Shown here: positions 1-64,000 of the stretch, piece by piece | Layout: each line of letters opens with the position of its first letter | Position numbering within the stretch: the stretch's first letter is position 1 | Assembly (NCBI GenBank): GCA_001799895.1 | Contig: MGUI01000004.1 | Span: 20,961-84,960, forward strand | DNA from: Elusimicrobia bacterium GWD2_63_28 | GTDB lineage: Bacteria; Elusimicrobiota; Elusimicrobia; Elusimicrobiales; UBA9959 | DNA: 64,000 nucleotides | Reading direction: 5' to 3' | The notes under the pieces: generated by a model | What the model was told of the DNA's origin: nothing | The model's input: only the letters and a program-made list of their open reading frames with translations | The model's database searches: none | Program-made: the position numbers and the translations under genes

Positions 1-1901
1 ATCGCAGATTGGGGATGTTTCCCAACTCCACCTCGATATTTAACCGGATGGGTATTCCCGCCCGTAATTAATATCCGTTCATATACATCGTCAGCTCTAT
101 GCTTGAGCATATTTCGATACATATCTGGACGTTCAGAAGATGTAAGAACATTTTTTGAGGAATTGGGAACCTTCGCGCGTATCCTATTGATACACTTGGC
201 AACCACAGACGCAAGTTTTGAGTCGAATGTGTTCTGAGTGCCTAGCCACCGCACAAAAGCCTGATCAACTGTGCTCATTGTTGTTTTTGCTAATGGGTCG
301 ATTGAATTGAGATGCGGCAACGTTGTTTTTAGGTTCGACAACCACCCCGACTGTTTGGACAGAGGGATATTCGCGAGTCCTTTGTGCTGTGCGAGCAAAA
401 GTTTTAGTTGTTGCAGCGCTGTCCCTAAAGTATCTATTTCAGATGAACTATAACTAAGGGACTCCAGTTGACGCCGGATATCACTTAATTCGGACTTTTC
501 ATAATCCCCATTGGTGAGTGCCTTCACAATTACATTCAGCATCTGGCATTTTATCTCAAAGACAACAGGATAGATCCCAGAGTCTTCACAAACGACGCCT
601 CGCAATCTTCCGCTCTCCTTTCTCATATCAAGAAGAAGGATTCTAGAGAGTTGCAGTGCGGACTGGAAATCTTTTAACTCGGAGATTAGCCAAACCTTTT
701 CTTCCAGATCGATAGCCTTTAAAATTGCGGATACACCTGGGATGTCAGCATTTGCCGGAAGTATCCGCCACGCCCCTAGAATAGCTTCGCGCGCCTTGGC
801 ATAGTCATTCTCTGCCCAATAGCCAAGCCCGTTTGTAAGCGCGGCGATAATGCTAAACCAATATACGACAGGATTCCCTTTTTCCGGAAGTCTCCGAAGA
901 TAGACATCAAGAAGTGCCTCATAATACTCGTGCGCGTGTCGGTACTGTCTGTCACGGAACTGTTCATTAGCATTTTCCCACAAAAGAAGCGCGGACTGCG
1001 TGGCGAAGTTATCTTCAGACTCAAGGGCTGCCTTTTTAAGCCATGAAGCGGCATCAGCGTGTTTCCCCATATTCTGACAACGTCTAGATTTACACCAGTA
1101 CGAGTATATTTCATCGGAGGATCTTGTAACCCCAGGGGCATTGTAATTACCTTTGAATTCGAAGACCCTTGGATGAGCAATTTTGAATGAGATATTATTA
1201 GACTTCAGCGCACTACCTCTTGTGAATGGGGCACCCCACCATAACCTTGTAACCACTGAACGGAATCCGCCGCTTAACTTGATTTTGTTTCGCATTGCCA
1301 ACATGCCTGCATATTTTTCTGTTAGCAAAAATGTTTCCGACTGTTTCTTAATAGCGGCATGGAGTTTAGTATCATGAAACACTGGAAACATGACGCAGCC
1401 ATTTTTGGCTAAGAATATCCCCATGTGCAACGCTTGACATTTATTTTTACGCACCCACAAATCGCCTGAGAAGTGTCCACACGCCAGGGCTTCCGTTACA
1501 CGGGATTGTCTCTCCTTGCGATCATCCCATCTGAGACGATCTTTAAATTCAACCGAGCAAGAACCAGGAGTTAGTTTCTCCCACTCTTCTTCGGTAATAT
1601 ATCCCCCTTTGTAATGTGTATACACCCTGCATGGTAGTTGAATAACCACCTTTAGGGGGATTGTGGTGTTTCTGGGTTCGATATAATTCCCGCGCCCACG
1701 ACATGTGAGACACAGTTTTTCCCCACCCGTAAATATTTCACAATGCGGCAGACCTGGCTTGGCATGGCAGGCCGGACAATCTGCGTGAACGATTGGATAG
1801 CCATAGTTAGGACATTGGATGCCATCGGGAAGTTTTTTCGCCCCCTTACAGAACTCACACACTACTCGTTCAAATACAAGGCGCCCGTTTTCATACCGCA
1901 T
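1..1901 (-). CDS. Multi-CxxC Zn-finger / helical TPR-like protein, 3'-partial (C-terminus beyond window)
   Basis: Absent from the ORF track because it has no stop in the window. The minus-strand frame is open for 633 codons from ATG 1901..1899 down to base 3 (checked codon by codon). GAGGA lies 9 nt upstream of the ATG, which is 17 nt after the stop of the upstream gene. N-terminal motifs CEFCKG, CPACH, CLTCRGRG; the remainder is helical and repeat-like. Track ORF 776..1180 is an out-of-frame shadow. Confidence 0.65.
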   Translation of the reverse strand, partial: MRYENGRLVFERVVCEFCKGAKKLPDGIQCPNYGYPIVHADCPACHAKPGLPHCEIFTGGEKLCLTCRGRGNYIEPRNTTIPLKVVIQLPCRVYTHYKGGYITEEEWEKLTPGSCSVEFKDRLRWDDRKERQSRVTEALACGHFSGDLWVRKNKCQALHMGIFLAKNGCVMFPVFHDTKLHAAIKKQSETFLLTEKYAGMLAMRNKIKLSGGFRSVVTRLWWGAPFTRGSALKSNNISFKIAHPRVFEFKGNYNAPGVTRSSDEIYSYWCKSRRCQNMGKHADAASWLKKAALESEDNFATQSALLLWENANEQFRDRQYRHAHEYYEALLDVYLRRLPEKGNPVVYWFSIIAALTNGLGYWAENDYAKAREAILGAWRILPANADIPGVSAILKAIDLEEKVWLISELKDFQSALQLSRILLLDMRKESGRLRGVVCEDSGIYPVVFEIKCQMLNVIVKALTNGDYEKSELSDIRRQLESLSYSSSEIDTLGTALQQLKLLLAQHKGLANIPLSKQSGWLSNLKTTLPHLNSIDPLAKTTMSTVDQAFVRWLGTQNTFDSKLASVVAKCINRIRAKVPNSSKNVLTSSERPDMYRNMLKHRADDVYERILITGGNTHPVKYRGGVGKHPQSA

Positions 1902-1918
1902 ATTGTCATGTCCTCGTG

Positions 1919-2536
1919 TCAACGGAAAGGTTGAGAAGATCGCTCGACATCATCATCAACATACACCATCCCTGCAGAGCGCCCGGGAACGCGGTATGGT
2001 TTGCCGGGATTATACCGCGGACAATCTTTTGGCCCGTAGCAATGAGTCTCAAAACGGTATTTCTTTCTGTCCGGGTTCCAGTGATCAACGATGATTTCCG
2101 TGACCATGTTCAGACCCCAAGGACATGCAGCACAATTCCTTGCCCAAGTATCTCTATCAAGCCTTCGATGCCCATTAGCACGATAAACCTCAAGGGCAGG
2201 GGCGATGCCACCATCCGGTCCAGGAGGAGCATCGTCTGGAGAAGGCCCCCGCTTATGCACCTCTAAGCCACTAATCTTATAGAATTCCCCCCATTCTGTA
2301 TTGGGGTCAGGAACTGCTTCCCCCTCGCCTGAGACCACATCCCCAATTCTGAACCTGTGTTTTTCATGGGCCTTGGGCCCAATTGCTATTTTAAAATCCC
2401 GGGCGGCATCTCCCACTTTACCAGACATCACCAAGGAGTATCCCTGGTACTGATGCGTAGGAATCTGGTCAAAGGACCGAATAAGCCGTATTCTGGCCTT
2501 GACCGAGAGGATGGTGCCTTCAAATGGGACTTTCAT
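1919..2536 (-). CDS. Hypothetical protein (beta-rich N-terminus, Cys-rich C-terminus)
   Basis: Track ORF 1919..2590 starts at a TTG overlapping the upstream gene; ATG 2536 (MKVPFEG...) is more plausible. No family recognised. C-terminal Cys residues (NCAACPWG, THCYGPKDCP). Operon position between the dynamin gene and the Zn-finger/TPR gene. Confidence 0.5.
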   Translation of the reverse strand: MKVPFEGTILSVKARIRLIRSFDQIPTHQYQGYSLVMSGKVGDAARDFKIAIGPKAHEKHRFRIGDVVSGEGEAVPDPNTEWGEFYKISGLEVHKRGPSPDDAPPGPDGGIAPALEVYRANGHRRLDRDTWARNCAACPWGLNMVTEIIVDHWNPDRKKYRFETHCYGPKDCPRYNPGKPYRVPGRSAGMVYVDDDVERSSQPFR

Positions 2537-2576
2537 TGTTATCTCACAGTATGATCTCAACCGTCGGATCTTACCG

Positions 2577-4292
2577 TTACTTATATTCAAGCAATTCCTT
2601 ACGAAGTTGACTTAATTGCTTCTTGTGCTCGGACATTCTGTTCAATTCTGACTGTTGCTGATTTACGATTACTTCACATTCAACAATCTGCGGGGCACAA
2701 TTTTTCACAAATCGTTCGTCATCAGATAAGATGTCATACACAGGCCGGAAGATGTCCTTAATTTTATTGGTGATCTCGTTACGGACCTCCTCGGTCTTCT
2801 TTTGATCAAGTATTTTCTTACAAACATCATATAAATCCCCAGCCAATCCCAACCCCCCGGCTGCTGTAGATGCACCAGAAGAAATAGCCTTGGCCAGATT
2901 TGTCGCCCCCCAAGGAGCAAACTTAATAGGCGTTTCGGATACCTTTGAGAGCATATTCCTACCAGAAAACACCAGCCCTTTCAATTTGTTGATCGGCATT
3001 TTTTCAATCACAGAAGCAGCAGTGGCACTTTTATTTATCAGAGATCTTGGCAGGCCATCAAGATACTCATTTGTGGATGACAATTGAAGAGTTACTTTTT
3101 CAGACAATTGTCGAACCACGATCTTAGCACCGTCCAAGGCGCGCCCGAAACACAACTCAATTTTCGTTTTAAGCTTATAGCCGAACTCACCTGCACTTGA
3201 TAATCCGACTTCGGACTCCAGAAAATCCCGCATTTCATTCAGATTGAGATTACGGACACTGCTAATTAAACCGGTTTCCAGATTGTTGAGTTCTTCGAAG
3301 ATGCGCTTTCGTGATGAGGCCATATCTTCTTTTGCAATTTCTATGTCACTGTTAATATTCTTTGTTCCAGCGAGCAGTTCTTTTTCCTTGATATCGCTTT
3401 GCGCTAGCTCTGTTGCCGCCAAGTCCATTTTTCGAACAACAAGCTCGCGGACAACATCTTCTCCAGTCTTTTTTGCCAGCGATTCCGATGAGGTTTCCTT
3501 CAATACTTTCTGCACCTGGGATTTAAGAATGTCCAGTCTAGAGCGTGCGTCATAAACCTCCTCATTCTTAAACCAGAAGCTATCCAACCCCTTGCCTCCT
3601 GGATTGGCAGAAACAGAAACAATAGTAATCTTTTTTAACTCGGACTCGCTTAAGCCTACAAATTCCTTTAGCTTGTTACGCAGGTTATCACTTTTAATCT
3701 TAACCTGCCGCTCATAGTCGTCAGCATCTTTAAGATTTGCGACAGCATCCATCTTATTGATAACGAAAATCGTAGTTGTCAGTTTGTTTAAATCCCGCAG
3801 CAGCCATTTCACGGTGTCCCGCTGACTTTCCTTCAAAGGATTCATCGCATCAAGGACATAAAATATGAGGTGCGCTTCTGAAAGATACTTTTTCGTTATA
3901 TCGGAGTATTTTATTGTGGAGGCATCCCCCTCCACCGCTTTTGTCTTATCGCCATACAGTCCTGGGGTGTCAATAATCTCACATTTTTCCCCTAGCTCCT
4001 CAAGATGATAAATTCCCAAAGAGTCTGTAGACTCATCGCTATCAATTTTCATCGTTTCAGGAATTTTTTTAAGCCACCCTGCAATGATGCTGGTTTTTCC
4101 GTCTGAAAACGCTCCCACGAATGCGATACGGAGAACCTCACTTTTAATGTTTTCCACGGCGCGTTCTATTTTGCCAAGATCCTCCTTAACATCCAAGCCC
4201 AGCTCCTCAATTTTAGAGATGACCTCTTTTAGCCTTAGCAATTTTGCGATTACAGAGTCTTTTCCCGACTTGAATGCCTCGAATTCTTTCAT
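2577..4292 (-). CDS. Bacterial dynamin-like GTPase (LeoA-like)
   Basis: G1 GAFSDGKTS, G3 DTPGL, G4 NKMD, a long helical stalk, and a Gly/Ala-rich hydrophobic segment near the C-terminus. Start moved to ATG 4292 (GGAGGA RBS) from track start 4355. Confidence 0.8.
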   Translation of the reverse strand: MKEFEAFKSGKDSVIAKLLRLKEVISKIEELGLDVKEDLGKIERAVENIKSEVLRIAFVGAFSDGKTSIIAGWLKKIPETMKIDSDESTDSLGIYHLEELGEKCEIIDTPGLYGDKTKAVEGDASTIKYSDITKKYLSEAHLIFYVLDAMNPLKESQRDTVKWLLRDLNKLTTTIFVINKMDAVANLKDADDYERQVKIKSDNLRNKLKEFVGLSESELKKITIVSVSANPGGKGLDSFWFKNEEVYDARSRLDILKSQVQKVLKETSSESLAKKTGEDVVRELVVRKMDLAATELAQSDIKEKELLAGTKNINSDIEIAKEDMASSRKRIFEELNNLETGLISSVRNLNLNEMRDFLESEVGLSSAGEFGYKLKTKIELCFGRALDGAKIVVRQLSEKVTLQLSSTNEYLDGLPRSLINKSATAASVIEKMPINKLKGLVFSGRNMLSKVSETPIKFAPWGATNLAKAISSGASTAAGGLGLAGDLYDVCKKILDQKKTEEVRNEITNKIKDIFRPVYDILSDDERFVKNCAPQIVECEVIVNQQQSELNRMSEHKKQLSQLRKELLEYK

Positions 4293-4335
4293 AAGTCCTC
4301 CAAAGATTCTAGAAAACCCATCGCCCCGCCACCAT

Positions 4336-5970
4336 CTATAGGGGTTGTGCGTCAATTTCAGTTATATGAGAAGACAGGGTAACGATTACTCGCTCCAGAA
4401 CAGTTTCCGCATTTTTCATTCCATCTAGTCCCGCTTGCAAGGAAGAGATAGTGTGGCACAGAACTTTATCACTCACCTCCTCCTCAATTTTCTCGACATT
4501 CACACCATTTTGCTTTCTAATTGCCAAGATATTTTTTGCAATAGCCTCTCGTGCCTGCTTTTTTAATATTTTTAAATTTTCGTCAGTGCTCACAAATATA
4601 GCCTCATAAAGGTATTTTAGAAGATGTCCGGCTGCCACAATAATTGGGAATGTCCCCCCGCTAGCGATTGTTGCGCCCAATCCCGCGGAAGCGAGCATAG
4701 TCTTTGTGAAACTGCCCCATTTATCGGACACGGTTAGTCCGGCTATCCCAACATGATTTTGTCCAGCTATGTCCAGGCTCTGGGTATTGCAGATGGCCTC
4801 CACCCTCTCGATCTCTGCCTGCAATTTTAGGATTAACGCATCCCTTTCCTCTACGAATTTATTCACCAATCTACTCGTTATTTCTGCTTGTTCTGACTCC
4901 AAAGATTTTATCTCGCGGTTGAGCGCAAGACGGAGTTTTCTTTGAATACTCTCCTCGTCTTCCCCTGTCCTATCCACAATTGTATCAGAGAGTTCTCTAA
5001 GTCTATTGTGATGCTGCTCAATGATACTACCTGTTTCCTGATTTAAAGCTATTTTGAATTTGCTGAACCTGTCTTTAAGCCTCTTCTCGCATTCATTAAC
5101 AGCTTTTCTCGCTGCAGCGCATTTACTCCGATAGTTCTCTAGATCCATTTGCAGCACATTAACATTTTCAGTTAGCAACCTTGACACTTTTCTCCTATTA
5201 CTCAAAAGGATATCTCTCTCAAAAGTGCTCAGTTTATGCGAAACCACTTCGGACAAGAGATCAATACGACTAAAATCCCGCAGCAACTCCTTCTGTGGAA
5301 ATATTTCAAGAAATCCCTTTTGATCTTTTTCAAGATACTGTTTGGTTAAATCACATGTCGAACGATTGTTTTCATTAATAGCAAGAGCACTAAACGCCAT
5401 AAGGCCTTGAACAAGTTTCGCGTCGAGAAGCACTTCTGGCCCTATAATCGCAGAAAGAACCTCTATTGTCTGATGTAGTATTTCATCCGCGTCTTTATGT
5501 GTTGCCTGCAAACTGGTGCGATCTTCAGGAAACTCATATAAATCTGCTTTGCCACGAATGTTACAGACAGGAAGAACCGATGCTTCTCTCCTAAGGTACC
5601 GTTTAATCTTTTCAGCAGTTGCCGCCTCAGGTTTTTTGTTTGCCCCATTCACATAAAAGACCAAATGAGATTTAGCAATTCCTTTCTGAATAATAGCCTC
5701 ATACCTGACCTCATCCCCTTCTATCCCAGGCAAATCAAGCAACTGAAAGGTTTTCCCTAAATGCGTAAATTCATAGGACTTCATGTCCTTGGTAAAATCC
5801 GCCTCACCTGTGCCAATAGTTCTCCCATCAATTCGATCCACAGACAATCTGGAACATTCAAGTCTCTTTTGCTCCTGCAACAAATCAGACAGCAAAACCG
5901 AGCAAAGGCGATTAAGGTCTTTTCGCCATGCCCCGGTATGTGCCTTTAGGGTCAACCCGTTAAAAATCAT
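4336..5970 (-). CDS. Dynamin-like protein lacking a P-loop (G3/G4 plus stalk part of a split GTPase; LeoB-like?)
   Basis: No Walker A. DLPGIEG (DxxG, G3-like) and RGKAD (G4-like), then ~400 aa helical stalk and a hydrophobic Gly-rich segment (ASAGLGATIASGGTFPIIVAAG). The start ATG overlaps the stop of 5967..6584 (ATGA). Confidence 0.6.
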   Translation of the reverse strand: MIFNGLTLKAHTGAWRKDLNRLCSVLLSDLLQEQKRLECSRLSVDRIDGRTIGTGEADFTKDMKSYEFTHLGKTFQLLDLPGIEGDEVRYEAIIQKGIAKSHLVFYVNGANKKPEAATAEKIKRYLRREASVLPVCNIRGKADLYEFPEDRTSLQATHKDADEILHQTIEVLSAIIGPEVLLDAKLVQGLMAFSALAINENNRSTCDLTKQYLEKDQKGFLEIFPQKELLRDFSRIDLLSEVVSHKLSTFERDILLSNRRKVSRLLTENVNVLQMDLENYRSKCAAARKAVNECEKRLKDRFSKFKIALNQETGSIIEQHHNRLRELSDTIVDRTGEDEESIQRKLRLALNREIKSLESEQAEITSRLVNKFVEERDALILKLQAEIERVEAICNTQSLDIAGQNHVGIAGLTVSDKWGSFTKTMLASAGLGATIASGGTFPIIVAAGHLLKYLYEAIFVSTDENLKILKKQAREAIAKNILAIRKQNGVNVEKIEEEVSDKVLCHTISSLQAGLDGMKNAETVLERVIVTLSSHITEIDAQPL

Positions 5971-6584
5971 TTAACGATTCCAAGCCATATGGCCAGACGC
6001 GGATTAGCAATCAACAACAGAACAGCAACAAGCAATCCAATCACTGCGCCCATGGAATACCGAAGTAACTGGCGCCCTACACCATACTCCCTCACACAAT
6101 AATCCCGTATTGTTGTTATGTTTTCAGATAGTGTTTCCAGCTCAGTCGCATAGTTTTTGTATGCTTTTCCTAAGTGCTCCATCAGTGACTCGGCATTGTC
6201 TGAGTATTTCCTTTCCAGAATCTCAAGATTGGCCTTATTTTCCGCAATAAGTCTTTGCCGTGCCTTCTCCTGAAAGATAATCCGTAAACTTTCAATAATA
6301 GTGCTCTTTCCTGCATTTGTTTCCCCGAAGAATGCGATCGTGAATTTTTCCCATTCAGAATTATTCTCAAGGAAAGAGATTTCATCATCAAATCTGTTTT
6401 TTATCGCGTGAAGTGTTTTTTTTACCCCCTCAACATGCTGCCTCGCTTCAGGGTCAGCAACTTTCACGTCTGAGATGTCCTTCAAGCCCATGTGCACAGC
6501 CTTCTGGACATCTTTGTATAGACTTGAGTAAGTCTTTACATGTTTATGGATTGAATCGTTAGAGGGCTCATGTTCGTTTTTCAT
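5967..6584 (-). CDS. P-loop NTPase fragment with coiled coil and C-terminal TM helix (G1 part of a split dynamin-like GTPase; LeoC-like?)
   Basis: Walker A FFGETNAGKST, a coiled-coil stretch, and a C-terminal hydrophobic helix AVIGLLVAVLLLIANPRLAIWLGIV. Translationally coupled to 4336..5970. Confidence 0.6.
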   Translation of the reverse strand: MKNEHEPSNDSIHKHVKTYSSLYKDVQKAVHMGLKDISDVKVADPEARQHVEGVKKTLHAIKNRFDDEISFLENNSEWEKFTIAFFGETNAGKSTIIESLRIIFQEKARQRLIAENKANLEILERKYSDNAESLMEHLGKAYKNYATELETLSENITTIRDYCVREYGVGRQLLRYSMGAVIGLLVAVLLLIANPRLAIWLGIVK

Positions 6585-6639
6585 AGATTCAGCTTTTCTG
6601 TGTCGTTCCGAAGTAGTTCATATGAGAGTGACGCTAGGT

Positions 6640-7557
6640 TTATTTTGAATACATCTTATTCAGTTCCCGTACCCAATCTGCAAAACTCTCCTGCTCCAAC
6701 AGGTACTCTTTCCACTTAAGCGGTTTAAATGTCGTTACCCCGTCCCATCTCCCATTATGCGTTGAGTGCAGCATCCAAATAAACTCAATTGTATCATTGT
6801 CTAGCTGAACAGTAGCCCTAATTGGCTTTATTGTTTTATATATCCCGGAAGTGTCTCCCTCAGGTCTGTTTTTATCCACATCGACATCCCGCTCCGTGCT
6901 GCTAAATCTTACAGTGACTTTCCCGTCTAGCTGAGCTGCTATTGCAAGATACCCTGCAGACTCCACACCATTACAGACACATAAGGTCGGTCTTAAAATT
7001 CTAGCAGCGGCGAACCAAGTGCGCCAGCCGTTGGCATAATCGTTCTCCTGCCTTTTTGTTTTAGTGGGCCGAGCGGCGCTGCTCTGCATACAACGCTGAC
7101 AGATGTTCATATAAACTGCGTTGGCAAACACAAAGTCCTTTACAGCTTGATCTTCTGCTGAGCCCGACAGGATTGGGTTAATCGCCTCGAAAAACTTCGG
7201 GTAAGGCCGCGGGATATATTCATTTGTGATAAATTCAGCTAATCCAACACAACCGTAGTCATAATAGTCCCAGTTGTCGTTCGACTTAAAATACGATTCG
7301 GCTATAAAGCATGCACGATTTCTTAATCCCCCAGGATAGTTCCGCCCAATCCAGGGGAGATAACTAAACTTCCCAGCTTTCGGATTATCTCTCGGGGAAG
7401 CACTATCGGGCAACAACAGTGGCTCTTCGCCAGTTCCTTGGCGAACGAATTTTTGCAGCTCATTATAATTCAGATGCGTTTCCACATAGGCTTTAACCTT
7501 TTCATTCTTATATCCAGGAGAATCCAGCAAGCTTTTGTTAATTGAGATTCTTGTCAT
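6640..7557 (-). CDS. Hypothetical protein
   Basis: Track ORF 6640..7584 starts at GTG inside the upstream gene. ATG 7557 lies 1 nt after the upstream stop (TAAtATG). No confident family; a UDG-like-fold resemblance (ACFIAESYF, NAVYMNICQRC) is only an impression. Confidence 0.45.
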   Translation of the reverse strand: MTRISINKSLLDSPGYKNEKVKAYVETHLNYNELQKFVRQGTGEEPLLLPDSASPRDNPKAGKFSYLPWIGRNYPGGLRNRACFIAESYFKSNDNWDYYDYGCVGLAEFITNEYIPRPYPKFFEAINPILSGSAEDQAVKDFVFANAVYMNICQRCMQSSAARPTKTKRQENDYANGWRTWFAAARILRPTLCVCNGVESAGYLAIAAQLDGKVTVRFSSTERDVDVDKNRPEGDTSGIYKTIKPIRATVQLDNDTIEFIWMLHSTHNGRWDGVTTFKPLKWKEYLLEQESFADWVRELNKMYSK

Positions 7558-7558
7558 A

Positions 7559-8509
7559 TTAGTTGAGGCAGAATTTCTTTGCACCTTTCATAATTTCGTC
7601 TGAAATAACCGGCCGAAAAAAATGGGATTCCTGTGCCCTAATGGCGCTGTAGACTATCCAATCCTGCATGGCCTTGGTGGGGTTGCCAAGGTTCTTATGG
7701 CATTTATAGCGGCTTAAATAGGCCTCGGCGAATAGCGGGGAGACCTTGATCGCACTGTCTAGGTCGGACAGCTCGCTCTCATAGTCTTCCAAAGCGGCAT
7801 AAATCTCGCTTCGGGAGAGGAATGACCGGGCATGCTTGGGGTCGAGGCGTATCGCCTCGGTCAGATCGCTTAACGCCGATTTAACAGAGCAATGCATACA
7901 ACCGAAGTCCAACACGCTCTCCGCTCTGTAAGCATAATACTTCGCGCAGGGCTTGAGCCCGATTGCGGTGTCCAGGTCGCCCAACGCCTTGTCATGCTCG
8001 CCGAGGGCATCATAAACGGTAGCCCTCTCAAAAAGTGCCTCGGCATTGTCGGGCTCCAGCTCGATGACATCATTAAGGATCTTCAGGGCATTATCCCAGT
8101 TCTCAAGACGGATGTGCGCCATCGCCTGGTTATAATAGGGACTAACGTCTTTTGAATCGAGCTTGCGCGCAATCCCGTACGCTTCTATGGCTTCATGGTA
8201 TTGCTCCATTTCAAAGTAGATCCAGCCGAGACCATGATGCGCTTCCATATATTTGGGATCTATCTGTATTGCCAACTTTACATCCTCAAGAGCAAGCTTC
8301 AAGAGCGCCAAGGCAGCATCATCCAGAGGCGTATCTTCCCCCCTGCGAGCCATCGCTTTGCGGCAATAGGCTTCCGACCTGGAACAATAGGCCCGGGCCG
8401 CGGTAGAATCGTTCGCTATAGCTTCAGACAAACACTTAATGGCCGGCTCAAATACCTCCTCCATGAGGTACGCTTCCCCTTTCTGTATAAGCATAGCCGT
8501 ATTAGTCAT
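7559..8509 (-). CDS. TPR repeat protein
   Basis: Repeated 34-aa A..Y..RG.AY...G.Y..A..D...AI.L.P pattern throughout; GGAGG RBS before ATG 8509. Confidence 0.8.
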   Translation of the reverse strand: MTNTAMLIQKGEAYLMEEVFEPAIKCLSEAIANDSTAARAYCSRSEAYCRKAMARRGEDTPLDDAALALLKLALEDVKLAIQIDPKYMEAHHGLGWIYFEMEQYHEAIEAYGIARKLDSKDVSPYYNQAMAHIRLENWDNALKILNDVIELEPDNAEALFERATVYDALGEHDKALGDLDTAIGLKPCAKYYAYRAESVLDFGCMHCSVKSALSDLTEAIRLDPKHARSFLSRSEIYAALEDYESELSDLDSAIKVSPLFAEAYLSRYKCHKNLGNPTKAMQDWIVYSAIRAQESHFFRPVISDEIMKGAKKFCLN

Positions 8510-8537
8510 AGTTGCCTCCGCTCATAAGCGGACCATG

Positions 8538-9827
8538 CTACTCCTCGCTTACGATATCAGGGTCCAGCTTTAAGGCTTTGGCCGCATCAGCCTTAGCCAA
8601 GGGATATCTCCCCATATCCTGATATATCGCCCCGCGGTTGTAGTAGGCAAAAGCGCATTTGGGGTCCACCTTTATGGCCGAGGAATAGTCCGCCAGTGCA
8701 GCTGTATAATTCTCCATATCCGAGTAGACCTGAGCCCTGTTGCAGTAAAGTTCGGTCGAGGGTGGCTCCCACCTCATTGCCTGGGTAAAGTCCTGCAGGG
8801 CAGCTTCCAGGGCCCCTAGGGCGACATTAGCCATCCCACGGCCACAATACCCCAAACCACGCTCTGGATCGAGCTGGATGGCCTTATTGAAGTCGTTTAA
8901 GGCCTGCTTCGGCTTGCCGGCATGCAAATAAGCCAAACCGCGGTTATGGAGGTACAGGGGATTATTAGGGCTAAGACGGATGGCGGCATTAAAAAAGTGA
9001 ATGGCCTCCTTCAGCCCATCCTTGATCCCGCACATCAAAAGGGCGAAGTTGTTGTAGACGCCGCTGTCGGCAGGACTAAGCCGCATAGCCTTTGCGAAGT
9101 CGGCGTGAGCCTTCAGTAGGTCACCCTTCTCCTGGTAGAGCATTGCCCGGTTATTGTAAGCAAAACCGCTTTTGGGCTCTAACCTGATTATCTTGTCATA
9201 CTGCTCTATAGCCTTATCCGGTAGTTGCATAGCCTGATACGTCTGGCCGAGGCTCCCGAAGATATCGGTAGACTTCGGGTCAAGTTTTAAAGCCCGCTGA
9301 AAGTCCTTAAGCGCCCTATCGACATCTCCCATTTCAAAGAACACCCAGCCGCGGTTAAGATATGCGGCTGAATTTTTAGAGTCCAGCGTTATAGACCGAT
9401 TCAGGTCTTTCAAGGCGGATTTCAGATCCCCGCGCTCAACATAAGCCTGGCCGCGGTTGCTGTAGGTGCAGGAAGACTTGGGCTCCAGTTTAAGGGCCCG
9501 CTCGTAATCAGCGAACGCCTTGGAGAATTTACCCATTTCGGCATAGGCATCACCGCGATTGCTATGGAGGATGGCATTGTCCGGCTGAAGGCGAAGCCCA
9601 TGGTTGAAATCTGCGAGAGCTTTTTCCGGCATGCCGGCATCCAGGTAGGCGCAGCCACGGTCGCTATAAAGGCTGTAATCCCCCTTATCCGTCTTGATTG
9701 CTTTGGTGTAGCTGCGGATGGCCTTCTTAAAGGCCTTCTGGCTCATATGCCGCTCGGCGCGATAGCGGCAGAATACTCCGAGGACATAGTTCTTAAGACC
9801 GAAAAGCACTTTTTGAGTTTTGATCAT
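8538..9827 (-). CDS. TPR repeat protein (about 11 repeats)
   Basis: Highly regular TPR units (e.g. YSNRGQAYVERGDLKSALKDLNRSITLDSKNSAAYLNRG). Confidence 0.85.
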   Translation of the reverse strand: MIKTQKVLFGLKNYVLGVFCRYRAERHMSQKAFKKAIRSYTKAIKTDKGDYSLYSDRGCAYLDAGMPEKALADFNHGLRLQPDNAILHSNRGDAYAEMGKFSKAFADYERALKLEPKSSCTYSNRGQAYVERGDLKSALKDLNRSITLDSKNSAAYLNRGWVFFEMGDVDRALKDFQRALKLDPKSTDIFGSLGQTYQAMQLPDKAIEQYDKIIRLEPKSGFAYNNRAMLYQEKGDLLKAHADFAKAMRLSPADSGVYNNFALLMCGIKDGLKEAIHFFNAAIRLSPNNPLYLHNRGLAYLHAGKPKQALNDFNKAIQLDPERGLGYCGRGMANVALGALEAALQDFTQAMRWEPPSTELYCNRAQVYSDMENYTAALADYSSAIKVDPKCAFAYYNRGAIYQDMGRYPLAKADAAKALKLDPDIVSEE

Positions 9828-9852
9828 AACCCCACCATTCTGGAGATGAATC

Positions 9853-10335
9853 TTAATCCTTGGAATACTCCCAGCTTAAACCATAATCGGAGAACGGGAG
9901 CGGTTCAAAGTCCTTTACTTTAATATGGCTGTTGGCCACCCCAGTCACTTTACAACGCACCAATTCGTTGTCTTCGGTGGTAACAATCACGTGGTCGCCT
10001 TTCCTGGGCTCGCGCCAAGGATTTTTCAGTGTTATGCGCCACATCCCCTCGAAACCATTGACCCCAGACTTCATAGTCCAGAATCCTTCTAAAATATTGC
10101 TCTTGGGGAATTTGTGAAGAGTGGCGTCGCCGCTGACATTTTCTCCTTTCATTTTACACACATAATGCCCTGCGGCAGTCTCTGCCCCCTGCCAGACAAC
10201 GTGTAACCTGTTGAAATATGACACGACGATCTTTGCGCCTTCAATTCGAACATCGCAGGTATAGGCGTATTTATGATCTTCTGCGGGATAATCGACTGCC
10301 GGGCAGTTTTTATATATCAGCATTTCTGATTTCAT
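9853..10335 (-). CDS. Hypothetical protein
   Basis: 160-aa ORF with an AAGGAG RBS; operon position; no family recognised. Confidence 0.5.
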   Translation of the reverse strand: MKSEMLIYKNCPAVDYPAEDHKYAYTCDVRIEGAKIVVSYFNRLHVVWQGAETAAGHYVCKMKGENVSGDATLHKFPKSNILEGFWTMKSGVNGFEGMWRITLKNPWREPRKGDHVIVTTEDNELVRCKVTGVANSHIKVKDFEPLPFSDYGLSWEYSKD

Positions 10336-10355
10336 AAATTTCTCCTTAAACCCGC

Positions 10356-10706
10356 CTAATTCGGCAATCCACCATGGAGAATTTTCACCGGCACTTCGGG
10401 ACAGGGCGGTTCATACTTTGGGAACGGGTCGCGCCGGTCCAGTTTGTTCAGAGCTTTGGGACTGCGGGCATATTCAGCAGCCTCTTCCTCGGATAATCCC
10501 CGGTTGAACACAATCGCGGCTTTCACATCCCGCCTAAGCCGGCGCCAGGTTGTCCTGCCCTCAACTAAGGACTCCGCCTCATCCAAGGTGACGAACTCCA
10601 ACAACACCTCGCTTACGCCCATCTTCGTGAGCCGCTCGATTATGGAGTCCTTTCTGGCATTGGTTTGCCGGCGGTCATTCTTGTATTTATCGAGCCAGTT
10701 CGCCAT
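10356..10706 (-). CDS. Hypothetical protein (first gene of the operator-controlled operon)
   Basis: 116-aa ORF with a GGGGGAG RBS; 33 nt downstream of the -10-like TATCCT of operator copy 1. Confidence 0.5.
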   Translation of the reverse strand: MANWLDKYKNDRRQTNARKDSIIERLTKMGVSEVLLEFVTLDEAESLVEGRTTWRRLRRDVKAAIVFNRGLSEEEAAEYARSPKALNKLDRRDPFPKYEPPCPEVPVKILHGGLPN

Positions 10707-10739
10707 ATCTCCCCCTGAATGCTAGATCCTTCTGGCTAT

Positions 10740-10774
10740 AGGATACCGCCCCATCGCGACAGCGTTATGTCGCG
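10740..10774 (-). promoter_or_regulatory. Island operator/promoter copy 1: CGCGACA-N6-TGTCGCG + 9 nt + TATCCT
   Basis: Perfect 7+7 inverted repeat at 10755..10774. On the minus strand it is followed after 9 nt by TATCCT (10745..10740). Upstream of the 10706 -> <1 operon. Confidence 0.6.
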
Positions 10775-10827
10775 TTGCGAAAGCACACATGCAATTTAGC
10801 TGCGCCGAAGATCGTCGCAGAAATCCA

Positions 10828-13143
10828 TTAATTTTCGGGAGACTGGCTAAAAGGCGCCAGATTTATCCTATACTTCTCCACCTTATCGTCGTCAAACGGC
10901 GGAGCGGCATCAGGATCCATTTCTTCATCATTCTCAAGGTCCAACCATTCACCTGCGCCAAGCAGGTAGCGGAACATCCTATGGCGGGCCTGTACGCGCT
11001 GGAAGATCTTACGCTCGTATGTGCCTGGAAAAGGACAGAAATATATCTCAATACCGCAGTCCTCTTTCCCAGCTTTGCCAACTCCCCCCTCCAAATATTG
11101 CGCGTAACTATTAATCCGGTCTATGCGCCCATGCCGTTGCTCGATAACAGCAGGGCTCCAATGCAAATCATAATGCAATAGTTTCCGGCAGTATTTGTGC
11201 AGGTCTATAGCTTCGGAACCCTTTTCACCTGATACCAGTATTAGTGGGTAGGAAGGCAGGTTGAATTTAAGCATGTTAACTTCGTCAAACTCTGCGGCTA
11301 TAGGCAGATGTGATTTAGCTTTAATGTCGCCAAAGGAGGACTCGTTCTGCACAAAGTCGCGAAGTATTTCTTTATTCCATGGTTCACTTAACCATTTAGC
11401 TAAGTGGTGCTTTGCATGTCTTAAATCCATGCGTCGATTCCTGTACATTTCGGCAGAACCACGGGAGTAGGCGAACAGTTTGTAGATTATATCGCGGTAT
11501 TCTTTATTGTCTATGCACATCCGGCCAATAGAATGAATTGCCGTTTTGTAGAAGTGTTGTTTATTCTTTGATATGTACGCTTGGCAACGCTTCGATATCT
11601 TTATTAGTTCACGCGCCTCATCACTGGTGTTTATCCATTTAATAAGCTTCGTTATTGTTTCTTGACGGGTGCAGAACACAACAACTTTTTCATGCTCACG
11701 CACCTGGGATAAAATCCACTTAAACACCACCTTAAATTTGGGAATCTCCCCTCCATTATTCTTTTGCTGTATTAGGCGCTGGTATTTAAGCAGGGCTGGA
11801 TTTTTTCTCATTGCGCCTTTTGCCAAAGGCGACACCTTGAACGACTTGTTTATCGCAGCCATCGATGAACACAAAGATTGTCTTCGGCTGGCCTGATGCT
11901 CCCTGCCGCCCTTGCTTATGGCAATATCAAGCATTTTCTCTAAGGCCAGCATGGGAAAGGGTTTCTTTCCCAAAGCTTCCATCTGTCTCGCATATTCCCG
12001 TGCCATAGCAGGATCTGTATATATCTCCCGCATACTCCTGCCCTGATTATGATTTTCGGCCTTGGTAGAACGCACAATAAACTTCCTGAGCAGCCCCTGT
12101 AAGTCTCGTATCTCCGAAAAGTTTTCATTGTTATTTTGAAGTGAATCTCTGTATGCGTCCAACATCGCAAATAGAGAGGCCATTTCCTTATTAAATTCAC
12201 CCGGGTGCATCGATTTAGTAAAACCCTCAAGAAGGATTTTTAATTCGCCAATAGCCAGGGAAAATGGGGTTGCCGTGACATAAAGCATTTTCTCCCATTT
12301 TTCAGCAAGAAGATGATTTGTAACCCGGCTGCTGCCTTTGGCCCGGGTTTTATGCGCCTCATCTATAATGACTAGGTCGTAAAAAGCTTTAGTTTTACCT
12401 TTTTTAATAAACTTGCTCAGTTCAAGTTGACGCAGCACTTCTCGAATGCGGATCTCCGCTCCTGAAACCCATATTTTTCCATCTTTATAAAAATTCTCAG
12501 GGCCGATTATCTTTTCAGCTTCCTGGTAGGATAAGTCTTTTATCTCGCAATGTAGGGTGGCGCTAATTTTGCGTCCAGGGAAAACGGCATTGAACAAATA
12601 CTTTTTTTCATGCTCCTTAAGCCGTAGCCCGTACCTGTGGTAGATATATCCCAAAGCTTGCCTGAGTAAAAATATTCTTGGGGCATCGTCCTGTGAATTT
12701 CGTTTTACACTACTAAATGACGCTATAGTAATCCCCTTGTTTTCGGTTAAGTCACCCGGGGTGTATGCTTCTGACATCCAGCGATTCTTTACCAATATCT
12801 TTTTTACACCTGAATCCACTATCTTGTAATCCAATAACCGGTGCCATCTCTCCTGCCATGCCTTTGCCATAGGCCGGCTACTTGCCAGTATTAACACATT
12901 CGCTTTGGGTTTATGTAGTAAAAGGGCAGCCATCACGGACAAAGCCTCAAAGGTTTTGCCCATACCAACCTCATCGGCAAGTATTACTCCGGGGGCGTTG
13001 CGTTTGTATAAACGCAACAAAAGAGCCCTTGCGGTAAGGCGCTGGCGGTTGGCCTCCCTCCTTGGCACACCAGAGTCATCCTTATGCAGGGAAAGCCAAT
13101 TAAGGGGATCCTTGCTAATTTTATTGCAGAGCTTGATGTTCAT
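10828..13143 (-). CDS. SNF2-family (SF2) helicase/translocase
   Basis: Motif I LADEVGMGKTFEA, motif II LVIIDEAHKTR, VTATPFS, motif VI HWSPAVIEQRHGRIDRI. Confidence 0.9.
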   Translation of the reverse strand: MNIKLCNKISKDPLNWLSLHKDDSGVPRREANRQRLTARALLLRLYKRNAPGVILADEVGMGKTFEALSVMAALLLHKPKANVLILASSRPMAKAWQERWHRLLDYKIVDSGVKKILVKNRWMSEAYTPGDLTENKGITIASFSSVKRNSQDDAPRIFLLRQALGYIYHRYGLRLKEHEKKYLFNAVFPGRKISATLHCEIKDLSYQEAEKIIGPENFYKDGKIWVSGAEIRIREVLRQLELSKFIKKGKTKAFYDLVIIDEAHKTRAKGSSRVTNHLLAEKWEKMLYVTATPFSLAIGELKILLEGFTKSMHPGEFNKEMASLFAMLDAYRDSLQNNNENFSEIRDLQGLLRKFIVRSTKAENHNQGRSMREIYTDPAMAREYARQMEALGKKPFPMLALEKMLDIAISKGGREHQASRRQSLCSSMAAINKSFKVSPLAKGAMRKNPALLKYQRLIQQKNNGGEIPKFKVVFKWILSQVREHEKVVVFCTRQETITKLIKWINTSDEARELIKISKRCQAYISKNKQHFYKTAIHSIGRMCIDNKEYRDIIYKLFAYSRGSAEMYRNRRMDLRHAKHHLAKWLSEPWNKEILRDFVQNESSFGDIKAKSHLPIAAEFDEVNMLKFNLPSYPLILVSGEKGSEAIDLHKYCRKLLHYDLHWSPAVIEQRHGRIDRINSYAQYLEGGVGKAGKEDCGIEIYFCPFPGTYERKIFQRVQARHRMFRYLLGAGEWLDLENDEEMDPDAAPPFDDDKVEKYRINLAPFSQSPEN

Positions 13144-13158
13144 GATGCTTATAGCCCG

Positions 13159-14976
13159 CTATACCAGCCGAGTTAATTCCCACGGCCCTCGCTTTTTAAA
13201 ATGCATTGCAAGCTTACGGCGAAGACGCCTTGTCAGAGCTAGATATGTTTTGTCTTTGACTCTGCCATTAAGCGACTGCAGGGAATTGAGGATTTCAAAG
13301 CGCGCCCAATGTCGCCAATGTTTCTCCATTCCGCTTTTAGCTTTTGAAGGAGAATGTATATAAAACGTCTTCGAGAACAACGCCAGGACATTCCGGCAGT
13401 CCAGTTCCGTCCAGGGAGCATCATCGGCAATGCGGGATTCAAGGTAGCGCAATTTGGAAGCCAGATTTCGCACTTTGCCGGCCCAGTGGAAGTGGTTTTT
13501 ATCCATATCCCCACTCCCGCCTCCGGGAACTCGTTTGCCGGGGGCACCACCTGTGCCGGGTAGCTCTTGCTCCCCATAAATAGAGCCCAACCTGGCCAAC
13601 CATTGCTCCGGATCAATTTCGCCTTCATCAGGAGTAATCGGCACACTGTCATCTTCAGGTATATCTATTGCGACCAGTTGCTGCCTGTTCCCCTTTTTTA
13701 AAGTTATATCCAGAAAACAGTCCTGCTTAATACGAAATTTACGCAGACTGGCAGGTGTTAGCTCTGCATTCTCGTATCTGATTCTGCAATTACCAAATCC
13801 GTACTTCTTCTTCCATGTAATTTGCAGGCCCCTGGCTGTAAGCCGGGCAGACTCTATGGCAGAAAGAGTCCCGGACATTTCATCATCTTTACGCTGCTGG
13901 GAAGTCAGCATTTCCTTAATATCGGCAAAAGAACGCCAACGTGGGCCATCCAATGGGGCCAAAATGCCTGGTAAATCTACATGCTGTTCTTTAACTATGA
14001 CAGCCGCTTCCACGTTATACTTCCCGCGGCCACTCATTGCCTTTGATGTGCAATTCGGCGAACCGGCTAGCAGCAATGTGGTTATTTCGCCACGGCTCAA
14101 ACCTTTAATCGCAACTAGTTTGGCATGCAGTTGACCACCACTAAGTGGCACGCCGTGGATATTGAATTGTATTGATCTTATCTTGCAGAATTTTTCCAGA
14201 TCTTCCACAAAAGAACGAGGTGCATAAAGCTCTGCAATGGCGTCATTATAGGGGATGTATAGGTGTAGCTTATCTAAATGCCGCGTAGCTGGGTGTGCTA
14301 AGAGCTCACGAAGGAAGGAATGACTTTCACTGTACGAGTCGCTGCCGTTTTGGTTCAAATCTTCAGCGTCTTCCTGTATATCGTTGAAATACTTATCATA
14401 AAACGGCGAGACTACATGTATCTCATCCGCCAGCATGTGGTTAAGTTTTTCAAAAAGCCGGTCGTCTATTGGTCGCTGGAAACTGGTGACAACGGGAGAG
14501 GATTCTGGAGTTGCGGAGAGGAAATGCTGCGGGGCTTTGATTTCTTTTAAAAGCGGCATTAATGCGAATGGGATGCCCTCGCTACTGATAACTGAAAAGA
14601 ATTCCCTGTTGTGCCGCCAACCGCTAGCGGTTAGATTACCTGAGCCTAATATCGTAAGGAACGTTTTGCGGAACGCGACTATGTAAACTTTGGGGTGAAA
14701 GAGCCGGGCTGGAGTCTCCCATTGTTTAAGCGCATAGCCCTTGTTATAGCTATGCCCAGTATAAACTCTTTTATCGCAGACGACCAAGGTGCGGAACCGA
14801 GCCCCTACCAAACCTATTTCAGTGGGGTCTTGGAAAAGAGGGATTACTTCTTTTTCGAAGAAATGGCAGTCGAAGGTATAAGTAAGAAATACCGCAGCCA
14901 GCGGGTTGCCGTGTATAGTTATGGCTTCGCTGATAACATCTTCAATGCTCTGCTCCCCTACAAAGTTGATCACCAT
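13159..14976 (-). CDS. Phospholipase-D-family (two HKD motifs) nuclease with ~200-aa C-terminal extension
   Basis: HPKVYIV...GSGNLTASG and HAKLVAI...GSPNCTSKA. The start overlaps the stop of 14970..16121 by 7 nt. Confidence 0.8.
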   Translation of the reverse strand: MVINFVGEQSIEDVISEAITIHGNPLAAVFLTYTFDCHFFEKEVIPLFQDPTEIGLVGARFRTLVVCDKRVYTGHSYNKGYALKQWETPARLFHPKVYIVAFRKTFLTILGSGNLTASGWRHNREFFSVISSEGIPFALMPLLKEIKAPQHFLSATPESSPVVTSFQRPIDDRLFEKLNHMLADEIHVVSPFYDKYFNDIQEDAEDLNQNGSDSYSESHSFLRELLAHPATRHLDKLHLYIPYNDAIAELYAPRSFVEDLEKFCKIRSIQFNIHGVPLSGGQLHAKLVAIKGLSRGEITTLLLAGSPNCTSKAMSGRGKYNVEAAVIVKEQHVDLPGILAPLDGPRWRSFADIKEMLTSQQRKDDEMSGTLSAIESARLTARGLQITWKKKYGFGNCRIRYENAELTPASLRKFRIKQDCFLDITLKKGNRQQLVAIDIPEDDSVPITPDEGEIDPEQWLARLGSIYGEQELPGTGGAPGKRVPGGGSGDMDKNHFHWAGKVRNLASKLRYLESRIADDAPWTELDCRNVLALFSKTFYIHSPSKAKSGMEKHWRHWARFEILNSLQSLNGRVKDKTYLALTRRLRRKLAMHFKKRGPWELTRLV

Positions 14977-16121
14977 TTCGGATACCTCCGGTTAATAGAT
15001 TCCCGGAGAGAACACAAGGCATCCCATCTAAACAGGTAATCTTTCGCGGTATGGGGCTTGCCATTATATTTTAGTGCGAGATTCGTGGGCTTTGGCTTCC
15101 CCTTATGCATGGTTACAAGAATGCCGTCTGGATTGCCGCGATCCCTCTGTACCTGGTTATGCAGCTCCACTAGGGCCTGTATATGCTCAGTCCCTTTAGA
15201 GAACAGCATTCTTTTCATTTTATTGGTGTAGTTTCCTAGATCGAGAAGCTGTATCCCCTTTTTAAGACACAGACTCTTTGTCGCTGCCTTTAGGTCCCTT
15301 AGTTCAATAGAATGTGACTCGTTTTTTACCAAAGCATCAAAGAGGTTGTTTGCTGCTGCAAACCATTCTGCGAAAAGAGGCGCAAATGCGGCATACTCCC
15401 GTACTTCCGCGCTTTTTGAGGTCAGCGCTATTTTACGCCACGGCGGCGCCGTTCTGTATTTCCTGGCATACTGACTGTACATTTCCTTCATTACTGGAAA
15501 GTCTTTGTTCTCAAATACTTGGTCTTTCAACCATTTCCTGTTGCCGACAATAAGATATTCTCTAAGCTTGTTGAATCTGGCACATGGATTTTTATGTATA
15601 GATGGAGACCAGTGCCATGAGATGCTCTTGAAGCGATGCAGCACATGAGGCGAGAGTTCTAGTGGGTCTTTGCTTACCAACCCGGCCCTTCTAGCTGGCT
15701 GAGAATGCGCGCCATAAAGCCCCTGAGCTGCTTGGTTTTTGATCAGCCGCTCCGTATGCAGATTGAGGCTTTCCCAGGTTATTTCCCTGTTTTGTATGCC
15801 TTCAATAATTGTTTTGGACTTCTGAACCCCTCTAAATCCGCCATTGTGCCCTTCATTTACCCAGTTAAGTTTTAGTGCGTTTTCAAAGGCCAGGAAATTA
15901 TCCTGCACTTCTTTATCAGTCGGGAATCCTTTTAATGATGCAGTTTCTCGGGCCCATTTAATTCCGTATAGAAAATACAAATAATGCTCCACGTCCGGGG
16001 TTCCGCCGGTTAATAGGGGCAGCAACTTTGCAGCAATTGCCTCATGAACCGCATCGGTTCCGATAAGGTCAGTAAACATGTCCTCTTTGGGTAATTTTGT
16101 CCAGAAGGCGCTTATATGCAT
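14970..16121 (-). CDS. Hypothetical protein (first gene of the unknown-PLD-SNF2 operon)
   Basis: 383-aa ORF, no family recognised; translationally coupled to the PLD gene; preceded by a 181-nt intergenic region. Confidence 0.55.
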   Translation of the reverse strand: MHISAFWTKLPKEDMFTDLIGTDAVHEAIAAKLLPLLTGGTPDVEHYLYFLYGIKWARETASLKGFPTDKEVQDNFLAFENALKLNWVNEGHNGGFRGVQKSKTIIEGIQNREITWESLNLHTERLIKNQAAQGLYGAHSQPARRAGLVSKDPLELSPHVLHRFKSISWHWSPSIHKNPCARFNKLREYLIVGNRKWLKDQVFENKDFPVMKEMYSQYARKYRTAPPWRKIALTSKSAEVREYAAFAPLFAEWFAAANNLFDALVKNESHSIELRDLKAATKSLCLKKGIQLLDLGNYTNKMKRMLFSKGTEHIQALVELHNQVQRDRGNPDGILVTMHKGKPKPTNLALKYNGKPHTAKDYLFRWDALCSLRESINRRYPKW

Positions 16122-16302
16122 GATTTTACCTGTTCATTTTTTAACCCATCCCACGATGCCTTTTATTGTGCAGGTTCTCTGTTTGTCATGCAATGTAGAA
16201 AAAGATTGCCCTTCTTCTCTTCGGAGATTTGCAAAGAGTATCAGGGTGGCCTTATTGAGAAGAACTCACAACTATTCTCTTGTCAGCCGGCCTAGTTAAT
16301 GG

Positions 16303-17166
16303 CTATCTCGCCATAACAGCTGCATCTATTAACTTCGCAAGTTCCACGCCATCCGCAGGGCGTTGCGCTTGATTGTGGGATAATGCGTTTACTAGTACGG
16401 GGAATAGATTTTTGGGGCCAGTCCAATCGGTTTCGGTAACATTCCCGCTTGGGTGTCGTCCAGTTGCTACAAACCAAAATACTGAGCCGAGTTGGAAGAC
16501 ATCGGATCGCTTTGAAATTGCGTCTGTATTGCCAACGGCCTTATTTATTGCTTCCGGAGACATCCAATATCTGGGGCCAATCACTTCATCTGCACTTGTA
16601 AGGTCATCTCCGGAACCAAACACTTCACACAACCCAAAATCACTTAGCAACCATGTTTCACCTTTAACTAATATGTTTTCAGGCTTAATGTCTCGATGTA
16701 CGGCTTTTTGATGTAAAACACCAAGAGCCTCCGCCAAGCCTTTAAACTGTGCGATATACTCCTCTGGCAGTGGCATCTGCCCATCGGTTTTAATCACATC
16801 TCGAAGATTCTTGTCTGCAATTGGCATGATTAAAAATGGGATTATGACATCTTTTTTCTCGGGCATCTGTATGCCTCTGATTTCGCCATGGTCTACATAG
16901 CTCATAAGCTGAGAATGCGTGAGCTGCTGATGAAGCTCTATCTCTTTCGTAAATCTCTGTTTTCGCTTTTCTGACAGTATTAGTTGAAATTTAACAGCAT
17001 AAGTATCACCATCAATTCGGTCGATGCACTCATATACAACAGCGTTTCCTCCTGCTCCCAATCTGTCACCTATTTCGTATTCACGCCCTTTGCCTGAAAA
17101 AAAGCTTGGGGCTATACGCCAAGAGTTCCTTGGTCGAGATGAGAAATAGAGATCAATGTGTGTCAT
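16303..17166 (-). CDS. Hanks-type Ser/Thr protein kinase (kinase domain only)
   Basis: Gly loop LGAGGNAVVY, AVKF lysine, HRDIKPENIL, DFGL, SPE. The start overlaps the DUF262 stop (ATGA at 17163..17166). Confidence 0.85.
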   Translation of the reverse strand: MTHIDLYFSSRPRNSWRIAPSFFSGKGREYEIGDRLGAGGNAVVYECIDRIDGDTYAVKFQLILSEKRKQRFTKEIELHQQLTHSQLMSYVDHGEIRGIQMPEKKDVIIPFLIMPIADKNLRDVIKTDGQMPLPEEYIAQFKGLAEALGVLHQKAVHRDIKPENILVKGETWLLSDFGLCEVFGSGDDLTSADEVIGPRYWMSPEAINKAVGNTDAISKRSDVFQLGSVFWFVATGRHPSGNVTETDWTGPKNLFPVLVNALSHNQAQRPADGVELAKLIDAAVMAR

Positions 17167-18509
17167 TCAATCATGCCATGTTCATTGTCTGGGATGGCAT
17201 ATGTGGCATCCCAGACATGATATTCATTTCTGGCTTTTTCTTTGCACGCATTGTGAATAAAGACAGCGTTCATTATCTGGAATGTGGTGGATGTTTTCTT
17301 CCAAGTTAGAAATACTTTCTCCGTGGAATAATCTTCTCCCTCCTCTCCGCACACTGGGCACGTGAATGACGCTGTGGGGCATACGCCAGGAGTGTATAAA
17401 TCCCATAATAGAGAATGAAAGACTTTAACTCCCTCAATGTTTGGCGGTCGTGAAAAATATGTGCCCTCAATCACTAGTTTCAAGAAGTCCTTGCGCCAGC
17501 GCCGGCTTGCTATGGAATTGGCTTGCGAAATACATTGGATGGCATATTTGCGCAGTATCCCGATCTCTGACTCTGGTTCTGTGTTGTAGTCAATAAGCTG
17601 AAGATCCTCTTTTAGGTATTCCGCAGAGCGTCCCTCTAGCGTCCCTCCTGTAGAATTGCACTCATCAATCGCGGCGAAAAGACTATAAAAATCCGCCTTC
17701 TGCCTAAATCTCATTTGAGAAAATGTCTTTATATCGAGTGTTTCCGCCGGCTGTTGATCGCTAATGCTTTTCATGTCTTTCAGAACGCGCTCGAAGCGGG
17801 CCTTGATTGCTGCTTTTTCGGATGTATCCCAACGCGCATAGTTTAAGTAAAAATCATCTAACGTGTCCCTCTTCTCCTGAGGCCCTGATATTAGCAGCGC
17901 AAGAAGTTCCGATACAAACTCGACATCCCCCATGCGCTTGCTATTTGCGATTGTAAAGACTTTTGCTTCTTCGAGAAATTGGCTCTGTGCTAATTCCTCT
18001 GAAAGCGACAGGAATTCGCCAGGGTAGTCGGCTCTTCGTAATTCCTGTCTATTTAATGCGACCGTATATTTGTTAACTCGCTGATAGATGTTTCGTACCA
18101 CATCGTCAGGGGCATTACGGATTTCGTTTGTATCTATTTTATAAGACAAAAAGTCGTCTTGTATCGAAGATGGTAGTTCCGAAAAGATGCGACCAATATA
18201 TTCCCCATCGTAGGGCGGAGCAAGTCGATAATCCCCTTTTAAAAATGACAAAATCGCCTTTATGCGCTGCTGGCCATCTATAACCACACGATATGTATCA
18301 GAATCTCTTACAATTGAGTGGAAAAATATCTTGGGCATTGGGATATTTTTCATGATAGTGTCCATAAGAAAAACACGTGCTGCAGGGGACCAAACCTCCT
18401 TTCTTTGAAAGTCAGGACGTATTTCAAGTCTTTGAGCAGTGCTCCAATCTCTAATATCTGAAATCGGATGCGAACTAGAAATCCATTTCCATGTCATTTT
18501 GTGCTCCAA
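17163..18509 (-). CDS. DUF262 (ParB/Srx-like, GmrSD/SspE N-terminal-type) domain protein with Cys-rich C-terminus
   Basis: DFQRKEVWS and IDGQQR motifs. The C-terminus has CPVCGEEG ... IHNAC. Shorter than a canonical SspE, and I saw no obvious DUF1524/HNH domain. Confidence 0.75.
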   Translation of the reverse strand: MEHKMTWKWISSSHPISDIRDWSTAQRLEIRPDFQRKEVWSPAARVFLMDTIMKNIPMPKIFFHSIVRDSDTYRVVIDGQQRIKAILSFLKGDYRLAPPYDGEYIGRIFSELPSSIQDDFLSYKIDTNEIRNAPDDVVRNIYQRVNKYTVALNRQELRRADYPGEFLSLSEELAQSQFLEEAKVFTIANSKRMGDVEFVSELLALLISGPQEKRDTLDDFYLNYARWDTSEKAAIKARFERVLKDMKSISDQQPAETLDIKTFSQMRFRQKADFYSLFAAIDECNSTGGTLEGRSAEYLKEDLQLIDYNTEPESEIGILRKYAIQCISQANSIASRRWRKDFLKLVIEGTYFSRPPNIEGVKVFHSLLWDLYTPGVCPTASFTCPVCGEEGEDYSTEKVFLTWKKTSTTFQIMNAVFIHNACKEKARNEYHVWDATYAIPDNEHGMIE

Positions 18510-18527
18510 GCAAGAAATATACTCTTG

Positions 18528-19484
18528 TTACCCTTTCCAATATATAACCTGTGAATGCCGAGGGGTATCCCAGGATATCTCTTTTGGGAAAAAATAGACC
18601 AACCAATCGTAAAAGACTCTTACGTTTTCCTTAACTTGCCAGCGATATGGCAGAGGGACATCCTCGCATTTCCGATGAATCCAGTCTGCAACCGCACCGA
18701 ATCGGAGACTGCTTTGTGCTTTTAAATAGGAAACAAAATCTACGACAAAGGGCGACTCTTGGAATGCACGCCTTAGCTGTTCAGTGAACTCTGAAGGAGA
18801 AAGGCCGGGCTTAATCTGAAACAGGACAAGGTCATGAATTGCCCGTCTAACCTCATCTGTTGTCTGGGGTGACGCGATTTGCAGGTAATAATTTCTCAGT
18901 TTATCTGGGGTATCGCTTGCCGGAAGAGACGACAATGAATATGCTTTCCTTTCAGGTGCGGGGATGTTCTTAAAGTATTCTTTTTCTACTTGAGGATTTT
19001 CTTTTTTGTATCTTTCAAGCTCAGAATTTAATGCAGAATAATATGTTTCATCAACCAGAGAGCTTTCATCGATAATTCTATAGATATGCCCCCAATCTGT
19101 GACTGATAATCTGGCGAAACTGCCAGCCTCAATATTTGGAGTCTTTCCAGTCCCCATCCCAGATTGTGTTAAGTTGCCACTAGTGTTCAATGCATGGTTT
19201 GATTCAAACACGTAAAGCTTAAGATGGATACTCTTGTTAACGAACAGCTGAATCCCCTTGTTGTGTAAATATGGATAAACACTTAAATCGGAAACCCCCG
19301 CAACAAGATCCGCAGGAGTCCACCGCACAACAATTTTAACGTCAAGGGGTGCCGGTATGCGCTCAACAAGGTTTTTCAAAGCGTCGAGTTTTATGAAAGG
19401 CGATATTACAAGGCGCAGCGAATCGCCGGCTTCAATTCGCTGCACTATTGCTTGCTCAATTGGTGGCCAGATCAAATCACCCAT
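18528..19484 (-). CDS. Single-HKD PLD-family nuclease (NgoFVII/BfiI-like N-terminal domain) with unknown C-terminal domain
   Basis: HLKLYVFESNHALNTSGNLTQSG motif in the N-terminal ~130 aa. Confidence 0.6.
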   Translation of the reverse strand: MGDLIWPPIEQAIVQRIEAGDSLRLVISPFIKLDALKNLVERIPAPLDVKIVVRWTPADLVAGVSDLSVYPYLHNKGIQLFVNKSIHLKLYVFESNHALNTSGNLTQSGMGTGKTPNIEAGSFARLSVTDWGHIYRIIDESSLVDETYYSALNSELERYKKENPQVEKEYFKNIPAPERKAYSLSSLPASDTPDKLRNYYLQIASPQTTDEVRRAIHDLVLFQIKPGLSPSEFTEQLRRAFQESPFVVDFVSYLKAQSSLRFGAVADWIHRKCEDVPLPYRWQVKENVRVFYDWLVYFFPKEISWDTPRHSQVIYWKG

Positions 19485-19522
19485 ATAGAACGCAGCCCAG
19501 CGTATGCATTAGAATTAAGATG

Positions 19523-21310
19523 CTATATACCATCAAAAAACTCTTCCGCAATCGTACCCCACTCAAACCGTGTCTTTTCGAGAGCTCTCCGTTTATCAAG
19601 CCCGGATTCGTCTTCCATTCTTGCCCAGGCGCTAATTAGCAGTTTAATTGCTTTCAACTCTGACGTGTCCCCATCTTTTGGAGTCCCATCTTCATTTGCA
19701 AGCACATCATAAAGGTTGTCGCACACACGGTGTTTTGTATTGATTGTAATTACTATCATCCCGCTTTCGGAGCGCACATCGAAAAATGCTGGGCTGGGCA
19801 ATTCTCCCTTCACAAAAATATACTTGTATTTCTTTTCAACAATAACTCGTGCTCTTGTCTCTGCTACTGCGGAGGGTTCTCCGTGTGAGATTAGTAGTTC
19901 TTCAATAGACTTTCTTTTTTTGGAGTCTGGCTCACTTTCTGTTTTATCGCTAGCCCCCGACTTTCCCTCTTGCTGGCGTTTCCTGGTTTTCTCTGTCGCC
20001 ATGACTTCCGCCGAGTTGGGGTCGTACGCTCCTCCCGCCTTAGCACCTGCTGCCTGCCTAGAGATCTGAGCCCGTAATGTGGATAGTTTTCTTGAGATTG
20101 CGTCGGAAATACGCGCAATTACCAGTAGCGGATCTTCAGCATCATCGAGTTCCTTTTCAAGCTCCTTACGAGTCTGGCCATAATCCTCCGCCAAACTATC
20201 CAAATCCGTAAACTTAAAATTTGTAGCGGATTGCTTCGTATTTGAAACCCCGAATATTCCATCTAGGTCTGGATGGAAGTCGACTTCGCAATGCCACCAC
20301 CGCTCGCGGGTGTCAACTGCCGTGAACGTGCTGTTCATTTCCAGCTCGCGATCAGCTCGGACCACTGACACACCCTGATTCTTTTTTAAGAACTGCCCAA
20401 TTGGAGAAGCGCCGCCTTCCGCGCGAACACTGGATGTCGCGATAGAAAAACGAATTTTTACTTTGTAGTGAATGTTATTTAGTCGGACATTTACAATTTC
20501 CTCTCCACAATCATCGCAAGCGGCCTCTTTCGCATAAATTCCAGGAGCACATGTCCCGACCATCAAGCCCAAAGGATCGTTTGCTTTAAGAACGCGGTTT
20601 TCATCAAGTGCTTCGTTATCGCTTTCGTCAATGGAATATACCTTTAGAGATATCTCTGCTTGCCCGCGCTGCAAAAATCGCCGGTAAATTCTGCCGATTA
20701 AAAATTCAGAGTTTTTTAATATCGTGGCACCGGTTCGCCATTGAATTCTATCTAGCTTCTTCCATACAACCAGTGTACCGTGCTGTTTGTTGATAATTTC
20801 TTCCCCAATCCTTTTTGCCCAGTGAGCAGGGATCTTATCTTCCTTTGGGGTCGGAACCGTCTCGGTTCCTTTCGATTTAATTTCGTCTATATCAAGGTAT
20901 GAGTGTAAGACATGTCCTTTTTGCCACGTCCAGACATCCACTCTCCTGCCGCAAGAAATGGAGGAGTTGGGTAAGCCCATACCGAATTTACCAATCCCCT
21001 CATGGCGGGTTTTTCCAGTGTTGGTCCCGTTCCCGAATGCTAAGGCTTTTGAAAGCACTTCGGCGTTCATTCCGCAGGCATTGTCAAAGACGGCAATCTC
21101 TTGAATACAACTTTTGCCGCGGCCCCGTCCCGATGAGGCCTGCTTTCTATCCAATGTGATAACCTGAACTTGGGTGCAATCATTGTGGCCAAGGCCGGCT
21201 TGAATGCTGTTATCAATTAACTCGGCAAGAGCATGTGCTGGATCGCGATATCCACTATCGCGCATGGCTTCAATTGCCAAATCAACTGGCATTATTTTCT
21301 GGGAAATCAT
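19523..21310 (-). CDS. GHKL (MORC/HATPase_c_3-like) ATPase
   Basis: N-box LAELIDNSIQAG, FDNACGM, GIGKFGMG. Start moved to ATG 21310 (AAGGAG RBS, 2 nt after the helicase stop) from track start 21328. Confidence 0.8.
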   Translation of the reverse strand: MISQKIMPVDLAIEAMRDSGYRDPAHALAELIDNSIQAGLGHNDCTQVQVITLDRKQASSGRGRGKSCIQEIAVFDNACGMNAEVLSKALAFGNGTNTGKTRHEGIGKFGMGLPNSSISCGRRVDVWTWQKGHVLHSYLDIDEIKSKGTETVPTPKEDKIPAHWAKRIGEEIINKQHGTLVVWKKLDRIQWRTGATILKNSEFLIGRIYRRFLQRGQAEISLKVYSIDESDNEALDENRVLKANDPLGLMVGTCAPGIYAKEAACDDCGEEIVNVRLNNIHYKVKIRFSIATSSVRAEGGASPIGQFLKKNQGVSVVRADRELEMNSTFTAVDTRERWWHCEVDFHPDLDGIFGVSNTKQSATNFKFTDLDSLAEDYGQTRKELEKELDDAEDPLLVIARISDAISRKLSTLRAQISRQAAGAKAGGAYDPNSAEVMATEKTRKRQQEGKSGASDKTESEPDSKKRKSIEELLISHGEPSAVAETRARVIVEKKYKYIFVKGELPSPAFFDVRSESGMIVITINTKHRVCDNLYDVLANEDGTPKDGDTSELKAIKLLISAWARMEDESGLDKRRALEKTRFEWGTIAEEFFDGI

Positions 21311-21312
21311 AA

Positions 21313-22935
21313 TTAATTCTCCTTCCATATGTTGTTCCAGTGATTAAATAAATCCCCGATACTCTTAAATCCTGGAATATTGTCTTGCACTGAAACTATC
21401 TTCGAGACGTCGTTCCCTCCAACCTTGTGCCCACGCAATGCTCGTCCAACCATTTGGCTATAAAGCCCCACTGAGCTGGTTGGACGGGCAATAAACGCAA
21501 CGTTCGTTTTTGGGGCATCAAATCCTGTGGTGAGTACGCCATAGTTGGTTATCACCATGGGATCTTTAGAGTCTTTAAATTCAGATAAGGCTTTGGTTCT
21601 TTGAGTTGAATCGGTATCACCCGTTACAGAATACGCTTTTATCCCACGCTTTTTTAAGATATTTGCCAGTGTTTTGGACTGTTTAACAGAACAGGCGAAT
21701 AAAATCATTTTCATGGTTTTCTTCGCCATTTGAAGCTGACTTAATTCTGTTTCGATTCGCTTAATTATTGCCAGGTTCCTGTAGTCACTTGCCCCCAGTT
21801 TAAGTAAGACAGAATCAGGCAAGTCAAATCCGGTTTGTAACGCAGAAAGCTCTTCCTGAGTTAAAAGCAACTTTGCCCCCCAGGGGATGTTGAGATCTTC
21901 GAAGATTGGAGAGGAAAGGTATCCCTCTTTTTGTAGATACTCTACGGGGTTACTGTATCCGTCCACCTCAAGAGTCACTCGATTGCCATGAAAGAAATCT
22001 CTTAAAGTGTCGGAGTCTTTTTGAGATACCGCTCTTCCTGGTGTTGCAGATAATCCAAGAATTGAGGGGGTGCGCGAAATCTGGAGCAAGTTGACTAGAT
22101 GTTGATATGTCGGGGCAGGAAGCTGATGAGCTTCATCAAACACAACAAACACTGTTCGTTTAGAGAGTTTGAGGAAATCACTTTGATGGTCAAGACTGTG
22201 CTTGTATAACAACGGAAGACTGGAAACAAAAAAACCATTTTTAACATCACTTAGGGATGAGACTCTTGCGTCCCCATAATGTCTGTATATTGTAACAGGA
22301 CGTTGGCCAAACTCCCCCCACGCCTTTTCAAACTCATCGGCGGCTTGGTTGCACAACTCCTCTGAGTACGCTAGCCAAATCACCACATCATCTGGGGCGG
22401 CTATTTCTCTCAAGTAGTGGGCGACAACATTCATTGCCGTTCTGGTCTTTCCTGAACCCGTCGGCATGTGCAACAATACTCGTCCGGCAGAATTCAATGC
22501 GTGCAAGACTTTCAAATATGCTTCTCGCTGATGCGGGAACAAAGGGTGGGTTGGAACAATCTCTTTTGATGGCAATAATTTGTTGGTATTCTCGGCTAAT
22601 GGTTCTTTCACTCCAAAATAATCAAACAAAGTTTTAATGTTCTCAGAGCCTTTTCTGAATTTAATATCCCCCACTTGATATCCGATGCCAGCTTGCCCCA
22701 AACTTTTTGCGAGCAGGTTCACATCTGGTTCGCGAAGCGCACGGATAATTTGGGGGCGTATTTTATTGTCGGTCAAAAGGCCAGTTGCGCCAATTGACTC
22801 AATAAGAAGATCGGCCATGGATGCGCAATCGTATTCCATTTCAAGCAACTTGATGAGGGCGACATCTTCCTTGCCGATTAACCCCACAAGTTTGGCGGCC
22901 CCAAGGCGAATTAGAGTTTCCTTTAGTTTATCCAT
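21313..22935 (-). CDS. SF2 DEAD/DEAH-box helicase (type III restriction Res-like)
   Basis: Motif I HMPTGSGKTRTA, motif II VVFDEAHQL, SATPGR, motif VI YSQMVGRALRG. Confidence 0.85.
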   Translation of the reverse strand: MDKLKETLIRLGAAKLVGLIGKEDVALIKLLEMEYDCASMADLLIESIGATGLLTDNKIRPQIIRALREPDVNLLAKSLGQAGIGYQVGDIKFRKGSENIKTLFDYFGVKEPLAENTNKLLPSKEIVPTHPLFPHQREAYLKVLHALNSAGRVLLHMPTGSGKTRTAMNVVAHYLREIAAPDDVVIWLAYSEELCNQAADEFEKAWGEFGQRPVTIYRHYGDARVSSLSDVKNGFFVSSLPLLYKHSLDHQSDFLKLSKRTVFVVFDEAHQLPAPTYQHLVNLLQISRTPSILGLSATPGRAVSQKDSDTLRDFFHGNRVTLEVDGYSNPVEYLQKEGYLSSPIFEDLNIPWGAKLLLTQEELSALQTGFDLPDSVLLKLGASDYRNLAIIKRIETELSQLQMAKKTMKMILFACSVKQSKTLANILKKRGIKAYSVTGDTDSTQRTKALSEFKDSKDPMVITNYGVLTTGFDAPKTNVAFIARPTSSVGLYSQMVGRALRGHKVGGNDVSKIVSVQDNIPGFKSIGDLFNHWNNIWKEN

Positions 22936-23113
22936 AACGGATTATGTCCGCAGAGTATTCCCAGCTAACCTAAGTATAGATTTCTATATTACTAATTATT
23001 GCCATTGGGGTTCACTATAATGTGAGAATAAATCCGTGCAAGTGTTGTAATGACTCAACACGAACGCAAAGATGGCGTATTTAGGAAGAGGCGGAACTAC
23101 TAGTGGTGAAGGA

Positions 23114-23956
23114 CTATTTGTGGCAAGCCAAACAGACTTTTGACTGCCCGTATAAATCATCCATATCTACTGGCAGATTGTTTGATCGAAGAGGGTTCTG
23201 GATTGACTTGGCCTTAAGCCGTGCTAGCCGTTTTTCATAGTCGGCTTTTATTTGTTTGATTCGCTCCGGCTTAGACATGTCCTCAAGTGACTCCCGCTCT
23301 GACCATGTAAACTGAGAGCCGGCTGCAGTGGCTGTCTTTTCATAGCGTTTGGCTTCTTCAAAAGCTTCGGGGTGTCTTTCTAATAATCTCACCCATTCAA
23401 TTTTTCTTTGAAAAAAACAAAAGGTACAGCCGCTACGCGATCTCCAGGCATAATAGTCTGGAAGTCCTAGTCCGGAATGGTTTAGGATATCAATTACCCC
23501 CTGTTTGTCGATGCCTGCGTCTTTAAATGGAAGCTTTACAATCAGATTATTATCTCGCGATTGATATCCTTCCCGGTATTCCTCGTCGGACCTTATTGCC
23601 ACGTAGGAGTAGACGGTCTCTCCCCTCTCCAAAAAATTACCAACCCACTTCTCGAACGGCTTTAGTTTCATCTGTATCGTGCACCATCGAGTCTGTGCGG
23701 AGGGAAGAAAATTATTGTACTGCATGAGCCAGAAATCAAAACCCCTATCGGGGTTGATTCTTAGTATCGGGCGACCTAAATAGCCTTCCAGCTTGCTTAG
23801 ATAAGAATAAACCTCTGGAAGTTCTTTCCCTGTGTCTGTGAAAAAATATTCTATTTCTAGTTCAGGGTGATTGTCACGCATGAAGACAGCCAAAGCAGCG
23901 CTATCTCTTCCGCCAGAGAGTCCTAGTACATGTTTCAGCTTGTTCCCCATGGTCAA
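23114..23956 (-). CDS. sspD: PAPS-reductase/PP-loop ATP pyrophosphatase, SspD/DndC-like
   Basis: PP-loop LSGGRDSAA; Cys pairs CTFCFF and VCLACHK; 1 nt downstream of the large ATPase gene. Confidence 0.75.
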   Translation of the reverse strand: MTMGNKLKHVLGLSGGRDSAALAVFMRDNHPELEIEYFFTDTGKELPEVYSYLSKLEGYLGRPILRINPDRGFDFWLMQYNNFLPSAQTRWCTIQMKLKPFEKWVGNFLERGETVYSYVAIRSDEEYREGYQSRDNNLIVKLPFKDAGIDKQGVIDILNHSGLGLPDYYAWRSRSGCTFCFFQRKIEWVRLLERHPEAFEEAKRYEKTATAAGSQFTWSERESLEDMSKPERIKQIKADYEKRLARLKAKSIQNPLRSNNLPVDMDDLYGQSKVCLACHK

Positions 23957-23957
23957 G

Positions 23958-26900
23958 TTAGTTTATTGATGCTTTTTTAGTAAGACGATCTGCCAAAGAC
24001 ATCCCGAGCTCAGCAATTGCCGCCAAGATATGCTTTTCATTGGTCGATAATGCCTTGGCGGATTTGAGTATCTTGTCCTTAAGTCTTTCGATTTCAGGGG
24101 CATGCTCCTCTAGAATGTCGAATTCAGCCTCTGAGGTTGTTGGCGAGCCATTTTTCCCCGTGATGATTGCAACGGCGTATCTCGAAGGGTGGCGATTTTT
24201 TATCTTAGTGTACAATTCTGCTTTTTTGAATGCCGAGCACATCGCAATTAGTTGCGCCTGCGCATTTTGGATGTCGAGATCAATCCATTCCGTAGGCGGC
24301 TTGCTAATCGCAAGGCTAACCAATCCTGCGATATCCTCAAGTGTGCCAGAAAAAGTTGAAAGACGCGAGGCAAATCCATCCAAGCGGAAATCGCCAGATG
24401 TCCCTGCAACTTTCTTTGCCCGTTCATTTAGCTTTTTAAGGTTTTGCGGGCTGGGGAATAAAACCTCAAGCTCCGAAGTGATGAGTGTTCCAATCCGCTG
24501 CATAGCATTCGGGTATGTGGCGATTAATTCCCCCATGCTTTTTTTGAATTCACTCACAATGGTGGTTGAATTAGGGGTGCCTCTAGATTCAAGAATGATG
24601 GGCGAAAATATTTCAGCAAGATCATCAAATAGCATCTTATTTGGATCTTTCGCCGATTTCACCATTTCCCGGAACTTGGTAGTAGTCTTAGAGAGTTCCC
24701 GCGTTTTTAGCACCCAAGGGTGCAGGTCATAAATTACTGAAACCACATGTCTAGAAACTTCCAAAGGCGAAGAGTGCCGTGGGATTTGATGAGTAGGGAG
24801 GAGCTCATTTACGGCCGCAATTATTCCGGACAGAATCCCCTCCGAAACCGTATCCAGCTCAGCCCAGCGAAGAGTGATTACTTCCGGAGCTTTTAACAAA
24901 TAGTCGATGATAAGATCATCAAATTTGGTGACATAAAACCCCTCTCGGTAAACAGCGATAGAATCCTTTCGGGTAAGCAGGTATGCAACCGCAAAAAACG
25001 GATGCATCGCATTTTTAATACCATAGGGCGGCTGTTCCCATATATCGTATATAGCACCTAGATTCAACGCCCCCTTTGAGTTTTTAATTGCAGAGTCTGC
25101 TGCATTCCAGGCGTTGTGTAGCCCATGTTTATCCCCAGATTTAGGAGACGTAATCGTAAAATGTTTTTCCTTATCGCTAGTGTAAAGACCCGTTTCTTCT
25201 AACAATATTTTAAAAAGCCCTTTTTCCGGAGGATATCCTTCAATGCCAAGATTTGGCTCTCCATCCTTTAGAATCATGCTGCGAAGAAGCTCGTGGAGGG
25301 CGGAATTTGCGCTCGCAGATGCACGCTTTCTGTTCAAAAGTTCGCTCTTAATTTTAGGGGACTTCTTGTATACCGCCGCACATAATTTGGACGCTATGGC
25401 GCTCAATTGCGCACTTGGCATCCTGCCGAGGCGTTCACCGTTATGATGCCAGCTAGAAGCTATTAGAACTTCGGATAATTTGCCCTCAAGCAACGAAGTC
25501 GTTGCGGCAATTCGGCCTTCAATTTCTCTGCGCGCAACAGAATCAGAAGAGAGTTCACCTTTGTTATTGTAAATCCATTCCAGAGCAAGAAGTTCTTTTG
25601 AATACGCATTTATGAGATATGATTCCCTTGCTACAGCAAGTAACACGGGGAAATGGGGATCACTTTTGTGCTGCTTTACATATTCTTCCGCACGGCGTGT
25701 TTCACTAGCGTTAAATGGGAGTAGAATCGAGAATAGTCCCGATGCCGTGGAGTTTTGTTTTTCGTTGTTAAGGAATTCGGAGATTTCCGAAATCGGAGCT
25801 ATAGTGACGTTAAACCAACGCATTGCCCCATATTCGTGATAGTATCTCTTTGCGATTACTGGCTTGAAATTAGCAAGTTTCGATAGGCGTGCGACATCAA
25901 CATCATTGGTTTTTGAAAACGCTTCGCGGAGGGCAGAGTCCAGGTCGAAGTCACTGCCCTCAAATATCGAATACGAGTCAGTATGTTTCTTGTATATTGT
26001 GACGGATATCTTCTCCAGATCGCGAAGCAGGTCTGCGATTTTGACGGTATTGCCAAAAACTGCGTCAAGAACTTGAACTGTGGGAGAAAGACCAGAGGTG
26101 GTCCCCTTAAAAATATCAATCACTGCAATCGTCTTTAACAAATTTATATGAGCTAGGCTAAACCCTTTAGCTTCGGCTCTGGAGATAGCGTCTAATGCAA
26201 TGCTCCATAACCTGGAATCTGAGGAAGACATGATTAGTGACTCGAAATTGTCTTTCAGATAATCGAAATACCGATGTGGTTTATATAGAGTCCCGCCCGC
26301 ATAGTCCTCTAGCTTGAGGAAATCCCTGAATCCTTCTGGCTCGGCCGAGTTTAGGAACGAAAAAATGCTGCGCTGATTCTGGCCAAACTTTCGTTTTGAT
26401 ACTGGGCCAAGCAGACATGCCACAACCGGATCTAAAGGCCAACAGTTGGACAAGCTTTCCTGAAGACGTTTTTCGTTTACTGGCCTATTGCGCGCAATCG
26501 TGGCCACGATTTGCTTTACTGGTGTGGTGGCACTTTTGGGCTTTTTGTCGGATACAATTGCCCGGCCAATAAGCTCAATTTGTTCCTCACCGGCGGCATT
26601 GACCGGCATGTCGATGAACCTGCCCTGGATCTTTATCCACTCGTCCCTAGTGGTGTGGGGTAGTGACCGAGCATATTCAGTAAATGCTTGGTGTAATATT
26701 CCAATTAGAATTATTTTCTTTTTGCTGCGAGAGGCGAATTCCGCTAGTTGCTGAAAAAAATAAACATCCGCTTCCCCGCGAGCAGCAGCCTCAAGAATCT
26801 TCCCCATTTCATCCACAAAAATTATGAGACCATCATTTCTGTTCGCGATTTCTGTTAAGACTTGGAACATTCTTTCTTTGGTCGACACGTTTTTGGCAAG

Positions 26901-27302
26901 TTTCAGTGTTTCCAAATGGCGTTGAACTAAACCGAACGGATCCTTGGGCTCGCCAATGATGGGCAGGATTTCCCAGCCTGATCTAACGCCAAGATTTGTT
27001 TGAATCTCTCTATATGACTTTGCCGAAATAACTTTTTGGGCAGCTTGTCGTAAATTTTTGCTTTTCGATACTATAGCGCTCAGCAGCAATACAAGGCTGG
27101 ATTTGCCAGACCCATAGGGGCCTGTCCAGGTAAAAGAAGCCTGCCCATTTGTCGCCACATTGTTCGCCACATTAAGGAGTGCGCTTTCCGAAGAATGTGG
27201 GCAAATAAAACCAGAGAGTATCGACTCATCATTGATATCAGTCTCAATATTTATAGATCTGACGAACCGACTATTAAGTGAAACAATTTCCGAGTATTTC
27301 AT
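23958..27302 (-). CDS. sspC: Large P-loop ATPase, SspC-like
   Basis: Walker A TGPYGSGKSS, Walker B LIIFVDEMGK; 1114 aa; sits between the DUF4007 gene and the PAPS-reductase gene. Confidence 0.65.
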   Translation of the reverse strand: MKYSEIVSLNSRFVRSINIETDINDESILSGFICPHSSESALLNVANNVATNGQASFTWTGPYGSGKSSLVLLLSAIVSKSKNLRQAAQKVISAKSYREIQTNLGVRSGWEILPIIGEPKDPFGLVQRHLETLKLAKNVSTKERMFQVLTEIANRNDGLIIFVDEMGKILEAAARGEADVYFFQQLAEFASRSKKKIILIGILHQAFTEYARSLPHTTRDEWIKIQGRFIDMPVNAAGEEQIELIGRAIVSDKKPKSATTPVKQIVATIARNRPVNEKRLQESLSNCWPLDPVVACLLGPVSKRKFGQNQRSIFSFLNSAEPEGFRDFLKLEDYAGGTLYKPHRYFDYLKDNFESLIMSSSDSRLWSIALDAISRAEAKGFSLAHINLLKTIAVIDIFKGTTSGLSPTVQVLDAVFGNTVKIADLLRDLEKISVTIYKKHTDSYSIFEGSDFDLDSALREAFSKTNDVDVARLSKLANFKPVIAKRYYHEYGAMRWFNVTIAPISEISEFLNNEKQNSTASGLFSILLPFNASETRRAEEYVKQHKSDPHFPVLLAVARESYLINAYSKELLALEWIYNNKGELSSDSVARREIEGRIAATTSLLEGKLSEVLIASSWHHNGERLGRMPSAQLSAIASKLCAAVYKKSPKIKSELLNRKRASASANSALHELLRSMILKDGEPNLGIEGYPPEKGLFKILLEETGLYTSDKEKHFTITSPKSGDKHGLHNAWNAADSAIKNSKGALNLGAIYDIWEQPPYGIKNAMHPFFAVAYLLTRKDSIAVYREGFYVTKFDDLIIDYLLKAPEVITLRWAELDTVSEGILSGIIAAVNELLPTHQIPRHSSPLEVSRHVVSVIYDLHPWVLKTRELSKTTTKFREMVKSAKDPNKMLFDDLAEIFSPIILESRGTPNSTTIVSEFKKSMGELIATYPNAMQRIGTLITSELEVLFPSPQNLKKLNERAKKVAGTSGDFRLDGFASRLSTFSGTLEDIAGLVSLAISKPPTEWIDLDIQNAQAQLIAMCSAFKKAELYTKIKNRHPSRYAVAIITGKNGSPTTSEAEFDILEEHAPEIERLKDKILKSAKALSTNEKHILAAIAELGMSLADRLTKKASIN

Positions 27303-27305
27303 CTT

Positions 27306-28268
27306 TTAATCCTTGAAATTCCTGATTAAAGACTTCCTAGCCTTTACGTCAAGGTGGACGGTGTATTTTTCAGTTCTGTTGAGCACAACTTGTCTTAACC
27401 CAGCGGTTTCTGACCACTCTAGGAGCCCATTGGTTTCATCTGCAAGCTTATGGGCAAACCCCACAATGGCATCTTCGTCTAAGAAGAATATTCGCCCAGG
27501 AGATTTCGGCTCATAACATATTGACTCTAGTGATAATGTTGAGGCATTGGGGGCGTAGGTTTCCCAAAATTTTAGAAGTCCGAAGACAAACGTGTGGAGA
27601 GAAAGGCTGGCTTTCCAGCCCCGTCTTGGCTGAAACACATCCCGCCTCCGTATCGGGGCGATTAATCCTAACTCCGTAAGAGGTGATTCGATGCTGTCCT
27701 CGTCAAAGTCTCCACTTTTTGTTATTTTAGGAACATACATCCGAATAAAACACTCAACATCGCGTTTTACAGTTAGCGGAGATGCGTTCGCCCAGCTTTG
27801 TTCTTTAGCAAGATCCAACAATGACTTTGAGAGACTGTCCCGATCAAAGAGAGATCCATTCCAATAGTTAAAGAACCAATCGTAGGTAATTAGTGATGAA
27901 TTTGCGGCGAGGTTCCAGTGGAAGTACCATATTGTGGCCGGGTTTTCCATCCAAGGATCAAGGCCCTCGTCGCTTAACAATTCTCGCGCAAAATCGTTAA
28001 TTTTTAGCTCGCGATTTTCGTCAATATCGAAAACCCCACACACCTGAGCCCAATGGCGTATGGAGGAAACCATGTTTTTCCCGACACCAAAGGCCGCAAT
28101 ACTTTCTTCGTTATTAAAAACATCTTTGATTATCGATTTCTTATGCTTCTCCGTTAGGATTGCCGCGTCGAAAGCTTTTTTCAGCCACCCATACCGCAGT
28201 GGAAATGTCTCATGTCCGGAAAAGATGGGCTTTATCCCCTCTTTTGCCGTATAGTTGCTATTTGCCAT
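27306..28268 (-). CDS. sspB: DUF4007-family protein, SspB-like
   Basis: N-terminal FSGHETFPLRYGWLKK signature. Track start 28325 is a TTG; ATG 28268 (MANSNY) has a GAGG RBS. Confidence 0.7.
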   Translation of the reverse strand: MANSNYTAKEGIKPIFSGHETFPLRYGWLKKAFDAAILTEKHKKSIIKDVFNNEESIAAFGVGKNMVSSIRHWAQVCGVFDIDENRELKINDFARELLSDEGLDPWMENPATIWYFHWNLAANSSLITYDWFFNYWNGSLFDRDSLSKSLLDLAKEQSWANASPLTVKRDVECFIRMYVPKITKSGDFDEDSIESPLTELGLIAPIRRRDVFQPRRGWKASLSLHTFVFGLLKFWETYAPNASTLSLESICYEPKSPGRIFFLDEDAIVGFAHKLADETNGLLEWSETAGLRQVVLNRTEKYTVHLDVKARKSLIRNFKD

Positions 28269-28283
28269 ATTAAGTTGCCTCGT

Positions 28284-28348
28284 TACTGGAAGAGTGCTCC
28301 AGGAAGCCTTTTTTGTATGATACAATAATACTGGAACAGCTTTCCAGT
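28284..28348. promoter_or_regulatory. Divergent sspB/sspA control region with two TACTGGAA-containing palindromes
   Basis: CTGGA-N7-TCCAG at 28286..28302 and ACTGGAA-N5-TTCCAGT at 28330..28348. Both begin with TACTGGAA, 45 nt apart. Confidence 0.35.
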
Positions 28349-28369
28349 TCCTTGCGCTAGCCCCTACGC

Positions 28370-29542
28370 ATGAGAAATATTATGCCTGAACGCATATTTT
28401 TAGACTACAACTCAACTACCCCCCTAGATCCTATAGCCCTTGAGGCAATGCTGCCATACATGTCTACGCAATACGGAAATCCTCATTCATCTGAACACAG
28501 TTTCGGATGGGAGGCTGAAAAGGCTATAAATGAGTCTCGGACATTTATTGCCGGACTTCTTAATTCTTTAGAGGATGAGCTCATTTTCACTTCAGGGGCT
28601 ACTGAATCTAATAATGCTGCGATTCTTGGGGTTGCGTTTAAAGCCTTAGAGAAATCGAAAAAAAAGACGATCATTGTATCCGAAATAGAGCACAAATGTG
28701 TGATTGGAGCCGCACGATTTACAGAGAAATTCGGCTTTAAAGTTTTAAAAGCTCCTGTGGGTAAAGATGGTGTCGTGGATATGGGCAAGTTGTCGTCGAT
28801 GATTGATCCTAACACCTTGTTGGTGTCGGTAATGGCAACCAACAATGAAATAGGGACCAATCAACCGATAGCTGAAATAGGCAAAATATGTAAAAGGAAC
28901 GATGCCGTATTCCACGTCGATGCGGCACAAGGCTTATATTCCGGAGTAGATGTGGCCGAGGCGGATATAGATTTGTTAAGTGTTTCTGCTCATAAAATAT
29001 ATGGACCAAAGGGGGTTGGAGTGCTTTTCATTAGCCAGAATCTTCAACTCAAACCGGACCCAATAATTCATGGCGGCGGGCAGCAAAATGGCTTTCGCTC
29101 CGGAACTATCCCCACCCCGTTAATCGTCGGGTTCGGAGCGGCTGCAAAAATATTTAGTGAACAAAGAGATAGTGAGAAAGCGCGACTTCAAGAGTTAAGG
29201 GACTATCTCATTACATTGCTGCAGAGCCAAATCCCATCTATAAGGGTAAATGGATCATTGAAGAATCGGCATCCCGGAAATATCAATATTTTGTTTCCAG
29301 GTATAGAGGCTAAGCAATTGATTCTAAAGCTGCAACCCTCTATGGCAGTTTCAACAGGGTCAGCTTGTACCAGCGGAATTCCTGAGCCATCCCATGTTTT
29401 GCGCGCAATCGGACTTTCAACAAAAGATGCAGAATCATCACTCCGCATTTGTGTCGGGCGCCAAACGACTAAAGAGCAGGTAGACATCTTTGCGCAAACC
29501 CTTATATCCGTTGTTAAGGAATTAGGAAACAATTCCATTTAA
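28370..29542 (+). CDS. sspA: Cysteine desulfurase (NifS/IscS class V aminotransferase), SspA/DndA-like
   Basis: PLP-lysine motif SAHKIYGPKG, catalytic Cys STGSACTSG; divergent from sspBCD. Confidence 0.85.
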   Translation: MRNIMPERIFLDYNSTTPLDPIALEAMLPYMSTQYGNPHSSEHSFGWEAEKAINESRTFIAGLLNSLEDELIFTSGATESNNAAILGVAFKALEKSKKKTIIVSEIEHKCVIGAARFTEKFGFKVLKAPVGKDGVVDMGKLSSMIDPNTLLVSVMATNNEIGTNQPIAEIGKICKRNDAVFHVDAAQGLYSGVDVAEADIDLLSVSAHKIYGPKGVGVLFISQNLQLKPDPIIHGGGQQNGFRSGTIPTPLIVGFGAAAKIFSEQRDSEKARLQELRDYLITLLQSQIPSIRVNGSLKNRHPGNINILFPGIEAKQLILKLQPSMAVSTGSACTSGIPEPSHVLRAIGLSTKDAESSLRICVGRQTTKEQVDIFAQTLISVVKELGNNSI

Positions 29543-29646
29543 CAATATCACGGCTACCCTTCCACCGAAACACGATACTGTTTGCGCCCTCCTAACTATC
29601 GCAAGTTTTATATACTTCAGCTTCTTCGTTTTGCTGTCGCTTCAGA

Positions 29647-30123
29647 GTGGCAACAGCAAAAATGGACTCACAGGAAATCCACTACAAACCCGCCCCCCAA
29701 GAGAAAAGCCTTGTAGCTAGGCTTTTCAGCGATAAGATACAGCGTCAGCGACTTTCGGTTACTGAAATCATTAACCTAATTAACGAGCGACAGGCCATGC
29801 TTAACCGGAATGTTAAGACCCTGGATTACCAGCTTTGCCAAATAGGAGGGCTGAAGAGTACCTTCGACACCATTCACTACACGGCAGACCTTGGCGCGCT
29901 GATCAAGGACAAAATCGGTTTGGAGAAAAGTGTGACCGAACTTGAAATGAAGAAAGCGGACGAATACAAGCAGTGTTGGAAGGATATCAGCACCCTCAGG
30001 AAGGACCTCCTCGATGGACTGGTGGAATACATGGCACTGCAGAAAAAGGCCGAGCTACTGTCTCCTAGCTACAGAGAATACGATAAGACCAGCCCCTATC
30101 CCCCTAAACCCACATACTCATGA
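29647..30123 (+). CDS. Hypothetical coiled-coil protein
   Basis: 158-aa ORF (GTG; alternative ATG at 29662). Its stop overlaps the start of the ATPase gene (ATGA at 30120..30123). Confidence 0.5.
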   Translation: MATAKMDSQEIHYKPAPQEKSLVARLFSDKIQRQRLSVTEIINLINERQAMLNRNVKTLDYQLCQIGGLKSTFDTIHYTADLGALIKDKIGLEKSVTELEMKKADEYKQCWKDISTLRKDLLDGLVEYMALQKKAELLSPSYREYDKTSPYPPKPTYS

Positions 30124-32207
30124 CCTTCAAAACTCCCGACGATAAAGTGAAAGAGCTTCTTATCAGCCTGCGCCCTAAAATCGGCACAGATGAGGCGGAG
30201 CAAATCTGGCAAGCCTATTGCCTTAGCGACGACAAGATGAAGGCCGAGCTTGAAGAGATGATAAGCATGATGGCCTACACAGAGCTGGGGAACACACTAA
30301 GCGGTGGACAGGCTTTCTTCGCTCCACCTCCAAGGGAACTCGCCGCCGGCCCATATCCACTCGGCAACGTGATACAGAACGGACAGACCCTATATCCTTT
30401 TGCGCTGCACGACAAAGAGATAGGAGAGCATGTCTCGATAACAGGTCGTAGCGGCGCCGCTAAGAGCACTGTACTCTTCCATGTGCTCCAAGGACTGCTG
30501 CACAAATCGCCCGATGTTAAACTGCTGGCCTTTGACTGGAAGAGGGAGCTTCGGGCGCTTACCCTTCACCCCGCCTTAGGGGATAAAGTCCAGGTCTATA
30601 CTGTCGGCCGTGACATAGCCCCGTTCCAGTTTAACCCTCTAATTCCCCCTCCTGGGACCAACATAACCAATCATATGGAGCAATTGCTGGACATCATCTG
30701 CCGCTGTTTTTACGCTGGAGAGGGAGTCTTCGACATCCTTACGCGTGCGATAGATTCATGCTACCGGGATTTCAAAGTCTATGAAGGCAAGGCACTCGGC
30801 TATCCCACCTTCCGGGATATTCATGCCAAGATTGAAAGCTTTGACCTGAAGGGCAGGCAGAACGAATGGAAGTCTTCTGCCTTAAGGATTACCCGGGCGC
30901 TAGGTTTTGGGGAATTCGGGAATGTCGTAAACACCTCTGGCAACAACCTAACGGAGATTCTGAACCAGCACACGATACTTGAGCTGGACTCCCTCCCAAT
31001 GGCTAAAAGGGTGTTCTTCGTAAGCGCCCTACTAGCCTGGCTGTACAGCTACTCGCTCGGGAGAAAGACCAATGAAGCTGATTTCGGCAGGACGCTTAAT
31101 CGGGTTATCGTCATAGAGGAGGCTCATAATATCGCGTTAAAACACGCTGCCGGGGCCAGGGAGAGCATTTTAGAGCAGATGATAAGGCAAGCCAGGTTCC
31201 TGGGGATAGGAATGATCCTGGTGGACCAGACCCCCAGCCTGCTGTCCTCCACAGTCATGGCCAACGTACACACCTCCATAAGCCTTAACCAGAAGAACAG
31301 CGGAGACATCAGCGCGGCCGCAGCAAACCTTCTTTTGGACGATAAGCAGCGGGAACAGTTGAGCCTACTGCGTGTCGGCGAGGCAATAGTGAGGCTTTCT
31401 GATCGGCACCTTACCCCTTTTATGATCAAGACGGAGATTGTCCCGATTAAGGAGATGCCCGTGCCAGACTCTGCCCTGCGTAGGGATACAGGTCCGCCCG
31501 AAGGCGGTTGTTTCACCTATTCCCCGCCGGAAGCATCTGAAACAAGCCATAACCCCGGTGATTCCGCGCCTGACAATATAACAGAGGACGAGACTAGATT
31601 GTTGAAAGACATACTGGAATATCCATTCATCGGAGTAGCAAAGCGATATAAGAAACTATTTCTTAGCGCAAGAAAGGGAAATGAGCTCAAAGAAACGCTG
31701 ACCCGGAAAGGCATTGTAGAAACCGAAGAGATAAACACCGGCAAGGCCAGCCTTATGCTGCTTAAGCCCACGGCGCTCGGCCTCCGCCTTGCGCATGAAT
31801 TGGGACTAGAACAAAAAAAACCGATAGACTTCCGTGCCTCCTTGGAACATGAATACTGGCGACACAAGGCTGCGACCTTCTGCAAGGCATTGGGCTACCA
31901 GGTGGAATATGAGGCTAAGGTGAACGGGAAGACGGACATTGTCGCCCGGAAGGACGATATCTCTATCGCCATAGAGATAGAGACTGGAAAGAACAATCTG
32001 GATTATGCCATCGGCAATATTAAAAAGAACTTAACGAAAGGATTTGACCGAGTAATCTCGCTGGTCAGCGAGCCTGCGTTCCTTGTGCGCCTTCAGGAAC
32101 AGGCAAGGGCGGGACATTTAGATGTCCCCGACGTAAAGATCATGCCTGCCCACCAGTTCTGTGCAGGCAATATCCCCTCTTCCGAAGATAAGCCGTATAC
32201 CGAATAA
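30120..32207 (+). CDS. HerA/FtsK-like (DUF87-type) ATPase fused to wHTH and PD-(D/E)xK-like C-terminal domains
   Basis: Walker A ITGRSGAAKST, Walker B VIVIEEAHNI, a wHTH-like segment (SARKGNELKETLTRKGIV), and C-terminal EHEYW...TDIVA...IAIEIETGK. Confidence 0.7.
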   Translation: MTFKTPDDKVKELLISLRPKIGTDEAEQIWQAYCLSDDKMKAELEEMISMMAYTELGNTLSGGQAFFAPPPRELAAGPYPLGNVIQNGQTLYPFALHDKEIGEHVSITGRSGAAKSTVLFHVLQGLLHKSPDVKLLAFDWKRELRALTLHPALGDKVQVYTVGRDIAPFQFNPLIPPPGTNITNHMEQLLDIICRCFYAGEGVFDILTRAIDSCYRDFKVYEGKALGYPTFRDIHAKIESFDLKGRQNEWKSSALRITRALGFGEFGNVVNTSGNNLTEILNQHTILELDSLPMAKRVFFVSALLAWLYSYSLGRKTNEADFGRTLNRVIVIEEAHNIALKHAAGARESILEQMIRQARFLGIGMILVDQTPSLLSSTVMANVHTSISLNQKNSGDISAAAANLLLDDKQREQLSLLRVGEAIVRLSDRHLTPFMIKTEIVPIKEMPVPDSALRRDTGPPEGGCFTYSPPEASETSHNPGDSAPDNITEDETRLLKDILEYPFIGVAKRYKKLFLSARKGNELKETLTRKGIVETEEINTGKASLMLLKPTALGLRLAHELGLEQKKPIDFRASLEHEYWRHKAATFCKALGYQVEYEAKVNGKTDIVARKDDISIAIEIETGKNNLDYAIGNIKKNLTKGFDRVISLVSEPAFLVRLQEQARAGHLDVPDVKIMPAHQFCAGNIPSSEDKPYTE

Positions 32208-32208
32208 C

Positions 32209-32562
32209 TCAAAATATGCCTTTTTCTCCCCCTTCTCGGCTTGCCATAGAGTTAAGCGAACTCTTCAGTGCCCTTTCCACCATCTCCAACCGGTGACTCC
32301 GGTAAGAGCCAAGCCCGCCAAGATCTAAACTTTGCCTTACCTGTTTCCATTCCATAGCTACTAGCTGTAAATATACCTGGCCATCAATGAGGTCCATCTG
32401 TGCCTTATTAAAAAAGAAAGCGTCATGTTCGTCTCCGGGGCGGCGCTCTTCGGCGCTCAGCGAGTGAAATCCCCGAAGGAAGCCCAGCTGATTTATCGAG
32501 CGTTCTAACTGATACATCCAGGCATCAAATATCTCTATAGTGCGCTTATCTCTTTGTGCCAC
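32209..32562 (-). CDS. Hypothetical protein
   Basis: 117-aa ORF; no family recognised. Confidence 0.4.
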   Translation of the reverse strand: MAQRDKRTIEIFDAWMYQLERSINQLGFLRGFHSLSAEERRPGDEHDAFFFNKAQMDLIDGQVYLQLVAMEWKQVRQSLDLGGLGSYRSHRLEMVERALKSSLNSMASREGGEKGIF

Positions 32563-32604
32563 GCTAGTACTACGATGTCCGGATTTATATATCTTTCGCC
32601 GGTG

Positions 32605-32817
32605 TTAGTAGTAGGTTGCGTAATCTTCGGGAAAGCCGAGATATTTTCTTATCTTCCCTGCAGGTGTATAGATATCGGCCAGATGTTCAAGGCTGAAGGA
32701 GGCATCTCGCAACTCCTTAACTATATGGTCCATCTTCTGGCTTATATCCGATACGACATGAGAGATGTAGTTCACATCGCGCTTCCACTTATGTTTATGC
32801 TTTTCAGCTTTTGCCAT
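32605..32817 (-). CDS. Hypothetical small protein
   Basis: 70-aa ORF upstream of, and co-directional with, 32209..32562. Confidence 0.3.
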   Translation of the reverse strand: MAKAEKHKHKWKRDVNYISHVVSDISQKMDHIVKELRDASFSLEHLADIYTPAGKIRKYLGFPEDYATYY

Positions 32818-32905
32818 TGTGAAATGACAACAGCGTTCAACTATATAAACCTTTCTATCTTTCGGAGTCCAAAAGGCTTAAATACCCCAGCCACATAAAT
32901 ATTTC

Positions 32906-33481
32906 ATGCTTAAGTGGTTAACAAAGCTCACGAAGAAGCGTCAAACAAAAGCGACTGCAGGGAAAAAGAGCAAACAGAACAGAATTCTCGACGAGATCAA
33001 AGCCCAGGTGGAGAAGGTTTCTGCCAAGTCTATCGGCAACACCGTCGATATAGAGGCACTTAAGAAACAAATCTCTACTATCGGCGACACCGTAGCCAGA
33101 CTGTCGGCTACGCTTGAGAGCACGCCGGCAGCGAACCCTATTGCGCCGGCTACGCTACCGCCTGCGTTGGCTGCGGAGGAACTTACGCATTTACAGGAGG
33201 CTACTTTGATAATTCTTTTTAGGCTCATCAGCAGGGAACACTCCCAGTGGATCCCGATGAAGCTCTTGGTAAATAACATATACCCCGGGCAGGACTACAA
33301 CCGGGTACGCACCACAATCTTCGAATATATGCGCCTCTTCGAAGACCTTGGAATGATAAAACGGGCAAAACGCGGAACCCGCACTTACATTACGCTCACC
33401 GAAAAAGGAACAACGATTGCAAAAAAGAAGCTGGCCGGCAAGGCAAAGAAAGTGTTGGAGTTGCCGGAGATAGAAACGTAG
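32906..33481 (+). CDS. Coiled-coil + winged-HTH DNA-binding protein
   Basis: C-terminal wHTH-like IFEYMRLFEDLGMIKRAKRGTRTYITLTEKG. Confidence 0.55.
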   Translation: MLKWLTKLTKKRQTKATAGKKSKQNRILDEIKAQVEKVSAKSIGNTVDIEALKKQISTIGDTVARLSATLESTPAANPIAPATLPPALAAEELTHLQEATLIILFRLISREHSQWIPMKLLVNNIYPGQDYNRVRTTIFEYMRLFEDLGMIKRAKRGTRTYITLTEKGTTIAKKKLAGKAKKVLELPEIET

Positions 33482-33558
33482 CCGACGTAGCGGGGATCGT
33501 CGCCGACGTTACCCCTGCGTATTGAACCGCGTTTCTCACGTATCCGCCTACGCAAAGA

Positions 33559-33876
33559 ATGACAGAGCAAAAACAAATACTGCACAATTTGGAATTCTGG
33601 GAGCAGCTAGTCACCAGGCTCCATTTCCTGGACATCAGGATTCTTGAGTATGTCTATGTGCAGGAGAACGGGGCGACCTACTTCACTTCGCTGGAGAAGG
33701 CCATGAGAAAGATGAATGTCAGACGGACCGCTATACGCAACCATACCCGACGTCTTGAGGAATTCGGCCTGATAAAGAGCACCCGCAGTGGCATTCTGGT
33801 CGTCAATTCTGTCCCGGAAATAACGGAGAACGTTACCCGGCTAATATCTCTGTGCAAAATGAGGTGGCAGGGATGA
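33559..33876 (+). CDS. Winged-HTH DNA-binding protein
   Basis: LEKAMRKMNVRRTAIRNHTRRLEEFGLIKSTRSG. Confidence 0.55.
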   Translation: MTEQKQILHNLEFWEQLVTRLHFLDIRILEYVYVQENGATYFTSLEKAMRKMNVRRTAIRNHTRRLEEFGLIKSTRSGILVVNSVPEITENVTRLISLCKMRWQG

Positions 33877-34139
33877 GGCTAGACGAGCGCGGCCGGCCCG
33901 GCCTGGATCAGTTGGAGGGCATTAAAGAGCGGATAATAGGCTTGATAGAAGAGCTTGGCATGGCGCATCCGGCGAGATTGCGGAAGGCCTATAACGAGCA
34001 TTATAGGCAAGGGCAGAAGATCTCCTGGATAACCATGAGGCGATATCTGGACCAGCTCAAGGCGGAAGGCAAGATTCGGGAAGAGGTAATTACCAGCGGC
34101 AAGAAGCGGACTATTTCTGTGATACGGGCTAATTTCTGA
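33852..34139 (+). CDS. Winged-HTH DNA-binding protein
   Basis: IIGLIEELGMAHPARL...RRYLDQLKAEGKIREE; overlaps the previous gene by 25 nt. Confidence 0.5.
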   Translation: MQNEVAGMRLDERGRPGLDQLEGIKERIIGLIEELGMAHPARLRKAYNEHYRQGQKISWITMRRYLDQLKAEGKIREEVITSGKKRTISVIRANF

Positions 34140-34183
34140 GCATAAGAGCTCGAACCTGATTTACTGCATGGGACGTATTTTTC

Positions 34184-34256
34184 ATCTATCTATATCTATC
34201 TATTGATAATCTCTCTATCTCTCTATCTCTCTATCTCTCTCTTCTCTCTCTATTTT
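34184..34256. repeat. Low-complexity TA/CT tract, (ATCT)n then (CTCTCTAT)n
   Basis: atctatctatatctatctat ... ctctctat ctctctat ctctctat ctctctcttctctctctatttt, immediately 5' of the iterons. Confidence 0.8.
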
Positions 34257-34375
34257 CTAAGCAAGATGACACTATTTCTAAGCAAAGTAGCACTATTTCT
34301 GAGCAAAGCGACACTATTTGTGAGCAAGATGACACTATTTCTGAGCAAAACGACACATTTTCTAAGCAAAGTAAC
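34257..34375. repeat. Iteron array: 21-bp tandem direct repeat, 5 full copies + 1 partial
   Basis: Units start at 34257, 34278, 34299, 34320, 34341 and 34362. Sequences are CTAAGCAAGATGACACTATTT / CTAAGCAAAGTAGCACTATTT / CTGAGCAAAGCGACACTATTT / GTGAGCAAGATGACACTATTT / CTGAGCAAAACGACACATTTT / CTAAGCAAAGTAACG. There are no spacers, so it is not a CRISPR array. Confidence 0.85.
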
Positions 34376-34558
34376 GCCGGGCGAAAGCGACGCGCAGTTC
34401 GTCGATGTGGCTTAGCAGTTAGCCCCATGACATATTTCAGCTTTGCGCCAACTTGCTCAGAAATCCTGCAAAAAGTTCCGCACATTGCTTAAAACTTTTT
34501 AGCGCGGCGTGCGTTTAACGGTTCGCCCATCGTGGAATGGGCGAAGTATATACTCAAA

Positions 34559-35293
34559 CTAAGGATTTTGAATAGTCCCGTCTGTTTTTATGCAGGAAAT
34601 GGGCCTCACTCGCAAAACGTCTGGTTCAAGCAATTCCGTCCCCATTGGCTCCTCAAAGACAATCCCCAAAAGTATTGGCCAATCATTATCTAGATAGGTC
34701 GTAATTCCTAGTATAGGGGACCCGCTTATTCCACCTGAAGAATGAATTTCACGATATTTCAAAGCATAATCGACCATTTCCGCACCAGGGTCGATTGTTG
34801 TATCGACTGTAACCAAAGTTGGGGTAACTCTTTTAACTCGCAGCCCTGAGCGATAAAAGGAATAAGCGCCAACGTTTGTCATTGAATCAACCCGTATTTC
34901 TTTGGGATATCCAGAGTTAAAGACCCCCATGTCCACTTCCGGCAAGATGTAATCGGGGCACTTCTGTACCGCAGCAATTTTACCAAGAGACTTTAATTCT
35001 TCAGAAGTAATCTTAAATGTTGCCAAGTCCAGATTTTTATCAGAATCGATGAGGCGGTCAGTTAATGCAAATGGTAGATTGAGAATAGTGATTTGACCGC
35101 CCTCCGACTTAAGCTTGTCTTGCAGGGCACTGTAAACATGATAGTTTGTAATTGCGATTGGATTTTCTGGATTAAAAAAAGTGACTGTTCCATTACAATA
35201 GAGCTTGCCAGGCCCCCCTTTTAACCAAAATATCGGGGCCACACAGGAACCTAAAATCCTTACCTGAGCATCGGATGGATCAATATTTGTCAT
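34559..35293 (-). CDS. Trypsin/chymotrypsin-like (S1) serine peptidase
   Basis: Catalytic-triad contexts ITNYHVY (His), LDLATFKI (Asp), GGISGSPILG (Ser). Confidence 0.7.
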   Translation of the reverse strand: MTNIDPSDAQVRILGSCVAPIFWLKGGPGKLYCNGTVTFFNPENPIAITNYHVYSALQDKLKSEGGQITILNLPFALTDRLIDSDKNLDLATFKITSEELKSLGKIAAVQKCPDYILPEVDMGVFNSGYPKEIRVDSMTNVGAYSFYRSGLRVKRVTPTLVTVDTTIDPGAEMVDYALKYREIHSSGGISGSPILGITTYLDNDWPILLGIVFEEPMGTELLEPDVLRVRPISCIKTDGTIQNP

Positions 35294-35341
35294 TGCGCAT
35301 TATGACTATTATACCTCTCCTCAACAATCCGAGACATGCGC

Positions 35342-35701
35342 TTATTTCTGGCAAAGCTCTTCGCAATCGAAGTAGCCCTTTTCGTTATTCCAGCAATACG
35401 GAGTAGTATCCCCCATTCTCCAGCCCATTAAGGTGCCGTTGGAAACATAGAGAGTGCTTGGATCCTTTGTTCCCAAGTAAGATAATTCGTGGTAACAGGA
35501 AGGGAACTGAAGGGCTTCGTGATTTTTTACAACGAAATCCAAGGCCGATGCCTGCTCAAGAACCAATGACATGGTTGATTTCTGTGCGTCTTCGTATTGA
35601 TGCTTGTAATGCGTTGCTGCAAGTGACACGATCAGAAACATTATGACAAGAACAAGTGCGTCGAATCGCAATCGGCTCAATGCATTTTTTTGCCAATCCA
35701 T
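35342..35701 (-). CDS. Small membrane-anchored protein
   Basis: N-terminal TM helix ALVLVIMFLIVSLAAT, Cys-containing ectodomain; upstream of the protease gene. Confidence 0.45.
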   Translation of the reverse strand: MDWQKNALSRLRFDALVLVIMFLIVSLAATHYKHQYEDAQKSTMSLVLEQASALDFVVKNHEALQFPSCYHELSYLGTKDPSTLYVSNGTLMGWRMGDTTPYCWNNEKGYFDCEELCQK

Positions 35702-35754
35702 AGAAATATGAGGATGTTCGGGTATATAAACCTTTCTGCTTTAACAGAGCAATA

Positions 35755-35784
35755 GCGCGCCCGCCCCAAAAGGGACGGGCGCGC
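35755..35784 (-). terminator. GC-rich hairpin downstream of 35805..37025
   Basis: GCGCGCCCG(ccc)-loop-(ggg)aCGGGCGCGC, a 9-12 bp stem 20 nt after the stop codon. No clear U-tract follows. Confidence 0.4.
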
Positions 35785-35804
35785 ATTGTTCAAGCTCACA
35801 GGTG

Positions 35805-37025
35805 TCAGTCTATTTCCCCTGTCACCTGCCACGACGAGACTGCTGTGTTAGGGACTGGCTCCCACCAGCCCTTCAGCATCACATCCCGGTGCTCCCGGCC
35901 GGTATGCTTAACCAAGCCGGAGACCAGTATCACGCCGTTCAGCGCCAGGAACTTCTCGACGCGATTTGGCCGGTTGTTGCCCTGACGCAACTCTCCCTGC
36001 CGGGGAGCGTAAGCCCTGACTGATTCCACAGCCAGTTCCAACTCCTTCACTCTCTGCTCGTAGATGCGTTCCTGCTCGCTGTCCGAGAAGCTATAACAGT
36101 AGTTGCCACCGGGGCGATAGTGAGCATTTGTTTCCGCTCCCATCTGCCTGGCATCCGGAGGATTATCTGCTATCGCTTTCAAGTCGGCCGGCGGCGGCGG
36201 GAGTTCAGGCAATTCATCCATCCTGTGGATAAAGAACCATTCCCCCTGCCGCTCAACCTGTATGCCTCCCATTTCGGCCATTACCACCTTGGCCGGCTTA
36301 AGGAGCTCGTACGCCTCCGCCACTGTTTTTGCAGCTCGCGGCAGTTTCACCATGAATGGGTTGAACACTTTATGTTTAAGTTCCTCTCTGTCGATGTCGA
36401 AAAGGAAATACTCCTCCCCAACCTTCAACAGGCAGGCCCCGACATAATGTCTCGTCTCATCCTGAGGAACCCATTCGTTGTTTTTCCACGTTTTAACCGT
36501 TACCGTTATGGTCTCCTCCGGCGCCTTCTCCAGAATTTCCGACGCAAGCAGGTTCAGCTTGGCATCAGCGAATATCTGAAACGGCACCGGGATAGCACCA
36601 GCCTTCTGCAGGATGGCTTGTGCCGGGGCTTGAGCATAGGTATAGGACCTCTGCCCACCGAATACCACGTGAGTCCCGCAATACTTCAGGCGATTGGCGT
36701 TAGACAACACTATGCCGCAAGGCAACCGTATCGCCAGCTCGTCCGTGCCATCAACCTTTGTCTCCGTTTTCTGGGCCGTGTAGTTGAAAGAGGTGCTGAA
36801 GCCCGTATAAATCAGCTTCGTCACCCCCCCCTCCACGACCGTGCTGTAGTTGCGGTAGCGGGTGCGGTTTCCGAGGGTGTTGTTCACGAACCCCGCCAGG
36901 AAGCCCTCCGCAGTCTTTACCGCTACTTTAGCCTTAGGCTCAGCAGGCTTTACCTTCATCTCCTGCTGAACCGGCTCCGGCGATATTTCCTCAACCGCTT
37001 CGCGAACCTTCTCATTGCTTTCCAT
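35805..37025 (-). CDS. Hypothetical protein (406 aa)
   Basis: Long ORF with a plausible protein composition. The antisense track ORF 36120..37283 is Arg/Leu-rich shadow. No family recognised. Confidence 0.55.
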   Translation of the reverse strand: MESNEKVREAVEEISPEPVQQEMKVKPAEPKAKVAVKTAEGFLAGFVNNTLGNRTRYRNYSTVVEGGVTKLIYTGFSTSFNYTAQKTETKVDGTDELAIRLPCGIVLSNANRLKYCGTHVVFGGQRSYTYAQAPAQAILQKAGAIPVPFQIFADAKLNLLASEILEKAPEETITVTVKTWKNNEWVPQDETRHYVGACLLKVGEEYFLFDIDREELKHKVFNPFMVKLPRAAKTVAEAYELLKPAKVVMAEMGGIQVERQGEWFFIHRMDELPELPPPPADLKAIADNPPDARQMGAETNAHYRPGGNYCYSFSDSEQERIYEQRVKELELAVESVRAYAPRQGELRQGNNRPNRVEKFLALNGVILVSGLVKHTGREHRDVMLKGWWEPVPNTAVSSWQVTGEID

Positions 37026-37045
37026 TTTAGTGTCCTCCTGTGTTT

Positions 37046-37498
37046 TTACTCCGACATCAACCGCTTCTCTTTGAGTGACAGGTGCCCGTCCTTAGTGACG
37101 ATCACATGGTCCAGCACCTCTATCCCGATCAGCCTCCCGGCCTCAGCCATCCTCTTGGTCAGCGAGATATCCTCCTCCGAAGGGGTCAGCGCTCCGGACG
37201 GATGGTTGTGGACCAGGATTATCGATGCCGAGTTCATCAGGATGGCAGCTTTGAATACTTCCCGTGGATGCACCAGAGAATAATTCAGGCTGCCTATACT
37301 GACCGTTTCTATACCCAACACCATGTTGCGGGTATCAAGATGGACCGTCAGAAAATGTTCCCGGTCCAGCTTTTTCAGGTACCCAAGCATCTTCGCTAGC
37401 TCTTTTGGGTTCGTGATACTTACGTCGTACTTTGCCTTTCCCTGCCTAACCAGCTGCACCCCTACACGCAAGCCGGATGGCAATCGCCCTATGGTCAT
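37046..37498 (-). CDS. radC: RadC-like JAB/MPN domain protein
   Basis: JAMM motif ILVHNHPSGALTPSEEDISLTKRM. Confidence 0.85.
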   Translation of the reverse strand: MTIGRLPSGLRVGVQLVRQGKAKYDVSITNPKELAKMLGYLKKLDREHFLTVHLDTRNMVLGIETVSIGSLNYSLVHPREVFKAAILMNSASIILVHNHPSGALTPSEEDISLTKRMAEAGRLIGIEVLDHVIVTKDGHLSLKEKRLMSE

Positions 37499-37575
37499 AA
37501 CTACCTCCTAATAAAAGAGGCGGGCGCCTCCCTTTCGAAAGCACCCGCCATCTGGTTAGTTTCTGGTACTGCTAC

Positions 37576-37902
37576 TTATACTTCCCCACGCCGCTTCATT
37601 GCCTCATGTCGCACCTCTGCCAGACTTTTCGTAGACCAATAAAGGTCACGCTCTACTCCGCCCAAAGGCCTCACATTGCAACTGTTCTCCTCTAGCTCCT
37701 GTAGGCTAAAGTATCCCAGCTCCACTTCGAACCCGCTGACAAGACCAAAGAACATCCCATCCTTGTACTCTGTTGCCCACCAGTCCCAGGCACCAGCACC
37801 CGTAAAGAAATGTGCCAGCACAGTGATCTCTTCCTCCTTTTTACCTTCGGTTGAACCTTGAGCCAGAAACGCAGCCTCCAGCTCTTTCGTCATCATTTTC
37901 AT
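37576..37902 (-). CDS. DUF2958-like protein
   Basis: FFTGAGAWDWWATEYKDGMFFGLVSGFEVELGYFSLQEL pattern. Start moved to ATG 37902 (AAGGAG RBS) from track start 37932. Confidence 0.5.
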   Translation of the reverse strand: MKMMTKELEAAFLAQGSTEGKKEEEITVLAHFFTGAGAWDWWATEYKDGMFFGLVSGFEVELGYFSLQELEENSCNVRPLGGVERDLYWSTKSLAEVRHEAMKRRGEV

Positions 37903-38097
37903 ACACTCTCCTTTCAGCAGAATTAGTAACAAGCGCCGACTAATGCGGTTCTTCTATTTCAAGGGTAAAGCCTTGGAACAACCGGAATGGCCGTCGCCAA
38001 ACTCACCTGAGGCGCAGGCATGAAAAGAGGATTAATCTTTCTAGCCTGCGCATTCAGTGATTTTTAGAGGTATCTGGGGTTTATATACTTTTCGGTA

Positions 38098-38132
38098 CGC
38101 GACATGACCCTGTCGCGGTCCTGATGTAAGCT
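38098..38132 (+). promoter_or_regulatory. Island operator/promoter copy 2: CGCGACA-tgaccc-TGTCGCG + 9 nt + TAAGCT
   Basis: Perfect palindrome at 38098..38117; upstream of the 38175 operon that contains the WYL regulator gene. Confidence 0.6.
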
Positions 38133-38174
38133 ATATTCAGAAAATGTGCCTCACCGCAGCTGGGACGTAGGGTT

Positions 38175-38681
38175 TTGAATATGGAATTGTTTAACGGATT
38201 GCTTAAAGTGATAGATGAAAAAGGACTGCGCAATAAATATAGCAGCAGCCCTGCAGGCAGACTGCTCGCATTTTGGCTGGATGGCTGGCCGGTAAACCGC
38301 CCAGTGCTGCCTTCGGACTGTCTATATGACAGCGCTACGGATATTTATATCTTCCCGGGCAGCTTTGGACCTGATGACTATCGTGCATTGCTTGGGACAG
38401 TGGTCTACTGGATCGATGCCATTCGAGCGCAGAAGATCAGCAATTACCAAATTCACATTACAGCATCCGTCTTGGATTGGACACCGGAGATAGTCCCAAA
38501 TCCCTTTAAGGATATTGAGAAACTGCCAGCGCAGTATCTGGATGATTTCAAAGTCTTCCATCAATTTGTTGCGGAGTTTTACAGCGAGGAAGAGGCCTCA
38601 AAGGTATTCTTAAATATTGACGGCGAATATCCGGATGAGGGGACTACCAGCATATGCAAGTTATTGATCTCGAACATATAA
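38175..38681 (+). CDS. Hypothetical protein
   Basis: 168-aa ORF (TTG; ATG at 38181); no family recognised. Confidence 0.45.
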   Translation: MNMELFNGLLKVIDEKGLRNKYSSSPAGRLLAFWLDGWPVNRPVLPSDCLYDSATDIYIFPGSFGPDDYRALLGTVVYWIDAIRAQKISNYQIHITASVLDWTPEIVPNPFKDIEKLPAQYLDDFKVFHQFVAEFYSEEEASKVFLNIDGEYPDEGTTSICKLLISNI

Positions 38682-39223
38682 TCAACAACGTAACCCCAAT
38701 ATCTACCGACCGCAGGTATTCCCTGGCATGGTCTTCTGGCGGAGTAATTGGAATTAGAGAATTGGCTACATGTTCTCCCCTTGTTACGCTCAGAGAGGAT
38801 CATGGCGCGATCCTACGGGCGGGATTTTCCACCGACATGCGACAACTGGTTTCCGCCAATGAGGACGGCACCTATTCTATATGGTTCATTAAAAACGACA
38901 TCCCCCCGAAAGGTCGCACCCCTCAAAACAATATCGTCGACTATATCTGCGATGTAGATCTGGTCCCATACCTGAACATAAACCCAAAATCCAAAGCGCA
39001 CAGATATCATTTCATGCTGAAAGATGTGAGTTACGCCATGTATGACTGGTATGATTGGCAAGACTGCCAATGCCCATACTGCGCATGGTACAGCCCCTGC
39101 CGGGAGCCTGGTTGGAAAAGTTCAGACCCGAGCGCTACAAGCTGCTCACGCGGAAGCAAAGGGTGCAACTACAAGTCTACGAGACTTGCTGAAAAGAAGG
39201 GCAAAAGATACCATATAAGATAG
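38654..39223 (+). CDS. Hypothetical protein with Cys-rich C-terminus
   Basis: 189-aa ORF with an ATG start. One WD-like stretch (VSANEDGTYSIWFI). C-terminus CQCPYCAWYSPC...SCSRGSKGC. Confidence 0.45.
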   Translation: MQVIDLEHIINNVTPISTDRRYSLAWSSGGVIGIRELATCSPLVTLREDHGAILRAGFSTDMRQLVSANEDGTYSIWFIKNDIPPKGRTPQNNIVDYICDVDLVPYLNINPKSKAHRYHFMLKDVSYAMYDWYDWQDCQCPYCAWYSPCREPGWKSSDPSATSCSRGSKGCNYKSTRLAEKKGKRYHIR

Positions 39224-39238
39224 GACTACGGGGAGATT

Positions 39239-40246
39239 ATGGCTAAGAAAAAAACTGCCACAAAAAAGGACGATTTTAAGGTCATAAGAATAGGAGCGAA
39301 CCCTGACAAGCGCAGTGATGGGGATCGCCAACATTATCGCATAGGCAAGATCCTAAACAGGCTGGAAGAAGGTCCGGTGCAACTCCGCGCTTTAGCTGCG
39401 GAGTACGGTGTGGTCAAGCGGTCAATAGAACGCGACATAGAACGCATTGAACTTTATGGGTATAACATTGTTACCCCTAAAAAAGGCTGGCGACAATTCG
39501 CCCCAGGAGTAAGCCTAAAAAAAGGGCGCCTAGACGTTCAGCAGCAATCCGCATTAATCATCCTTAACGAGATATCCAAGAACCTTGGCAGTTCCATGCA
39601 GCAATCCTTCGGGACTCTCTTCAAGCACCTCATGGAGGCCGATCCGGCCGATTCTGTTATTGTGCCGGTAATGCCCAAGATCATCAACACAAAAGAGATT
39701 CCCTACATAGACCAGATAGAGGCGGCGATACAGGACCACCGCAAGCTCAATATCCAGTATAACTACGAGGCAAAGGGAGAAATTGTCCCCCGCACAATCT
39801 GCCCGGTCAAGATACTCATCTCCGAAGGCAATGCCTATGTTCTGACGATATCGGAACGGTGGCACGGCAGCCCTATCACATACCGGATAGACCGAATAAA
39901 GACCTTGGAGGACACCCCGGATAAATTCACTCCCCCGAATAACCTGAGCGAGTTGCTGGAAAAGGCGCGCAGCATCTGGGGCATAATGCCGGAGAATGAG
40001 CGCACAACCCTTATACGCCTGAAAGTAACCGACTGGGCCAGGGAATATTTCAGATACCAGGAAATAGTCGGCGGGCAGAAAATAATACCCCAGGAAGACG
40101 GTTCCTTCATCTACGAGGCCAAGATTGGCCGACTGATGGAAATAGTCCCCCATATTCTGCGGTGGATGCCCTATGTGAAGGTTCTGGAGCCTAAAGAGCT
40201 GAAAGAGACCGTCAAATACCGCATAAACGAGTACCTGAAGAAATAG
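39239..40246 (+). CDS. WYL-domain transcriptional regulator (BrxR/CapW-like architecture)
   Basis: N-terminal HTH LRALAAEYGVVKRSIERDIERI, central WYL-like domain ICPVKILISEGNAYVLTISERWHGSPITYRIDRI, and a C-terminal extension. Confidence 0.75.
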   Translation: MAKKKTATKKDDFKVIRIGANPDKRSDGDRQHYRIGKILNRLEEGPVQLRALAAEYGVVKRSIERDIERIELYGYNIVTPKKGWRQFAPGVSLKKGRLDVQQQSALIILNEISKNLGSSMQQSFGTLFKHLMEADPADSVIVPVMPKIINTKEIPYIDQIEAAIQDHRKLNIQYNYEAKGEIVPRTICPVKILISEGNAYVLTISERWHGSPITYRIDRIKTLEDTPDKFTPPNNLSELLEKARSIWGIMPENERTTLIRLKVTDWAREYFRYQEIVGGQKIIPQEDGSFIYEAKIGRLMEIVPHILRWMPYVKVLEPKELKETVKYRINEYLKK

Positions 40247-40279
40247 CCTTCCACTAGACAGTCCCCAAAATTAGCGCAC

Positions 40280-40314
40280 CGCGACAAAACCCTGTCGCGG
40301 TGCTTGCTTATACT
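40280..40314 (+). promoter_or_regulatory. Island operator/promoter copy 3: CGCGACA-aaaccc-TGTCGCG + 9 nt + TATACT
   Basis: Perfect palindrome at 40280..40299; TATACT at 40309..40314; AAGGAGG RBS and ATG 40336 follow. Confidence 0.65.
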
Positions 40315-40335
40315 ATTGCAAATCAAGGAGGCCAT

Positions 40336-41562
40336 ATGAGCAACAGCGAATTTTTTGACGGTCAGATAAAGCAGTTCCATAAGGAATTCCCCCAGAGCGA
40401 GGGCTGGCAAATCTTCAAAAACAACAAAGACTTTTTATCTTTGGTGCCAGAATTGATAGACACTAAACCAAAGATATTAAAGTCCGGCGAAATTTCCCGA
40501 GACATCTCCCACGAATCTCACTATTCGGAAACCAAGGAGGTGTATGAGTTTTCCATGCGGAAAACCCGTTGGCTCGGGACATATCGGCTTCTCTGGGATA
40601 ATAAGCCCATAATAATACGATCCCTCTATTACGAGACCCACCGACAGATACCCTACTTCCTCGTAGCCGTCAAAGATTCTGCCACTCTCAGCAACTTCTA
40701 TGAAGCGATATTAAAGTTTGAGCTGGAAGTCGGAAAGAAACGGGGGCATTCCGTTGTGCAGACCGTGGACTCGGAAGATATTTCCCTCTCCGGGATGTCC
40801 TGGGACAACCTGATACTCCCTACCGGCATGGTAGAAGAGATCAGAACCGGGGTAGAAACATTTTTTAAGGCTGAGGACGTATACAAACGCTTTAGCATCC
40901 CCTACAAGCGTGGTTTTGTTTTTTCCGGCCCGCCAGGATGCGGAAAGACCATGACTGCCAAAACAATCTTAGGGACAATGCACCATCCCTCCTTCCTAAT
41001 CACCAGCAGCGCTGGGAGAGATTACATGGAGTATAAGATCAAGTGGGCATTTGAAGCAGCATCCAGACACGCACCGGCAATACTTCTGATCGAAGAACTT
41101 GAGAAGTTTTCCGAGGCGTCATCGATATCGACCGTGCTAAACCTTATGGATGGGCTCAGTTCAATGAAGGGGATCCTCGCAATAGCCACCACGAACTACC
41201 CCGAGAAGATTGACCCCGCCCTACTGCTGCGGCCCAGTCGCTTCGACCGGGTCTGGAATTTTGCACTGCCGGACTATGAGTGCCGGCTGCGAATGCTTCA
41301 GAAGAAAGCGAACGGACATGTTAACGCCAACATCCTGGAGAAAGTGGCGAAATTCTCCTCCGGATTCTCAATGGCCTATGTGCAGGAAATATTCGCCTCG
41401 GCGATATCCATGGCCCTGCGTGAAGGCCGGGAAGTTTCGGACGTCGACCTGCTGAATAGCGTAGAAATGCTCAAAAAGCAGATCAAGAGCGCCCCGAAGA
41501 GCGGTGCTGGACTTGGTGAAGGTAGCCAGAAAATGGGATTCATCCCGGCGGATGTGAGTTGA
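40336..41562 (+). CDS. Classical AAA+ ATPase (single AAA module, unknown ~190-aa N-domain)
   Basis: Walker A SGPPGCGKTMTA, Walker B ILLIEELE, ATTNYPEKIDPALLLRPSRFDR (SRH/Arg finger). The track start 40300 (GTG) lies inside the operator; ATG 40336 has AAGGAGG. Confidence 0.85.
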   Translation: MSNSEFFDGQIKQFHKEFPQSEGWQIFKNNKDFLSLVPELIDTKPKILKSGEISRDISHESHYSETKEVYEFSMRKTRWLGTYRLLWDNKPIIIRSLYYETHRQIPYFLVAVKDSATLSNFYEAILKFELEVGKKRGHSVVQTVDSEDISLSGMSWDNLILPTGMVEEIRTGVETFFKAEDVYKRFSIPYKRGFVFSGPPGCGKTMTAKTILGTMHHPSFLITSSAGRDYMEYKIKWAFEAASRHAPAILLIEELEKFSEASSISTVLNLMDGLSSMKGILAIATTNYPEKIDPALLLRPSRFDRVWNFALPDYECRLRMLQKKANGHVNANILEKVAKFSSGFSMAYVQEIFASAISMALREGREVSDVDLLNSVEMLKKQIKSAPKSGAGLGEGSQKMGFIPADVS

Positions 41563-41563
41563 T

Positions 41564-41869
41564 ATGACATTCCTTTTCATCTGCCTCGGGCTTTACCTCT
41601 TGTCACGACTATTCTCCCCAAGGCCGGAGGAGCACCAGCGGGAGATCCTCATCGGAATATTTATCTCTGAGTACCACAAGCGCAGCGGTATCTGGGTGAC
41701 CCGAGAGCAGGCGATAGCCCTTATTCAAATTGCATATGCTACGATAACCAATGAGGAACGGGCGGTTAGCCATGCGGAGCAACAAAGACACGCCCAGACT
41801 TTGGCCAGAGAACTTTGCCAAGCAGCAGAACAGGCAGTTCTGAATAACCAGAATAAAGAAAATTTATGA
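41564..41869 (+). CDS. Small single-pass membrane protein
   Basis: N-terminal TM FLFICLGLYLLSRLF; starts 1 nt after the AAA stop. Confidence 0.5.
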   Translation: MTFLFICLGLYLLSRLFSPRPEEHQREILIGIFISEYHKRSGIWVTREQAIALIQIAYATITNEERAVSHAEQQRHAQTLARELCQAAEQAVLNNQNKENL

Positions 41870-42315
41870 CAAACAAGCATCGCGACACGATAAATGCCAT
41901 AAAGCAATATCTCATTGATACAGGCGAATATGAGTTCCCCAGCGAACGATTCTTTGAGAAGGAGATAAAGCCTACGGGGAGCCGTGGTGCTTGGGGGTAC
42001 ACTCCGGATATCAATGCTGTAAGGAAAGATGGAGCTCGCGTTATCGTAGAGGTCGAATATGGTGTTAGCCTAGGAAAGGTTATTGAAGATATAATCTTGT
42101 CGAATTTAATCACCCCCCCACCCCTGCTGATTATCGTGTCTCCATATTCCGCCTATGTTTCCTCCTGGTATGAATTGCTGAAGAAGGAATATAAGTTAAG
42201 CCTGAAGATGGCGTTTATCGAATGCAAAGATTCTACTTCTGAAGCGTATTCCGCCGTTGTGTCAAAATTTAAAGACATTTTAAACAATCATCTGCCACAC
42301 CAGACCGCGACATAG
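41866..42315 (+). CDS. Hypothetical protein, possible PD-(D/E)xK-fold
   Basis: ATGA overlap with the previous gene. GYTPDINAV...VIVEVEYG resembles a restriction-endonuclease core (weak call). Confidence 0.45.
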   Translation: MTNKHRDTINAIKQYLIDTGEYEFPSERFFEKEIKPTGSRGAWGYTPDINAVRKDGARVIVEVEYGVSLGKVIEDIILSNLITPPPLLIIVSPYSAYVSSWYELLKKEYKLSLKMAFIECKDSTSEAYSAVVSKFKDILNNHLPHQTAT

Positions 42316-42340
42316 CCCTGTCGCGCTGTCCTGCCATAAT
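42306..42340 (+). promoter_or_regulatory. Island operator/promoter copy 4: CGCGACA-tagccc-TGTCGCG + 9 nt + CATAAT
   Basis: Perfect palindrome at 42306..42325, overlapping the last codons of 41866..42315; ATG 42359 is 18 nt after the hexamer. Confidence 0.6.
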
Positions 42341-42358
42341 ATTGCTGAGGCAAACATT

Positions 42359-43714
42359 ATGGCAAGCATTAAACAAACAAATTCATCCCTTTCCTTCCGC
42401 TACCGGTTGCATGGTGGAGCGGAAGAGATAGGAGGCAACTTTATTGAGGTGGAATTCGCCGGGAAGCGCATTTTCCTGGATATGGGGATGCCGCTTACCC
42501 TTCCCGAAGAGGGCCCCTTCTCCTCCTGGGAGATAGAAAAGCGCTCGACAGCGGAAATAGTGCAAGCCGGCTACCTACCGGAGCTGCCGGGCCTATATAA
42601 TGGCACTGACCCCAGCATACTCGGGATTATCATCTCCCACCCGCACAAAGACCATTTTGGATTCATTAAACGGGCAAGTCCGAAAATCCCTATATACATG
42701 GGGGAGAAGACCCGGGCAATAATAGAGGCGACAGCTCATTTCATAAAGGATTATCCCACTTTCAAGGAGAACATCCTCCATCCCATATCCGATCGCGCAA
42801 GATTCCAGTTAGGGCCATTCGAGATTACCCCCTTCGCATCGGATCATTCTGCTTTCGATTCCTATTCGCTGCTGATACGCGTTGGAGGCAAGTCCCTGTT
42901 CTACTCCGGCGACCTGAGAGCTCACGGAAGAAAGGGATATTTTTTCGAGAGCCTCCTCCGGGATATCCCCCGCAGCATTGACCACTTCCTCCTGGAAGGC
43001 ACTATGATGGGCCGGCCAAGAGAGAAGCGTCTTCGGGAAGTGGACCTGGCTAATGATTTTACGGGACTGCTTACATCAAGACGCGGACTTGTCCTGGTTA
43101 ACACTTCGGCACACAACATAGATCGCTTGGAGACCATCTACTACAGCGCCATGAATGCCGGCAGAACCCTGATTATGGATAATTACTCGGCATACATCTA
43201 CACGGCGATTGGCCACCCATTTCTTCCTGGTAAAGCCCCTGAAGTGAGGGTTTTCTTCCCCGTAAGGCAGTGCATAAACATCAAGAAAGAAGCCACGTTC
43301 TCAACAAAGCTCACGCCGTTTATGGATAGGCGAATATACGCCGACGAGATTGCGAAGAGCCCGGAAAAATACGTAATGCTATTCCGGGATTCGATGCTGG
43401 AGGATTTTAGTGACAGGGGCAGGCGCTATATACCCACAAAGTGTCTGGCAGGAGCCAAACATATCTACTCAATGTGGGATGGGTATTGGGATGAAATGCC
43501 CAGAACCCAGGCCTTTCTCCGGGAGCACCGTATCCGCAATGTGGCGATACATTGCTCCGGGCATGCCTACAAACAAGATCTAAAGAGGCTTCTTGCTGCG
43601 GCACAGCCACAATACGCCGTGCCGATACACACCGAGAAGGAAAGACGCAAAGACTTCAAGGGGATCTACAGCAGCGTCCTGCCAGTCAATAAAGGCGAGT
43701 GGCAGAGAATTTAG
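42359..43714 (+). CDS. MBL-fold metallo-hydrolase, beta-CASP/RNase J-like nuclease
   Basis: HxHxDH motif IISHPHKDHFG; also ASDHSAF, SGDLR, HCSGHA, VPIHTE. Confidence 0.75.
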   Translation: MASIKQTNSSLSFRYRLHGGAEEIGGNFIEVEFAGKRIFLDMGMPLTLPEEGPFSSWEIEKRSTAEIVQAGYLPELPGLYNGTDPSILGIIISHPHKDHFGFIKRASPKIPIYMGEKTRAIIEATAHFIKDYPTFKENILHPISDRARFQLGPFEITPFASDHSAFDSYSLLIRVGGKSLFYSGDLRAHGRKGYFFESLLRDIPRSIDHFLLEGTMMGRPREKRLREVDLANDFTGLLTSRRGLVLVNTSAHNIDRLETIYYSAMNAGRTLIMDNYSAYIYTAIGHPFLPGKAPEVRVFFPVRQCINIKKEATFSTKLTPFMDRRIYADEIAKSPEKYVMLFRDSMLEDFSDRGRRYIPTKCLAGAKHIYSMWDGYWDEMPRTQAFLREHRIRNVAIHCSGHAYKQDLKRLLAAAQPQYAVPIHTEKERRKDFKGIYSSVLPVNKGEWQRI

Positions 43715-43732
43715 CACACACTAGAGCCGTGG

Positions 43733-44572
43733 TTACCTAAACCATTCCTCAAGATCTTCAGTTACAATCCGGGCAATCTCGGCCGGAGAAAGATTGGGGT
43801 GAGCCCCATTAAGATGTGTCATATAACTTCTCTGAAGTTGTGCGCGAGTGCGAGAAGAGAAAGATTGATCCTTGAACCTACAGGTGAAACGAACACCGGA
43901 AGATTCAGGGCGGGCGACTCTCTCGTGACGCGCATGGCCGAACAGATGATTTAGATATTTGGCAAGATACTGCCCATGAGTCCCACATTTATCCTGAACA
44001 TATTCACCGAACTCTTTCATGGATACCCAGAAAACATGCGGAGACTGCTTAGCTGGGACATCAGAAAACCCTGCCGGTTTACGTCCAAGTGGAGTTAAAT
44101 AGACTATATCTACCTGGTCAATGATAGCCTGAACCCCGGATATCTTCTGCAGCAGTGAATCGAAAGAACTTTTGTTATCGGAAGCGGCGCGTATCTGGCG
44201 AAGCGCAGTTAGATTTGCGACCATACCCGCTTCCTGTGCCACACGATATCTGTTGAACTGCTTTTGATCATGGTCCGTCTTTAACGTCTCCTCGGATGTT
44301 TTGAATTCCACAAGAACCCATCTAGAGTCATTTCCATCCTCGACAAAGCAGAGATAATCGACAGCTGTGAATTGATTTGATTCCGGCTTTTTTAATGGGA
44401 ATTCCGCTGCGATTAAACGCACTTCTTTCGATTTATAAACTTTCTCACTTAAGTATCCAGGCAAGAAATGCGCTACAAAAACATCCAAGCGGCGCTCTAT
44501 TGAAAACCCCGGCAGGTTTTCCATCTCTTCAATATAAGAGAATAGTTTCTGAAAACAATCGTGCGTAGACAT
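43733..44572 (-). CDS. PD-(D/E)xK-like nuclease-fold protein
   Basis: AVDYLCFVEDG...WVLVEFKT core. Start moved to ATG 44572 (GAGGG RBS, 13 nt after the upstream stop) from track start 44641. Confidence 0.5.
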   Translation of the reverse strand: MSTHDCFQKLFSYIEEMENLPGFSIERRLDVFVAHFLPGYLSEKVYKSKEVRLIAAEFPLKKPESNQFTAVDYLCFVEDGNDSRWVLVEFKTSEETLKTDHDQKQFNRYRVAQEAGMVANLTALRQIRAASDNKSSFDSLLQKISGVQAIIDQVDIVYLTPLGRKPAGFSDVPAKQSPHVFWVSMKEFGEYVQDKCGTHGQYLAKYLNHLFGHARHERVARPESSGVRFTCRFKDQSFSSRTRAQLQRSYMTHLNGAHPNLSPAEIARIVTEDLEEWFR

Positions 44573-44585
44573 TTGCCCTCGCCTA

Positions 44586-45389
44586 TTACCTAGCAATTTT
44601 AGCTCTATTGCCCCTTGGCTTAGAGTACACCTGATCCCCATTAAGCTTAAGTGTTTGGGTTAAGCAGTTATCTCCAGGGAATTCTCTAGAAACCTGTCCC
44701 CATGTCAAAATTCCAAATCTAGCAAAGACACGACTTAACTGGGTTGAATCATTCGAATATCGACTTTTCCAGTAATCAGACATCTTCTGGTAAACAGGCC
44801 TCCCGTCCCCAGGGATAAGACCAATCACATACCATTTAGCAGAATACTCCCACAGCATGTTTATTAGATACTTGCTTACAGGCTTACTGTCCGGTATTTT
44901 TCGAAGTTGGCCATCTATGACCTCCCCTATGCGTAGAGATCTCCTCATGGTCAAAAAATTATTATGGCTTTTCCAATTTTCGATTCTTCCTCCTAGCTCA
45001 AGTTCACGGGTGACCTGTTTTTTTAGGCAGGATGTCCCATCGCCAAGAAATTCCCGGAGGAGCGTCTTTTCTTTTTTAAATCCTTTTGCTTTTGCTTCGA
45101 TAAACAGCGCCACCCGCTGTTCTTTAGAGTCATCGCGTGATTGCGCTTTCAATAGGAGAATCGCATCCGGATTTCCACATTCACTTAAAGAAAATTCAAC
45201 AAGCACATGATCCAAGGAATTCACCACAAGGTTCTGACCAATTAGTCCAGAAAACCCCTTTCCGTTTAGCAGTTTCGTAAGTATCTTTGCCCCATTCTGA
45301 TTAATCAATTCATTTACAAACGCGTTTACCGCACCCCTTTCTGAATATTGCCACAGCCTAACCTTTGCCAATTGCGAACGTGTCATCAT
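44586..45389 (-). CDS. PD-(D/E)xK-like nuclease-fold protein
   Basis: NPDAILLL...ALFIEAKAKG core; no family recognised. Confidence 0.45.
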   Translation of the reverse strand: MMTRSQLAKVRLWQYSERGAVNAFVNELINQNGAKILTKLLNGKGFSGLIGQNLVVNSLDHVLVEFSLSECGNPDAILLLKAQSRDDSKEQRVALFIEAKAKGFKKEKTLLREFLGDGTSCLKKQVTRELELGGRIENWKSHNNFLTMRRSLRIGEVIDGQLRKIPDSKPVSKYLINMLWEYSAKWYVIGLIPGDGRPVYQKMSDYWKSRYSNDSTQLSRVFARFGILTWGQVSREFPGDNCLTQTLKLNGDQVYSKPRGNRAKIAR

Positions 45390-45470
45390 ATACTTCTCTC
45401 CATTTCGGAATCATCCCAGAATAACCATCATATATACCTTTCAGAATGTAAGGCAATATCTAAATTTACA

Positions 45471-46433
45471 CTATACGTCCTTTTCATCCATTACCTGCAC
45501 TATGCTGTAGTGGTTATCCTCGAACTCAAGGTGCTTGACCATCTCTGCATAAACAGGGAACTTCTCCCTCTTCCCCAACTCGGTAATCTTCCCTGCCCGA
45601 TAGAATGTTGCCAGAGAATCCCAAGCCGCACGGCGGACATCTGCCACAGGATCCTTAACCAATTCCCGAAGAAAGGCTACGGCATCCTCCGAAAAGCATT
45701 TTCCAATAGCCATTGCCGCCGCCTCGCGGGTATTGGCATCCGGAGATTTAAGTTTCGGCAAAACCAGCCATGAGAGATCCTCCCCCATCCTCATAAGCGC
45801 CGTGGCGAATTCAAGCTGAAACTTGTCGTCCTCCTCTTCCAGCATCGCGCATTTTATGGATTGGCGAATCCAGCTATGTGGCTCCATGCCTGCAAGAGCA
45901 CTGGCCGCTGCGGTGCGAAGTTCCCCCGGCCTGTCTGCTTCGAGTAAGCGCAAAAGATGCGGCTTACACTCGGGGTCCTTAATCTCCTCTATGCCATACA
46001 GCCCATGCAAAGCCACGATCTGATCCTCACTGTCCGCCGCCTTAACCAGCACCATCAGGCCCGCATATCCCCCGAGATGCGCTATGGCCATGCTGGACTC
46101 TATCCCAACCTCTACTATCACATCGGAAAGAGCCTCCTCCAGCTCGTCCATTTCCCGTTCCGTAGCGCATGTCTTCATAGCAATTGCTGCAGCTAGCCGC
46201 ACGTACGGGCCCCCAAAGCGGAGGAGATAGGCCAGCCGGCTTGCCGCTATCCTTAGCCCTAGCATCCCAACCGCCTGTATAGCGCGAAGCAAGACCTTCT
46301 GTTTCTTACGGAAGAGGAGTTCCAGCAGCAGGAAGCGTTTCTCCCTGTTGGCAGGCTGGCCTAAGGCATAGACCGCGGTTCGCCACTTCTTAAGATCCCT
46401 TTCAGATGCTATTGTTTTAATGATGTCGTTCAT
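45471..46433 (-). CDS. HEAT-repeat protein
   Basis: Repeated D...R..AA.ALG units (GELRTAAASALAG, DANTREAAAMAIGK, DPVADVRRAAWDSLA). ATG 46433 has a GGAGGA RBS; track start 46448 is a TTG. Confidence 0.65.
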   Translation of the reverse strand: MNDIIKTIASERDLKKWRTAVYALGQPANREKRFLLLELLFRKKQKVLLRAIQAVGMLGLRIAASRLAYLLRFGGPYVRLAAAIAMKTCATEREMDELEEALSDVIVEVGIESSMAIAHLGGYAGLMVLVKAADSEDQIVALHGLYGIEEIKDPECKPHLLRLLEADRPGELRTAAASALAGMEPHSWIRQSIKCAMLEEEDDKFQLEFATALMRMGEDLSWLVLPKLKSPDANTREAAAMAIGKCFSEDAVAFLRELVKDPVADVRRAAWDSLATFYRAGKITELGKREKFPVYAEMVKHLEFEDNHYSIVQVMDEKDV

Positions 46434-46451
46434 ATATCCTCCGTCCAATAA

Positions 46452-46486
46452 AGTCTACTCCCCCAACGCGACAGGGCAATGTCGCG
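46452..46486 (-). promoter_or_regulatory. Island operator/promoter copy 5 (minus orientation): CGCGACA-ttgccc-TGTCGCG + 9 nt + TAGACT
   Basis: Perfect palindrome at 46467..46486. Read on the minus strand, its spacer ends in CCC like copies 2-4. TAGACT at 46457..46452; HEAT-gene ATG 46433. Confidence 0.6.
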
Positions 46487-46502
46487 GTCTACCCATCCCC
46501 AA

Positions 46503-46537
46503 CGCGACATGACGTTGTCGCGGTGATGTTGTATGCT
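46503..46537 (+). promoter_or_regulatory. Island operator/promoter copy 6: CGCGACA-tgacgt-TGTCGCG + 9 nt + TATGCT
   Basis: Perfect palindrome at 46503..46522; TATGCT at 46532..46537; ATG 46559. Copies 5 and 6 are each preceded by CCCCAA. Confidence 0.65.
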
Positions 46538-46558
46538 ATTAGTGAAAGAGAGGACCTT

Positions 46559-48040
46559 ATGGCTAACAAACGACTTTCCAAATCCCAGTTCATGATGGGA
46601 CTGCAGTGTCAGAAAAGACTCTGGCTCTATAACTATCGCAAAGATCTTATCCCTCCTATAGACCCTGCTCAGCAGCAGATATTCGACCAGGGGCATGCTA
46701 TCGGGGAGTTGGCGCGCAATTACTTCCAGGGCGGAACCCTGGTCAGCGCGGATTATATGCATATCCCGGAGGCAATAAAGCATACAGCAGAGCTTGTTTC
46801 CGGGAAGACGAAGGCGGTTTATGAAGCGACCTTTGTCTACGACAATGTCCTGGTCAGGGCAGACATCTTAAAGAGGAACAGTGATGGTTCCTGGGACCTA
46901 ATAGAAGTTAAGGGTTCCACAGAAGTGAAGGACGAACACCTCTATGATGTCGCCGTCCAACGCTACGTCATCGAAGGCGCCGGCATAAAAATCCGCAAAG
47001 CGGAACTGATGCATATAGATAACACCTTCGTTAAAGACGGAGAGATAAAGCCAAAGGATTTCTTCACCCGTCAGGATATAACCAAAGAGACTAAGGAACT
47101 AATCCCGGAAGTAAAAGAAAATCTGAAGGACTTCATGAAGACGCTCTCGGCCGCGAAAGAGCCCGACATCGATATCGGCCAGCATTGTTCTTCCCCCTAT
47201 TCCTGCGATTTCTGCGGACACTGCTGGAAAGGGATACCGGAATACTCTATCTACGATATCCCGCGGCTTAAGTGGGAGAAAAAGAACGCGCTCAGAGAGA
47301 TGGGCATTCTGAAGTTCCGGGATGTACCAGAGGACTTCGATTTGAATGACGGACAGCGCCTCTATTGGCAGGTTGAAAGGACAGGACGGACAATCCTGGA
47401 CAAAGAACAAATACAGGAATTCCTTGATAAACTCGAATACCCTATCTGCCACATAGACTTCGAGACGATCATGCCCGGGTTGCCTCTCTATGACGGCACA
47501 CGGCCATACCAGCAGATCCCGTTCCAGGTCTCCCTGCACATCCAGGATAAACCAGGAGCAGAACCAACGCATTGTGAGTTCCTTGCAGATGGAAAGGCCG
47601 ACCCCAGACCGGAATTAACCAAGTTCCTGGTCTCCAATATAGGGACGAAAGGCACACTATTGGCCTATAATGCGGCCTTTGAGAAAAAGCGGATAGAGGA
47701 ACTGGCTGAGGCCTTTCCTAAGCATCGCAAGGCGCTATTGGCCTTGTTAGACCGCTTTGAAGACCTTATGAAGCCCTTTCAGCAGCGTGCCTACGTTCAC
47801 CCCAAGTTCCAGGGGCGGTATTCAATAAAGAACGTTCTCCCCGCGCTTATCCCTGATATGACATATAAGGGAATGGCCGTTGCCAACGGAGGAGACGCTC
47901 AGATAGCCTATCTTAACATCCTGTCCGGCAAACTTTCACCGGAAGCCGTTGAGCAGACACGGAAGGACTTAATCGCCTACTGCGGCCAGGATACCTTGGC
48001 TATGGTAAAGATACTGGAGCACTTGGGAGACATAGTGTAG
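46559..48040 (+). CDS. DUF2779-like protein: Cas4/RecB-like PD-(D/E)xK + Cys cluster, C-terminal DEDD-like exonuclease
   Basis: LSKSQFMMGLQCQKRLW N-terminus, RADIL...WDLIEVKG core, CSSPYSCDFCGHC cluster, then HIDFET / AYNAAFEKKRI / YCGQDTLAM. Start at ATG 46559; the track GTG 46523 lies inside the promoter. Confidence 0.65.
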   Translation: MANKRLSKSQFMMGLQCQKRLWLYNYRKDLIPPIDPAQQQIFDQGHAIGELARNYFQGGTLVSADYMHIPEAIKHTAELVSGKTKAVYEATFVYDNVLVRADILKRNSDGSWDLIEVKGSTEVKDEHLYDVAVQRYVIEGAGIKIRKAELMHIDNTFVKDGEIKPKDFFTRQDITKETKELIPEVKENLKDFMKTLSAAKEPDIDIGQHCSSPYSCDFCGHCWKGIPEYSIYDIPRLKWEKKNALREMGILKFRDVPEDFDLNDGQRLYWQVERTGRTILDKEQIQEFLDKLEYPICHIDFETIMPGLPLYDGTRPYQQIPFQVSLHIQDKPGAEPTHCEFLADGKADPRPELTKFLVSNIGTKGTLLAYNAAFEKKRIEELAEAFPKHRKALLALLDRFEDLMKPFQQRAYVHPKFQGRYSIKNVLPALIPDMTYKGMAVANGGDAQIAYLNILSGKLSPEAVEQTRKDLIAYCGQDTLAMVKILEHLGDIV

Positions 48041-48050
48041 AGGTTGGGAT

Positions 48051-48704
48051 ATGAATAAGACAGCATTTGATCTCGTCATTTTTGATATGGATGGAACATT
48101 AGTCGATTCTATGGATTGCCTTGCCGACTGGATACACCGTGCCATAAAAGACCATTGCCCGGATACTGTCACCCCGGCAACAGTAACTGCCGCTTTTGGA
48201 CCGACAGAAGAACAGATCATCGAACGGTTCGTTGGGCCAGAACTGCTTAAGTCATGCCTGGAACGCTATTACAACCTGTATGAAAGCGAACATGAACGCG
48301 TATATGTTTATCCGGGAATAAACGAGCTACTGAGAGAGTTGAAACGCAAAGGGACCCCAATGGCTCTCTGCACCGGGAAAAGCAGGCGTGCAGTGGAGAT
48401 AAGCTTAAAGCGGTTGGAATGGGACAGTTTATTCCAAACAATTATTACCGGCGATGACACATCTAGATTTAAGCCTGACCCGGAAGGGATCAACAAGATC
48501 CTAAGCCAAGTAAAGGCTGAGAAAAGCCGAACATTGTTTATTGGCGACTCGCCTGCCGATACTGCCGCGGCAAAGAACGCCGGCATCTTTAGCGGCAGGG
48601 CACTTTGGGGGATTGCGACTTCAGCCCTGGATACAACTTCAGTGCCGACCTATATTTTTACAGAACCACGATCAGCAATAGCGATTCTTTCCCCCAATCA
48701 ATAA
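48051..48704 (+). CDS. HAD-superfamily hydrolase (phosphoglycolate-phosphatase-like)
   Basis: Motif I VIFDMDGTLVDS, TGKSR, GDSPADTAAAKNAG. Confidence 0.8.
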   Translation: MNKTAFDLVIFDMDGTLVDSMDCLADWIHRAIKDHCPDTVTPATVTAAFGPTEEQIIERFVGPELLKSCLERYYNLYESEHERVYVYPGINELLRELKRKGTPMALCTGKSRRAVEISLKRLEWDSLFQTIITGDDTSRFKPDPEGINKILSQVKAEKSRTLFIGDSPADTAAAKNAGIFSGRALWGIATSALDTTSVPTYIFTEPRSAIAILSPNQ

Positions 48705-48715
48705 AGGAGCCAGAA

Positions 48716-48943
48716 ATGTCTCTCTCAGAAAATAGCATCCTGGAATTCAAAGAACTCCTGGAAAAAACCTACAACGTCAAAGTCACCAAAGAATACGCCG
48801 AAGAAGCAGCTGAAAATCTGCTCAATTTTTACAGGATTCTACTTAAGGTTGATAAAAACCAACAGGTGGCGAAAAACGGCATCCCTATCCACAAACAAAC
48901 CCACCACCGAAGCAGCACAAAAAGGATAACCTCAAAAACTTAA
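48716..48943 (+). CDS. Hypothetical small protein (75 aa)
   Basis: ATG 48716 with an AAGGAG RBS; the track ORF 48605..48943 has a spurious 5' extension into the HAD gene. Confidence 0.4.
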   Translation: MSLSENSILEFKELLEKTYNVKVTKEYAEEAAENLLNFYRILLKVDKNQQVAKNGIPIHKQTHHRSSTKRITSKT

Positions 48944-49195
48944 ATTCCAATTTTTTCCATTTTTTCCTAGTGAGCTTCAATATTTTCCAAAAGAAGCATC
49001 GAGTAGATTCCACCCTGGAATCAACTCAGCCAACTGACATCCACAGCTGGCTTCCCTATTCACAGAAGTAATTTCATGAGCAAGGCCAGATTCACCAACG
49101 CCGACCAATATTTCTCCAAAAATCCCTTTCTCAGATGGTACCCCTATTTATTCCAGTAAAAAAGCCGGAAAGAATAGCGCAGAATCAATCCTCAC

Positions 49196-50173
49196 CTACC
49201 TAATAGCAACCGTTTTCTTGATTCCGGAAATTTGCCCCAATCTATCCATCGGCGAGAATTTCCTGTGCTGAAGAGTCATATTGCTGTTAGCCATGTCCAC
49301 ATATACCCGGACCATATCCAAGGTAGAATGTCCCAGGATTTTCTGCAGGCTAAAAGCATCACCACCGTTCAGAACATACTGGGTGGCGAAGGTATGGCGC
49401 AGGGTGTGAGGTGAAGGTCTTACGCCCTTTATTCCAGCCTTCTCCGCGTAGAGTTGTATTTGACGCTGAATGGTACGGCGGTTGAGTCCCCCGCCAAACC
49501 GGTTCAGAAAGACAAGTTCCTGGCCTGGGATTTCACCAATCCGCATCAGGTATTGCATCAATGCTTGTTTCGCCGTAGTTCCAAAGGGAACCAGGCGTTC
49601 CTTACCTCCTTTGCCCATTACCTTGATCGTATTCTCAGACAGGTCGATATCATTTTTCTTTATCGAAAGAGCCTCTGAGATTCTCAGACCGGTATCCAAC
49701 AGCAAGACTATCAGCGTTCGTGTTCGTAATAGCGGAAAGTTGTCTTGGTCGAACTGCGCAAGAAGATCCCGCACCTGGTCCATGGAGAAGGCCTGCAGCA
49801 TTTTCTTAGTCCGCTTGGGTTTCTCAACCAACGCCATTGGATTAGCCTGGATAAAATCTTCCTTCAACAGGAACGTAAAAAAAGTCCCCAAACCAGTGTA
49901 TGCTCTGTATATTGTTCCGGAACAAAGCCCTTCAGCCTGTAAATGCTCAAAATAGGCCCTAATTTGAGTTGGGGTGATACTTCTTGCGTCTTTCACCTTT
50001 AAGCCCTCTAGGAAGGCTATAAAGGGCTTTAGCTTGTCTTTATACCACCGGATGCTACCATTAGACAGGGACTTGGCCTTACAACGTAGGATAAAGGCCT
50101 CCAGAAGGGTATTTAAGGACGTACCGGATTGGCCGGGCACAGGGTTGGATTTAACCAGCAGGGGTAGCTTCAT
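49196..50173 (-). CDS. int: Tyrosine recombinase / phage-type integrase
   Basis: N-terminal SAM-like core-binding domain. Catalytic contexts TGLRISEAL, HTLRHTFAT, LGHSTLDMVRVY. ATG 50173 has a GGAGG RBS; track start 50206 is a GTG. Confidence 0.9.
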   Translation of the reverse strand: MKLPLLVKSNPVPGQSGTSLNTLLEAFILRCKAKSLSNGSIRWYKDKLKPFIAFLEGLKVKDARSITPTQIRAYFEHLQAEGLCSGTIYRAYTGLGTFFTFLLKEDFIQANPMALVEKPKRTKKMLQAFSMDQVRDLLAQFDQDNFPLLRTRTLIVLLLDTGLRISEALSIKKNDIDLSENTIKVMGKGGKERLVPFGTTAKQALMQYLMRIGEIPGQELVFLNRFGGGLNRRTIQRQIQLYAEKAGIKGVRPSPHTLRHTFATQYVLNGGDAFSLQKILGHSTLDMVRVYVDMANSNMTLQHRKFSPMDRLGQISGIKKTVAIR

Positions 50174-50220
50174 ATTGCCTCCGTAAGGTCGTCGAACCTT
50201 GCGCACTCAGAAGGCAATAA

Positions 50221-50252
50221 AAAAGGCTTGTGGTTAGTGCCACAAGCCTTTT
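50221..50252 (-). terminator. Hairpin with flanking A/T runs downstream of the tRNA
   Basis: aaaaGGCTTGTGG-ttagtg-CCACAAGCCtttt: a 9-bp stem with T-runs on both strands, 20 nt after the tRNA 3' end. Confidence 0.6.
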
Positions 50253-50272
50253 CTCGTCGAGAGACTGAAAAC

Positions 50273-50349
<77 letters not shown>

Positions 50350-50354
50350 CATGT

Positions 50355-50383
50355 ATTATAGCACAAGGTTCAAGCAGTTGCAA
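50355..50383 (-). promoter_or_regulatory. Sigma70-type promoter of the tRNA gene
   Basis: On the minus strand: TTGCAA (50383..50378), a 17-nt spacer, TATAAT (50360..50355), then 5 nt to the tRNA 5' end. Confidence 0.7.
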
Positions 50384-50728
50384 CATTTCTCGTCGGAGAA
50401 ACCTGCATTCCCAAGACGGTTATCTCTACTGATCACATGCAAAAGTGATCGATCCAAGGCAGTGATCGGATTTGAGATCGGTTTGGCTGAAAACCAGAGA
50501 TGTGATCCCCAATGATGTCTACTGATTAAATACTCCGCCGTCAGTTGGGATGGATTACAGGGGAAGGTCAGAGAGCCTTCCGGATGAGGTGACCTGGTGA
50601 AGCCGCGCTACCTCGTATTGGTGCTGGACGAGGCGCGCGCCGCGGCGGGGCGCTTCCCGCTGGCGGCGGCCTGCTGCTGGTGAAAACGAAAAGATAAGAG
50701 CTGAATTCCCCGTGGAAAGGCAAAAAGA

Positions 50729-50754
50729 GGGGCCGGCTGAAAACAGCCGGCCCC
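50729..50754 (-). terminator. Rho-independent terminator of 50796..51167
   Basis: GGGGCCGGCTG-aaaa-CAGCCGGCCCC, followed on the minus strand by TCTTTTT. Confidence 0.75.
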
Positions 50755-50795
50755 TTGGATTTTGCCAGGTTTTACTTACCGCCCCGGCTGCCTGG

Positions 50796-51167
50796 TCACT
50801 TCTTCGCGGGCGCCTTGGCCGCGCTCTCTTTAAAAGAGTCCACCTTTATGGCCGCCAGCGGGTACTTGGGCGGGTGGGCGGGCAGCAGGGCCCCTTTCAC
50901 GGTGACAGTCTTGCCTCCGAGGGTCTCCAGCTTTTTAAAGTTCTTCTTATCAGCGCCGGGAAGAAGCTTTATGGTCTCCTCGCCTACCTTCAGGAGTACC
51001 GTGTTATACTTCTCCTTCTTCGCTTCGTCAGCCTTTATGACTTCTATGGTCCCGGTCTTCTCTTCACTCTTCTTCCTCGCTTTCTCTATAGTTTCCCCGG
51101 CCATGGCCGCGCCGGCCCCGAGCAGAAAGCTGAAGGCTATGGCGCCGGCGAGTAGTTTACCTTTCAT
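50796..51167 (-). CDS. Small secreted Lys-rich protein
   Basis: Signal peptide MKGKLLAGAIAFSFLLGAGAAMA. ATG 51167 has a GGAGGA RBS; track start is 51203. Confidence 0.55.
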   Translation of the reverse strand: MKGKLLAGAIAFSFLLGAGAAMAGETIEKARKKSEEKTGTIEVIKADEAKKEKYNTVLLKVGEETIKLLPGADKKNFKKLETLGGKTVTVKGALLPAHPPKYPLAAIKVDSFKESAAKAPAKK

Positions 51168-51251
51168 TAATTTTTCCTCCGTTCTCTGAATAAAGTTTTC
51201 CAACCCGACGAGGATATCATACCAAAAAGCCGCCGGGGCAGGGCGGGCGGG

Positions 51252-52304
51252 CTATTTAGCGGGGTCGTCCCCGCCGCCGCGCAGGCGGCGTTTGGTCTCG
51301 CCTATGTCGCGCACCATCCGGCCGAAGCTGCGCAGCCGGCGCTTGGCCTCCAGGCGTTTCTTGAGGTCCGTGCGCTGGGCCTGCCGCTCGGTCTCGCGGC
51401 GCAGCTTGTAATAGTTTTCCAGGCGCTCTTCGGTCAGCGCGCCGGAGGCCACGGCCGCCGCCACCGCGCAGCCCGGCTCGCCGGTATGCGAGCAGTTCGT
51501 GAAGCGGCAGCCGGCCGCCAGCTCGCTGACATCGGGGAAGGAGTTCTGCAGCCCTTCGCCGGAGTAGGCCACGCCGAACTCCCTGATGCCGGGGGTGTCT
51601 ATCACCTGCCCGCCGCAGGGCAGCTGGTAGAGCTGCCGCCCGGTGGTGGTATGCCTGCCGCGGGCGTCGTCTTCCCGGACCGGCCCGGTCAGCGCCGCCT
51701 CGCGCCCGGCCAGGCGGTTGAGCAGCGTGCTCTTGCCCGCGCCGGAAGAACCGACAAAACAGCAGCGGATCCCGCCGGCCAGTTCGGCCTCCACCTCCGG
51801 CACGCCTTCGCCCGAAATTGAGGACAGGCAGAGCACCCGCGCGCCCGGCGCTGCCAGCGTAACGGCGGCCAGCCTGTCGGCCAGCTCCGCCTCCGGGCAC
51901 AGGTCCTTCTTGGTCAGCGCCACCACGGGCAGCGCGCCGCTGTCCCAGGCGGCCACCAGCATGCGCTCCAGGCGGGGGATGTTGTAATTCCCGTCGAGGC
52001 CCATCACCAGGAAAACCTTGTCGATATTGGCGGCCAGCGGCTGCGCGTCGCCGTCTTTGCCCAGCCCCTTGCGCAGCAGCAGGGTGCGGCGCGCCGCCAC
52101 GCCGTGCACCACGGCCTTGGCGCCGCCGTCGTGCAGGGACACGCTGACCTCGTCCCCCACCACGGGATAGTCCAGCCGGGAGGCGGCCTCACCGCCCAGC
52201 TTGCCGGCTATCACGGCCGGCAGGTCCCTGCCGTCGAGGAGCACCGTGTAGCCCCCTCTCTGTTCCGCCGTTACCAGCGCGGTAAATGTTTCTTGTTCAG
52301 GCAT
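51252..52304 (-). CDS. rsgA: Ribosome small-subunit-dependent GTPase A
   Basis: Circularly permuted GTPase: TKKDL, GSSGAGKSTLLNRL, GRHTTT, DTPG. Zn knuckle CRFTNCSHTGEPGCAV. Confidence 0.9.
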   Translation of the reverse strand: MPEQETFTALVTAEQRGGYTVLLDGRDLPAVIAGKLGGEAASRLDYPVVGDEVSVSLHDGGAKAVVHGVAARRTLLLRKGLGKDGDAQPLAANIDKVFLVMGLDGNYNIPRLERMLVAAWDSGALPVVALTKKDLCPEAELADRLAAVTLAAPGARVLCLSSISGEGVPEVEAELAGGIRCCFVGSSGAGKSTLLNRLAGREAALTGPVREDDARGRHTTTGRQLYQLPCGGQVIDTPGIREFGVAYSGEGLQNSFPDVSELAAGCRFTNCSHTGEPGCAVAAAVASGALTEERLENYYKLRRETERQAQRTDLKKRLEAKRRLRSFGRMVRDIGETKRRLRGGGDDPAK

Positions 52305-52354
52305 AATAACCCGGCCGCCCGGAAAAACCGGAGCCCGGCCGGAATCGGGATAAT

Positions 52355-53530
52355 TTATTTATCGAGTTCGAAAGTGTCCGCCACGTCGCCGGCCTTGTCG
52401 TAGACGGTCATCTTCAGCGACTTCTCTTTTACGTCGAAGACGGCGAAATGGTACACCGGCAGGAACTTGGCGGACCAGTCCTCGTTGCGGCGCTGAATGT
52501 ATAGGGGCGAACCGCCCCCGCCGAGGGTAATGTAAGTTATCCCCCCGGCCTGATCGGGAAGACCGTCCTTTACCGGCAGGGTGCGCTCGTAGTTGTGGTC
52601 GTGGCCCTGCAGCACCAGGTCCACCTTGTATTTTTGCAGCAGCGGTTCCAGCGCCTTCACCTCTTCCTCCAGCGTGCCGTGCGCGCCCGTGGAATAGAGC
52701 GGCTCGTGCAGCACCACGAACTTCCAGGTCTTGTCGGCGGACTTGGAGAGGAAATGCTGCAGCCACTTGTACTGCTTGGACTCGGGGGTCAGCGCCGGCG
52801 CGAATCTGGCGCCGAAGAAGGCGTTGGTATCCAGCACAAAGAAGCGCGCGTGCGCCACGTCGAAGAAATAATAATGCGGCGGCAGCCCGGTCAGCGGGGT
52901 GCTGTGGTAGGGCGTGTAGTTGGCCTTCAGGAAGCCCTTGCCGGCGGCGGTCTTGAGGTCCCGGCCGTAGTCGTGGTTGCCCAGCGTCAGGAAGAAGGGC
53001 GTCCGGGCCAGCAGGGGCGCGTAAGGCCTGAAATATTCCTCGTCGGCCATTTCCTCCAGGCCTTCGGAGAGCATGTCGCCGGTATGCATCACGAAGTCCG
53101 GCCGGAATTTCTCCATCTGCAGGGCCAGCTGGTTCTGCTCGTCGCTGGCGGAGCCGGAGTCGCCGAAGGCCAGGAAAGAGAACCAGGGCTTGTCCTCGGT
53201 GCGGAAGGTGGTGAAGGTGCCCTCGTGCGCCTTGTAGACGGCGGTGCTCTCGTAGGCGGTCAGGTAGAGGCGGTAGCAGTGCGTCGTATCGGGCAGCAGC
53301 CCGAACAGCGGCACGCGGTTTTCCTTCACGGCCGCCAGCGGCGCCAGGAAGCGCTCGCAGTCCGGCGCCATGCCGTAGGAGATCCACGCCGGGGAAGCGG
53401 CGTCCACCCTGAAGCGGACCGTCACCATGTCCTTGGACATGTTCTCCAGGTAGGGGCCGCGGTCCAGCCGCGCCGCCCGCGCGGGAGCGCAGGCCAGCAG
53501 GGCGAGGGCGGCCGCCAGGATTATCTTCAT
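52355..53530 (-). CDS. Secreted metallophosphoesterase (purple-acid-phosphatase-like)
   Basis: Signal peptide MKIILAAALALLACAPARA; GDSG, GDM, GNHD, LHEPLYS, GHDHNYER. The start overlaps the ade stop (ATGA at 53527..53530). The track ORF extension to 54598 is GC shadow. Confidence 0.8.
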   Translation of the reverse strand: MKIILAAALALLACAPARAARLDRGPYLENMSKDMVTVRFRVDAASPAWISYGMAPDCERFLAPLAAVKENRVPLFGLLPDTTHCYRLYLTAYESTAVYKAHEGTFTTFRTEDKPWFSFLAFGDSGSASDEQNQLALQMEKFRPDFVMHTGDMLSEGLEEMADEEYFRPYAPLLARTPFFLTLGNHDYGRDLKTAAGKGFLKANYTPYHSTPLTGLPPHYYFFDVAHARFFVLDTNAFFGARFAPALTPESKQYKWLQHFLSKSADKTWKFVVLHEPLYSTGAHGTLEEEVKALEPLLQKYKVDLVLQGHDHNYERTLPVKDGLPDQAGGITYITLGGGGSPLYIQRRNEDWSAKFLPVYHFAVFDVKEKSLKMTVYDKAGDVADTFELDK

Positions 53531-55269
53531 TTCCCCCCGGGGCCGCAGAAGAGCGGCGTCACCTTGAATTTCACGGCGTCGATGACGCCGCGGTCGGTGA
53601 TGCGGAGTTCCGGTATCGGAGGCAGCGTCAGAAAGGCCATGGCCATGAAGGGGTCGGAGAGTTTGGAGCCCAGCATCCTGGCCGCCGCGGCCAGCCGCGC
53701 CAGCTTCTCGCGGACGAACTCGGAGCTGCGGTCCGACATCAGGCCGGCCACCGGCAGCGGCAGGGCTTCCAGCACCTGGCCGTTGAGGGCCGCCACTATG
53801 CCGCCCTGCATTTTGACCACCTGCACCGCTGCGGCGTACATGTCCCCGTCGTGCGTGCCGATGACCACGATGTTGTGCGAATCGTGCGAGACCGAGGAGG
53901 CGATGGCGCCTTTCTTGAGGCCGAAGCCCTTCACCAGGCCGCGGGCGATGCGGCCGCTGGCCATGTGGCGCTCTATCACGGCGATCTTCAGGATGTCGCG
54001 GTCGGTGTCGGAAGAGACGTACCCGCCGTCCTGCTTGACCTTTTCCACGCTCATCTTGGTGACGATCTGGTCCGGGATGACGTTGATGACCTTGGCGTAC
54101 TTGCCCTCGGCCTTCAGCGCGAAATCCTCGTGCTCTATCCACTTCACGTTGACCGTGCCGCGGACCTTGCCCTCGTATTCCTTTATCACGCCGGGGGTGA
54201 TCTTCCTGTCGGAAGCCACCAGCTTGCCCTGCTTGAAGACCTTGGAGATCTTCATTCCCTTGAGGTCCTGCAGGATCACCAGGTCCGCCTGGTAGCCGGG
54301 GGCGATGGCGCCCAGGTTCTTGAGGCCGAAATACTCGGCGGTATTGATGGTGGCCATCTGGATGGCGCGGATGGGGTCCACGCCCAGCTTGATGGCGGTG
54401 CGCACCAGGTAGTCTATGTGCCCCTGCTTCTCGATATCCTCCAGGTGGCGGTCGTCGGTGACGAGGATGAACTTGCGGGAATTTTCGGAATTCACCAGCG
54501 GCAGCAGGCCCTTGAGGTTCTTGGCGGCCGTGCCCTCGCGGATCATGATGTACATGCCGGCGCGCAGCTTCTCGCGGGCCTCGGCCACGTCGGTGCACTC
54601 GTGGTCGCTCTTGATGCCCGCCGAGACGTAGGCATAAAGCTGCTTGTCCTTGAGCATCGGCGCGTGGCCGTCTATCACCTTGTTCTTGGCAATGGCGATC
54701 TTCTCCAGCACGCCCTTGTCGCCATAGATCACGCCGGGGTAGTTCATCATCTCGGCGAGGCCCAGCACGCGCTCGTCGCCCAGCAGCAGCGACAGGTCGT
54801 GGGCGTCCAGGTCGGCGCCGGCGGTCTCCAGGGCGGTGGACGGCACGCAGGAGGGCAGCATCACGTAGACGCCCAGCACGGCGTTAAGGCTGGAGGAAAG
54901 CATGTACTTGATGCCGTCGAGGCCTAGCACGTTGGCGATCTCGTGCGGGTCGATGACCACGGAGGTGGTGCCGCAGGGCAGCACGGTGCGGGCGAACTCG
55001 GGGATCTTCACCATCGAGCTCTCGATATGCACGTGGCCGTCGATGAAGCCGGGGGCCAGGTAGGCGCCCTTGAGGTCCATGGTAGCCTTGGCCTTGTAGT
55101 CGCCGAAGCCCACGATCTTGCCGCCGTGTATGGCCACGTGGGTGCGGTGGATGTCTCCGGAGAAAGTGTTGATCACCCGGGCGTTCCTGAGCAGCAGGTC
55201 CACCCGCTTGCCGCCGCCGGAGATCTCTATGGTGCTCCTGAGTTTTTCGAGGTTTGAATCTTTTTCCAT
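53527..55269 (-). CDS. ade: Adenine deaminase
   Basis: Amidohydrolase motif GFIDGHVHIESSM and SDHEC; 580 aa, typical Ade length and layout. Confidence 0.85.
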   Translation of the reverse strand: MEKDSNLEKLRSTIEISGGGKRVDLLLRNARVINTFSGDIHRTHVAIHGGKIVGFGDYKAKATMDLKGAYLAPGFIDGHVHIESSMVKIPEFARTVLPCGTTSVVIDPHEIANVLGLDGIKYMLSSSLNAVLGVYVMLPSCVPSTALETAGADLDAHDLSLLLGDERVLGLAEMMNYPGVIYGDKGVLEKIAIAKNKVIDGHAPMLKDKQLYAYVSAGIKSDHECTDVAEAREKLRAGMYIMIREGTAAKNLKGLLPLVNSENSRKFILVTDDRHLEDIEKQGHIDYLVRTAIKLGVDPIRAIQMATINTAEYFGLKNLGAIAPGYQADLVILQDLKGMKISKVFKQGKLVASDRKITPGVIKEYEGKVRGTVNVKWIEHEDFALKAEGKYAKVINVIPDQIVTKMSVEKVKQDGGYVSSDTDRDILKIAVIERHMASGRIARGLVKGFGLKKGAIASSVSHDSHNIVVIGTHDGDMYAAAVQVVKMQGGIVAALNGQVLEALPLPVAGLMSDRSSEFVREKLARLAAAARMLGSKLSDPFMAMAFLTLPPIPELRITDRGVIDAVKFKVTPLFCGPGGK

Positions 55270-55572
55270 ATAGCCACCGCCCTTAAATATAATTTATTAG
55301 CCTGAAAGTTGCAGGTGCAACTTTCCGCCCGCATAGAGGGCGCCCTTCGGGAGGCATACACCTCGTCGGGCCTGGCGCGCATAGCGCTGGGCCCTCCGCC
55401 CGCTGCGCGGGGAATCCTGCAGGATTCAGGTTAATTTTACATATTAGCGGGCCGCCCCGCAAAACAAAAAAACACGCCCGGGGCGCGAACATATATAGAA
55501 AGCTTTCCTTAGCGCGGCGGCATTTTTGTATTATAGGCTTTGCGGCGGGCGCCTTAGCGCCAGCCAGGCTTT

Positions 55573-58500
55573 ATGAATTTAAAATTGAACTCAAAGATCA
55601 CGGCGGCGGCGGCCGGGCTTATCCTGCTGGTCATGGCCGGCCTGGGCGGCCTGCTTTATCAGAATCTGGACCAGTGGCGCAAAACCGAGAGGCAGATACG
55701 GCATACCAGGGACTCTATCCGCATTTATGAAGAGCTGTACTCCCAGGTGCTCGCGGCCGAGTCGGCGGTCCGTGCCTACGTTATAACCGCGAGCCCCTCC
55801 GCGCTGCCCGCTTACGCTAAAGCCTCCGCCGCCGTTCAAAGAGAACTGCTCTTCCTGAAGCGCATGGAAAAAGAGCATTCCGCGCAGGTACCCGCCCTTC
55901 AGGCTCTTGAAGAGCTTCTCAAGCAGCGCAAAACTATCCTGGACGAGTCGGTACTGCTCAGGAGGACACAGGGGTTTGAAGCCGTCCGCGTTTTTGCCAG
56001 CAAGGGAACCGGCACCCGCCTCTCGGCGGAGATCGACAAGGTGATAAGGGAGGCGCAGGCAACCGAGCGGCGGGACCTCTCAGGCCGGCAGGAGGAGTCC
56101 AGGGCGGCCTCGGCGCAGCGCAGCCTGCTGCTGACGGCTATCTTCATCATCATTTTCCTCGTAGTGCTGGCCGCGCTGGGAGTGGTGCTGCAGGCTGCGC
56201 GCAGGCGCCGCCTGGCGGAAGAGGAACTGGCTGACGCCCACGAAAGGCTCAGAAGCGTGCTGGACGCCGCCGACCAGGTGGGCATTATAGCTACCGACCT
56301 GAAAGGCGTAATTACTCTTTTCAACAAGGGCGCCGAGAAGATGCTGGGCTACCGCGCCGAAGAAGTGGTCAACCTGAAAACTCCAGCGCTCCTCCACCTT
56401 TCGCCGGAAGTGGAGGCCAGGGGCAAAGAACTCACCGAAAAGCTGGGCCGGCCCGTGCAGGGCTTCGACGTCTTCGTGGAAACCGCCAGGCAGGGCGGCT
56501 TCGACAGGCGGGAGTGGACCTATGTCAGCAAGGACGGCAGGCCTTTCCCCGTGGAGCTCGTCGTGACCGCGATAAAGGACCATAACGGCCTCCTCACCGG
56601 CTTCGTGGGCCTGGCCACCGACATCAGCTCGCGCAAGGCCTCCCAACTGCAGATGCGCAAGCTCTCCGCCGCCATTAAAGCCAGCCCCACCTCCATCGTC
56701 ATCACCGACAAAGAAGGCCGGATAGAATACGCCAACCCCAAGTTTTTAGAGCTGACCGGCTATACCGAGGCGGAGCTGCTGGGCCAGAACCCGAAGGTGA
56801 TAGCCTCCGGCAAAACGCCCGTGAGCGTGTATAAAGAGCTCTGGGACACCCTGCTGGCCGGCCGCGAATGGCAGGGCGAGCTGCTCAACCGCAAGAAGAG
56901 CGGAGAACTTTTCTGGGAGCACGCCTCCATCTCGCCGGTCAAGGACCCGCAGGGGAATATCACCAACTTCGTGGCGGTCAAGCTGGACATTACCGACCGC
57001 CGGCTGGCCCAGAAGGAAACCGAGAAGGCCCGCGACGCCGCCGTGCAGCTGGCCCGGATGAAGTCCGAATTCCTGGCCAATATGAGCCACGAGATCCGCA
57101 CGCCGATGAACGCCATCATAGGCATGACCGGCCTGCTGATGGATACCCCGCTGACCGGGCAGCAGCGCGACTATGTCAGGACGGTGAACGGGGCGGGCGA
57201 GGCGCTGCTCGACATCATCAACGACATCCTGGATTTCTCCAAGATAGAGTCGGGCAAGCTGCTCATCGAGAAAATGGACTTTAACCTGCGCGAAACCGTG
57301 GAAGGCACGGGAGACCTGCTGGCCTCCCGCGCGCAGGCCAAAGAGATAGAGCTGGCCTATTTCATAGAGGCCGGCGTCCCCCCCGCCCTGCGGGGCGACC
57401 AGGGCCGGCTGCGGCAGGTGCTGTTGAACCTGATGGGCAACGCCGTGAAGTTCACCGAGAAGGGAGAGGTGGTGCTGAGGGTTTCGACCGTCCGCGAGGA
57501 CGCCGGCTCCGCCGTGCTGAAGTTCGCCGTGAAGGATACCGGCATAGGCATTTCCCCGGAGGCGCAGAAAAACCTTTTCGAAGTATTCATGCAGGCCGAC
57601 GCCTCCACCACGCGCAAATACGGCGGCACAGGCCTGGGCCTCTCCATCTCCAGGAAGCTGGTGGAACTGATGGGCGGAACCATAGGCCTGGAGAGCGAGC
57701 CGGGCAGTGGGTCCACCTTCTGGTTCACCCTGCCGTTCGACAAGGCGGCCGCCGGCGCCGCCCCGGAACTGCCCGCGGCGGACGTGACCGGCGTGCGGGC
57801 CCTGATAGTGGACGACAACGCCGCCAACAGGGAGATAGTAAGCCGCTACCTGGAGGCCTGGGGCATGCGCTACGAGACCGCGGACTCGGGCCGGGCCGCG
57901 CTGGAGATCCTCAGGCGGGAAGCGGCCGGCAGCGACCCTTTCAGGCTGATGGTCCTGGACATGCAGATGCCCGGGATGGACGGGCTGATGCTGGCGGCGG
58001 AGATGAAGAAGAACCCCGCCTTGGCGGGTATCCGCAAAGTCATGATGACTTCGCTGGGCCATGAATTGCCGCAGCGCGAGCTCGACGAGACCGGCATCTC
58101 GGCCTGCCTGGGCAAGCCGGTGCGGCCGCTTGCCCTGCTGAAGAAGATCTCCATGGCGCTGGCCGGCGCCGAGGCCGAGCCGGCCGCCGAGCCGCAGGCC
58201 GCGGCTGTAGACCGGCCGCTCAATAAATATTTCCGGGTGCTGGTGGCCGAGGACAATACGGTCAACCAGAAGGTGGCGCTCAAGCAGCTGGAAAAACTGG
58301 GCTACGAGGCCGACGTGGTGGCCAACGGCCTGGAAGTGCTGGAGGCGCTGAAGCGCCGCCCCTACGACCTGGTGCTGATGGACTGCCAGATGCCGGAGAT
58401 GGACGGCTTCCAGGCCACGGAGGCGATCCGGAAAGAAGAGGCCGGGCAGCGGCATCTTCCGGTGGTGGCCATGACGGCCAACGCCATGCAGGGCGACCGC

Positions 58501-58944
58501 GAGAAATGCATAGCCGCCGGCATGGACGGCTACATCCCCAAGCCGGTGCGGCTGGAGAAGCTGGCCGAGGCGCTGGCCAAATGGGACACACCGCTGGACG
58601 CCGCCGTAGTCGGAGAACTCCGCGCCCTCGCCGGACCGGAAAGCCCCGGGTTTTTCGCCGACCTGGCGAAGGCCTTCCTGGCGGACCTGCCGGGCCGGCT
58701 GGCAGCCATACGGGCAGCCGTCCTTTCCGGTGACGGGGAGGCCCTGCGCCAGGCCGCCCACGCCCTGAAGGGCAGCTCCGGCAATATGGGAGCCAAGCGC
58801 CTGCAGAAGCTCTGCCTGCAGCTGGAGAACTCCGGGAGGTCCGGCTCCATGGGCGGAGCCCCGGAACTGCTGGGCGCCCTTGAGACTGAAACTCCGCTGA
58901 CCCGCGCCGCGCTGGAAGCCGAGGCCTCCGGGGCCGGGCGCTAG
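55573..58944 (+). CDS. Hybrid sensor histidine kinase (CHASE3-like, 2x PAS, HisKA, HATPase_c, 2x REC, HPt)
   Basis: N-terminal TM + CHASE3-like helix bundle, H-box [19 protein letters not shown], two receiver domains ([20 protein letters not shown]), HPt [12 protein letters not shown]. Confidence 0.9.
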
Positions 58945-58945
58945 C

Positions 58946-59716
58946 GTGGAATTCCTCCCCGCCCAGGCCTGGTTGCCTCTGGCCCTGCTGGTTTTCCTGG
59001 CCGGCTTCGTGGACTCCATCGCCGGGGGCGGCGGGTTGATAACCCTGCCCGCCTACCTGGCCTACGGCCTGCCCCCCTCGCTGCTGCTGGGCACCAACAA
59101 GCTCTCTTCGTGCCTGGGCACCGCGGTGGCGGCGGCGAAATTCCTGAAGGAAATGCGCTTCCGCGGCGACTTCCTGTTCATCCTCGTCATGCTGGCGGCC
59201 GGCGGCTCTTTCCTGGGCGCCAAGGCCATCTCCATGGTGCCGCCGGAGCTGATACGCTACCTGCTGATCATCCTGCTGCCGCCGGTGGCCCTCTTCCTGG
59301 CCGCGCGCAAAAGTTTCGGCCTGGCCGACACCAGCCGGGCACATAGCGAGGGAGCGCTGCTGGGGCGCTCGGGCGCCATCTCGTTCGGAGTGAGTTTTTA
59401 CGACGGGCTGCTGGGGCCGGGCACCGGCACCTTCCTGGCCGTGGCCTTCGCACGGCTCTGCGGCTTCGACCTGCTGCGCTCCACGGCGCTGGCCAAGCTG
59501 CTGAACCTGGTATCCAACGCCGCGGCGCTGGCGGCCTTTCTCTATTTCGGAATGGTGGACGTGCGGCTGGGCCTGGCGATGGGCGCGGCCGGCATGGCGG
59601 GCAATTACGCCGGCTCCCACGTCGCCCTGAAAAAGGGCGCGTGGGTCATCAGGCCGATGCTCTTCACCGTCTCGGCCGGCCTGCTGCTAAAAATAGCTTG
59701 GGATATGCTCAGGTGA
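58946..59716 (+). CDS. TSUP (TauE/SafE) family membrane transporter
   Basis: Polytopic protein; IAGGGGLITLPAYL signature; GTG start. Confidence 0.7.
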   Translation: MEFLPAQAWLPLALLVFLAGFVDSIAGGGGLITLPAYLAYGLPPSLLLGTNKLSSCLGTAVAAAKFLKEMRFRGDFLFILVMLAAGGSFLGAKAISMVPPELIRYLLIILLPPVALFLAARKSFGLADTSRAHSEGALLGRSGAISFGVSFYDGLLGPGTGTFLAVAFARLCGFDLLRSTALAKLLNLVSNAAALAAFLYFGMVDVRLGLAMGAAGMAGNYAGSHVALKKGAWVIRPMLFTVSAGLLLKIAWDMLR

Positions 59717-60491
59717 GCATGGCCAGCAGCCCGAAGCGGCCGGTCTTCTCGCCGTCGCGCCGCCAGGAATAGAACATTTCTTTTTCCGAGTAAGTGCAGA
59801 GGTGCATGAACTCGTGCTGCCGGACGCCCAGCGCCTCCAGGCGCTGGCGCAGCAGCTCCCGCAGGTTGAAATAATGCCTCCCTTCCTTCAGGGTCACGAA
59901 GCGCTTGTGCGCGCCGTCGGGATAAAAGGCCGTCAGCTTCTCCAGGAAATCTTCCTTTACCGGGTAATGCGCCGCCGAGATCATGGGCGACACGCCCGCC
60001 ACGATATCGCCGGGCGCGCAGCCGAAGCGCAGCTTCATCGCCGCCAGGGCGGCCCCGTATACGTCCAGCAGCGCCCCGCGCCAGCCGCTGTGGATCACGG
60101 CGATCACCTTGCGGGCGGGGTCGTAGAAGCAGGTGAGGGCGCAGTCGGCGGAAAGGCCGAGCAGCGGCACGCCGGGCGCGGCCGTCACTATAGCGTCTGT
60201 ATACTCCGGGGGCACGCCGCCGCCGCCTTCGAGCACCACCACGTTGGCCGTGTGCCGCTGGCGCATGCGCTCCAGCCGGGCGGGCTCCGCGCCTATGGCC
60301 GCGCAGAGCAGCGCCAGGTTCTCCTCCACGCTTTCTATCTTGTCCCCGACGGCCGCGCTCAGGTTCAGCCCGGCGTAAGCCCCGGCGCTGGCGCCGCCCT
60401 GGCGCGTGGAAACCGCGCATTGCAGGCCGGCCTGGCCCTTAAAAATGTCGAAGCGCAGCAGCTTCAGCCCGTCTTTCTCTTCGGTATGCAT
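59709..60491 (-). CDS. pgeF: Peptidoglycan editing factor PgeF / YfiH (laccase-domain, DUF152) family
   Basis: RQRHTANVV, SADCA, VIHSGWRG motifs. Confidence 0.8.
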   Translation of the reverse strand: MHTEEKDGLKLLRFDIFKGQAGLQCAVSTRQGGASAGAYAGLNLSAAVGDKIESVEENLALLCAAIGAEPARLERMRQRHTANVVVLEGGGGVPPEYTDAIVTAAPGVPLLGLSADCALTCFYDPARKVIAVIHSGWRGALLDVYGAALAAMKLRFGCAPGDIVAGVSPMISAAHYPVKEDFLEKLTAFYPDGAHKRFVTLKEGRHYFNLRELLRQRLEALGVRQHEFMHLCTYSEKEMFYSWRRDGEKTGRFGLLAMLT

Positions 60492-60531
60492 TGTTCTCCC
60501 CCTTGCCCGCTCAAATTATAACAGACGGCGC

Positions 60532-61437
60532 TCAGCTCTTCAAGGCAAGTATGTAGGACTTGACGATCCGCGACGGAAAATAGGACTCCTTGGCTTTTTT
60601 AAGACCGGGGAGGCCGAGGTCGTTCTCTTTGTTGATGCTCGCGTACCCGGCCGGCACGGCCTTGGCGGCCTCGCTGTCGAGGAACTGGTAAAGCCCTTTC
60701 ACGCCGGAGTCGGCCTTCTCGAAGTTGAGCGTCCAGGTGTCGGCGGTGAGCCGCGAGCCGAAGGCGAACCCGGCCAGCCGCCCGCCCAGCTCCACCGCCA
60801 CGCCGGACATTTCCAGCTCTTTAAAATGTTCCAGGGCGTTGACGATGGCCTTGCGCTCGCAGTTGGGGATGTCCGCTATCACCGGCCCGCCGCGCACCTG
60901 CTCCCACTGGTCGAAGAGCTCCAGGCACTCGCGCAGGCAGACGCCCTGCATGGGCTTTACCGCGGCCGTCGGGCCGCAGGCCTTGGCGAACTGCGCTATC
61001 AGATTGCGCTTCTTGGAATACTTGTGCCCCTTCAGCTGCGCCAGATCGGAAGCTGCGTAAATGTAATCGCCGTAGCCGGATTCCTCCTGCACCGTGAAGA
61101 AGCCCTCGATATTGGCCAGCCCTATGATCTCCAGGTAATCCTGCGGCACATAATGGTAGCACGGGAAGTCCAGCGCGCGCGCGGCCTCGGCCAGTTCCTT
61201 GGGCGTGGGGTAGCGGAAGGGCCTGAGCAGCGGCAGCAGCATGCGGCGGCGGGAAGGGTCCTCGATATCGGCTTCGGAAAGGAAAAGCGTGCCGTTTTCT
61301 TCGCGCCAGAAGGCCTCGTGCAGGCAGCCGCTCCAGATGATCATGGAGGCCAGCGAATACGGGCAGAGCGGGTAAAGCTGCCCGTTGAACCAGGGCTTCA
61401 GGCGCCGGTAATCGTGCGGCTCGAGTTTTTTAAACAT
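60532..61437 (-). CDS. DUF2156 (lysyl-PG-synthase C-terminal-like, GNAT fold) protein
   Basis: 301 aa; layout resembles the DUF2156 family; overlaps the upstream GNAT gene by 8 nt. Call from general resemblance only. Confidence 0.45.
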   Translation of the reverse strand: MFKKLEPHDYRRLKPWFNGQLYPLCPYSLASMIIWSGCLHEAFWREENGTLFLSEADIEDPSRRRMLLPLLRPFRYPTPKELAEAARALDFPCYHYVPQDYLEIIGLANIEGFFTVQEESGYGDYIYAASDLAQLKGHKYSKKRNLIAQFAKACGPTAAVKPMQGVCLRECLELFDQWEQVRGGPVIADIPNCERKAIVNALEHFKELEMSGVAVELGGRLAGFAFGSRLTADTWTLNFEKADSGVKGLYQFLDSEAAKAVPAGYASINKENDLGLPGLKKAKESYFPSRIVKSYILALKS

Positions 61438-61840
61438 TTTTTGTCAGGGCCGCGTGGCGCGGCGGGGTGGCATAGCCGAGGCGCCGGTAGAAAGGCGCGG
61501 AGCCGCCGCTGGCTATCAGGCCTATCCAGCGGATCCCGTCCTTCTTCAGGCGGGCCTCCAGGCGGCGCAGCAGGCCGGAGCCGATATCCCGGCCGCGGAA
61601 TTCCTTGGCCACGGCCACGTCGTGTATGTAGGCCTCCTTGGAGAGGGCGTTCACGGCGCGGCCCATGCCCGCCAGTTTTCCCCCCTCGAAGGCCGCCAGG
61701 AAGCAGTGGGTGTCGCGCACTATCCGGCGCAGCAGGGCCCGGCTGTCGGACTTGTCCCACCAGCCCTGCTCCGCGTAGAGCGCGGTGAGCTGGTCCAGGG
61801 TTTTCTCGTCGGGATTTTTAAGGAAGCGGTAGCGTATCAT
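61430..61840 (-). CDS. GNAT-family N-acetyltransferase
   Basis: Acetyl-CoA motif VAVAKEFRGRDIGSGLLRRLE. Confidence 0.75.
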   Translation of the reverse strand: MIRYRFLKNPDEKTLDQLTALYAEQGWWDKSDSRALLRRIVRDTHCFLAAFEGGKLAGMGRAVNALSKEAYIHDVAVAKEFRGRDIGSGLLRRLEARLKKDGIRWIGLIASGGSAPFYRRLGYATPPRHAALTKNV

Positions 61841-61932
61841 GCGTCAAAAAAATCGTATCTTATATGCCGCGCGCCGGTCAAACCAATAAAAAGCCCGGGA
61901 GATCCCGGGCTTTTCAAGGCGCGCTCGCCCGC

Positions 61933-63216
61933 TTATATTACCTTATAGGGGTTGTCGGTCACGCTCAGCAGGTAGACCGCGGCCTTGATATTGCGCTCCA
62001 CGGCGCCCTTCACTATGGCGGCGCCGGGGTAGAAGCCGCGGCCCTCCAGCTCGAAGGTGAAGGCCAGCACGCCGGTGGCGGCGTAGGCCCAGTCGGCGCT
62101 GTCGCCGGTGGCCACGTACATGTCGCTGGACTTGCGGGGCTCGTAGTTGGTCAGCTTGCCCATCTCGGTCGCTATCTTGATGAAGGCCTTCTTATCCTTC
62201 TCTTCGGGCACGTCGGCGTCGTTGCCGCCCCAGGGGTAAAGGATCTCGCTGGCGTAGGAGTGGTAGGTGATGTGCGTCTTCAGGTTACGGCGGGCTTCGA
62301 AGAAGCGCTTGATATTCTGGCTCTCGACCTCGGAGAAGGCCTTGGGGCCGCAGTAGGTGTCGGAGCCGGGATAGGTAGAGGCGCCCGACTCGCACCACCA
62401 GGAGTCGAAGTTGCGGTTCAGGTCCACGCCGCGCGAGCCGCCGGCGTTCTTGGCCATGTTCTTGCGGTAGTACTGGTAGGAGCCGGTCTTGATGTCGAAC
62501 TCGGAGCCGTCGGGATTGGCCATCGGGGCGATATAGATGTCCAGCGTGGAGATATATTTCTTCACGTCGGCGTCGTTGCGGTGCTCCAGCAGCCAGGCGG
62601 CCAGCAGCACGGAGACCTCGGTGGTCAGGTGCTCGCGGGCGTGCAGGTTGCCCATGAAGAAGGCGCCGGGCTTGGAGCTGGGGCCGTCGCCCTTGACGGA
62701 GGAGTTGATGCGCAGGCACCAGATGTCCCGGCCTTCCACGGTCTTGCCGATCGAGAACAGCGAGGCGATGTCGGGATTGGCCGCGGCCAGCTGCTTGAGC
62801 AGGTCGTAGGTCTCCTGGTAATTGTGGTAGATGGCGTCCTGCGAAGGGAAATCCTTGGCGCGGGCGGCGTAGTCGGCCATCGAAACTTTGCTGACGACGC
62901 CGAAAGACTTGGAGGACAGCAGGCCCAGCAGGTCGGGACCGGCGAAACCGGAGACGCTGCCTTTCTCTATCTCCACTATGTCGAAGCCGGCTTCCAGCAG
63001 GCGGGTGCGGGCGTGCTTGTCGGCGGCCTTAACGGTAACCCAGTAGCGGCCGTCGGCGGCCCTGTCAGAGGCCTGGGCGGCCACGGGGGCGACGGGGATC
63101 TCCTGCTCTACGCGGGTGAGCTGGTTTAAAAGCTGGTCGAAAGAAAGGTTTTCCGCGGCAAATACGGGAAGAGCTAAAGTGCCGGTCAGGATGAGGGAGA
63201 GAAGAAGTTTAAGCAT
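61933..63216 (-). CDS. Secreted M14-family zinc carboxypeptidase
   Basis: Signal peptide; HAREHLTTE (HxxE) and ITYHSYASEILYPWG zinc-ligand contexts. Confidence 0.8.
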   Translation of the reverse strand: MLKLLLSLILTGTLALPVFAAENLSFDQLLNQLTRVEQEIPVAPVAAQASDRAADGRYWVTVKAADKHARTRLLEAGFDIVEIEKGSVSGFAGPDLLGLLSSKSFGVVSKVSMADYAARAKDFPSQDAIYHNYQETYDLLKQLAAANPDIASLFSIGKTVEGRDIWCLRINSSVKGDGPSSKPGAFFMGNLHAREHLTTEVSVLLAAWLLEHRNDADVKKYISTLDIYIAPMANPDGSEFDIKTGSYQYYRKNMAKNAGGSRGVDLNRNFDSWWCESGASTYPGSDTYCGPKAFSEVESQNIKRFFEARRNLKTHITYHSYASEILYPWGGNDADVPEEKDKKAFIKIATEMGKLTNYEPRKSSDMYVATGDSADWAYAATGVLAFTFELEGRGFYPGAAIVKGAVERNIKAAVYLLSVTDNPYKVI

Positions 63217-63361
63217 TGCTGAAAGCCTCCGCCGCGGTATTGACTATAATCAATCTATACTAATTATAGGACCCAAAGGGCAAATTCCGCAAGACCAAAA
63301 GACCCACGCACGCATAGGCCCTAGGGCCTATGACGAATGTCAATAGAACTGACGGATCTAA

Positions 63362-63979
63362 TTATTTGAACAGGCCGCTCAGGCCGAGCGCCAGGTACCA
63401 CAGGCCGGCTATCAGCAGGGTGAGGCGGCCTATCTCGTTAGCGCGCCGGCCCAGCCAGGGAGTGCCCAGCAGCACCGGCGAAATGAACAGGGAAGTGGCG
63501 GCAAAGAAGCCGCCGAAATAAGCGAAGCCTTTCGGCACGTCAGCCAGCTCCAGCAGGCGGATAAAACCCGCCGCGAAAGGCGGGCAGATGTTTATCCCGG
63601 TCACGAAGCCCAGGACCAGCGGGAGGCGGCTGAACCAGGGGTTGAGGTCTTTCTTCAGGAAGCAGGGGCCGCCTTTAACCGAGACGCGGGAGACGGCCAG
63701 GAACGCCATCAGCCCCCCGCAGCCCGCCATGGAGGCCGGCAGCAGCCAGGACGGCAGGGCGTACTGCCCGGCCTTGCCGGCCAGCGAGGCCAGCAGCGCG
63801 AACAGCATGTAGGCGGCGAAGCGGCCGCCCAGGAACTGCAGGAAGATGTAGAAGTTGAATTTCCAGGCGGCTTTTCCCTCCGCCATCAGGTAGGGCGCCA
63901 GCAGCGGCAGGCAGGAGGCCAGGCAGTAGAACCCGGTGGAAAGGCCCAGCAAAAAACCTTCGGAGAACAGCGCCGGCAC
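63362..63979 (-). CDS. Polytopic membrane protein (DsbD_2/TauE-like)
   Basis: Six hydrophobic segments; N-terminal GFYCLASCLP motif. Confidence 0.4.
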   Translation of the reverse strand: MPALFSEGFLLGLSTGFYCLASCLPLLAPYLMAEGKAAWKFNFYIFLQFLGGRFAAYMLFALLASLAGKAGQYALPSWLLPASMAGCGGLMAFLAVSRVSVKGGPCFLKKDLNPWFSRLPLVLGFVTGINICPPFAAGFIRLLELADVPKGFAYFGGFFAATSLFISPVLLGTPWLGRRANEIGRLTLLIAGLWYLALGLSGLFK

Positions 63980-64000
63980 TTGCTAAATGTCCACTGCGCG

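Follow-up and report, generated by a model that had tools for sequence, protein, structure and literature searches.

The five genes that lie 3' of sspB-sspC-sspD on the minus strand of this window (the whole stretch of 64,000 nucleotides that was analysed) raise the question of whether they form a single restriction arm of the adjacent phosphorothioation system, as the earlier note supposed. The phosphorothioate-writing genes are readily recognized. sspB (27306-28325; PADLOC SspB, 2.2e-98), sspC (23958-27302; SspC, E=0) and sspD (23114-23956; SspD, 1.1e-133) are all on the minus strand, the block (23114..28325) has Pfam matches to DUF4007 and PAPS_reduct, and sspA, encoding a cysteine desulfurase (28370..29542, plus strand; PADLOC SspA 8.3e-140, Pfam Aminotran_5 8.2e-78), is divergent from sspB. 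These genes and the five of interest are carried on a low-GC, defence-rich integrative island, for which the integration site is tRNA-Met. The five closely spaced open reading frames are all in the same direction and code for an SF2 helicase of the ResIII/DEAD type (21313..22935, 540 aa), a MORC/SMCHD1-like GHKL ATPase (19523..21310, 595 aa), a single-HKD PLD-family (Nuc-like) nuclease (18528..19484, 318 aa), a DUF262 protein with a ParB-like NTPase domain (17163..18497, 444 aa) and a minimal Hanks-type Ser/Thr kinase (16303..17166, 287 aa). The cluster described in the earlier note is thus real, as seen by open reading frames, Pfam and PADLOC, although the gaps it listed (2, 38, 18 and -4 nt) require some correction. 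The 38 nt gap between the GHKL and PLD genes stands, as does the -4 nt gap between the DUF262 and kinase genes (ATGA, with the kinase start over the DUF262 stop), and the 2 nt gap between the helicase and GHKL genes holds only if the latter begins at the ATG at 21310, which has GGAG 8 nt upstream and agrees both with the gene as called by JGI and with homologue N-termini. The 18 nt gap between the PLD and DUF262 genes is counted from a TTG at 18509 (448 aa), but the ATG at 18497 is preferred because it has a GGAG Shine-Dalgarno sequence and fits both the homologues at their N-termini and the 444 aa called by JGI, and the gap is then 30 nt.

Between the stop codon of sspD and the first codon of the helicase gene lies a spacer of 178 nt (22936..23113, minus strand), which had been proposed to contain a separate promoter. 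The sequences TTGCAC (23041-23036) and TATAGT (23019-23014), with a 16-nt spacer, can be read directly on the minus strand, but they match the consensus at only 8 of 12 positions (the -35 hexamer at 3 of its 6) and are not called by a consensus promoter scan, and the region contains fewer promoter-like sites (20) than shuffled sequence does (30.1 +/- 5.8). A promoter of their own for the helicase-to-kinase genes is therefore unproven. No terminator-like site was found by a scan of the spacer (22936-23113), so read-through from sspBCD into the helicase operon is equally possible.

Comparison with related loci shows that the five genes are two separable modules in tandem and not one system, contrary to the single five-gene arrangement first proposed. 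The helicase, GHKL ATPase and nuclease genes constitute module 1, for which locus counts refer to the best 80 loci of GHKL relatives (relatives are encoded in 415 GTDB species genomes), and the DUF262 and kinase genes constitute module 2. The DUF262-kinase pair is present in just 1 of the 80 GHKL loci and a GHKL or PLD gene in approximately 7 of 80 DUF262 loci, and each module combines freely with SspE, SspFGH or Pbe-like genes. It is very unlikely that the five genes form a single Ssp restriction machine with all five products as obligate subunits, even though they are co-directional with spacings of 2, 38, 18-30 and -4 nt, Andreprevotia (L013) and L139 repeat the order of trio followed by DUF262-kinase, and L099 and an Elusimicrobiota genome also have both modules together. 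Against it, 79 of the 80 GHKL loci lack the pair, about 73 of the 80 DUF262 loci lack GHKL and PLD genes, and the pair partners SspFGH, SspE or Pbe-like genes as readily. L012 and L013 are loci of the same type, without and with the DUF262-kinase cassette respectively, and in L012 the trio is complete.

The association of module 1 with Ssp is strong and crosses phyla. The possibility that these genes occur mostly without ssp neighbours is not borne out for either module, and for module 1 an sspB, sspC or sspD gene is present within 10 kb of the GHKL relative in 43 of 48 fully flanked loci, spanning at least 10 phyla; by comparison, sspBCD is carried by approximately 3% of genomes (PMC12914056). 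The commonest order, sspB-sspC-sspD-helicase-GHKL-PLD(-sspA), is found among the best 80 loci in Cyanobacteriota, Planctomycetota, Chloroflexota, Acidobacteriota, Gemmatimonadota, Actinomycetota, Armatimonadota, Latescibacterota, Caldisericales, Ignavibacteriae and alpha-, beta- and gamma-proteobacteria, and the helicase gene adjoins the GHKL gene in 74 of these 80. A minimal annotated example is on Pannonibacter phragmitetus plasmid p.BB_2, and one in a model strain is on plasmid A of Trichormus variabilis ATCC 29413. The third position is always nuclease-like yet is swappable: a PLD gene directly follows the GHKL gene in 29 related loci (30 counting the window), and in 17 loci the third gene encodes a 360-aa protein whose N-terminus matches a PADLOC endonuclease effector model (9e-16). 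In beta- and gamma-proteobacteria PLD is replaced by a different predicted endonuclease. In 25 of the 43 Ssp-positive, fully flanked loci the module 1 trio is the sole candidate effector recognised, and among the same 43 it is together with SspFGH in eight and with SspE in four; module 1 is therefore not simply an alternative to these, and could serve the modification side. Of the remaining fully flanked loci, two related ones from Chloroflexi have the helicase and GHKL genes amid genes of sugar metabolism, where neither ssp genes nor a nuclease gene are close by, and in three others sspBCD was not found within 10 kb. GHKL relatives of no more than 25% identity occur in other contexts. We also note that many Nostoc loci have a helicase gene cut short by an IS-like insertion, so that module 1 is often decaying.

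The domain assignments made earlier for the helicase, GHKL, DUF262 and kinase proteins agree with Pfam, and the catalytic motifs of all five proteins are intact and invariant across each family. The helicase (ResIII 1.7e-21, DEAD 1e-14, Helicase_C 1.5e-13) has the motifs GSGKT160, DEAH267, SAT296 and QMVGRALR494 and an uncharacterised N-terminal region of approximately 125 aa. The GHKL ATPase (HATPase_c_3, 4.6e-19) has an S5-type transducer domain and a helical C-terminal region, and E30/N34, D76xAxG80 and G107KFGMG112 are invariant across 17 homologues; it has more than 2000 homologues in all. Its MORC-like character is upheld by fold, in that an AF2 model (pLDDT 78) has its best Foldseek matches, over about 400-450 columns, to SMCHD1 (6mw7, 3e-13), MORC4/3/2, GyrB/ParE and the PMS1 N-terminus, and MORC4/3/2 are also the best PDB matches by sequence. 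The nuclease consists of a PLD domain of approximately 130 aa and an uncharacterised C-terminal domain of approximately 190 aa. Its PLDc_2 match (6.8e-5, 23.2 bits) is just under the Pfam cut-off of 27, but the assignment is supported because H87, K89, S102, N104, N117 and E119, which include the HKD motif, are 100% conserved in 32 family members, and the family profile matches the solved nucleases 7e0m (3e-6), SauUSI 7clg (1e-4) and NucT 6ehi (9e-4). It also matches PADLOC DrmC (6.8e-12).

Module 2 is likewise linked to Ssp: of 28 DUF262 loci that have 5 kb or more of sequence on each side, 27 contain ssp genes. The kinase gene is the next gene after DUF262 in all 65 loci with room for one, often with a 4-nt overlap. 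The partners of module 2 in Ssp islands are SspFGH, SspE, PbeABCD-like genes or module 1, in arrangements that include sspBCD-DUF262-kinase-sspFGH, sspFGH-DUF262-kinase facing sspDCB, sspBCD-PbeABCD-like-DUF262-kinase and GHKL-PLD-DUF262-kinase. A variation is seen in L093, L095, L101 and L144, where the pair adjoins SspB-like, SspC-like and HerA-like genes and no sspD is seen in the fetched stretch, such that the pair may be partnered with the SspB/C machinery and not with the phosphorothioate mark. The DUF262 protein (GmrSD_N, 3.9e-19) has a helical middle domain and a conserved Cys/His C-terminus; 16 homologues all keep DGQQR78-82, C384, C387 and H419, and at least 90% of them keep C422. 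Pfam detects no DUF1524 in it and it lacks a nuclease domain, its best PADLOC match is a partial one to NsnA (3.8e-41), and its structure model, in which the N-terminal half is poor, gave no structural match. In the kinase family (Pkinase, 2e-31) all 66 members share the residues K59, E75, H157-R158-D159, K161, N164, D176 and G178 (DFG), P204-E205 of SPE, D222 and R269, and 98% have S203. The best PADLOC matches of the window kinase are PD-T4-6 (1e-36) and mad6 (3e-36).

A plausible scenario, to which we give a probability of roughly 60%, is that these are two Ssp-associated modules, of which the first is an ATP-dependent restriction complex and the second an SspE-type sensor with a phosphorylation output. 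For module 1 the most likely logic would be like that of type I/III enzymes or the MutL-UvrD-MutH trio: the SF2 helicase would translocate along DNA, the GHKL dimer would be an ATP-gated clamp or matchmaker, and a dimer of the PLD nuclease, forming one HKD active site, would cleave DNA, with the single-strand phosphorothioate of SspABCD marking host DNA as self. For module 2, an SspE-type sensor is most likely, in which the ParB-like NTPase and a DNA-binding helical domain would read phosphorothioate or the state of the DNA. The output would be protein phosphorylation and not DNA nicking, and might lead to growth arrest upon infection or tune the adjacent Ssp modification or restriction proteins. 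From the domains and gene neighbourhoods we infer complex formation, phosphorothioate discrimination, the nuclease and kinase targets and antiphage activity, and either module may restrict unmodified DNA.

Module 1 could instead be an accessory of phosphorothioate writing or repair, with, for example, the helicase and GHKL clamp opening or scanning DNA for SspBCD and the PLD protein nicking DNA so as to prepare or resolve sites of modification. Such a role would fit with its almost constant location in the sspBCD operon, often between sspD and sspA, with its presence alongside the established restriction arms SspE and SspFGH, and with the requirement of Ssp writing for a nick, SspB being a nickase. 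It is nonetheless unlikely, as the nuclease position swaps between unrelated nuclease folds, which is typical of effectors, many sspBCD loci, including most of the DUF262 set, are without the trio, and the SspABCD systems of E. coli and Vibrio write phosphorothioate without module 1 genes (PMC8092258).

A regulatory role for module 2 is possible but doubtful. The pair would then act as a DndB-like governor, responding to phosphorothioate density or to nucleotides, and would set the activity of SspBCD or of the adjacent restriction arm by phosphorylation. Module 2 coexists with every kind of restriction arm, is usually last in the operon, and occupies a position that in other Ssp loci holds a DndB-like or SspE-like DUF262-family gene. 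In BREX type 2 a BrxC-type ATPase (an SspC homologue) is paired with the kinase PglW, which contains an SspB-like DNA-binding triad (PMC12839542), and some DndF proteins carry a fused S/T kinase domain (PMC10853773). However, the module 2 kinase is without a known target, an HTH of the DndB transcription-factor type is not detectable in the protein, and stand-alone defence kinases of similar size exist, as the PD-T4-6 match illustrates. That both modules are independent defence systems gathered beside ssp genes in islands, with phosphorothioate irrelevant to their function, is highly improbable. The defence-rich nature of the island, the distant GHKL relatives and the two Chloroflexi loci are consistent with it, but ssp adjacency is approximately 90% or higher for both modules in many phyla and many gene orders, the modules are often inside the ssp operon itself, and the next three genes in the window, which are ordinary island neighbours, are conserved in 0 of 160 related loci. 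Because both gene sets recur beside ssp genes across phyla, the arrangement is far beyond chance.

Returning to the two-module reading, neither module was found under any name in PADLOC, NCBIfam or the searchable literature (to 2026), and since each recurs beside Ssp genes in many bacteria, both are strong candidates for new effector arms of Ssp DNA-backbone-based immunity. As restriction arms tied to phosphorothioate modification, SspFGH and DndFGH lie beside sspBCD or dndBCDE, as the window genes adjoin sspBCD, and SspFGH, which comprises a Walker-A protein, an FtsK-like protein and one that has no recognisable domains, is toxic when the modification is absent (PMC8092258). The five proteins have no homology to SspFGH or DndFGH, and the PADLOC models for SspE and SspFGH that match the real ones in related loci (1e-182 to 0) match none of them; the five genes fall outside SspE, SspFGH, DndFGH and PbeABCD, and the view of the earlier note that this is not a canonical SspE holds.

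The DUF262 protein shares with SspE (DUF262 plus DUF1524) its Ssp linkage and an N-terminal DUF262 NTPase with DGQQR followed by a helical domain, but it differs in lacking the DUF1524/HNH nuclease, in its Cys/His end and in being always paired with a kinase, and it can coexist with a real SspE (Asticcacaulis pASTEX02). It is only remotely like SspE, with hhalign to genuine SspE aligning motifs I-II only (probability 8.6%), and phosphorothioate sensing is thus an extrapolation from SspE, in which DUF262 is a phosphorothioate-stimulated GTPase switch (PMC13251355; PMC12065111). If correct, a DUF262 sensor in Ssp would have a kinase output in place of DNA nicking. Menshen (NsnABC), with which PD-T4-2, another DUF262 system, is grouped here, has in NsnA the same ParB-DUF262 and helical DNA-binding layout (PMC12065111), but module 2 lacks the NsnB ABC ATPase and the NsnC effector. 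PD-T4-6 is a stand-alone kinase, and MADS mad6 and PglW are large multidomain proteins of methylation-based systems, in contrast to the minimal, DUF262-paired kinase of the window; none of these five is described as a DUF262-kinase pair or as Ssp-linked.

For module 1, the Dnd-linked PbeABCD is similar in being phosphorothioate-linked and in bringing together an SF2 helicase, an HKD nuclease and an ATPase that dimerises or clamps; PbeA is an HKD nuclease fused to an SF2 helicase and PbeC a CxC ABC ATPase (PMC10853773). PbeA is the nearest PADLOC relative of the window helicase, but the match is weak and partial (3.5e-30, helicase core only; 22-25% identity to PbeA-type helicases), and genuine Pbe-like sets in other Ssp islands score E=1e-245, so the window trio is a different family. 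Its nuclease and helicase are in separate genes, its ATPase is GHKL and not ABC, and it lacks PbeB, a small protein, and the PbeD/DndE-like protein. Iyer, Abhiman & Aravind 2008 (PMC2292703) predicted that prokaryotic MORC genes form restriction systems with the SF2 helicases and the HKD or REase nucleases encoded beside them. These MORC/paraMORC operons have the same GHKL+S5 ATPase, helicase and HKD/REase nuclease, are heavily transferred between lineages and have a setting like that of restriction-modification genes. The nuclease there is fused to the helicase and the modification partner is a DNA methylase, rather than SspABCD; phosphorothioation, Dnd and PAPS are unmentioned in PMC2292703, and the link of such an operon to SspABCD was not reported in it. 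Finally, MutL-UvrD-MutH serves a different process and includes a MutS-like sensor that module 1 lacks, and homology is limited to the GHKL fold (PMS1 N-terminus), but it provides an analogy in which a GHKL ATPase couples a helicase to a latent nuclease, and the choice of the DNA to be cut depends on an epigenetic mark.

The five genes downstream of sspBCD in the window are two modules, each independently tied to Ssp phosphorothioation, since a trio (module 1: SF2 helicase, GHKL ATPase and PLD nuclease) and a pair (module 2: DUF262 protein and Hanks kinase) recur separately beside ssp genes. The Ssp modification core itself is complete, with sspB (27306-28325), sspC (23958-27302) and sspD (23114-23956) adjacent on the minus strand and sspA (28370-29542) divergent from them, all four recognised by PADLOC with E values from 1e-98 down to 0. 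A 178-nt spacer separates sspD from the SF2 helicase (21313-22935, 540 aa), the GHKL ATPase (19523-21310, 595 aa), the PLD-family protein (18528-19484, 318 aa), the DUF262 protein (17163-18497 or 17163-18509, 444 or 448 aa) and the Hanks kinase (16303-17166, 287 aa), which all lie on the minus strand, as the earlier note had observed. The five gene models match the public JGI calls (metagenome 3300025309, contig Ga0209212_1000292, 103,460 bp). The spacings first proposed are correct overall, and the 2 nt between helicase and GHKL genes depends on translation starting at ATG 21310, a codon preceded by GGAG and consistent with the homologues. The more likely start of the DUF262 gene, however, is ATG 18497, which is preceded by a GGAG Shine-Dalgarno and agrees with the JGI call and with the homologue N-termini, such that the gap after the PLD gene is 30 nt and not 18 nt.

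A separate promoter had also been suggested for these genes. The hexamers are indeed present (23041-23036 and 23019-23014), but just 8 of their 12 positions agree with the consensus, and they are not called by a consensus scan, in which promoter-like sites in the region are fewer than in shuffled sequence; a sigma-70 promoter in the spacer is thus without statistical support. With no terminator-like site found in the 178 nt either, a separate transcription unit for the five genes is not established. Rfam and repeat scans of the locus returned nothing.

The catalytic motifs of the module 1 proteins are intact. The helicase has intact GSGKT, DEAH, SAT and QxxGRxxR motifs, and the Bergerat-fold motifs of the GHKL protein (E30/N34, D76xAxG80 and G107KFGMG) are invariant among 17 homologues. 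An AlphaFold model of the GHKL protein (pLDDT 78) matches, across 400-450 aligned columns, the ATPase-transducer modules of SMCHD1 (E=3e-13), MORC4/3/2, GyrB/ParE (GyrB 43K) and PMS1, and in comparisons with PDB sequences the MORCs are the sole matches, albeit weak (6e-4). The description 'MORC-like' therefore holds at the level of the modelled fold; the N box, G1-like and G2 motifs and the S5-fold transducer domain of MORC-type operon ATPases are all present. The PLD protein has a single HKD motif; H87, K89, S102, N104, N117 and E119 are 100% conserved across 32 relatives, and its family profile matches the phospholipase 7e0m, the PLD-helicase restriction enzyme SauUSI (7clg) and the nuclease NucT (6ehi); its C-terminal 190 residues match no assigned domain. 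In some loci the third gene instead encodes a 360-aa protein (X360) with no Pfam match and nothing meaningful among PDB sequences by phmmer. Its N-terminus matches a PADLOC endonuclease-effector model (9e-16), from which match alone a nuclease role is predicted.

Relatives of the GHKL protein are present in 415 species genomes, and neighbouring genes were clustered for the best 80 loci. Across these, a recurrent arrangement is sspB-sspC-sspD-helicase-GHKL-PLD, in many cases with sspA next; it is seen in cyanobacteria, planctomycetes, Chloroflexota, Acidobacteriota, Gemmatimonadota, Armatimonadota, Latescibacterota, Caldisericales, Ignavibacteriae, alpha-, beta- and gamma-proteobacteria, and a Mycobacterium. 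The helicase adjoins the GHKL gene in 74/80, and a PLD or other endonuclease is the gene that follows it in 46/80. Of the 48 loci flanked on each side by 8 kb or more, 45 contain the helicase and 43 have sspB/C/D within 10 kb; two of the remaining five run off into sspFGH and one keeps sspA. For scale, sspBCD occurs in ~3% of genomes (PMC12914056). The trio is the sole recognised candidate effector in 25 of the 43 ssp-positive loci; SspFGH is also present in 8 of the 43, SspE in 4, a DndB-like gene in 3, a c21/c22 gene pair in 2 and DUF262-kinase in 1. Because the third slot is occupied by PLD in 29 related loci and by X360, with its endonuclease-effector match, in 17 (mostly beta/gamma-proteobacteria), it is predicted to be a swappable nuclease, as is typical of effectors. 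A GHKL relative at just 34% identity, on a Pannonibacter plasmid, is still part of a clean sspA|sspBCD-helicase-GHKL-PLD operon; relatives at 25% identity or below are in unrelated contexts. Two related Chloroflexi loci have helicase-GHKL amid sugar-metabolism genes and without ssp genes or a nuclease. A blastn search of E. coli complete genomes with a Pseudomonas trio gave no match, and no full-length homologue of the GHKL or DUF262 protein was found in phage genomes.

Several other features of these loci deserve mention. SspFGH lies directly upstream of helicase-GHKL-endonuclease and faces sspDCB in loci of beta/gamma-proteobacteria (L012, L014, L018, L020-L022, L027 and L054) and in L024 and L028, so that many 'SspBCD-SspFGH' loci hold three extra conserved genes between their parts. 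In a set of loci from Nostocales and other cyanobacteria (L025, L031, L033, L037, L039, L041, L043, L044, L048, L053, L057 and L063) the helicase is truncated to ~280-365 aa, and beside it is a ~460-aa ORF with weak Cas9-like (RuvC/HNH region) PADLOC matches that is probably an IscB/TnpB-type IS element. Several of the cyanobacterial loci with a truncated helicase also lack sspD, which, together with the truncations, points to recurrent decay of module 1. Plasmid A of the model cyanobacterium Trichormus variabilis ATCC 29413 (NC_007410.1; L161) carries sspBCD, a 768-aa protein annotated 'DndB', helicase, GHKL, PLD and a cysteine desulfurase; the gene just upstream bears the annotation 'DNA phosphorothioation-associated putative methyltransferase'.

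The earlier note had treated the five genes as a single system, and this does not hold: DUF262-kinase is found in only 1 of the best 80 GHKL loci, that of Andreprevotia (L013), whose sister locus in Vogesella (L012) is identical except that it lacks the pair, and elsewhere the pair joins SspFGH, SspE and Pbe-like sets. The DUF262 protein was for this reason taken as a second anchor, which gave ~950 homologues at 50-70% identity, and 80 metagenomic loci were fetched. The kinase directly follows DUF262 in all 65 loci that extend far enough, the two genes commonly overlapping by 4 nt, and ssp genes are present in 27 of the 28 loci whose flanks reach 5 kb or more on each side, the 28th having a divergent SspC-like gene. 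The proposed link of the genes to Ssp is thereby borne out for both modules. The arrangements include sspBCD-DUF262-kinase-sspFGH; sspFGH-DUF262-kinase opposite sspDCB; sspBCD and PbeA/B/C/D-like genes followed by the pair (as in Paenibacillus auburnensis); the pair opposite sspDCBA and SspE (Asticcacaulis excentricus CB48 plasmid pASTEX02); and, less often, the window's own order GHKL-PLD-DUF262-kinase. The DUF262 protein has GmrSD_N as its only Pfam domain, without DUF1524, and among relatives DGQQR and the C-terminal C384, C387 and H419 are invariant, with C422 nearly so. Its AF2 model (pLDDT 72) is poor in the N-terminal half, and Foldseek comparison of this model with the PDB gave nothing below E=1; its profile matches no PDB sequence. 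In the kinase, every Hanks catalytic residue is 100% conserved across 66 relatives.

We note two additional contexts among the DUF262 loci. In L093, L095, L101 and L144 a HerA/DndH-like ATPase (941 aa), an SspB-like protein (285 aa) and an SspC/BrxC-like ATPase (~1430 aa) precede DUF262-kinase, and no PAPS-reductase gene lies within the fetched stretch; this gene set may be a phosphorothioate-independent relative of Ssp. PbeA/PbeC-type genes (E 1e-110 to 1e-245), together with PbeB- and PbeD-sized ORFs, are present inside bacterial Ssp islands (L145-L157, several of them human gut metagenomes, and L102, L103, L143, L168 and L169). As Pbe is described as a partner of Dnd in the available portions of PMC10853773 and PMC12707154, the pairing with Ssp seems worth recording.

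The locus lies in a region of distinct composition. In a profile across the window (1-64000), GC content steps from ~45% to ~63% at ~50.2 kb, and the step coincides exactly with a tRNA-Met gene (50273-50349, minus strand) that adjoins a tyrosine integrase (49196-50206, minus strand; Phage_integrase 4.5e-38). The low-GC part, including the Ssp locus, thus has the appearance of an integrative island, 50 kb or longer, within a high-GC host. Three co-directional genes (10828-16121, minus strand; a 383-aa protein of unknown function, a 605-aa PLD-domain protein and a 771-aa SNF2 helicase) follow the kinase after a 181-nt gap and have only weak PADLOC matches (ZacB 3.6e-13, ZacC 2.6e-24, PDC-M27B/C). 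Their absence from every one of the 160 related loci excludes them from the system, and they have the look of a distinct defence candidate that is possibly uncharacterised. Directly after sspA is a 158-aa ORF that overlaps the start of a 695-aa HerA/DUF87-type ATPase gene (29647-32207, plus strand); these match mad8 (2.3e-13), HerA models and, very weakly, DndH in PADLOC, and are not found in the related loci. Further defence-flavoured cargo spans 39239-48040 and includes a WYL+WCX regulator (39239-40246), an AAA ATPase (40300-41562), an MBL/RMMBL-fold nuclease (42359-43714) and a DUF2779 protein (46523-48040).

A plausible scenario is that module 1 forms an ATP-dependent restriction complex, which we regard as its most likely role. 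The helicase would translocate along DNA, the GHKL protein as an ATP-bound dimer would clamp DNA or license its partners, much as MutL does for UvrD and MutH, and cleavage would be by PLD, with one HKD active site built by two subunits. The SspABCD phosphorothioate could block module 1 on host DNA, as with SspFGH and DndFGH, which predicts toxicity upon removal of sspBCD, or it could be required for activation, as with SspE, which predicts none. Module 2 most likely acts like the sensor half of SspE, its ParB-like NTPase and helical DNA-binding domain switching state on phosphorothioate-modified or foreign DNA, and its output passing to a kinase rather than to a nuclease; the kinase may then arrest growth, as other defence kinases do, or tune the Ssp proteins. 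In the fullest form of this proposal the pair is a signalling arm of phosphorothioate immunity, in which the ParB-like NTPase would read the backbone sulfur mark or the SspB/C scanning complex and turn on a eukaryote-type kinase, converting the epigenetic state of the backbone into protein phosphorylation, and the trio is a third widespread Ssp restriction arm, about as frequent as SspE or SspFGH. This is tentative, and we would give it a probability of roughly 0.3. A serious rival is that module 2 is a regulator rather than an effector, since DUF262-kinase accompanies every type of restriction arm, is also found beside SspB-like and SspC-like genes without sspD in the fetched stretch, and has a parallel in BREX type 2, where an SspC-like ATPase is paired with a kinase bearing an SspB-like DNA-binding triad (PMC12839542).

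The locus is a predicted phosphorothioate-based defence with two new, widespread partner modules. Among sspBCD clusters, 7.3% are with SspFGH, 7.4% are with SspE and ~85% are without a known restriction partner (PMC8092258), a gap that two more conserved modules would partly fill. Module 2 would give a DNA-modification-sensing system a kinase output. Module 1 would tie bacterial MORC-like ATPases to an experimentally tractable function, MORC and SMCHD1 being eukaryotic chromatin silencers. Cultured carriers are available in the Trichormus variabilis ATCC 29413 (plasmid A), Pannonibacter phragmitetus BB (plasmid p.BB_2), Asticcacaulis excentricus CB48 (plasmid pASTEX02) and Paenibacillus auburnensis strains. 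A 2025 review recognises three phosphorothioate-linked restriction branches, dndFGH/sspFGH, sspE and pbeABCD (PMC12707154), and the searched reviews and primary papers to 2026 give no others apart from the sensing effector DndI (PMC12707154, PMC13251355); in the available text of a May 2026 SspE paper, Dnd and sspFGH are the sole compatible systems mentioned (PMC13251355). Neither module appears in the accessible portions of comparative studies of Dnd, BREX and Menshen (PMC10853773, PMC12839542, PMC12065111), and no paper in the openly searchable full text to 2026 names either one. The searched full-text literature contained nothing relevant on SspI/J/K.

Profile comparison with SspE, SspF/G/H, DndF/G/H and PbeABCD, as the earlier note had proposed, places none of the five proteins within these systems. 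The departure from canonical SspE had been noted correctly: the DUF262 protein lacks DUF1524, has no PADLOC SspE match at E<0.01 (the model scores 5.6e-256 on a real SspE, in L008) and an hhalign probability of 8.6%, with only the QR...W/DGQQR region aligning. The possibility left open at that stage, identity with SspFGH, is negative too: the SspF/G/H models score 2e-182, 9e-218 and 0 on L012 and match none of the five proteins, and the published composition differs, comprising a Walker-A protein SspF, a domainless SspG and an SspH of ~1800 aa with an FtsK-like C-terminus (PMC8092258). DndF/G/H likewise give no PADLOC match, and differ in content (P-loop kinase-like DndF, triple-wHTH DndG, and DndH with REase and HerA/FtsK domains). 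The best match of the DUF262 protein is Menshen NsnA (3.8e-41), but Menshen has the order NsnA (DUF262 and ParBDB), NsnB (ABC ATPase) and NsnC (effector), whereas here the next gene is invariably the kinase, and NsnB and NsnC are both absent. Over the kinase core only, the kinase resembles the stand-alone PD-T4-6 (9.9e-37) and mad6, and it is here obligately paired with DUF262; at least 24 PD-T4-6 models match it, and these are apparently general Hanks-kinase models. Mza is represented only by a weak partial MzaB match (2.5e-13; NCBIfam 57.6 bits against a cut-off of 850) without MzaA/C/D/E, and DISARM only by a weak partial DrmC match (6.8e-12) without DrmA/B/(D/E/MI). None of the five proteins receives a specific NCBIfam name, and RefSeq names of the relatives examined are generic ('ATP-binding protein', 'phospholipase D family protein', 'DUF262 domain-containing protein', 'protein kinase').

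PbeA is the best PADLOC match of the window helicase, over the helicase core only (positions 242-436 of 672) and without the N-terminal HKD, the PLD being a separate protein. PADLOC finds no PbeC (CxC-type ABC ATPase) or PbeD (DndE-like) in the window, where the ATPase is instead of GHKL type; real PbeA and PbeC in L153 and L143 score 1e-245 and 1e-110. PbeA is an HKD-helicase fusion that acts with an ABC ATPase (PMC10853773), and module 1 resembles Pbe in its logic of nuclease, helicase and clamping ATPase but is not a member. It also has the SF2 helicase and nuclease neighbourhood of MORC-type operons, and restriction-like operons of a prokaryotic MORC-like ATPase, an SF2 helicase and an HKD or REase nuclease were predicted in 2008 (PMC2292703); in the available part of that account phosphorothioation is unmentioned and the partners of these operons are methylases.

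What the first reader, a model, noticed from the sequence alone, without database searches (positions are those of the whole stretch)
38098..43714. WYL regulator + AAA+ ATPase + membrane protein + nuclease-fold protein + MBL/beta-CASP nuclease: candidate undescribed defence module
Three consecutive operator-controlled transcription units make up this region.
- Unit 1 encodes two unknown proteins (168 and 189 aa, the latter Cys-rich) and a WYL regulator.
- Unit 2 encodes a classical AAA+ ATPase with a novel ~190-aa N-domain, a 101-aa single-pass membrane protein (starts 1 nt after the AAA stop), and a 149-aa possible PD-(D/E)xK protein (ATGA overlap).
- Unit 3 encodes an HxHxDH MBL/beta-CASP nuclease.

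WYL regulators such as BrxR and CapW are known to sit next to, and repress, anti-phage systems. I do not recognise this effector combination (AAA+ / TM / REase-like / beta-CASP) as any named system. In particular it is not Iet, which pairs an ATPase with a subtilase, and it is not Gabija, Septu, Lamassu or PARIS. Its location inside a dense defence island supports an immunity role.
Basis: inference. Interest (0 to 1): 0.8.

Follow-up and report, generated by a model that had tools for sequence, protein, structure and literature searches.

The report
WYL-controlled AAA+ and nuclease regulon
A DNA-sensing-type (WYL) regulator on a genomic island controls at least six promoters through one exact 20-bp box, driving a Bcs1/YjoB-like AAA+ ATPase and several nucleases; the regulator–ATPase pair is widespread and undescribed, but whether it serves phage defence or DNA-damage response is untested.

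Summary

The interpretation needs redrawing.
- **Regulon is larger.** The box CGCGACA-N6-TGTCGCG occurs six times in the window. It also precedes DUF2779, a HEAT-repeat operon and a distant TPR/dynamin-like operon.
- **Promoter design.** Every box sits exactly 9 nt upstream of a TAnnnT -10 element, over a weak -35. That is the design of DriD/PafBC-type WYL activators, not BrxR-type repressors. DriD is also the regulator's closest solved relative.
- **AAA+ N-domain is not novel.** The whole protein superposes on B. subtilis YjoB and mitochondrial Bcs1.
- **Conserved core.** Across 88 related loci only WYL + AAA+ recurs (WYL within 4 kb in 48 of 61 loci with enough flank). A related box precedes the AAA+ gene in 40 loci.
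- **Variable cargo.** Downstream genes vary: GmrSD, PD-(D/E)xK, VRR-NUC, UDG-like.
- **Whole cassette.** The cassette plus HEAT and DUF2779 recurs, boxes included, in one other genome. F149 is replaced there.

No named system matches. A defence role is plausible but unproven, and a DNA-damage regulon is a serious rival.

The parts
38098..38132 (+). Promoter P1: box CGCGACATGACCCTGTCGCG, 9 nt, then -10 TAAGCT. Drives A168-B189-WYL.
   Evidence: The same position is conserved in L201. It lies in a divergent intergenic region, so it is not a terminator.
38181..38681 (+). A168: small protein of a very rare family. The ORF opens at TTG 38175; the likely start is ATG 38181.
   Evidence: No family hits. 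Only 8 representatives among 1.84 billion proteins. Homologues in L201 and L004. Fused to a B189-like domain in P0246.
38654..39223 (+). B189: partner of A168. The conserved N-terminal ~140 aa gives only a weak WD40-like signal; the Cys-rich tail is specific to this window.
   Evidence: Homologues in L201, L004 and L202.
39239..40246 (+). HTH-WYL-WCX transcription factor, presumed to bind the box.
   Evidence: Pfam WYL, WCX and HTH_11. The closest solved relatives are DriD, then PafC. Cluster c2 lies beside the AAA+ gene in most related loci.
40280..40314 (+). Promoter P2: box CGCGACAAAACCCTGTCGCG, 9 nt, then -10 TATACT. Drives AAA+-E101-F149.
   Evidence: Conserved in L201, L001 and L100.
40336..41562 (+). 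Classical-clade AAA+ ATPase with a YjoB/Bcs1-like N-domain (408 aa).
   Evidence: Pfam AAA. AF2 model pLDDT 86.5. Foldseek: YjoB 7w42 E 3.7e-22 over 404 columns, plus Bcs1. Family alignment A1.
41564..41869 (+). E101: N-terminal hydrophobic helix followed by a conserved helical region.
   Evidence: Homologues in L201 (61%) and L202 (35%). None in the 88 AAA+ loci.
41866..42315 (+). F149: variable slot; possible restriction-endonuclease-like protein.
   Evidence: Motif TPDINAV...VIVEVEY. No family hits. L201 has an unrelated 151-aa protein here carrying YDIVIL...LVAEVKY. AF2 pLDDT 45.
42306..42340 (+). Promoter P3: box CGCGACATAGCCCTGTCGCG, 9 nt, then -10 CATAAT. Drives the MBL gene and overlaps the last codons of F149.
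   Evidence: Conserved in L201.
42359..43714 (+). MBL / beta-CASP-type nuclease (HxHxDH).
   Evidence: Lactamase_B_2 and RMMBL. PDB 2az4 E 3.6e-21, then RNase J. 74% identical orthologue in L201 and 71% in L202.
43733..46433 (-). P5 operon: HEAT-repeat protein (45471-46433), then two variable small proteins (44586-45389 and 43733-44641) with D...ExK-like motifs.
   Evidence: HEAT_2. HEAT is 73% identical in L201, but the two downstream genes are replaced there.
46452..46486 (-). Promoter P5 (minus strand): box at 46467-46486, 9 nt, then -10 TAGACT.
   Evidence: Conserved in L201.
46503..46537 (+). Promoter P4: box CGCGACATGACGTTGTCGCG, 9 nt, then -10 TATGCT. Drives DUF2779.
   Evidence: Conserved in L201.
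46560..48040 (+). Cas4/RecB-like plus DUF2779 (RNase H-like) predicted exonuclease.
   Evidence: Pfam DUF2779 E 8.5e-43, with weak Cas4 and RNase_H_2 hits. 86% identical in L201 and 62% in L004; also in L160 and L161.
10740..10774 (-). Promoter P6 (minus strand): box at 10755-10774, 9 nt, then -10 TATCCT.
1919..10706 (-). Distal operon downstream of P6: 116 aa, 160 aa, two TPR proteins, 314 aa, three dynamin-like GTPase ORFs and 223 aa.
   Evidence: That it forms one transcription unit is inferred from gene order and strand only.

Best explanation
This is a regulon, not a closed seven-gene operon set.

**Regulation.** A homodimeric HTH-WYL-WCX factor (39239-40246) binds the palindrome CGCGACA-N6-TGTCGCG. 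The box is centred on the -35 position of six promoters in the island. I infer that the factor works like DriD or PafBC: a nucleic-acid ligand, most likely single-stranded DNA, binds its WYL domain and lets it recruit RNA polymerase to promoters with weak -35 elements.

**Outputs.**
- its own operon, which includes the A168/B189 protein pair;
- a soluble, chambered Bcs1/YjoB-like AAA+ ATPase with a small membrane protein and a variable nuclease-fold protein;
- a beta-CASP MBL nuclease;
- a Cas4-like/DnaQ-like DUF2779 exonuclease;
- a HEAT-repeat operon with two more variable nuclease-fold genes;
- a TPR/dynamin-like operon.

**Evolution.** The conserved core is the WYL-AAA+ pair, which is widespread. 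Downstream of it, DNA-targeting genes are swapped in and out.

**Likely role.** An inducible attack on, or processing of, foreign DNA in an infected cell.

**Shown versus inferred.**
- Shown: the genes, domains, boxes, fixed spacing and co-occurrence.
- Inferred: who binds the box, activation rather than repression, the ligand, what the AAA+ acts on, and the immunity role.
For: **The boxes are promoter elements.**
- There are six exact boxes, against 0.17 matches expected even with up to 2 mismatches.
- Each is followed by exactly 9 nt and then a TAnnnT or CAnnnT -10 element, with 2-4 of 6 matches to TTGACA at the -35 position and a short leader carrying a ribosome-binding site.
- P1, P4 and P5 lie between divergent genes, which excludes a terminator role.
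- Five of the six boxes sit at the same promoters in L201.

**The regulator is DriD-like.**
- By sequence its only solved relatives are DriD (E 1.7e-9) and PafC. BrxR and CapW are not recovered at E <= 0.01.
- DriD binds ATACGAC-N7-GTCGTAT at the -35 position, at a fixed distance from -10, on promoters lacking a -35 element (PMC13004042).
- BrxR's box instead lies downstream of the -10 element (PMC9122601).
- The DriD ssDNA-contact residues Y168, R178, Y192 and R207 are conserved.

**WYL + AAA+ is the conserved core.**
- A WYL gene lies within 4 kb of the AAA+ gene in 48 of 61 loci with enough flank.
- 40 loci carry a related box followed by 8-11 nt and a TAnnnT -10 element (N9 in the typical Nitrospira-type form), in most of them directly upstream of the AAA+ gene or of the operon that contains it.

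**The AAA+ looks functional and Bcs1/YjoB-like.**
- It superposes on YjoB and Bcs1 over about 400 columns and on viral BCS1-like proteins.
- The Walker A motif, sensor-1 N287 and arginine fingers R299/R302 are invariant.

**Downstream genes are variable and DNA-targeting.**
- The next gene is on the same strand in 60 of 75 loci, with a median gap of 46 nt.
- These genes include GmrSD (4), PDDEXK_4 (2) and VRR_NUC.

**Context.**
- The island is rich in defence genes.
- The cassette members recur together in L201, L004 and L202.
Against: - There is no experimental or direct computational evidence for immunity. No component matches a validated defence protein above its threshold.
- In Nitrospira-type genomes the pair sits at a fixed chromosomal site among housekeeping genes. 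That looks more like a physiological stress response.
- Regulon members seen elsewhere read as repair or replication functions. They include a DnaG-like primase with its own box, DnaB_C-like ATPases, beta-CASP and RecB/Cas4-like nucleases, and a weak UDG-like hit (Pfam UDG E 0.018).
- A box over the -35 position is also compatible with repression by occlusion.
- Three DriD ssDNA contacts (R189, R204, Y240) are not conserved.
- GmrSD enzymes work alone, so at least some 'downstream effectors' may simply be neighbours in a hotspot.
- 13 of 61 loci have no WYL gene nearby.
Confidence: 0.45

Rival explanations
1. A LexA-independent DNA-damage response. It has the same regulatory logic (ssDNA-activated WYL factor), but the output is repair or tolerance of the cell's own DNA. 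That would cover end resection and hairpin or crosslink processing by the beta-CASP and DUF2779 nucleases, and remodelling of stalled protein or nucleoprotein complexes by the AAA+. The island merely carries an extra copy of a stress regulon.
For: - The closest characterised relatives, DriD and PafBC, control damage regulons that include nucleases (bapE, recJ) and dnaG (PMC13004042; PMC6789036).
- A DnaG-like primase carries its own box in L146 and L148.
- DnaB_C-like ATPases are the commonest neighbour, and one carries a box in L001.
- In Nitrospira-type genomes the pair is a stable chromosomal resident between dtd/asparaginase and mtgA/engB.
- The beta-CASP, RecB/Cas4-like and VRR-NUC folds, and a weak UDG-like hit, are classic repair folds.
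Against: - The gene directly downstream of the AAA+ differs between closely related loci at the same site. It includes Type IV restriction enzymes of the GmrSD type. That pattern is typical of conflict genes, not repair genes.
- In the window, the F149, h267 and h302 slots are replaced by unrelated proteins in L201.
- The window copy sits in a tRNA-Met integrative island packed with defence genes.
- L001 lies next to a Type I restriction-modification system.
Confidence: 0.3
2. One reading: a self-contained seven-gene anti-phage system (38098-43714) kept silent by a BrxR/CapW-like WYL repressor. The effectors would be the AAA+, the membrane protein, the nuclease-fold protein and the MBL nuclease acting together.
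For: - The three units share one operator.
- Tight coupling of AAA+, E101 and F149.
- The seven-gene order recurs in L201.
- WYL regulators are documented beside defence systems (PMC9122601, PMC9122588).
Against: - The box also controls DUF2779, the HEAT operon and a distal operon.
- F149 is not conserved even in L201.
- E101 and F149 are absent from the 88 AAA+ loci, and the MBL is present in only 3 of them.
- WYL-MBL occurs without the AAA+ in L202.
- The regulator's sequence relatives and promoter geometry match activators.
Confidence: 0.12
3. A mobile-element housekeeping circuit. The WYL factor and AAA+ would control the island's own replication, excision or establishment after transfer, when the element is single-stranded. 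The nucleases and the neighbouring DUF2958/RadC/406-aa genes would be leading-region-type functions.
For: - DUF2958, RadC and a 406-aa protein lie divergently from P1.
- DUF2958 and the 406-aa homologue lie directly beside the AAA+ homologue in L094; DUF2958 does so in L117.
- Integrase and tRNA-Met mark the island end.
- A 21-bp iteron-like array lies at 34254-34370.
- DnaB_C-like and DnaG-like genes occur in related loci.
Against: - No conjugation, relaxase or replication-initiator genes were found in the regulon.
- No box precedes the integrase gene.
- The pair is chromosomal and not on a mobile element in Nitrospira-type genomes.
Confidence: 0.08

Closest known systems
DriD regulon of Caulobacter crescentus (homodimeric HTH-3HB-WYL-WCX activator, ssDNA-triggered)
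   Same: - Closest solved relative by sequence.
- Palindromic site with a CGAC/GTCG core (DriD: ATACGAC-N7-GTCGTAT).
- Site placed over the -35 position at one fixed distance from -10, on promoters with poor -35 elements.
- Several promoters per regulon, and nuclease and primase targets.
   Different: - Only about 25% identity, restricted to the WYL-WCX part.
- The half-site spacing is N8 between GAC and GTC in the window (N7 in Nitrospira-type loci).
- Three ssDNA contacts are not conserved.
- The window factor has a box before its own operon, whereas DriD is not autoregulated.
- No AAA+ ATPase is reported in the DriD regulon.
PafBC / SiwR (actinobacterial WYL activators, sigma adaptation at the -26 region)
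   Same: - WYL factor activating promoters without a -35 element in response to ssDNA or genotoxic stress.
- PafBC is genomically tied to an AAA+ (proteasomal ATPase) locus.
   Different: - PafBC is a heterodimer with a non-palindromic motif.
- The sequence match to PafC is marginal (E 0.0064).
- The AAA+ here is Bcs1/YjoB-like, not Mpa/ARC.
BrxR / CapW (WYL repressors of BREX, CBASS and other defence islands)
   Same: - HTH-WYL-WCX architecture.
- Inverted-repeat operators, with more than one box per island.
- Location in defence islands.
   Different: - BrxR's box lies downstream of the -10 element and acts as a roadblock.
- Neither is recovered as a sequence relative among solved structures.
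- The partner AAA+ is not part of BREX or CBASS.
YjoB (B. subtilis) and mitochondrial Bcs1 AAA+ ATPases
   Same: - Full-length structural match including the N-domain.
- Classical AAA clade.
- No aromatic pore-loop-1 motif, in keeping with action on folded clients. YjoB is a chambered holding chaperone (PMC9565160).
   Different: - About 20% identity.
- No N-terminal membrane anchor, unlike Bcs1.
- YjoB is reported as a sigma-W regulon member conserved in Bacilli (PMC9565160), not a WYL target.
- Walker B reads E-E/E-D rather than D-E.
IetAS (Iet) defence system
   Same: The AAA domain gives weak IetA/IteA hits (PADLOC E 2.5e-17; NCBIfam 53 bits).
   Different: - Far below the NCBIfam cut-off of 510 bits.
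- Different N-domain.
- No subtilase partner was detected among the regulon genes.
EF2904-type (PDB 2az4) and RNase J beta-CASP MBL nucleases
   Same: HxHxDH motif, Lactamase_B_2 and RMMBL domains, and similar size.
   Different: - Not an RNase J orthologue (76 bits against a cut-off of 400).
- Substrate unknown.
- Belongs to a family of more than 1700 members often found in accessory regions, for example beside Lamassu genes in L203.

Membership tests
HTH-WYL-WCX transcription factors | WYL domain followed by a WCX dimerisation domain | tested here: met
   PF13280 scores 42.6 bits (cut-off 21.8) and PF25583 scores 42.0 bits (cut-off 23.9).
HTH-WYL-WCX transcription factors | N-terminal winged HTH DNA-binding domain | tested here: inconclusive
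   HTH_11 gives E 9.8e-5 and 22.6 bits, just under the cut-off of 25. A PADLOC WYL model aligns residues 34-321.
DriD/PafBC-type WYL activators | Binding site over the -35 position, at one fixed distance from -10, on promoters with weak or absent -35 elements | tested here: met
   Six of six boxes are followed by 9 nt and a TAnnnT or CAnnnT hexamer, with 2-4 of 6 matches to TTGACA at the -35 position. The comparison is with PMC13004042. This is geometry only; binding was not tested.
DriD/PafBC-type WYL activators | ssDNA binding in the WYL pocket that switches on DNA binding and activation | not testable with these tools
   Y168, R178, Y192 and R207 equivalents are conserved; R189, R204 and Y240 are not.
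BrxR/CapW-type WYL repressors | Operator placed to block RNA polymerase (for BrxR, downstream of -10), plus close sequence relationship | tested here: not met
   The boxes are upstream of the -10 element. BrxR and CapW structures are not recovered at E <= 0.01. Repression by -35 occlusion is still not excluded.
Classical-clade AAA ATPases | Walker A, Walker B, sensor-1 Asn, and the second region of homology with arginine fingers | tested here: met
   GPPGCGKT, an invariant E253 in the E-[ED] Walker B, N287, and R299/R302 in RPSRFDR. PF00004 scores 79.9 bits.
Bcs1/YjoB-like AAA ATPases | Bcs1/YjoB-type N-terminal (middle) domain preceding a single AAA module | tested here: met
   Foldseek: 7w42 E 3.7e-22 over 404 columns with TM 0.62; Bcs1 entries 8t7u and 6uks. 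Viral BCS1-like proteins also match.
Bcs1/YjoB-like AAA ATPases | N-terminal transmembrane anchor (Bcs1 proper) | tested here: not met
   The N-terminus MSNSEFFDGQIKQFHKEFPQSEGW is hydrophilic. The protein is soluble like YjoB.
IetAS defence system | IetA-family ATPase above the family threshold, with an adjacent IetS subtilase | tested here: not met
   NF042959 scores 53.3 bits against a cut-off of 510. No peptidase_S8 hit among the proteins scanned.
beta-CASP MBL nucleases | MBL fold with HxHxDH and a C-terminal RMMBL motif | tested here: met
   SHPHKDH. PF12706 scores 44.4 bits and PF07521 scores 31.7 bits. PDB hits are 2az4 and RNase J.
beta-CASP MBL nucleases | Recognisable beta-CASP insertion domain and orthology to RNase J | tested here: not met
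   No Beta-Casp Pfam hit. TIGR00649 scores 76 bits against a cut-off of 400.
PD-(D/E)xK nucleases (149-aa protein) | alpha-beta-beta-beta-alpha-beta core with a D...(D/E)xK catalytic motif | tested here: inconclusive
   The motif is D48...E62-V-E64, without the canonical Lys. No profile hits. The AF2 model has pLDDT 45, although its order of secondary-structure elements is compatible.
Any named anti-phage system (PADLOC-DB v2.0.0) | Component proteins match that system's models | tested here: not met
   Only generic WYL hits and weak IetA, TRIP13 and mad8 hits. Nothing for five of the seven proteins. DefenseFinder and newer PADLOC releases were not available.

The most novel reading that the evidence does not exclude
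The WYL + Bcs1/YjoB-like AAA+ pair is a widespread, undescribed immune chassis triggered by ssDNA. The WYL factor senses replication or recombination intermediates of an invader and switches on the AAA+. The AAA+ ring then acts on a folded client: an invader protein, a nucleoprotein complex, or the co-transcribed effector. Lineage-specific, swappable DNA-targeting effectors ride on the same inducible promoters. The window would hold its most elaborate known version, with six promoters and at least four nucleases.
Probability: 0.3. Interest if true: 0.8.

Novelty: new variant of a known kind. Interest (0 to 1): 0.6.

Why it matters
WYL regulators are known in two settings: as switches for DNA-damage regulons (DriD, PafBC) and as repressors beside phage-defence systems (BrxR, CapW). 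This locus suggests a bridge between the two.

It combines a DriD-like promoter design with a gene set that behaves like conflict cargo: variable nucleases carried in a defence island. It also has a conserved partner, a Bcs1/YjoB-like AAA+ ATPase, that has not been reported with WYL factors. That AAA+ family has at least several hundred members (849 database proteins at E <= 1e-5).

The six exact boxes give a clean, directly testable regulon. They also make the activator-versus-repressor question for defence-island WYL factors easy to test experimentally. If the pair proves to be an immune module, it adds a new class of ATPase to bacterial immunity. If it proves to be a damage response, it extends the DriD/PafBC paradigm to Nitrospira, Elusimicrobia and relatives, and identifies that response's main output.

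Tried and rejected
- **Genome scan with the full-length AAA+ alignment.** Only 5 of 80 loci were true family members. I redid the scan on metagenomes with a family-specific C-terminal alignment.
- **Viral-contig scan.** It found only partial, generic AAA matches, so there is no evidence that the family is phage-borne.
- **Exact repeated palindromes in distant loci.** Only close relatives showed them. A relaxed motif search then found the Nitrospira-type box.
- **Homology search for B189.** It returned two near-identical proteins. The A168 search of 1.84 billion representatives gave 8.
- **AlphaFold of F149 from a single sequence.** The model reached pLDDT 45 and was too poor for a fold search, so I did not run one.
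- **Palindromes as terminators (flagged at P2).** Rejected, because P1, P4 and P5 lie between divergent genes and all six keep the same spacing to a -10 element.
- **Rfam scan of 33-51 kb.** It found only tRNA-Met.
- **Literature searches.** Searches for WYL + AAA+, Bcs1 + defence, and DUF2779 turned up no description of this module.
- **Iet, TRIP13/CBASS and mad8.** Considered and rejected on score and on missing partner genes.

Full report
**1. Observation**

The seven + strand ORFs are present as described.
- Pfam confirms a WYL-WCX regulator with a near-threshold HTH, a classical AAA ATPase, and an MBL protein with an RMMBL motif and the SHPHKDH signature.
- The 168-, 189-, 101- and 149-aa proteins match nothing significant in Pfam, PADLOC, NCBIfam or PHROGs.
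- The AAA+ stop and the E101 start are 1 nt apart, and E101 and F149 overlap by ATGA.
- The likely true starts are ATG 40336 for the AAA+ (408 aa) and ATG 38181 for A168.

**2. The operators are real, and there are six**

Reading the three intergenic regions shows the same 20-bp palindrome, CGCGACA-N6-TGTCGCG, at 38098, 40280 and 42306. A window-wide search finds six exact copies. With up to 2 mismatches there are 7 matches against 0.17 expected, and no shuffle reached 7.

- 46503, before DUF2779, whose real start is ATG 46560;
- 46467, serving the minus-strand operon of the HEAT-repeat gene plus two small genes;
- 10755, serving a minus-strand operon of 116 aa, 160 aa, two TPR proteins, 314 aa, three dynamin-like GTPase ORFs and 223 aa.

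In the direction of transcription every box is followed by exactly 9 nt and a -10-like hexamer: TAAGCT, TATACT, CATAAT, TATGCT, TAGACT and TATCCT. The hexamer 17 bp upstream of each -10 falls inside the box spacer and matches TTGACA at only 2-4 positions. Leaders are short and carry ribosome-binding sites.

P1, P4 and P5 lie between divergent genes. The palindromes therefore cannot be terminators, although the scan flagged P2 as terminator-like.

**3. What kind of WYL factor**

By sequence, the only solved relatives are Caulobacter DriD (7u02, 8tp8, 9pfq; E about 2e-9) and, marginally, PafC. BrxR and CapW are not recovered.

The literature comparison points the same way:
- DriD binds ATACGAC-N7-GTCGTAT. 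Its sites overlap the position of a missing -35 element and sit at one fixed distance from -10 in all regulated promoters. Activation is by RNA polymerase recruitment after ssDNA binding (PMC13004042).
- PafBC and SiwR likewise act at the -26 region (PMC10693628).
- BrxR's box lies downstream of the -10 element and blocks the polymerase (PMC9122601).

The window's geometry and the CGAC/GTCG half-site core therefore match the activator class. Of the DriD residues that contact ssDNA, the equivalents of Y168, R178, Y192 and R207 are conserved, while R189, R204 and Y240 are not. A nucleic-acid ligand is thus likely, but its identity is open. Repression by occluding the -35 position is not excluded.

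**4. The AAA+**

I built a 30-sequence family alignment (A1) and an AlphaFold model from it (pLDDT 86.5).
- The model superposes over about 400 columns on B. subtilis YjoB (7w42, E 3.7e-22, TM 0.62) and on mitochondrial Bcs1. It also superposes on BCS1-like proteins of phages and giant viruses. The N-domain is therefore not novel.
- Walker A, sensor-1 N287 and the arginine fingers in RPSRFDR are invariant. Walker B reads E-E/E-D, with E253 invariant.
- The usual aromatic pore-loop-1 motif is absent, consistent with action on folded clients. YjoB is described as a chambered, substrate-specific holding chaperone (PMC9565160).
- There is no N-terminal membrane helix, so the protein is soluble like YjoB.

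**5. Comparative genomics**

The AAA+ family, N-domain included, is large: 849 database proteins at E <= 1e-5. It occurs in Elusimicrobiota, Desulfobacteraceae, Nitrospira, Binatia and Verrucomicrobiota.

I collected 88 loci from look-ups and scans and clustered all neighbouring ORFs.

*The conserved core*
- The one recurrent partner is the WYL factor. It lies within 4 kb in 48 of 61 loci with at least 1.1 kb of upstream flank, and usually directly upstream on the same strand.
- In 40 loci a related box, consensus TGACCTATTCTGTCAC, is followed by 8-11 nt and a TAnnnT -10 element; the typical Nitrospira-type form is N9 followed by TAGGnT. In most of these loci it lies directly upstream of the AAA+ gene or of the operon that contains it.
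- The distance from the GTC half-site to the -10 element (12 nt) is the same as in the window. The AAA+ is therefore the principal conserved target of the regulator.

*The variable slot*
- The next gene is on the same strand in 60 of 75 loci, with a median gap of 46 nt, and it is highly variable.
- It includes GmrSD-type enzymes (4 of 47 scanned), PDDEXK_4 (2), VRR_NUC, TPR proteins and DUF6942 (weak UDG hit, E 0.018) proteins.
- In Nitrospira-type genomes the pair sits at one chromosomal site between dtd/asparaginase and a glyoxalase/mtgA/engB block. Only the slot after the AAA+ changes.
- A DnaG-like primase has its own box in two loci.
- DnaB_C-like ATPases are the commonest other neighbour. 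One is preceded by the window-type box in L001.

**6. The window's cassette**

E101 and F149 have no homologue in the 88 loci, and the MBL appears in only three of them (L004, L092, L108). Starting from the MBL protein instead gave two more informative loci.

*L201 (GCA_019135895.1), a syntenic copy*

| Protein | Identity to window |
|---|---|
| A168 | 47% |
| B189 | 50% |
| WYL | 89% |
| AAA+ | 78% |
| E101 | 61% |
| MBL | 74% |
| HEAT | 73% |
| DUF2779 | 86% |

- L201 has boxes at the same five promoters.
- Three slots are replaced by unrelated proteins: F149 by a 151-aa protein, and the two genes after HEAT.
- All the replacements, and the window's own proteins in those slots, carry D...(D/E)x(K/E) motifs suggestive of restriction-endonuclease-like folds. 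This is motif-level evidence only.

*Partial copies*
- L202 has a B189-like gene, WYL (42%) and MBL (71%), but no AAA+.
- L004 has DUF2779 (62%), AAA+ (53%), A168 (40%), B189 (50%) and MBL (30%) in a different order.

*A168 and B189*
- A168 belongs to a tiny family of 8 representatives among 1.84 billion proteins.
- One member, P0246, is an A168-B189 fusion, so the two proteins very probably act together.
- B189's Cys-rich tail is not conserved.

**7. Context**

The low-GC segment (about 45-50% GC) runs to a tyrosine integrase (49196-50206) beside tRNA-Met (50273-50349). After that the GC content rises to 65%.

The island carries Ssp-like phosphorothioation genes, a GmrSD_N protein, PLD proteins, SNF2 and DEAD helicases, a kinase, a HerA-like ATPase and dynamin-like GTPases. 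The 'dense defence island' statement therefore holds.

**8. Mechanism and rivals**

*Shown:* the genes, the domains, six boxes in a strictly repeated promoter architecture, conservation of the boxes in L201, WYL-AAA+ as a conserved pair with a box before the AAA+ gene, and variable DNA-targeting genes downstream.

*Inferred:* the WYL dimer binds the box; it activates on binding ssDNA; the AAA+ ring acts on a folded client.

The AAA+ is conserved while the downstream genes belong to unrelated families. I therefore think it more likely that the AAA+ acts on a common target, with the variable genes exploiting the inducible promoter, than that it is a dedicated chaperone for each of them.

*The physiological role is the main uncertainty.*
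- The variable slots, the GmrSD cargo and the island setting favour defence.
- The DriD/PafBC kinship, the primase, DnaB_C and repair-type nucleases, and the fixed chromosomal site in Nitrospira favour a DNA-damage regulon.

**9. Novelty**

No named system matches in PADLOC v2, NCBIfam or Pfam. Literature searches found no description of a WYL + Bcs1/YjoB-like AAA+ module. I could not run current DefenseFinder or PADLOC releases. I class this as a new variant of a known kind, namely WYL-controlled stress or defence regulons.

Noticed in passing
window 23114-29542: An Ssp/Dnd-like DNA phosphorothioation cluster: DUF4007 protein (27306-28325, -), a 1114-aa ATPase with a weak nSTAND hit (23958-27302, -), a PAPS-reductase-like protein (23114-23956, -), and a divergent class-V aminotransferase / cysteine-desulfurase-like gene (28370-29542, +).
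   Followed up: partly
window 10828-22935 (- strand): A run of defence-type genes: SNF2 helicase, PLD-domain proteins (605 and 318 aa), a Ser/Thr kinase, a GmrSD_N protein, a HATPase_c_3 protein and a DEAD/ResIII helicase. L201 has a similar 346 aa / PLD / DEAD trio directly beside its cassette.
   Followed up: partly
window 29647-32207: A HerA-like ATPase (695 aa), preceded by an overlapping 158-aa ORF with no family hit. It may be a HerA-based two-gene defence pair.
   Followed up: no
window 1919-10774: A sixth exact WYL box (10755) with a minus-strand -10 element precedes an operon of two small proteins, two TPR proteins and three dynamin-like GTPase ORFs. This would be a distal member of the same regulon, 28 kb from the regulator.
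   Followed up: partly
window 35805-37932 (- strand); L094 10494-12438; L117 844-1170: DUF2958, a RadC-like JAB protein and a 406-aa protein lie divergently from P1. Homologues of DUF2958 and the 406-aa protein sit directly downstream of an AAA+ family member in L094, and DUF2958 does so in L117. This suggests a further recurrent association.
   Followed up: partly
window 34184-34375: A (TC)n/ATCT microsatellite is followed by 5.6 copies of a 21-bp tandem repeat (TTTCTAAGCAAAATGACACTA). The array is iteron-like and lies just downstream of a 95-aa ORF (33852-34139). Its function is unknown.
   Followed up: no
window 49196-50349 and about 50 kb onward: A tyrosine integrase lies next to tRNA-Met, with a GC jump from about 48% to 65%. 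This is the right-hand end of an integrative island that extends beyond the left edge of the window.
   Followed up: partly
P0246 (database protein, 339 aa): A natural fusion of an A168-like and a B189-like domain. This Rosetta-stone evidence indicates that the two small proteins of the WYL operon act as one unit.
   Followed up: partly
L146 4448-5770; L148 3536-4783: DnaG-like primase paralogues (CHC2 zinc finger plus DNAG_N) have their own WYL box and -10 element in Nitrospira-type loci. This parallels dnaG in the Caulobacter DriD regulon.
   Followed up: partly
window 42306-42315 and L201 7949-7958: The P3 box overlaps the last codons of the upstream gene. As a result, two unrelated proteins (F149 and the L201 151-aa protein) both end in ...TAT-stop.
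   Followed up: yes
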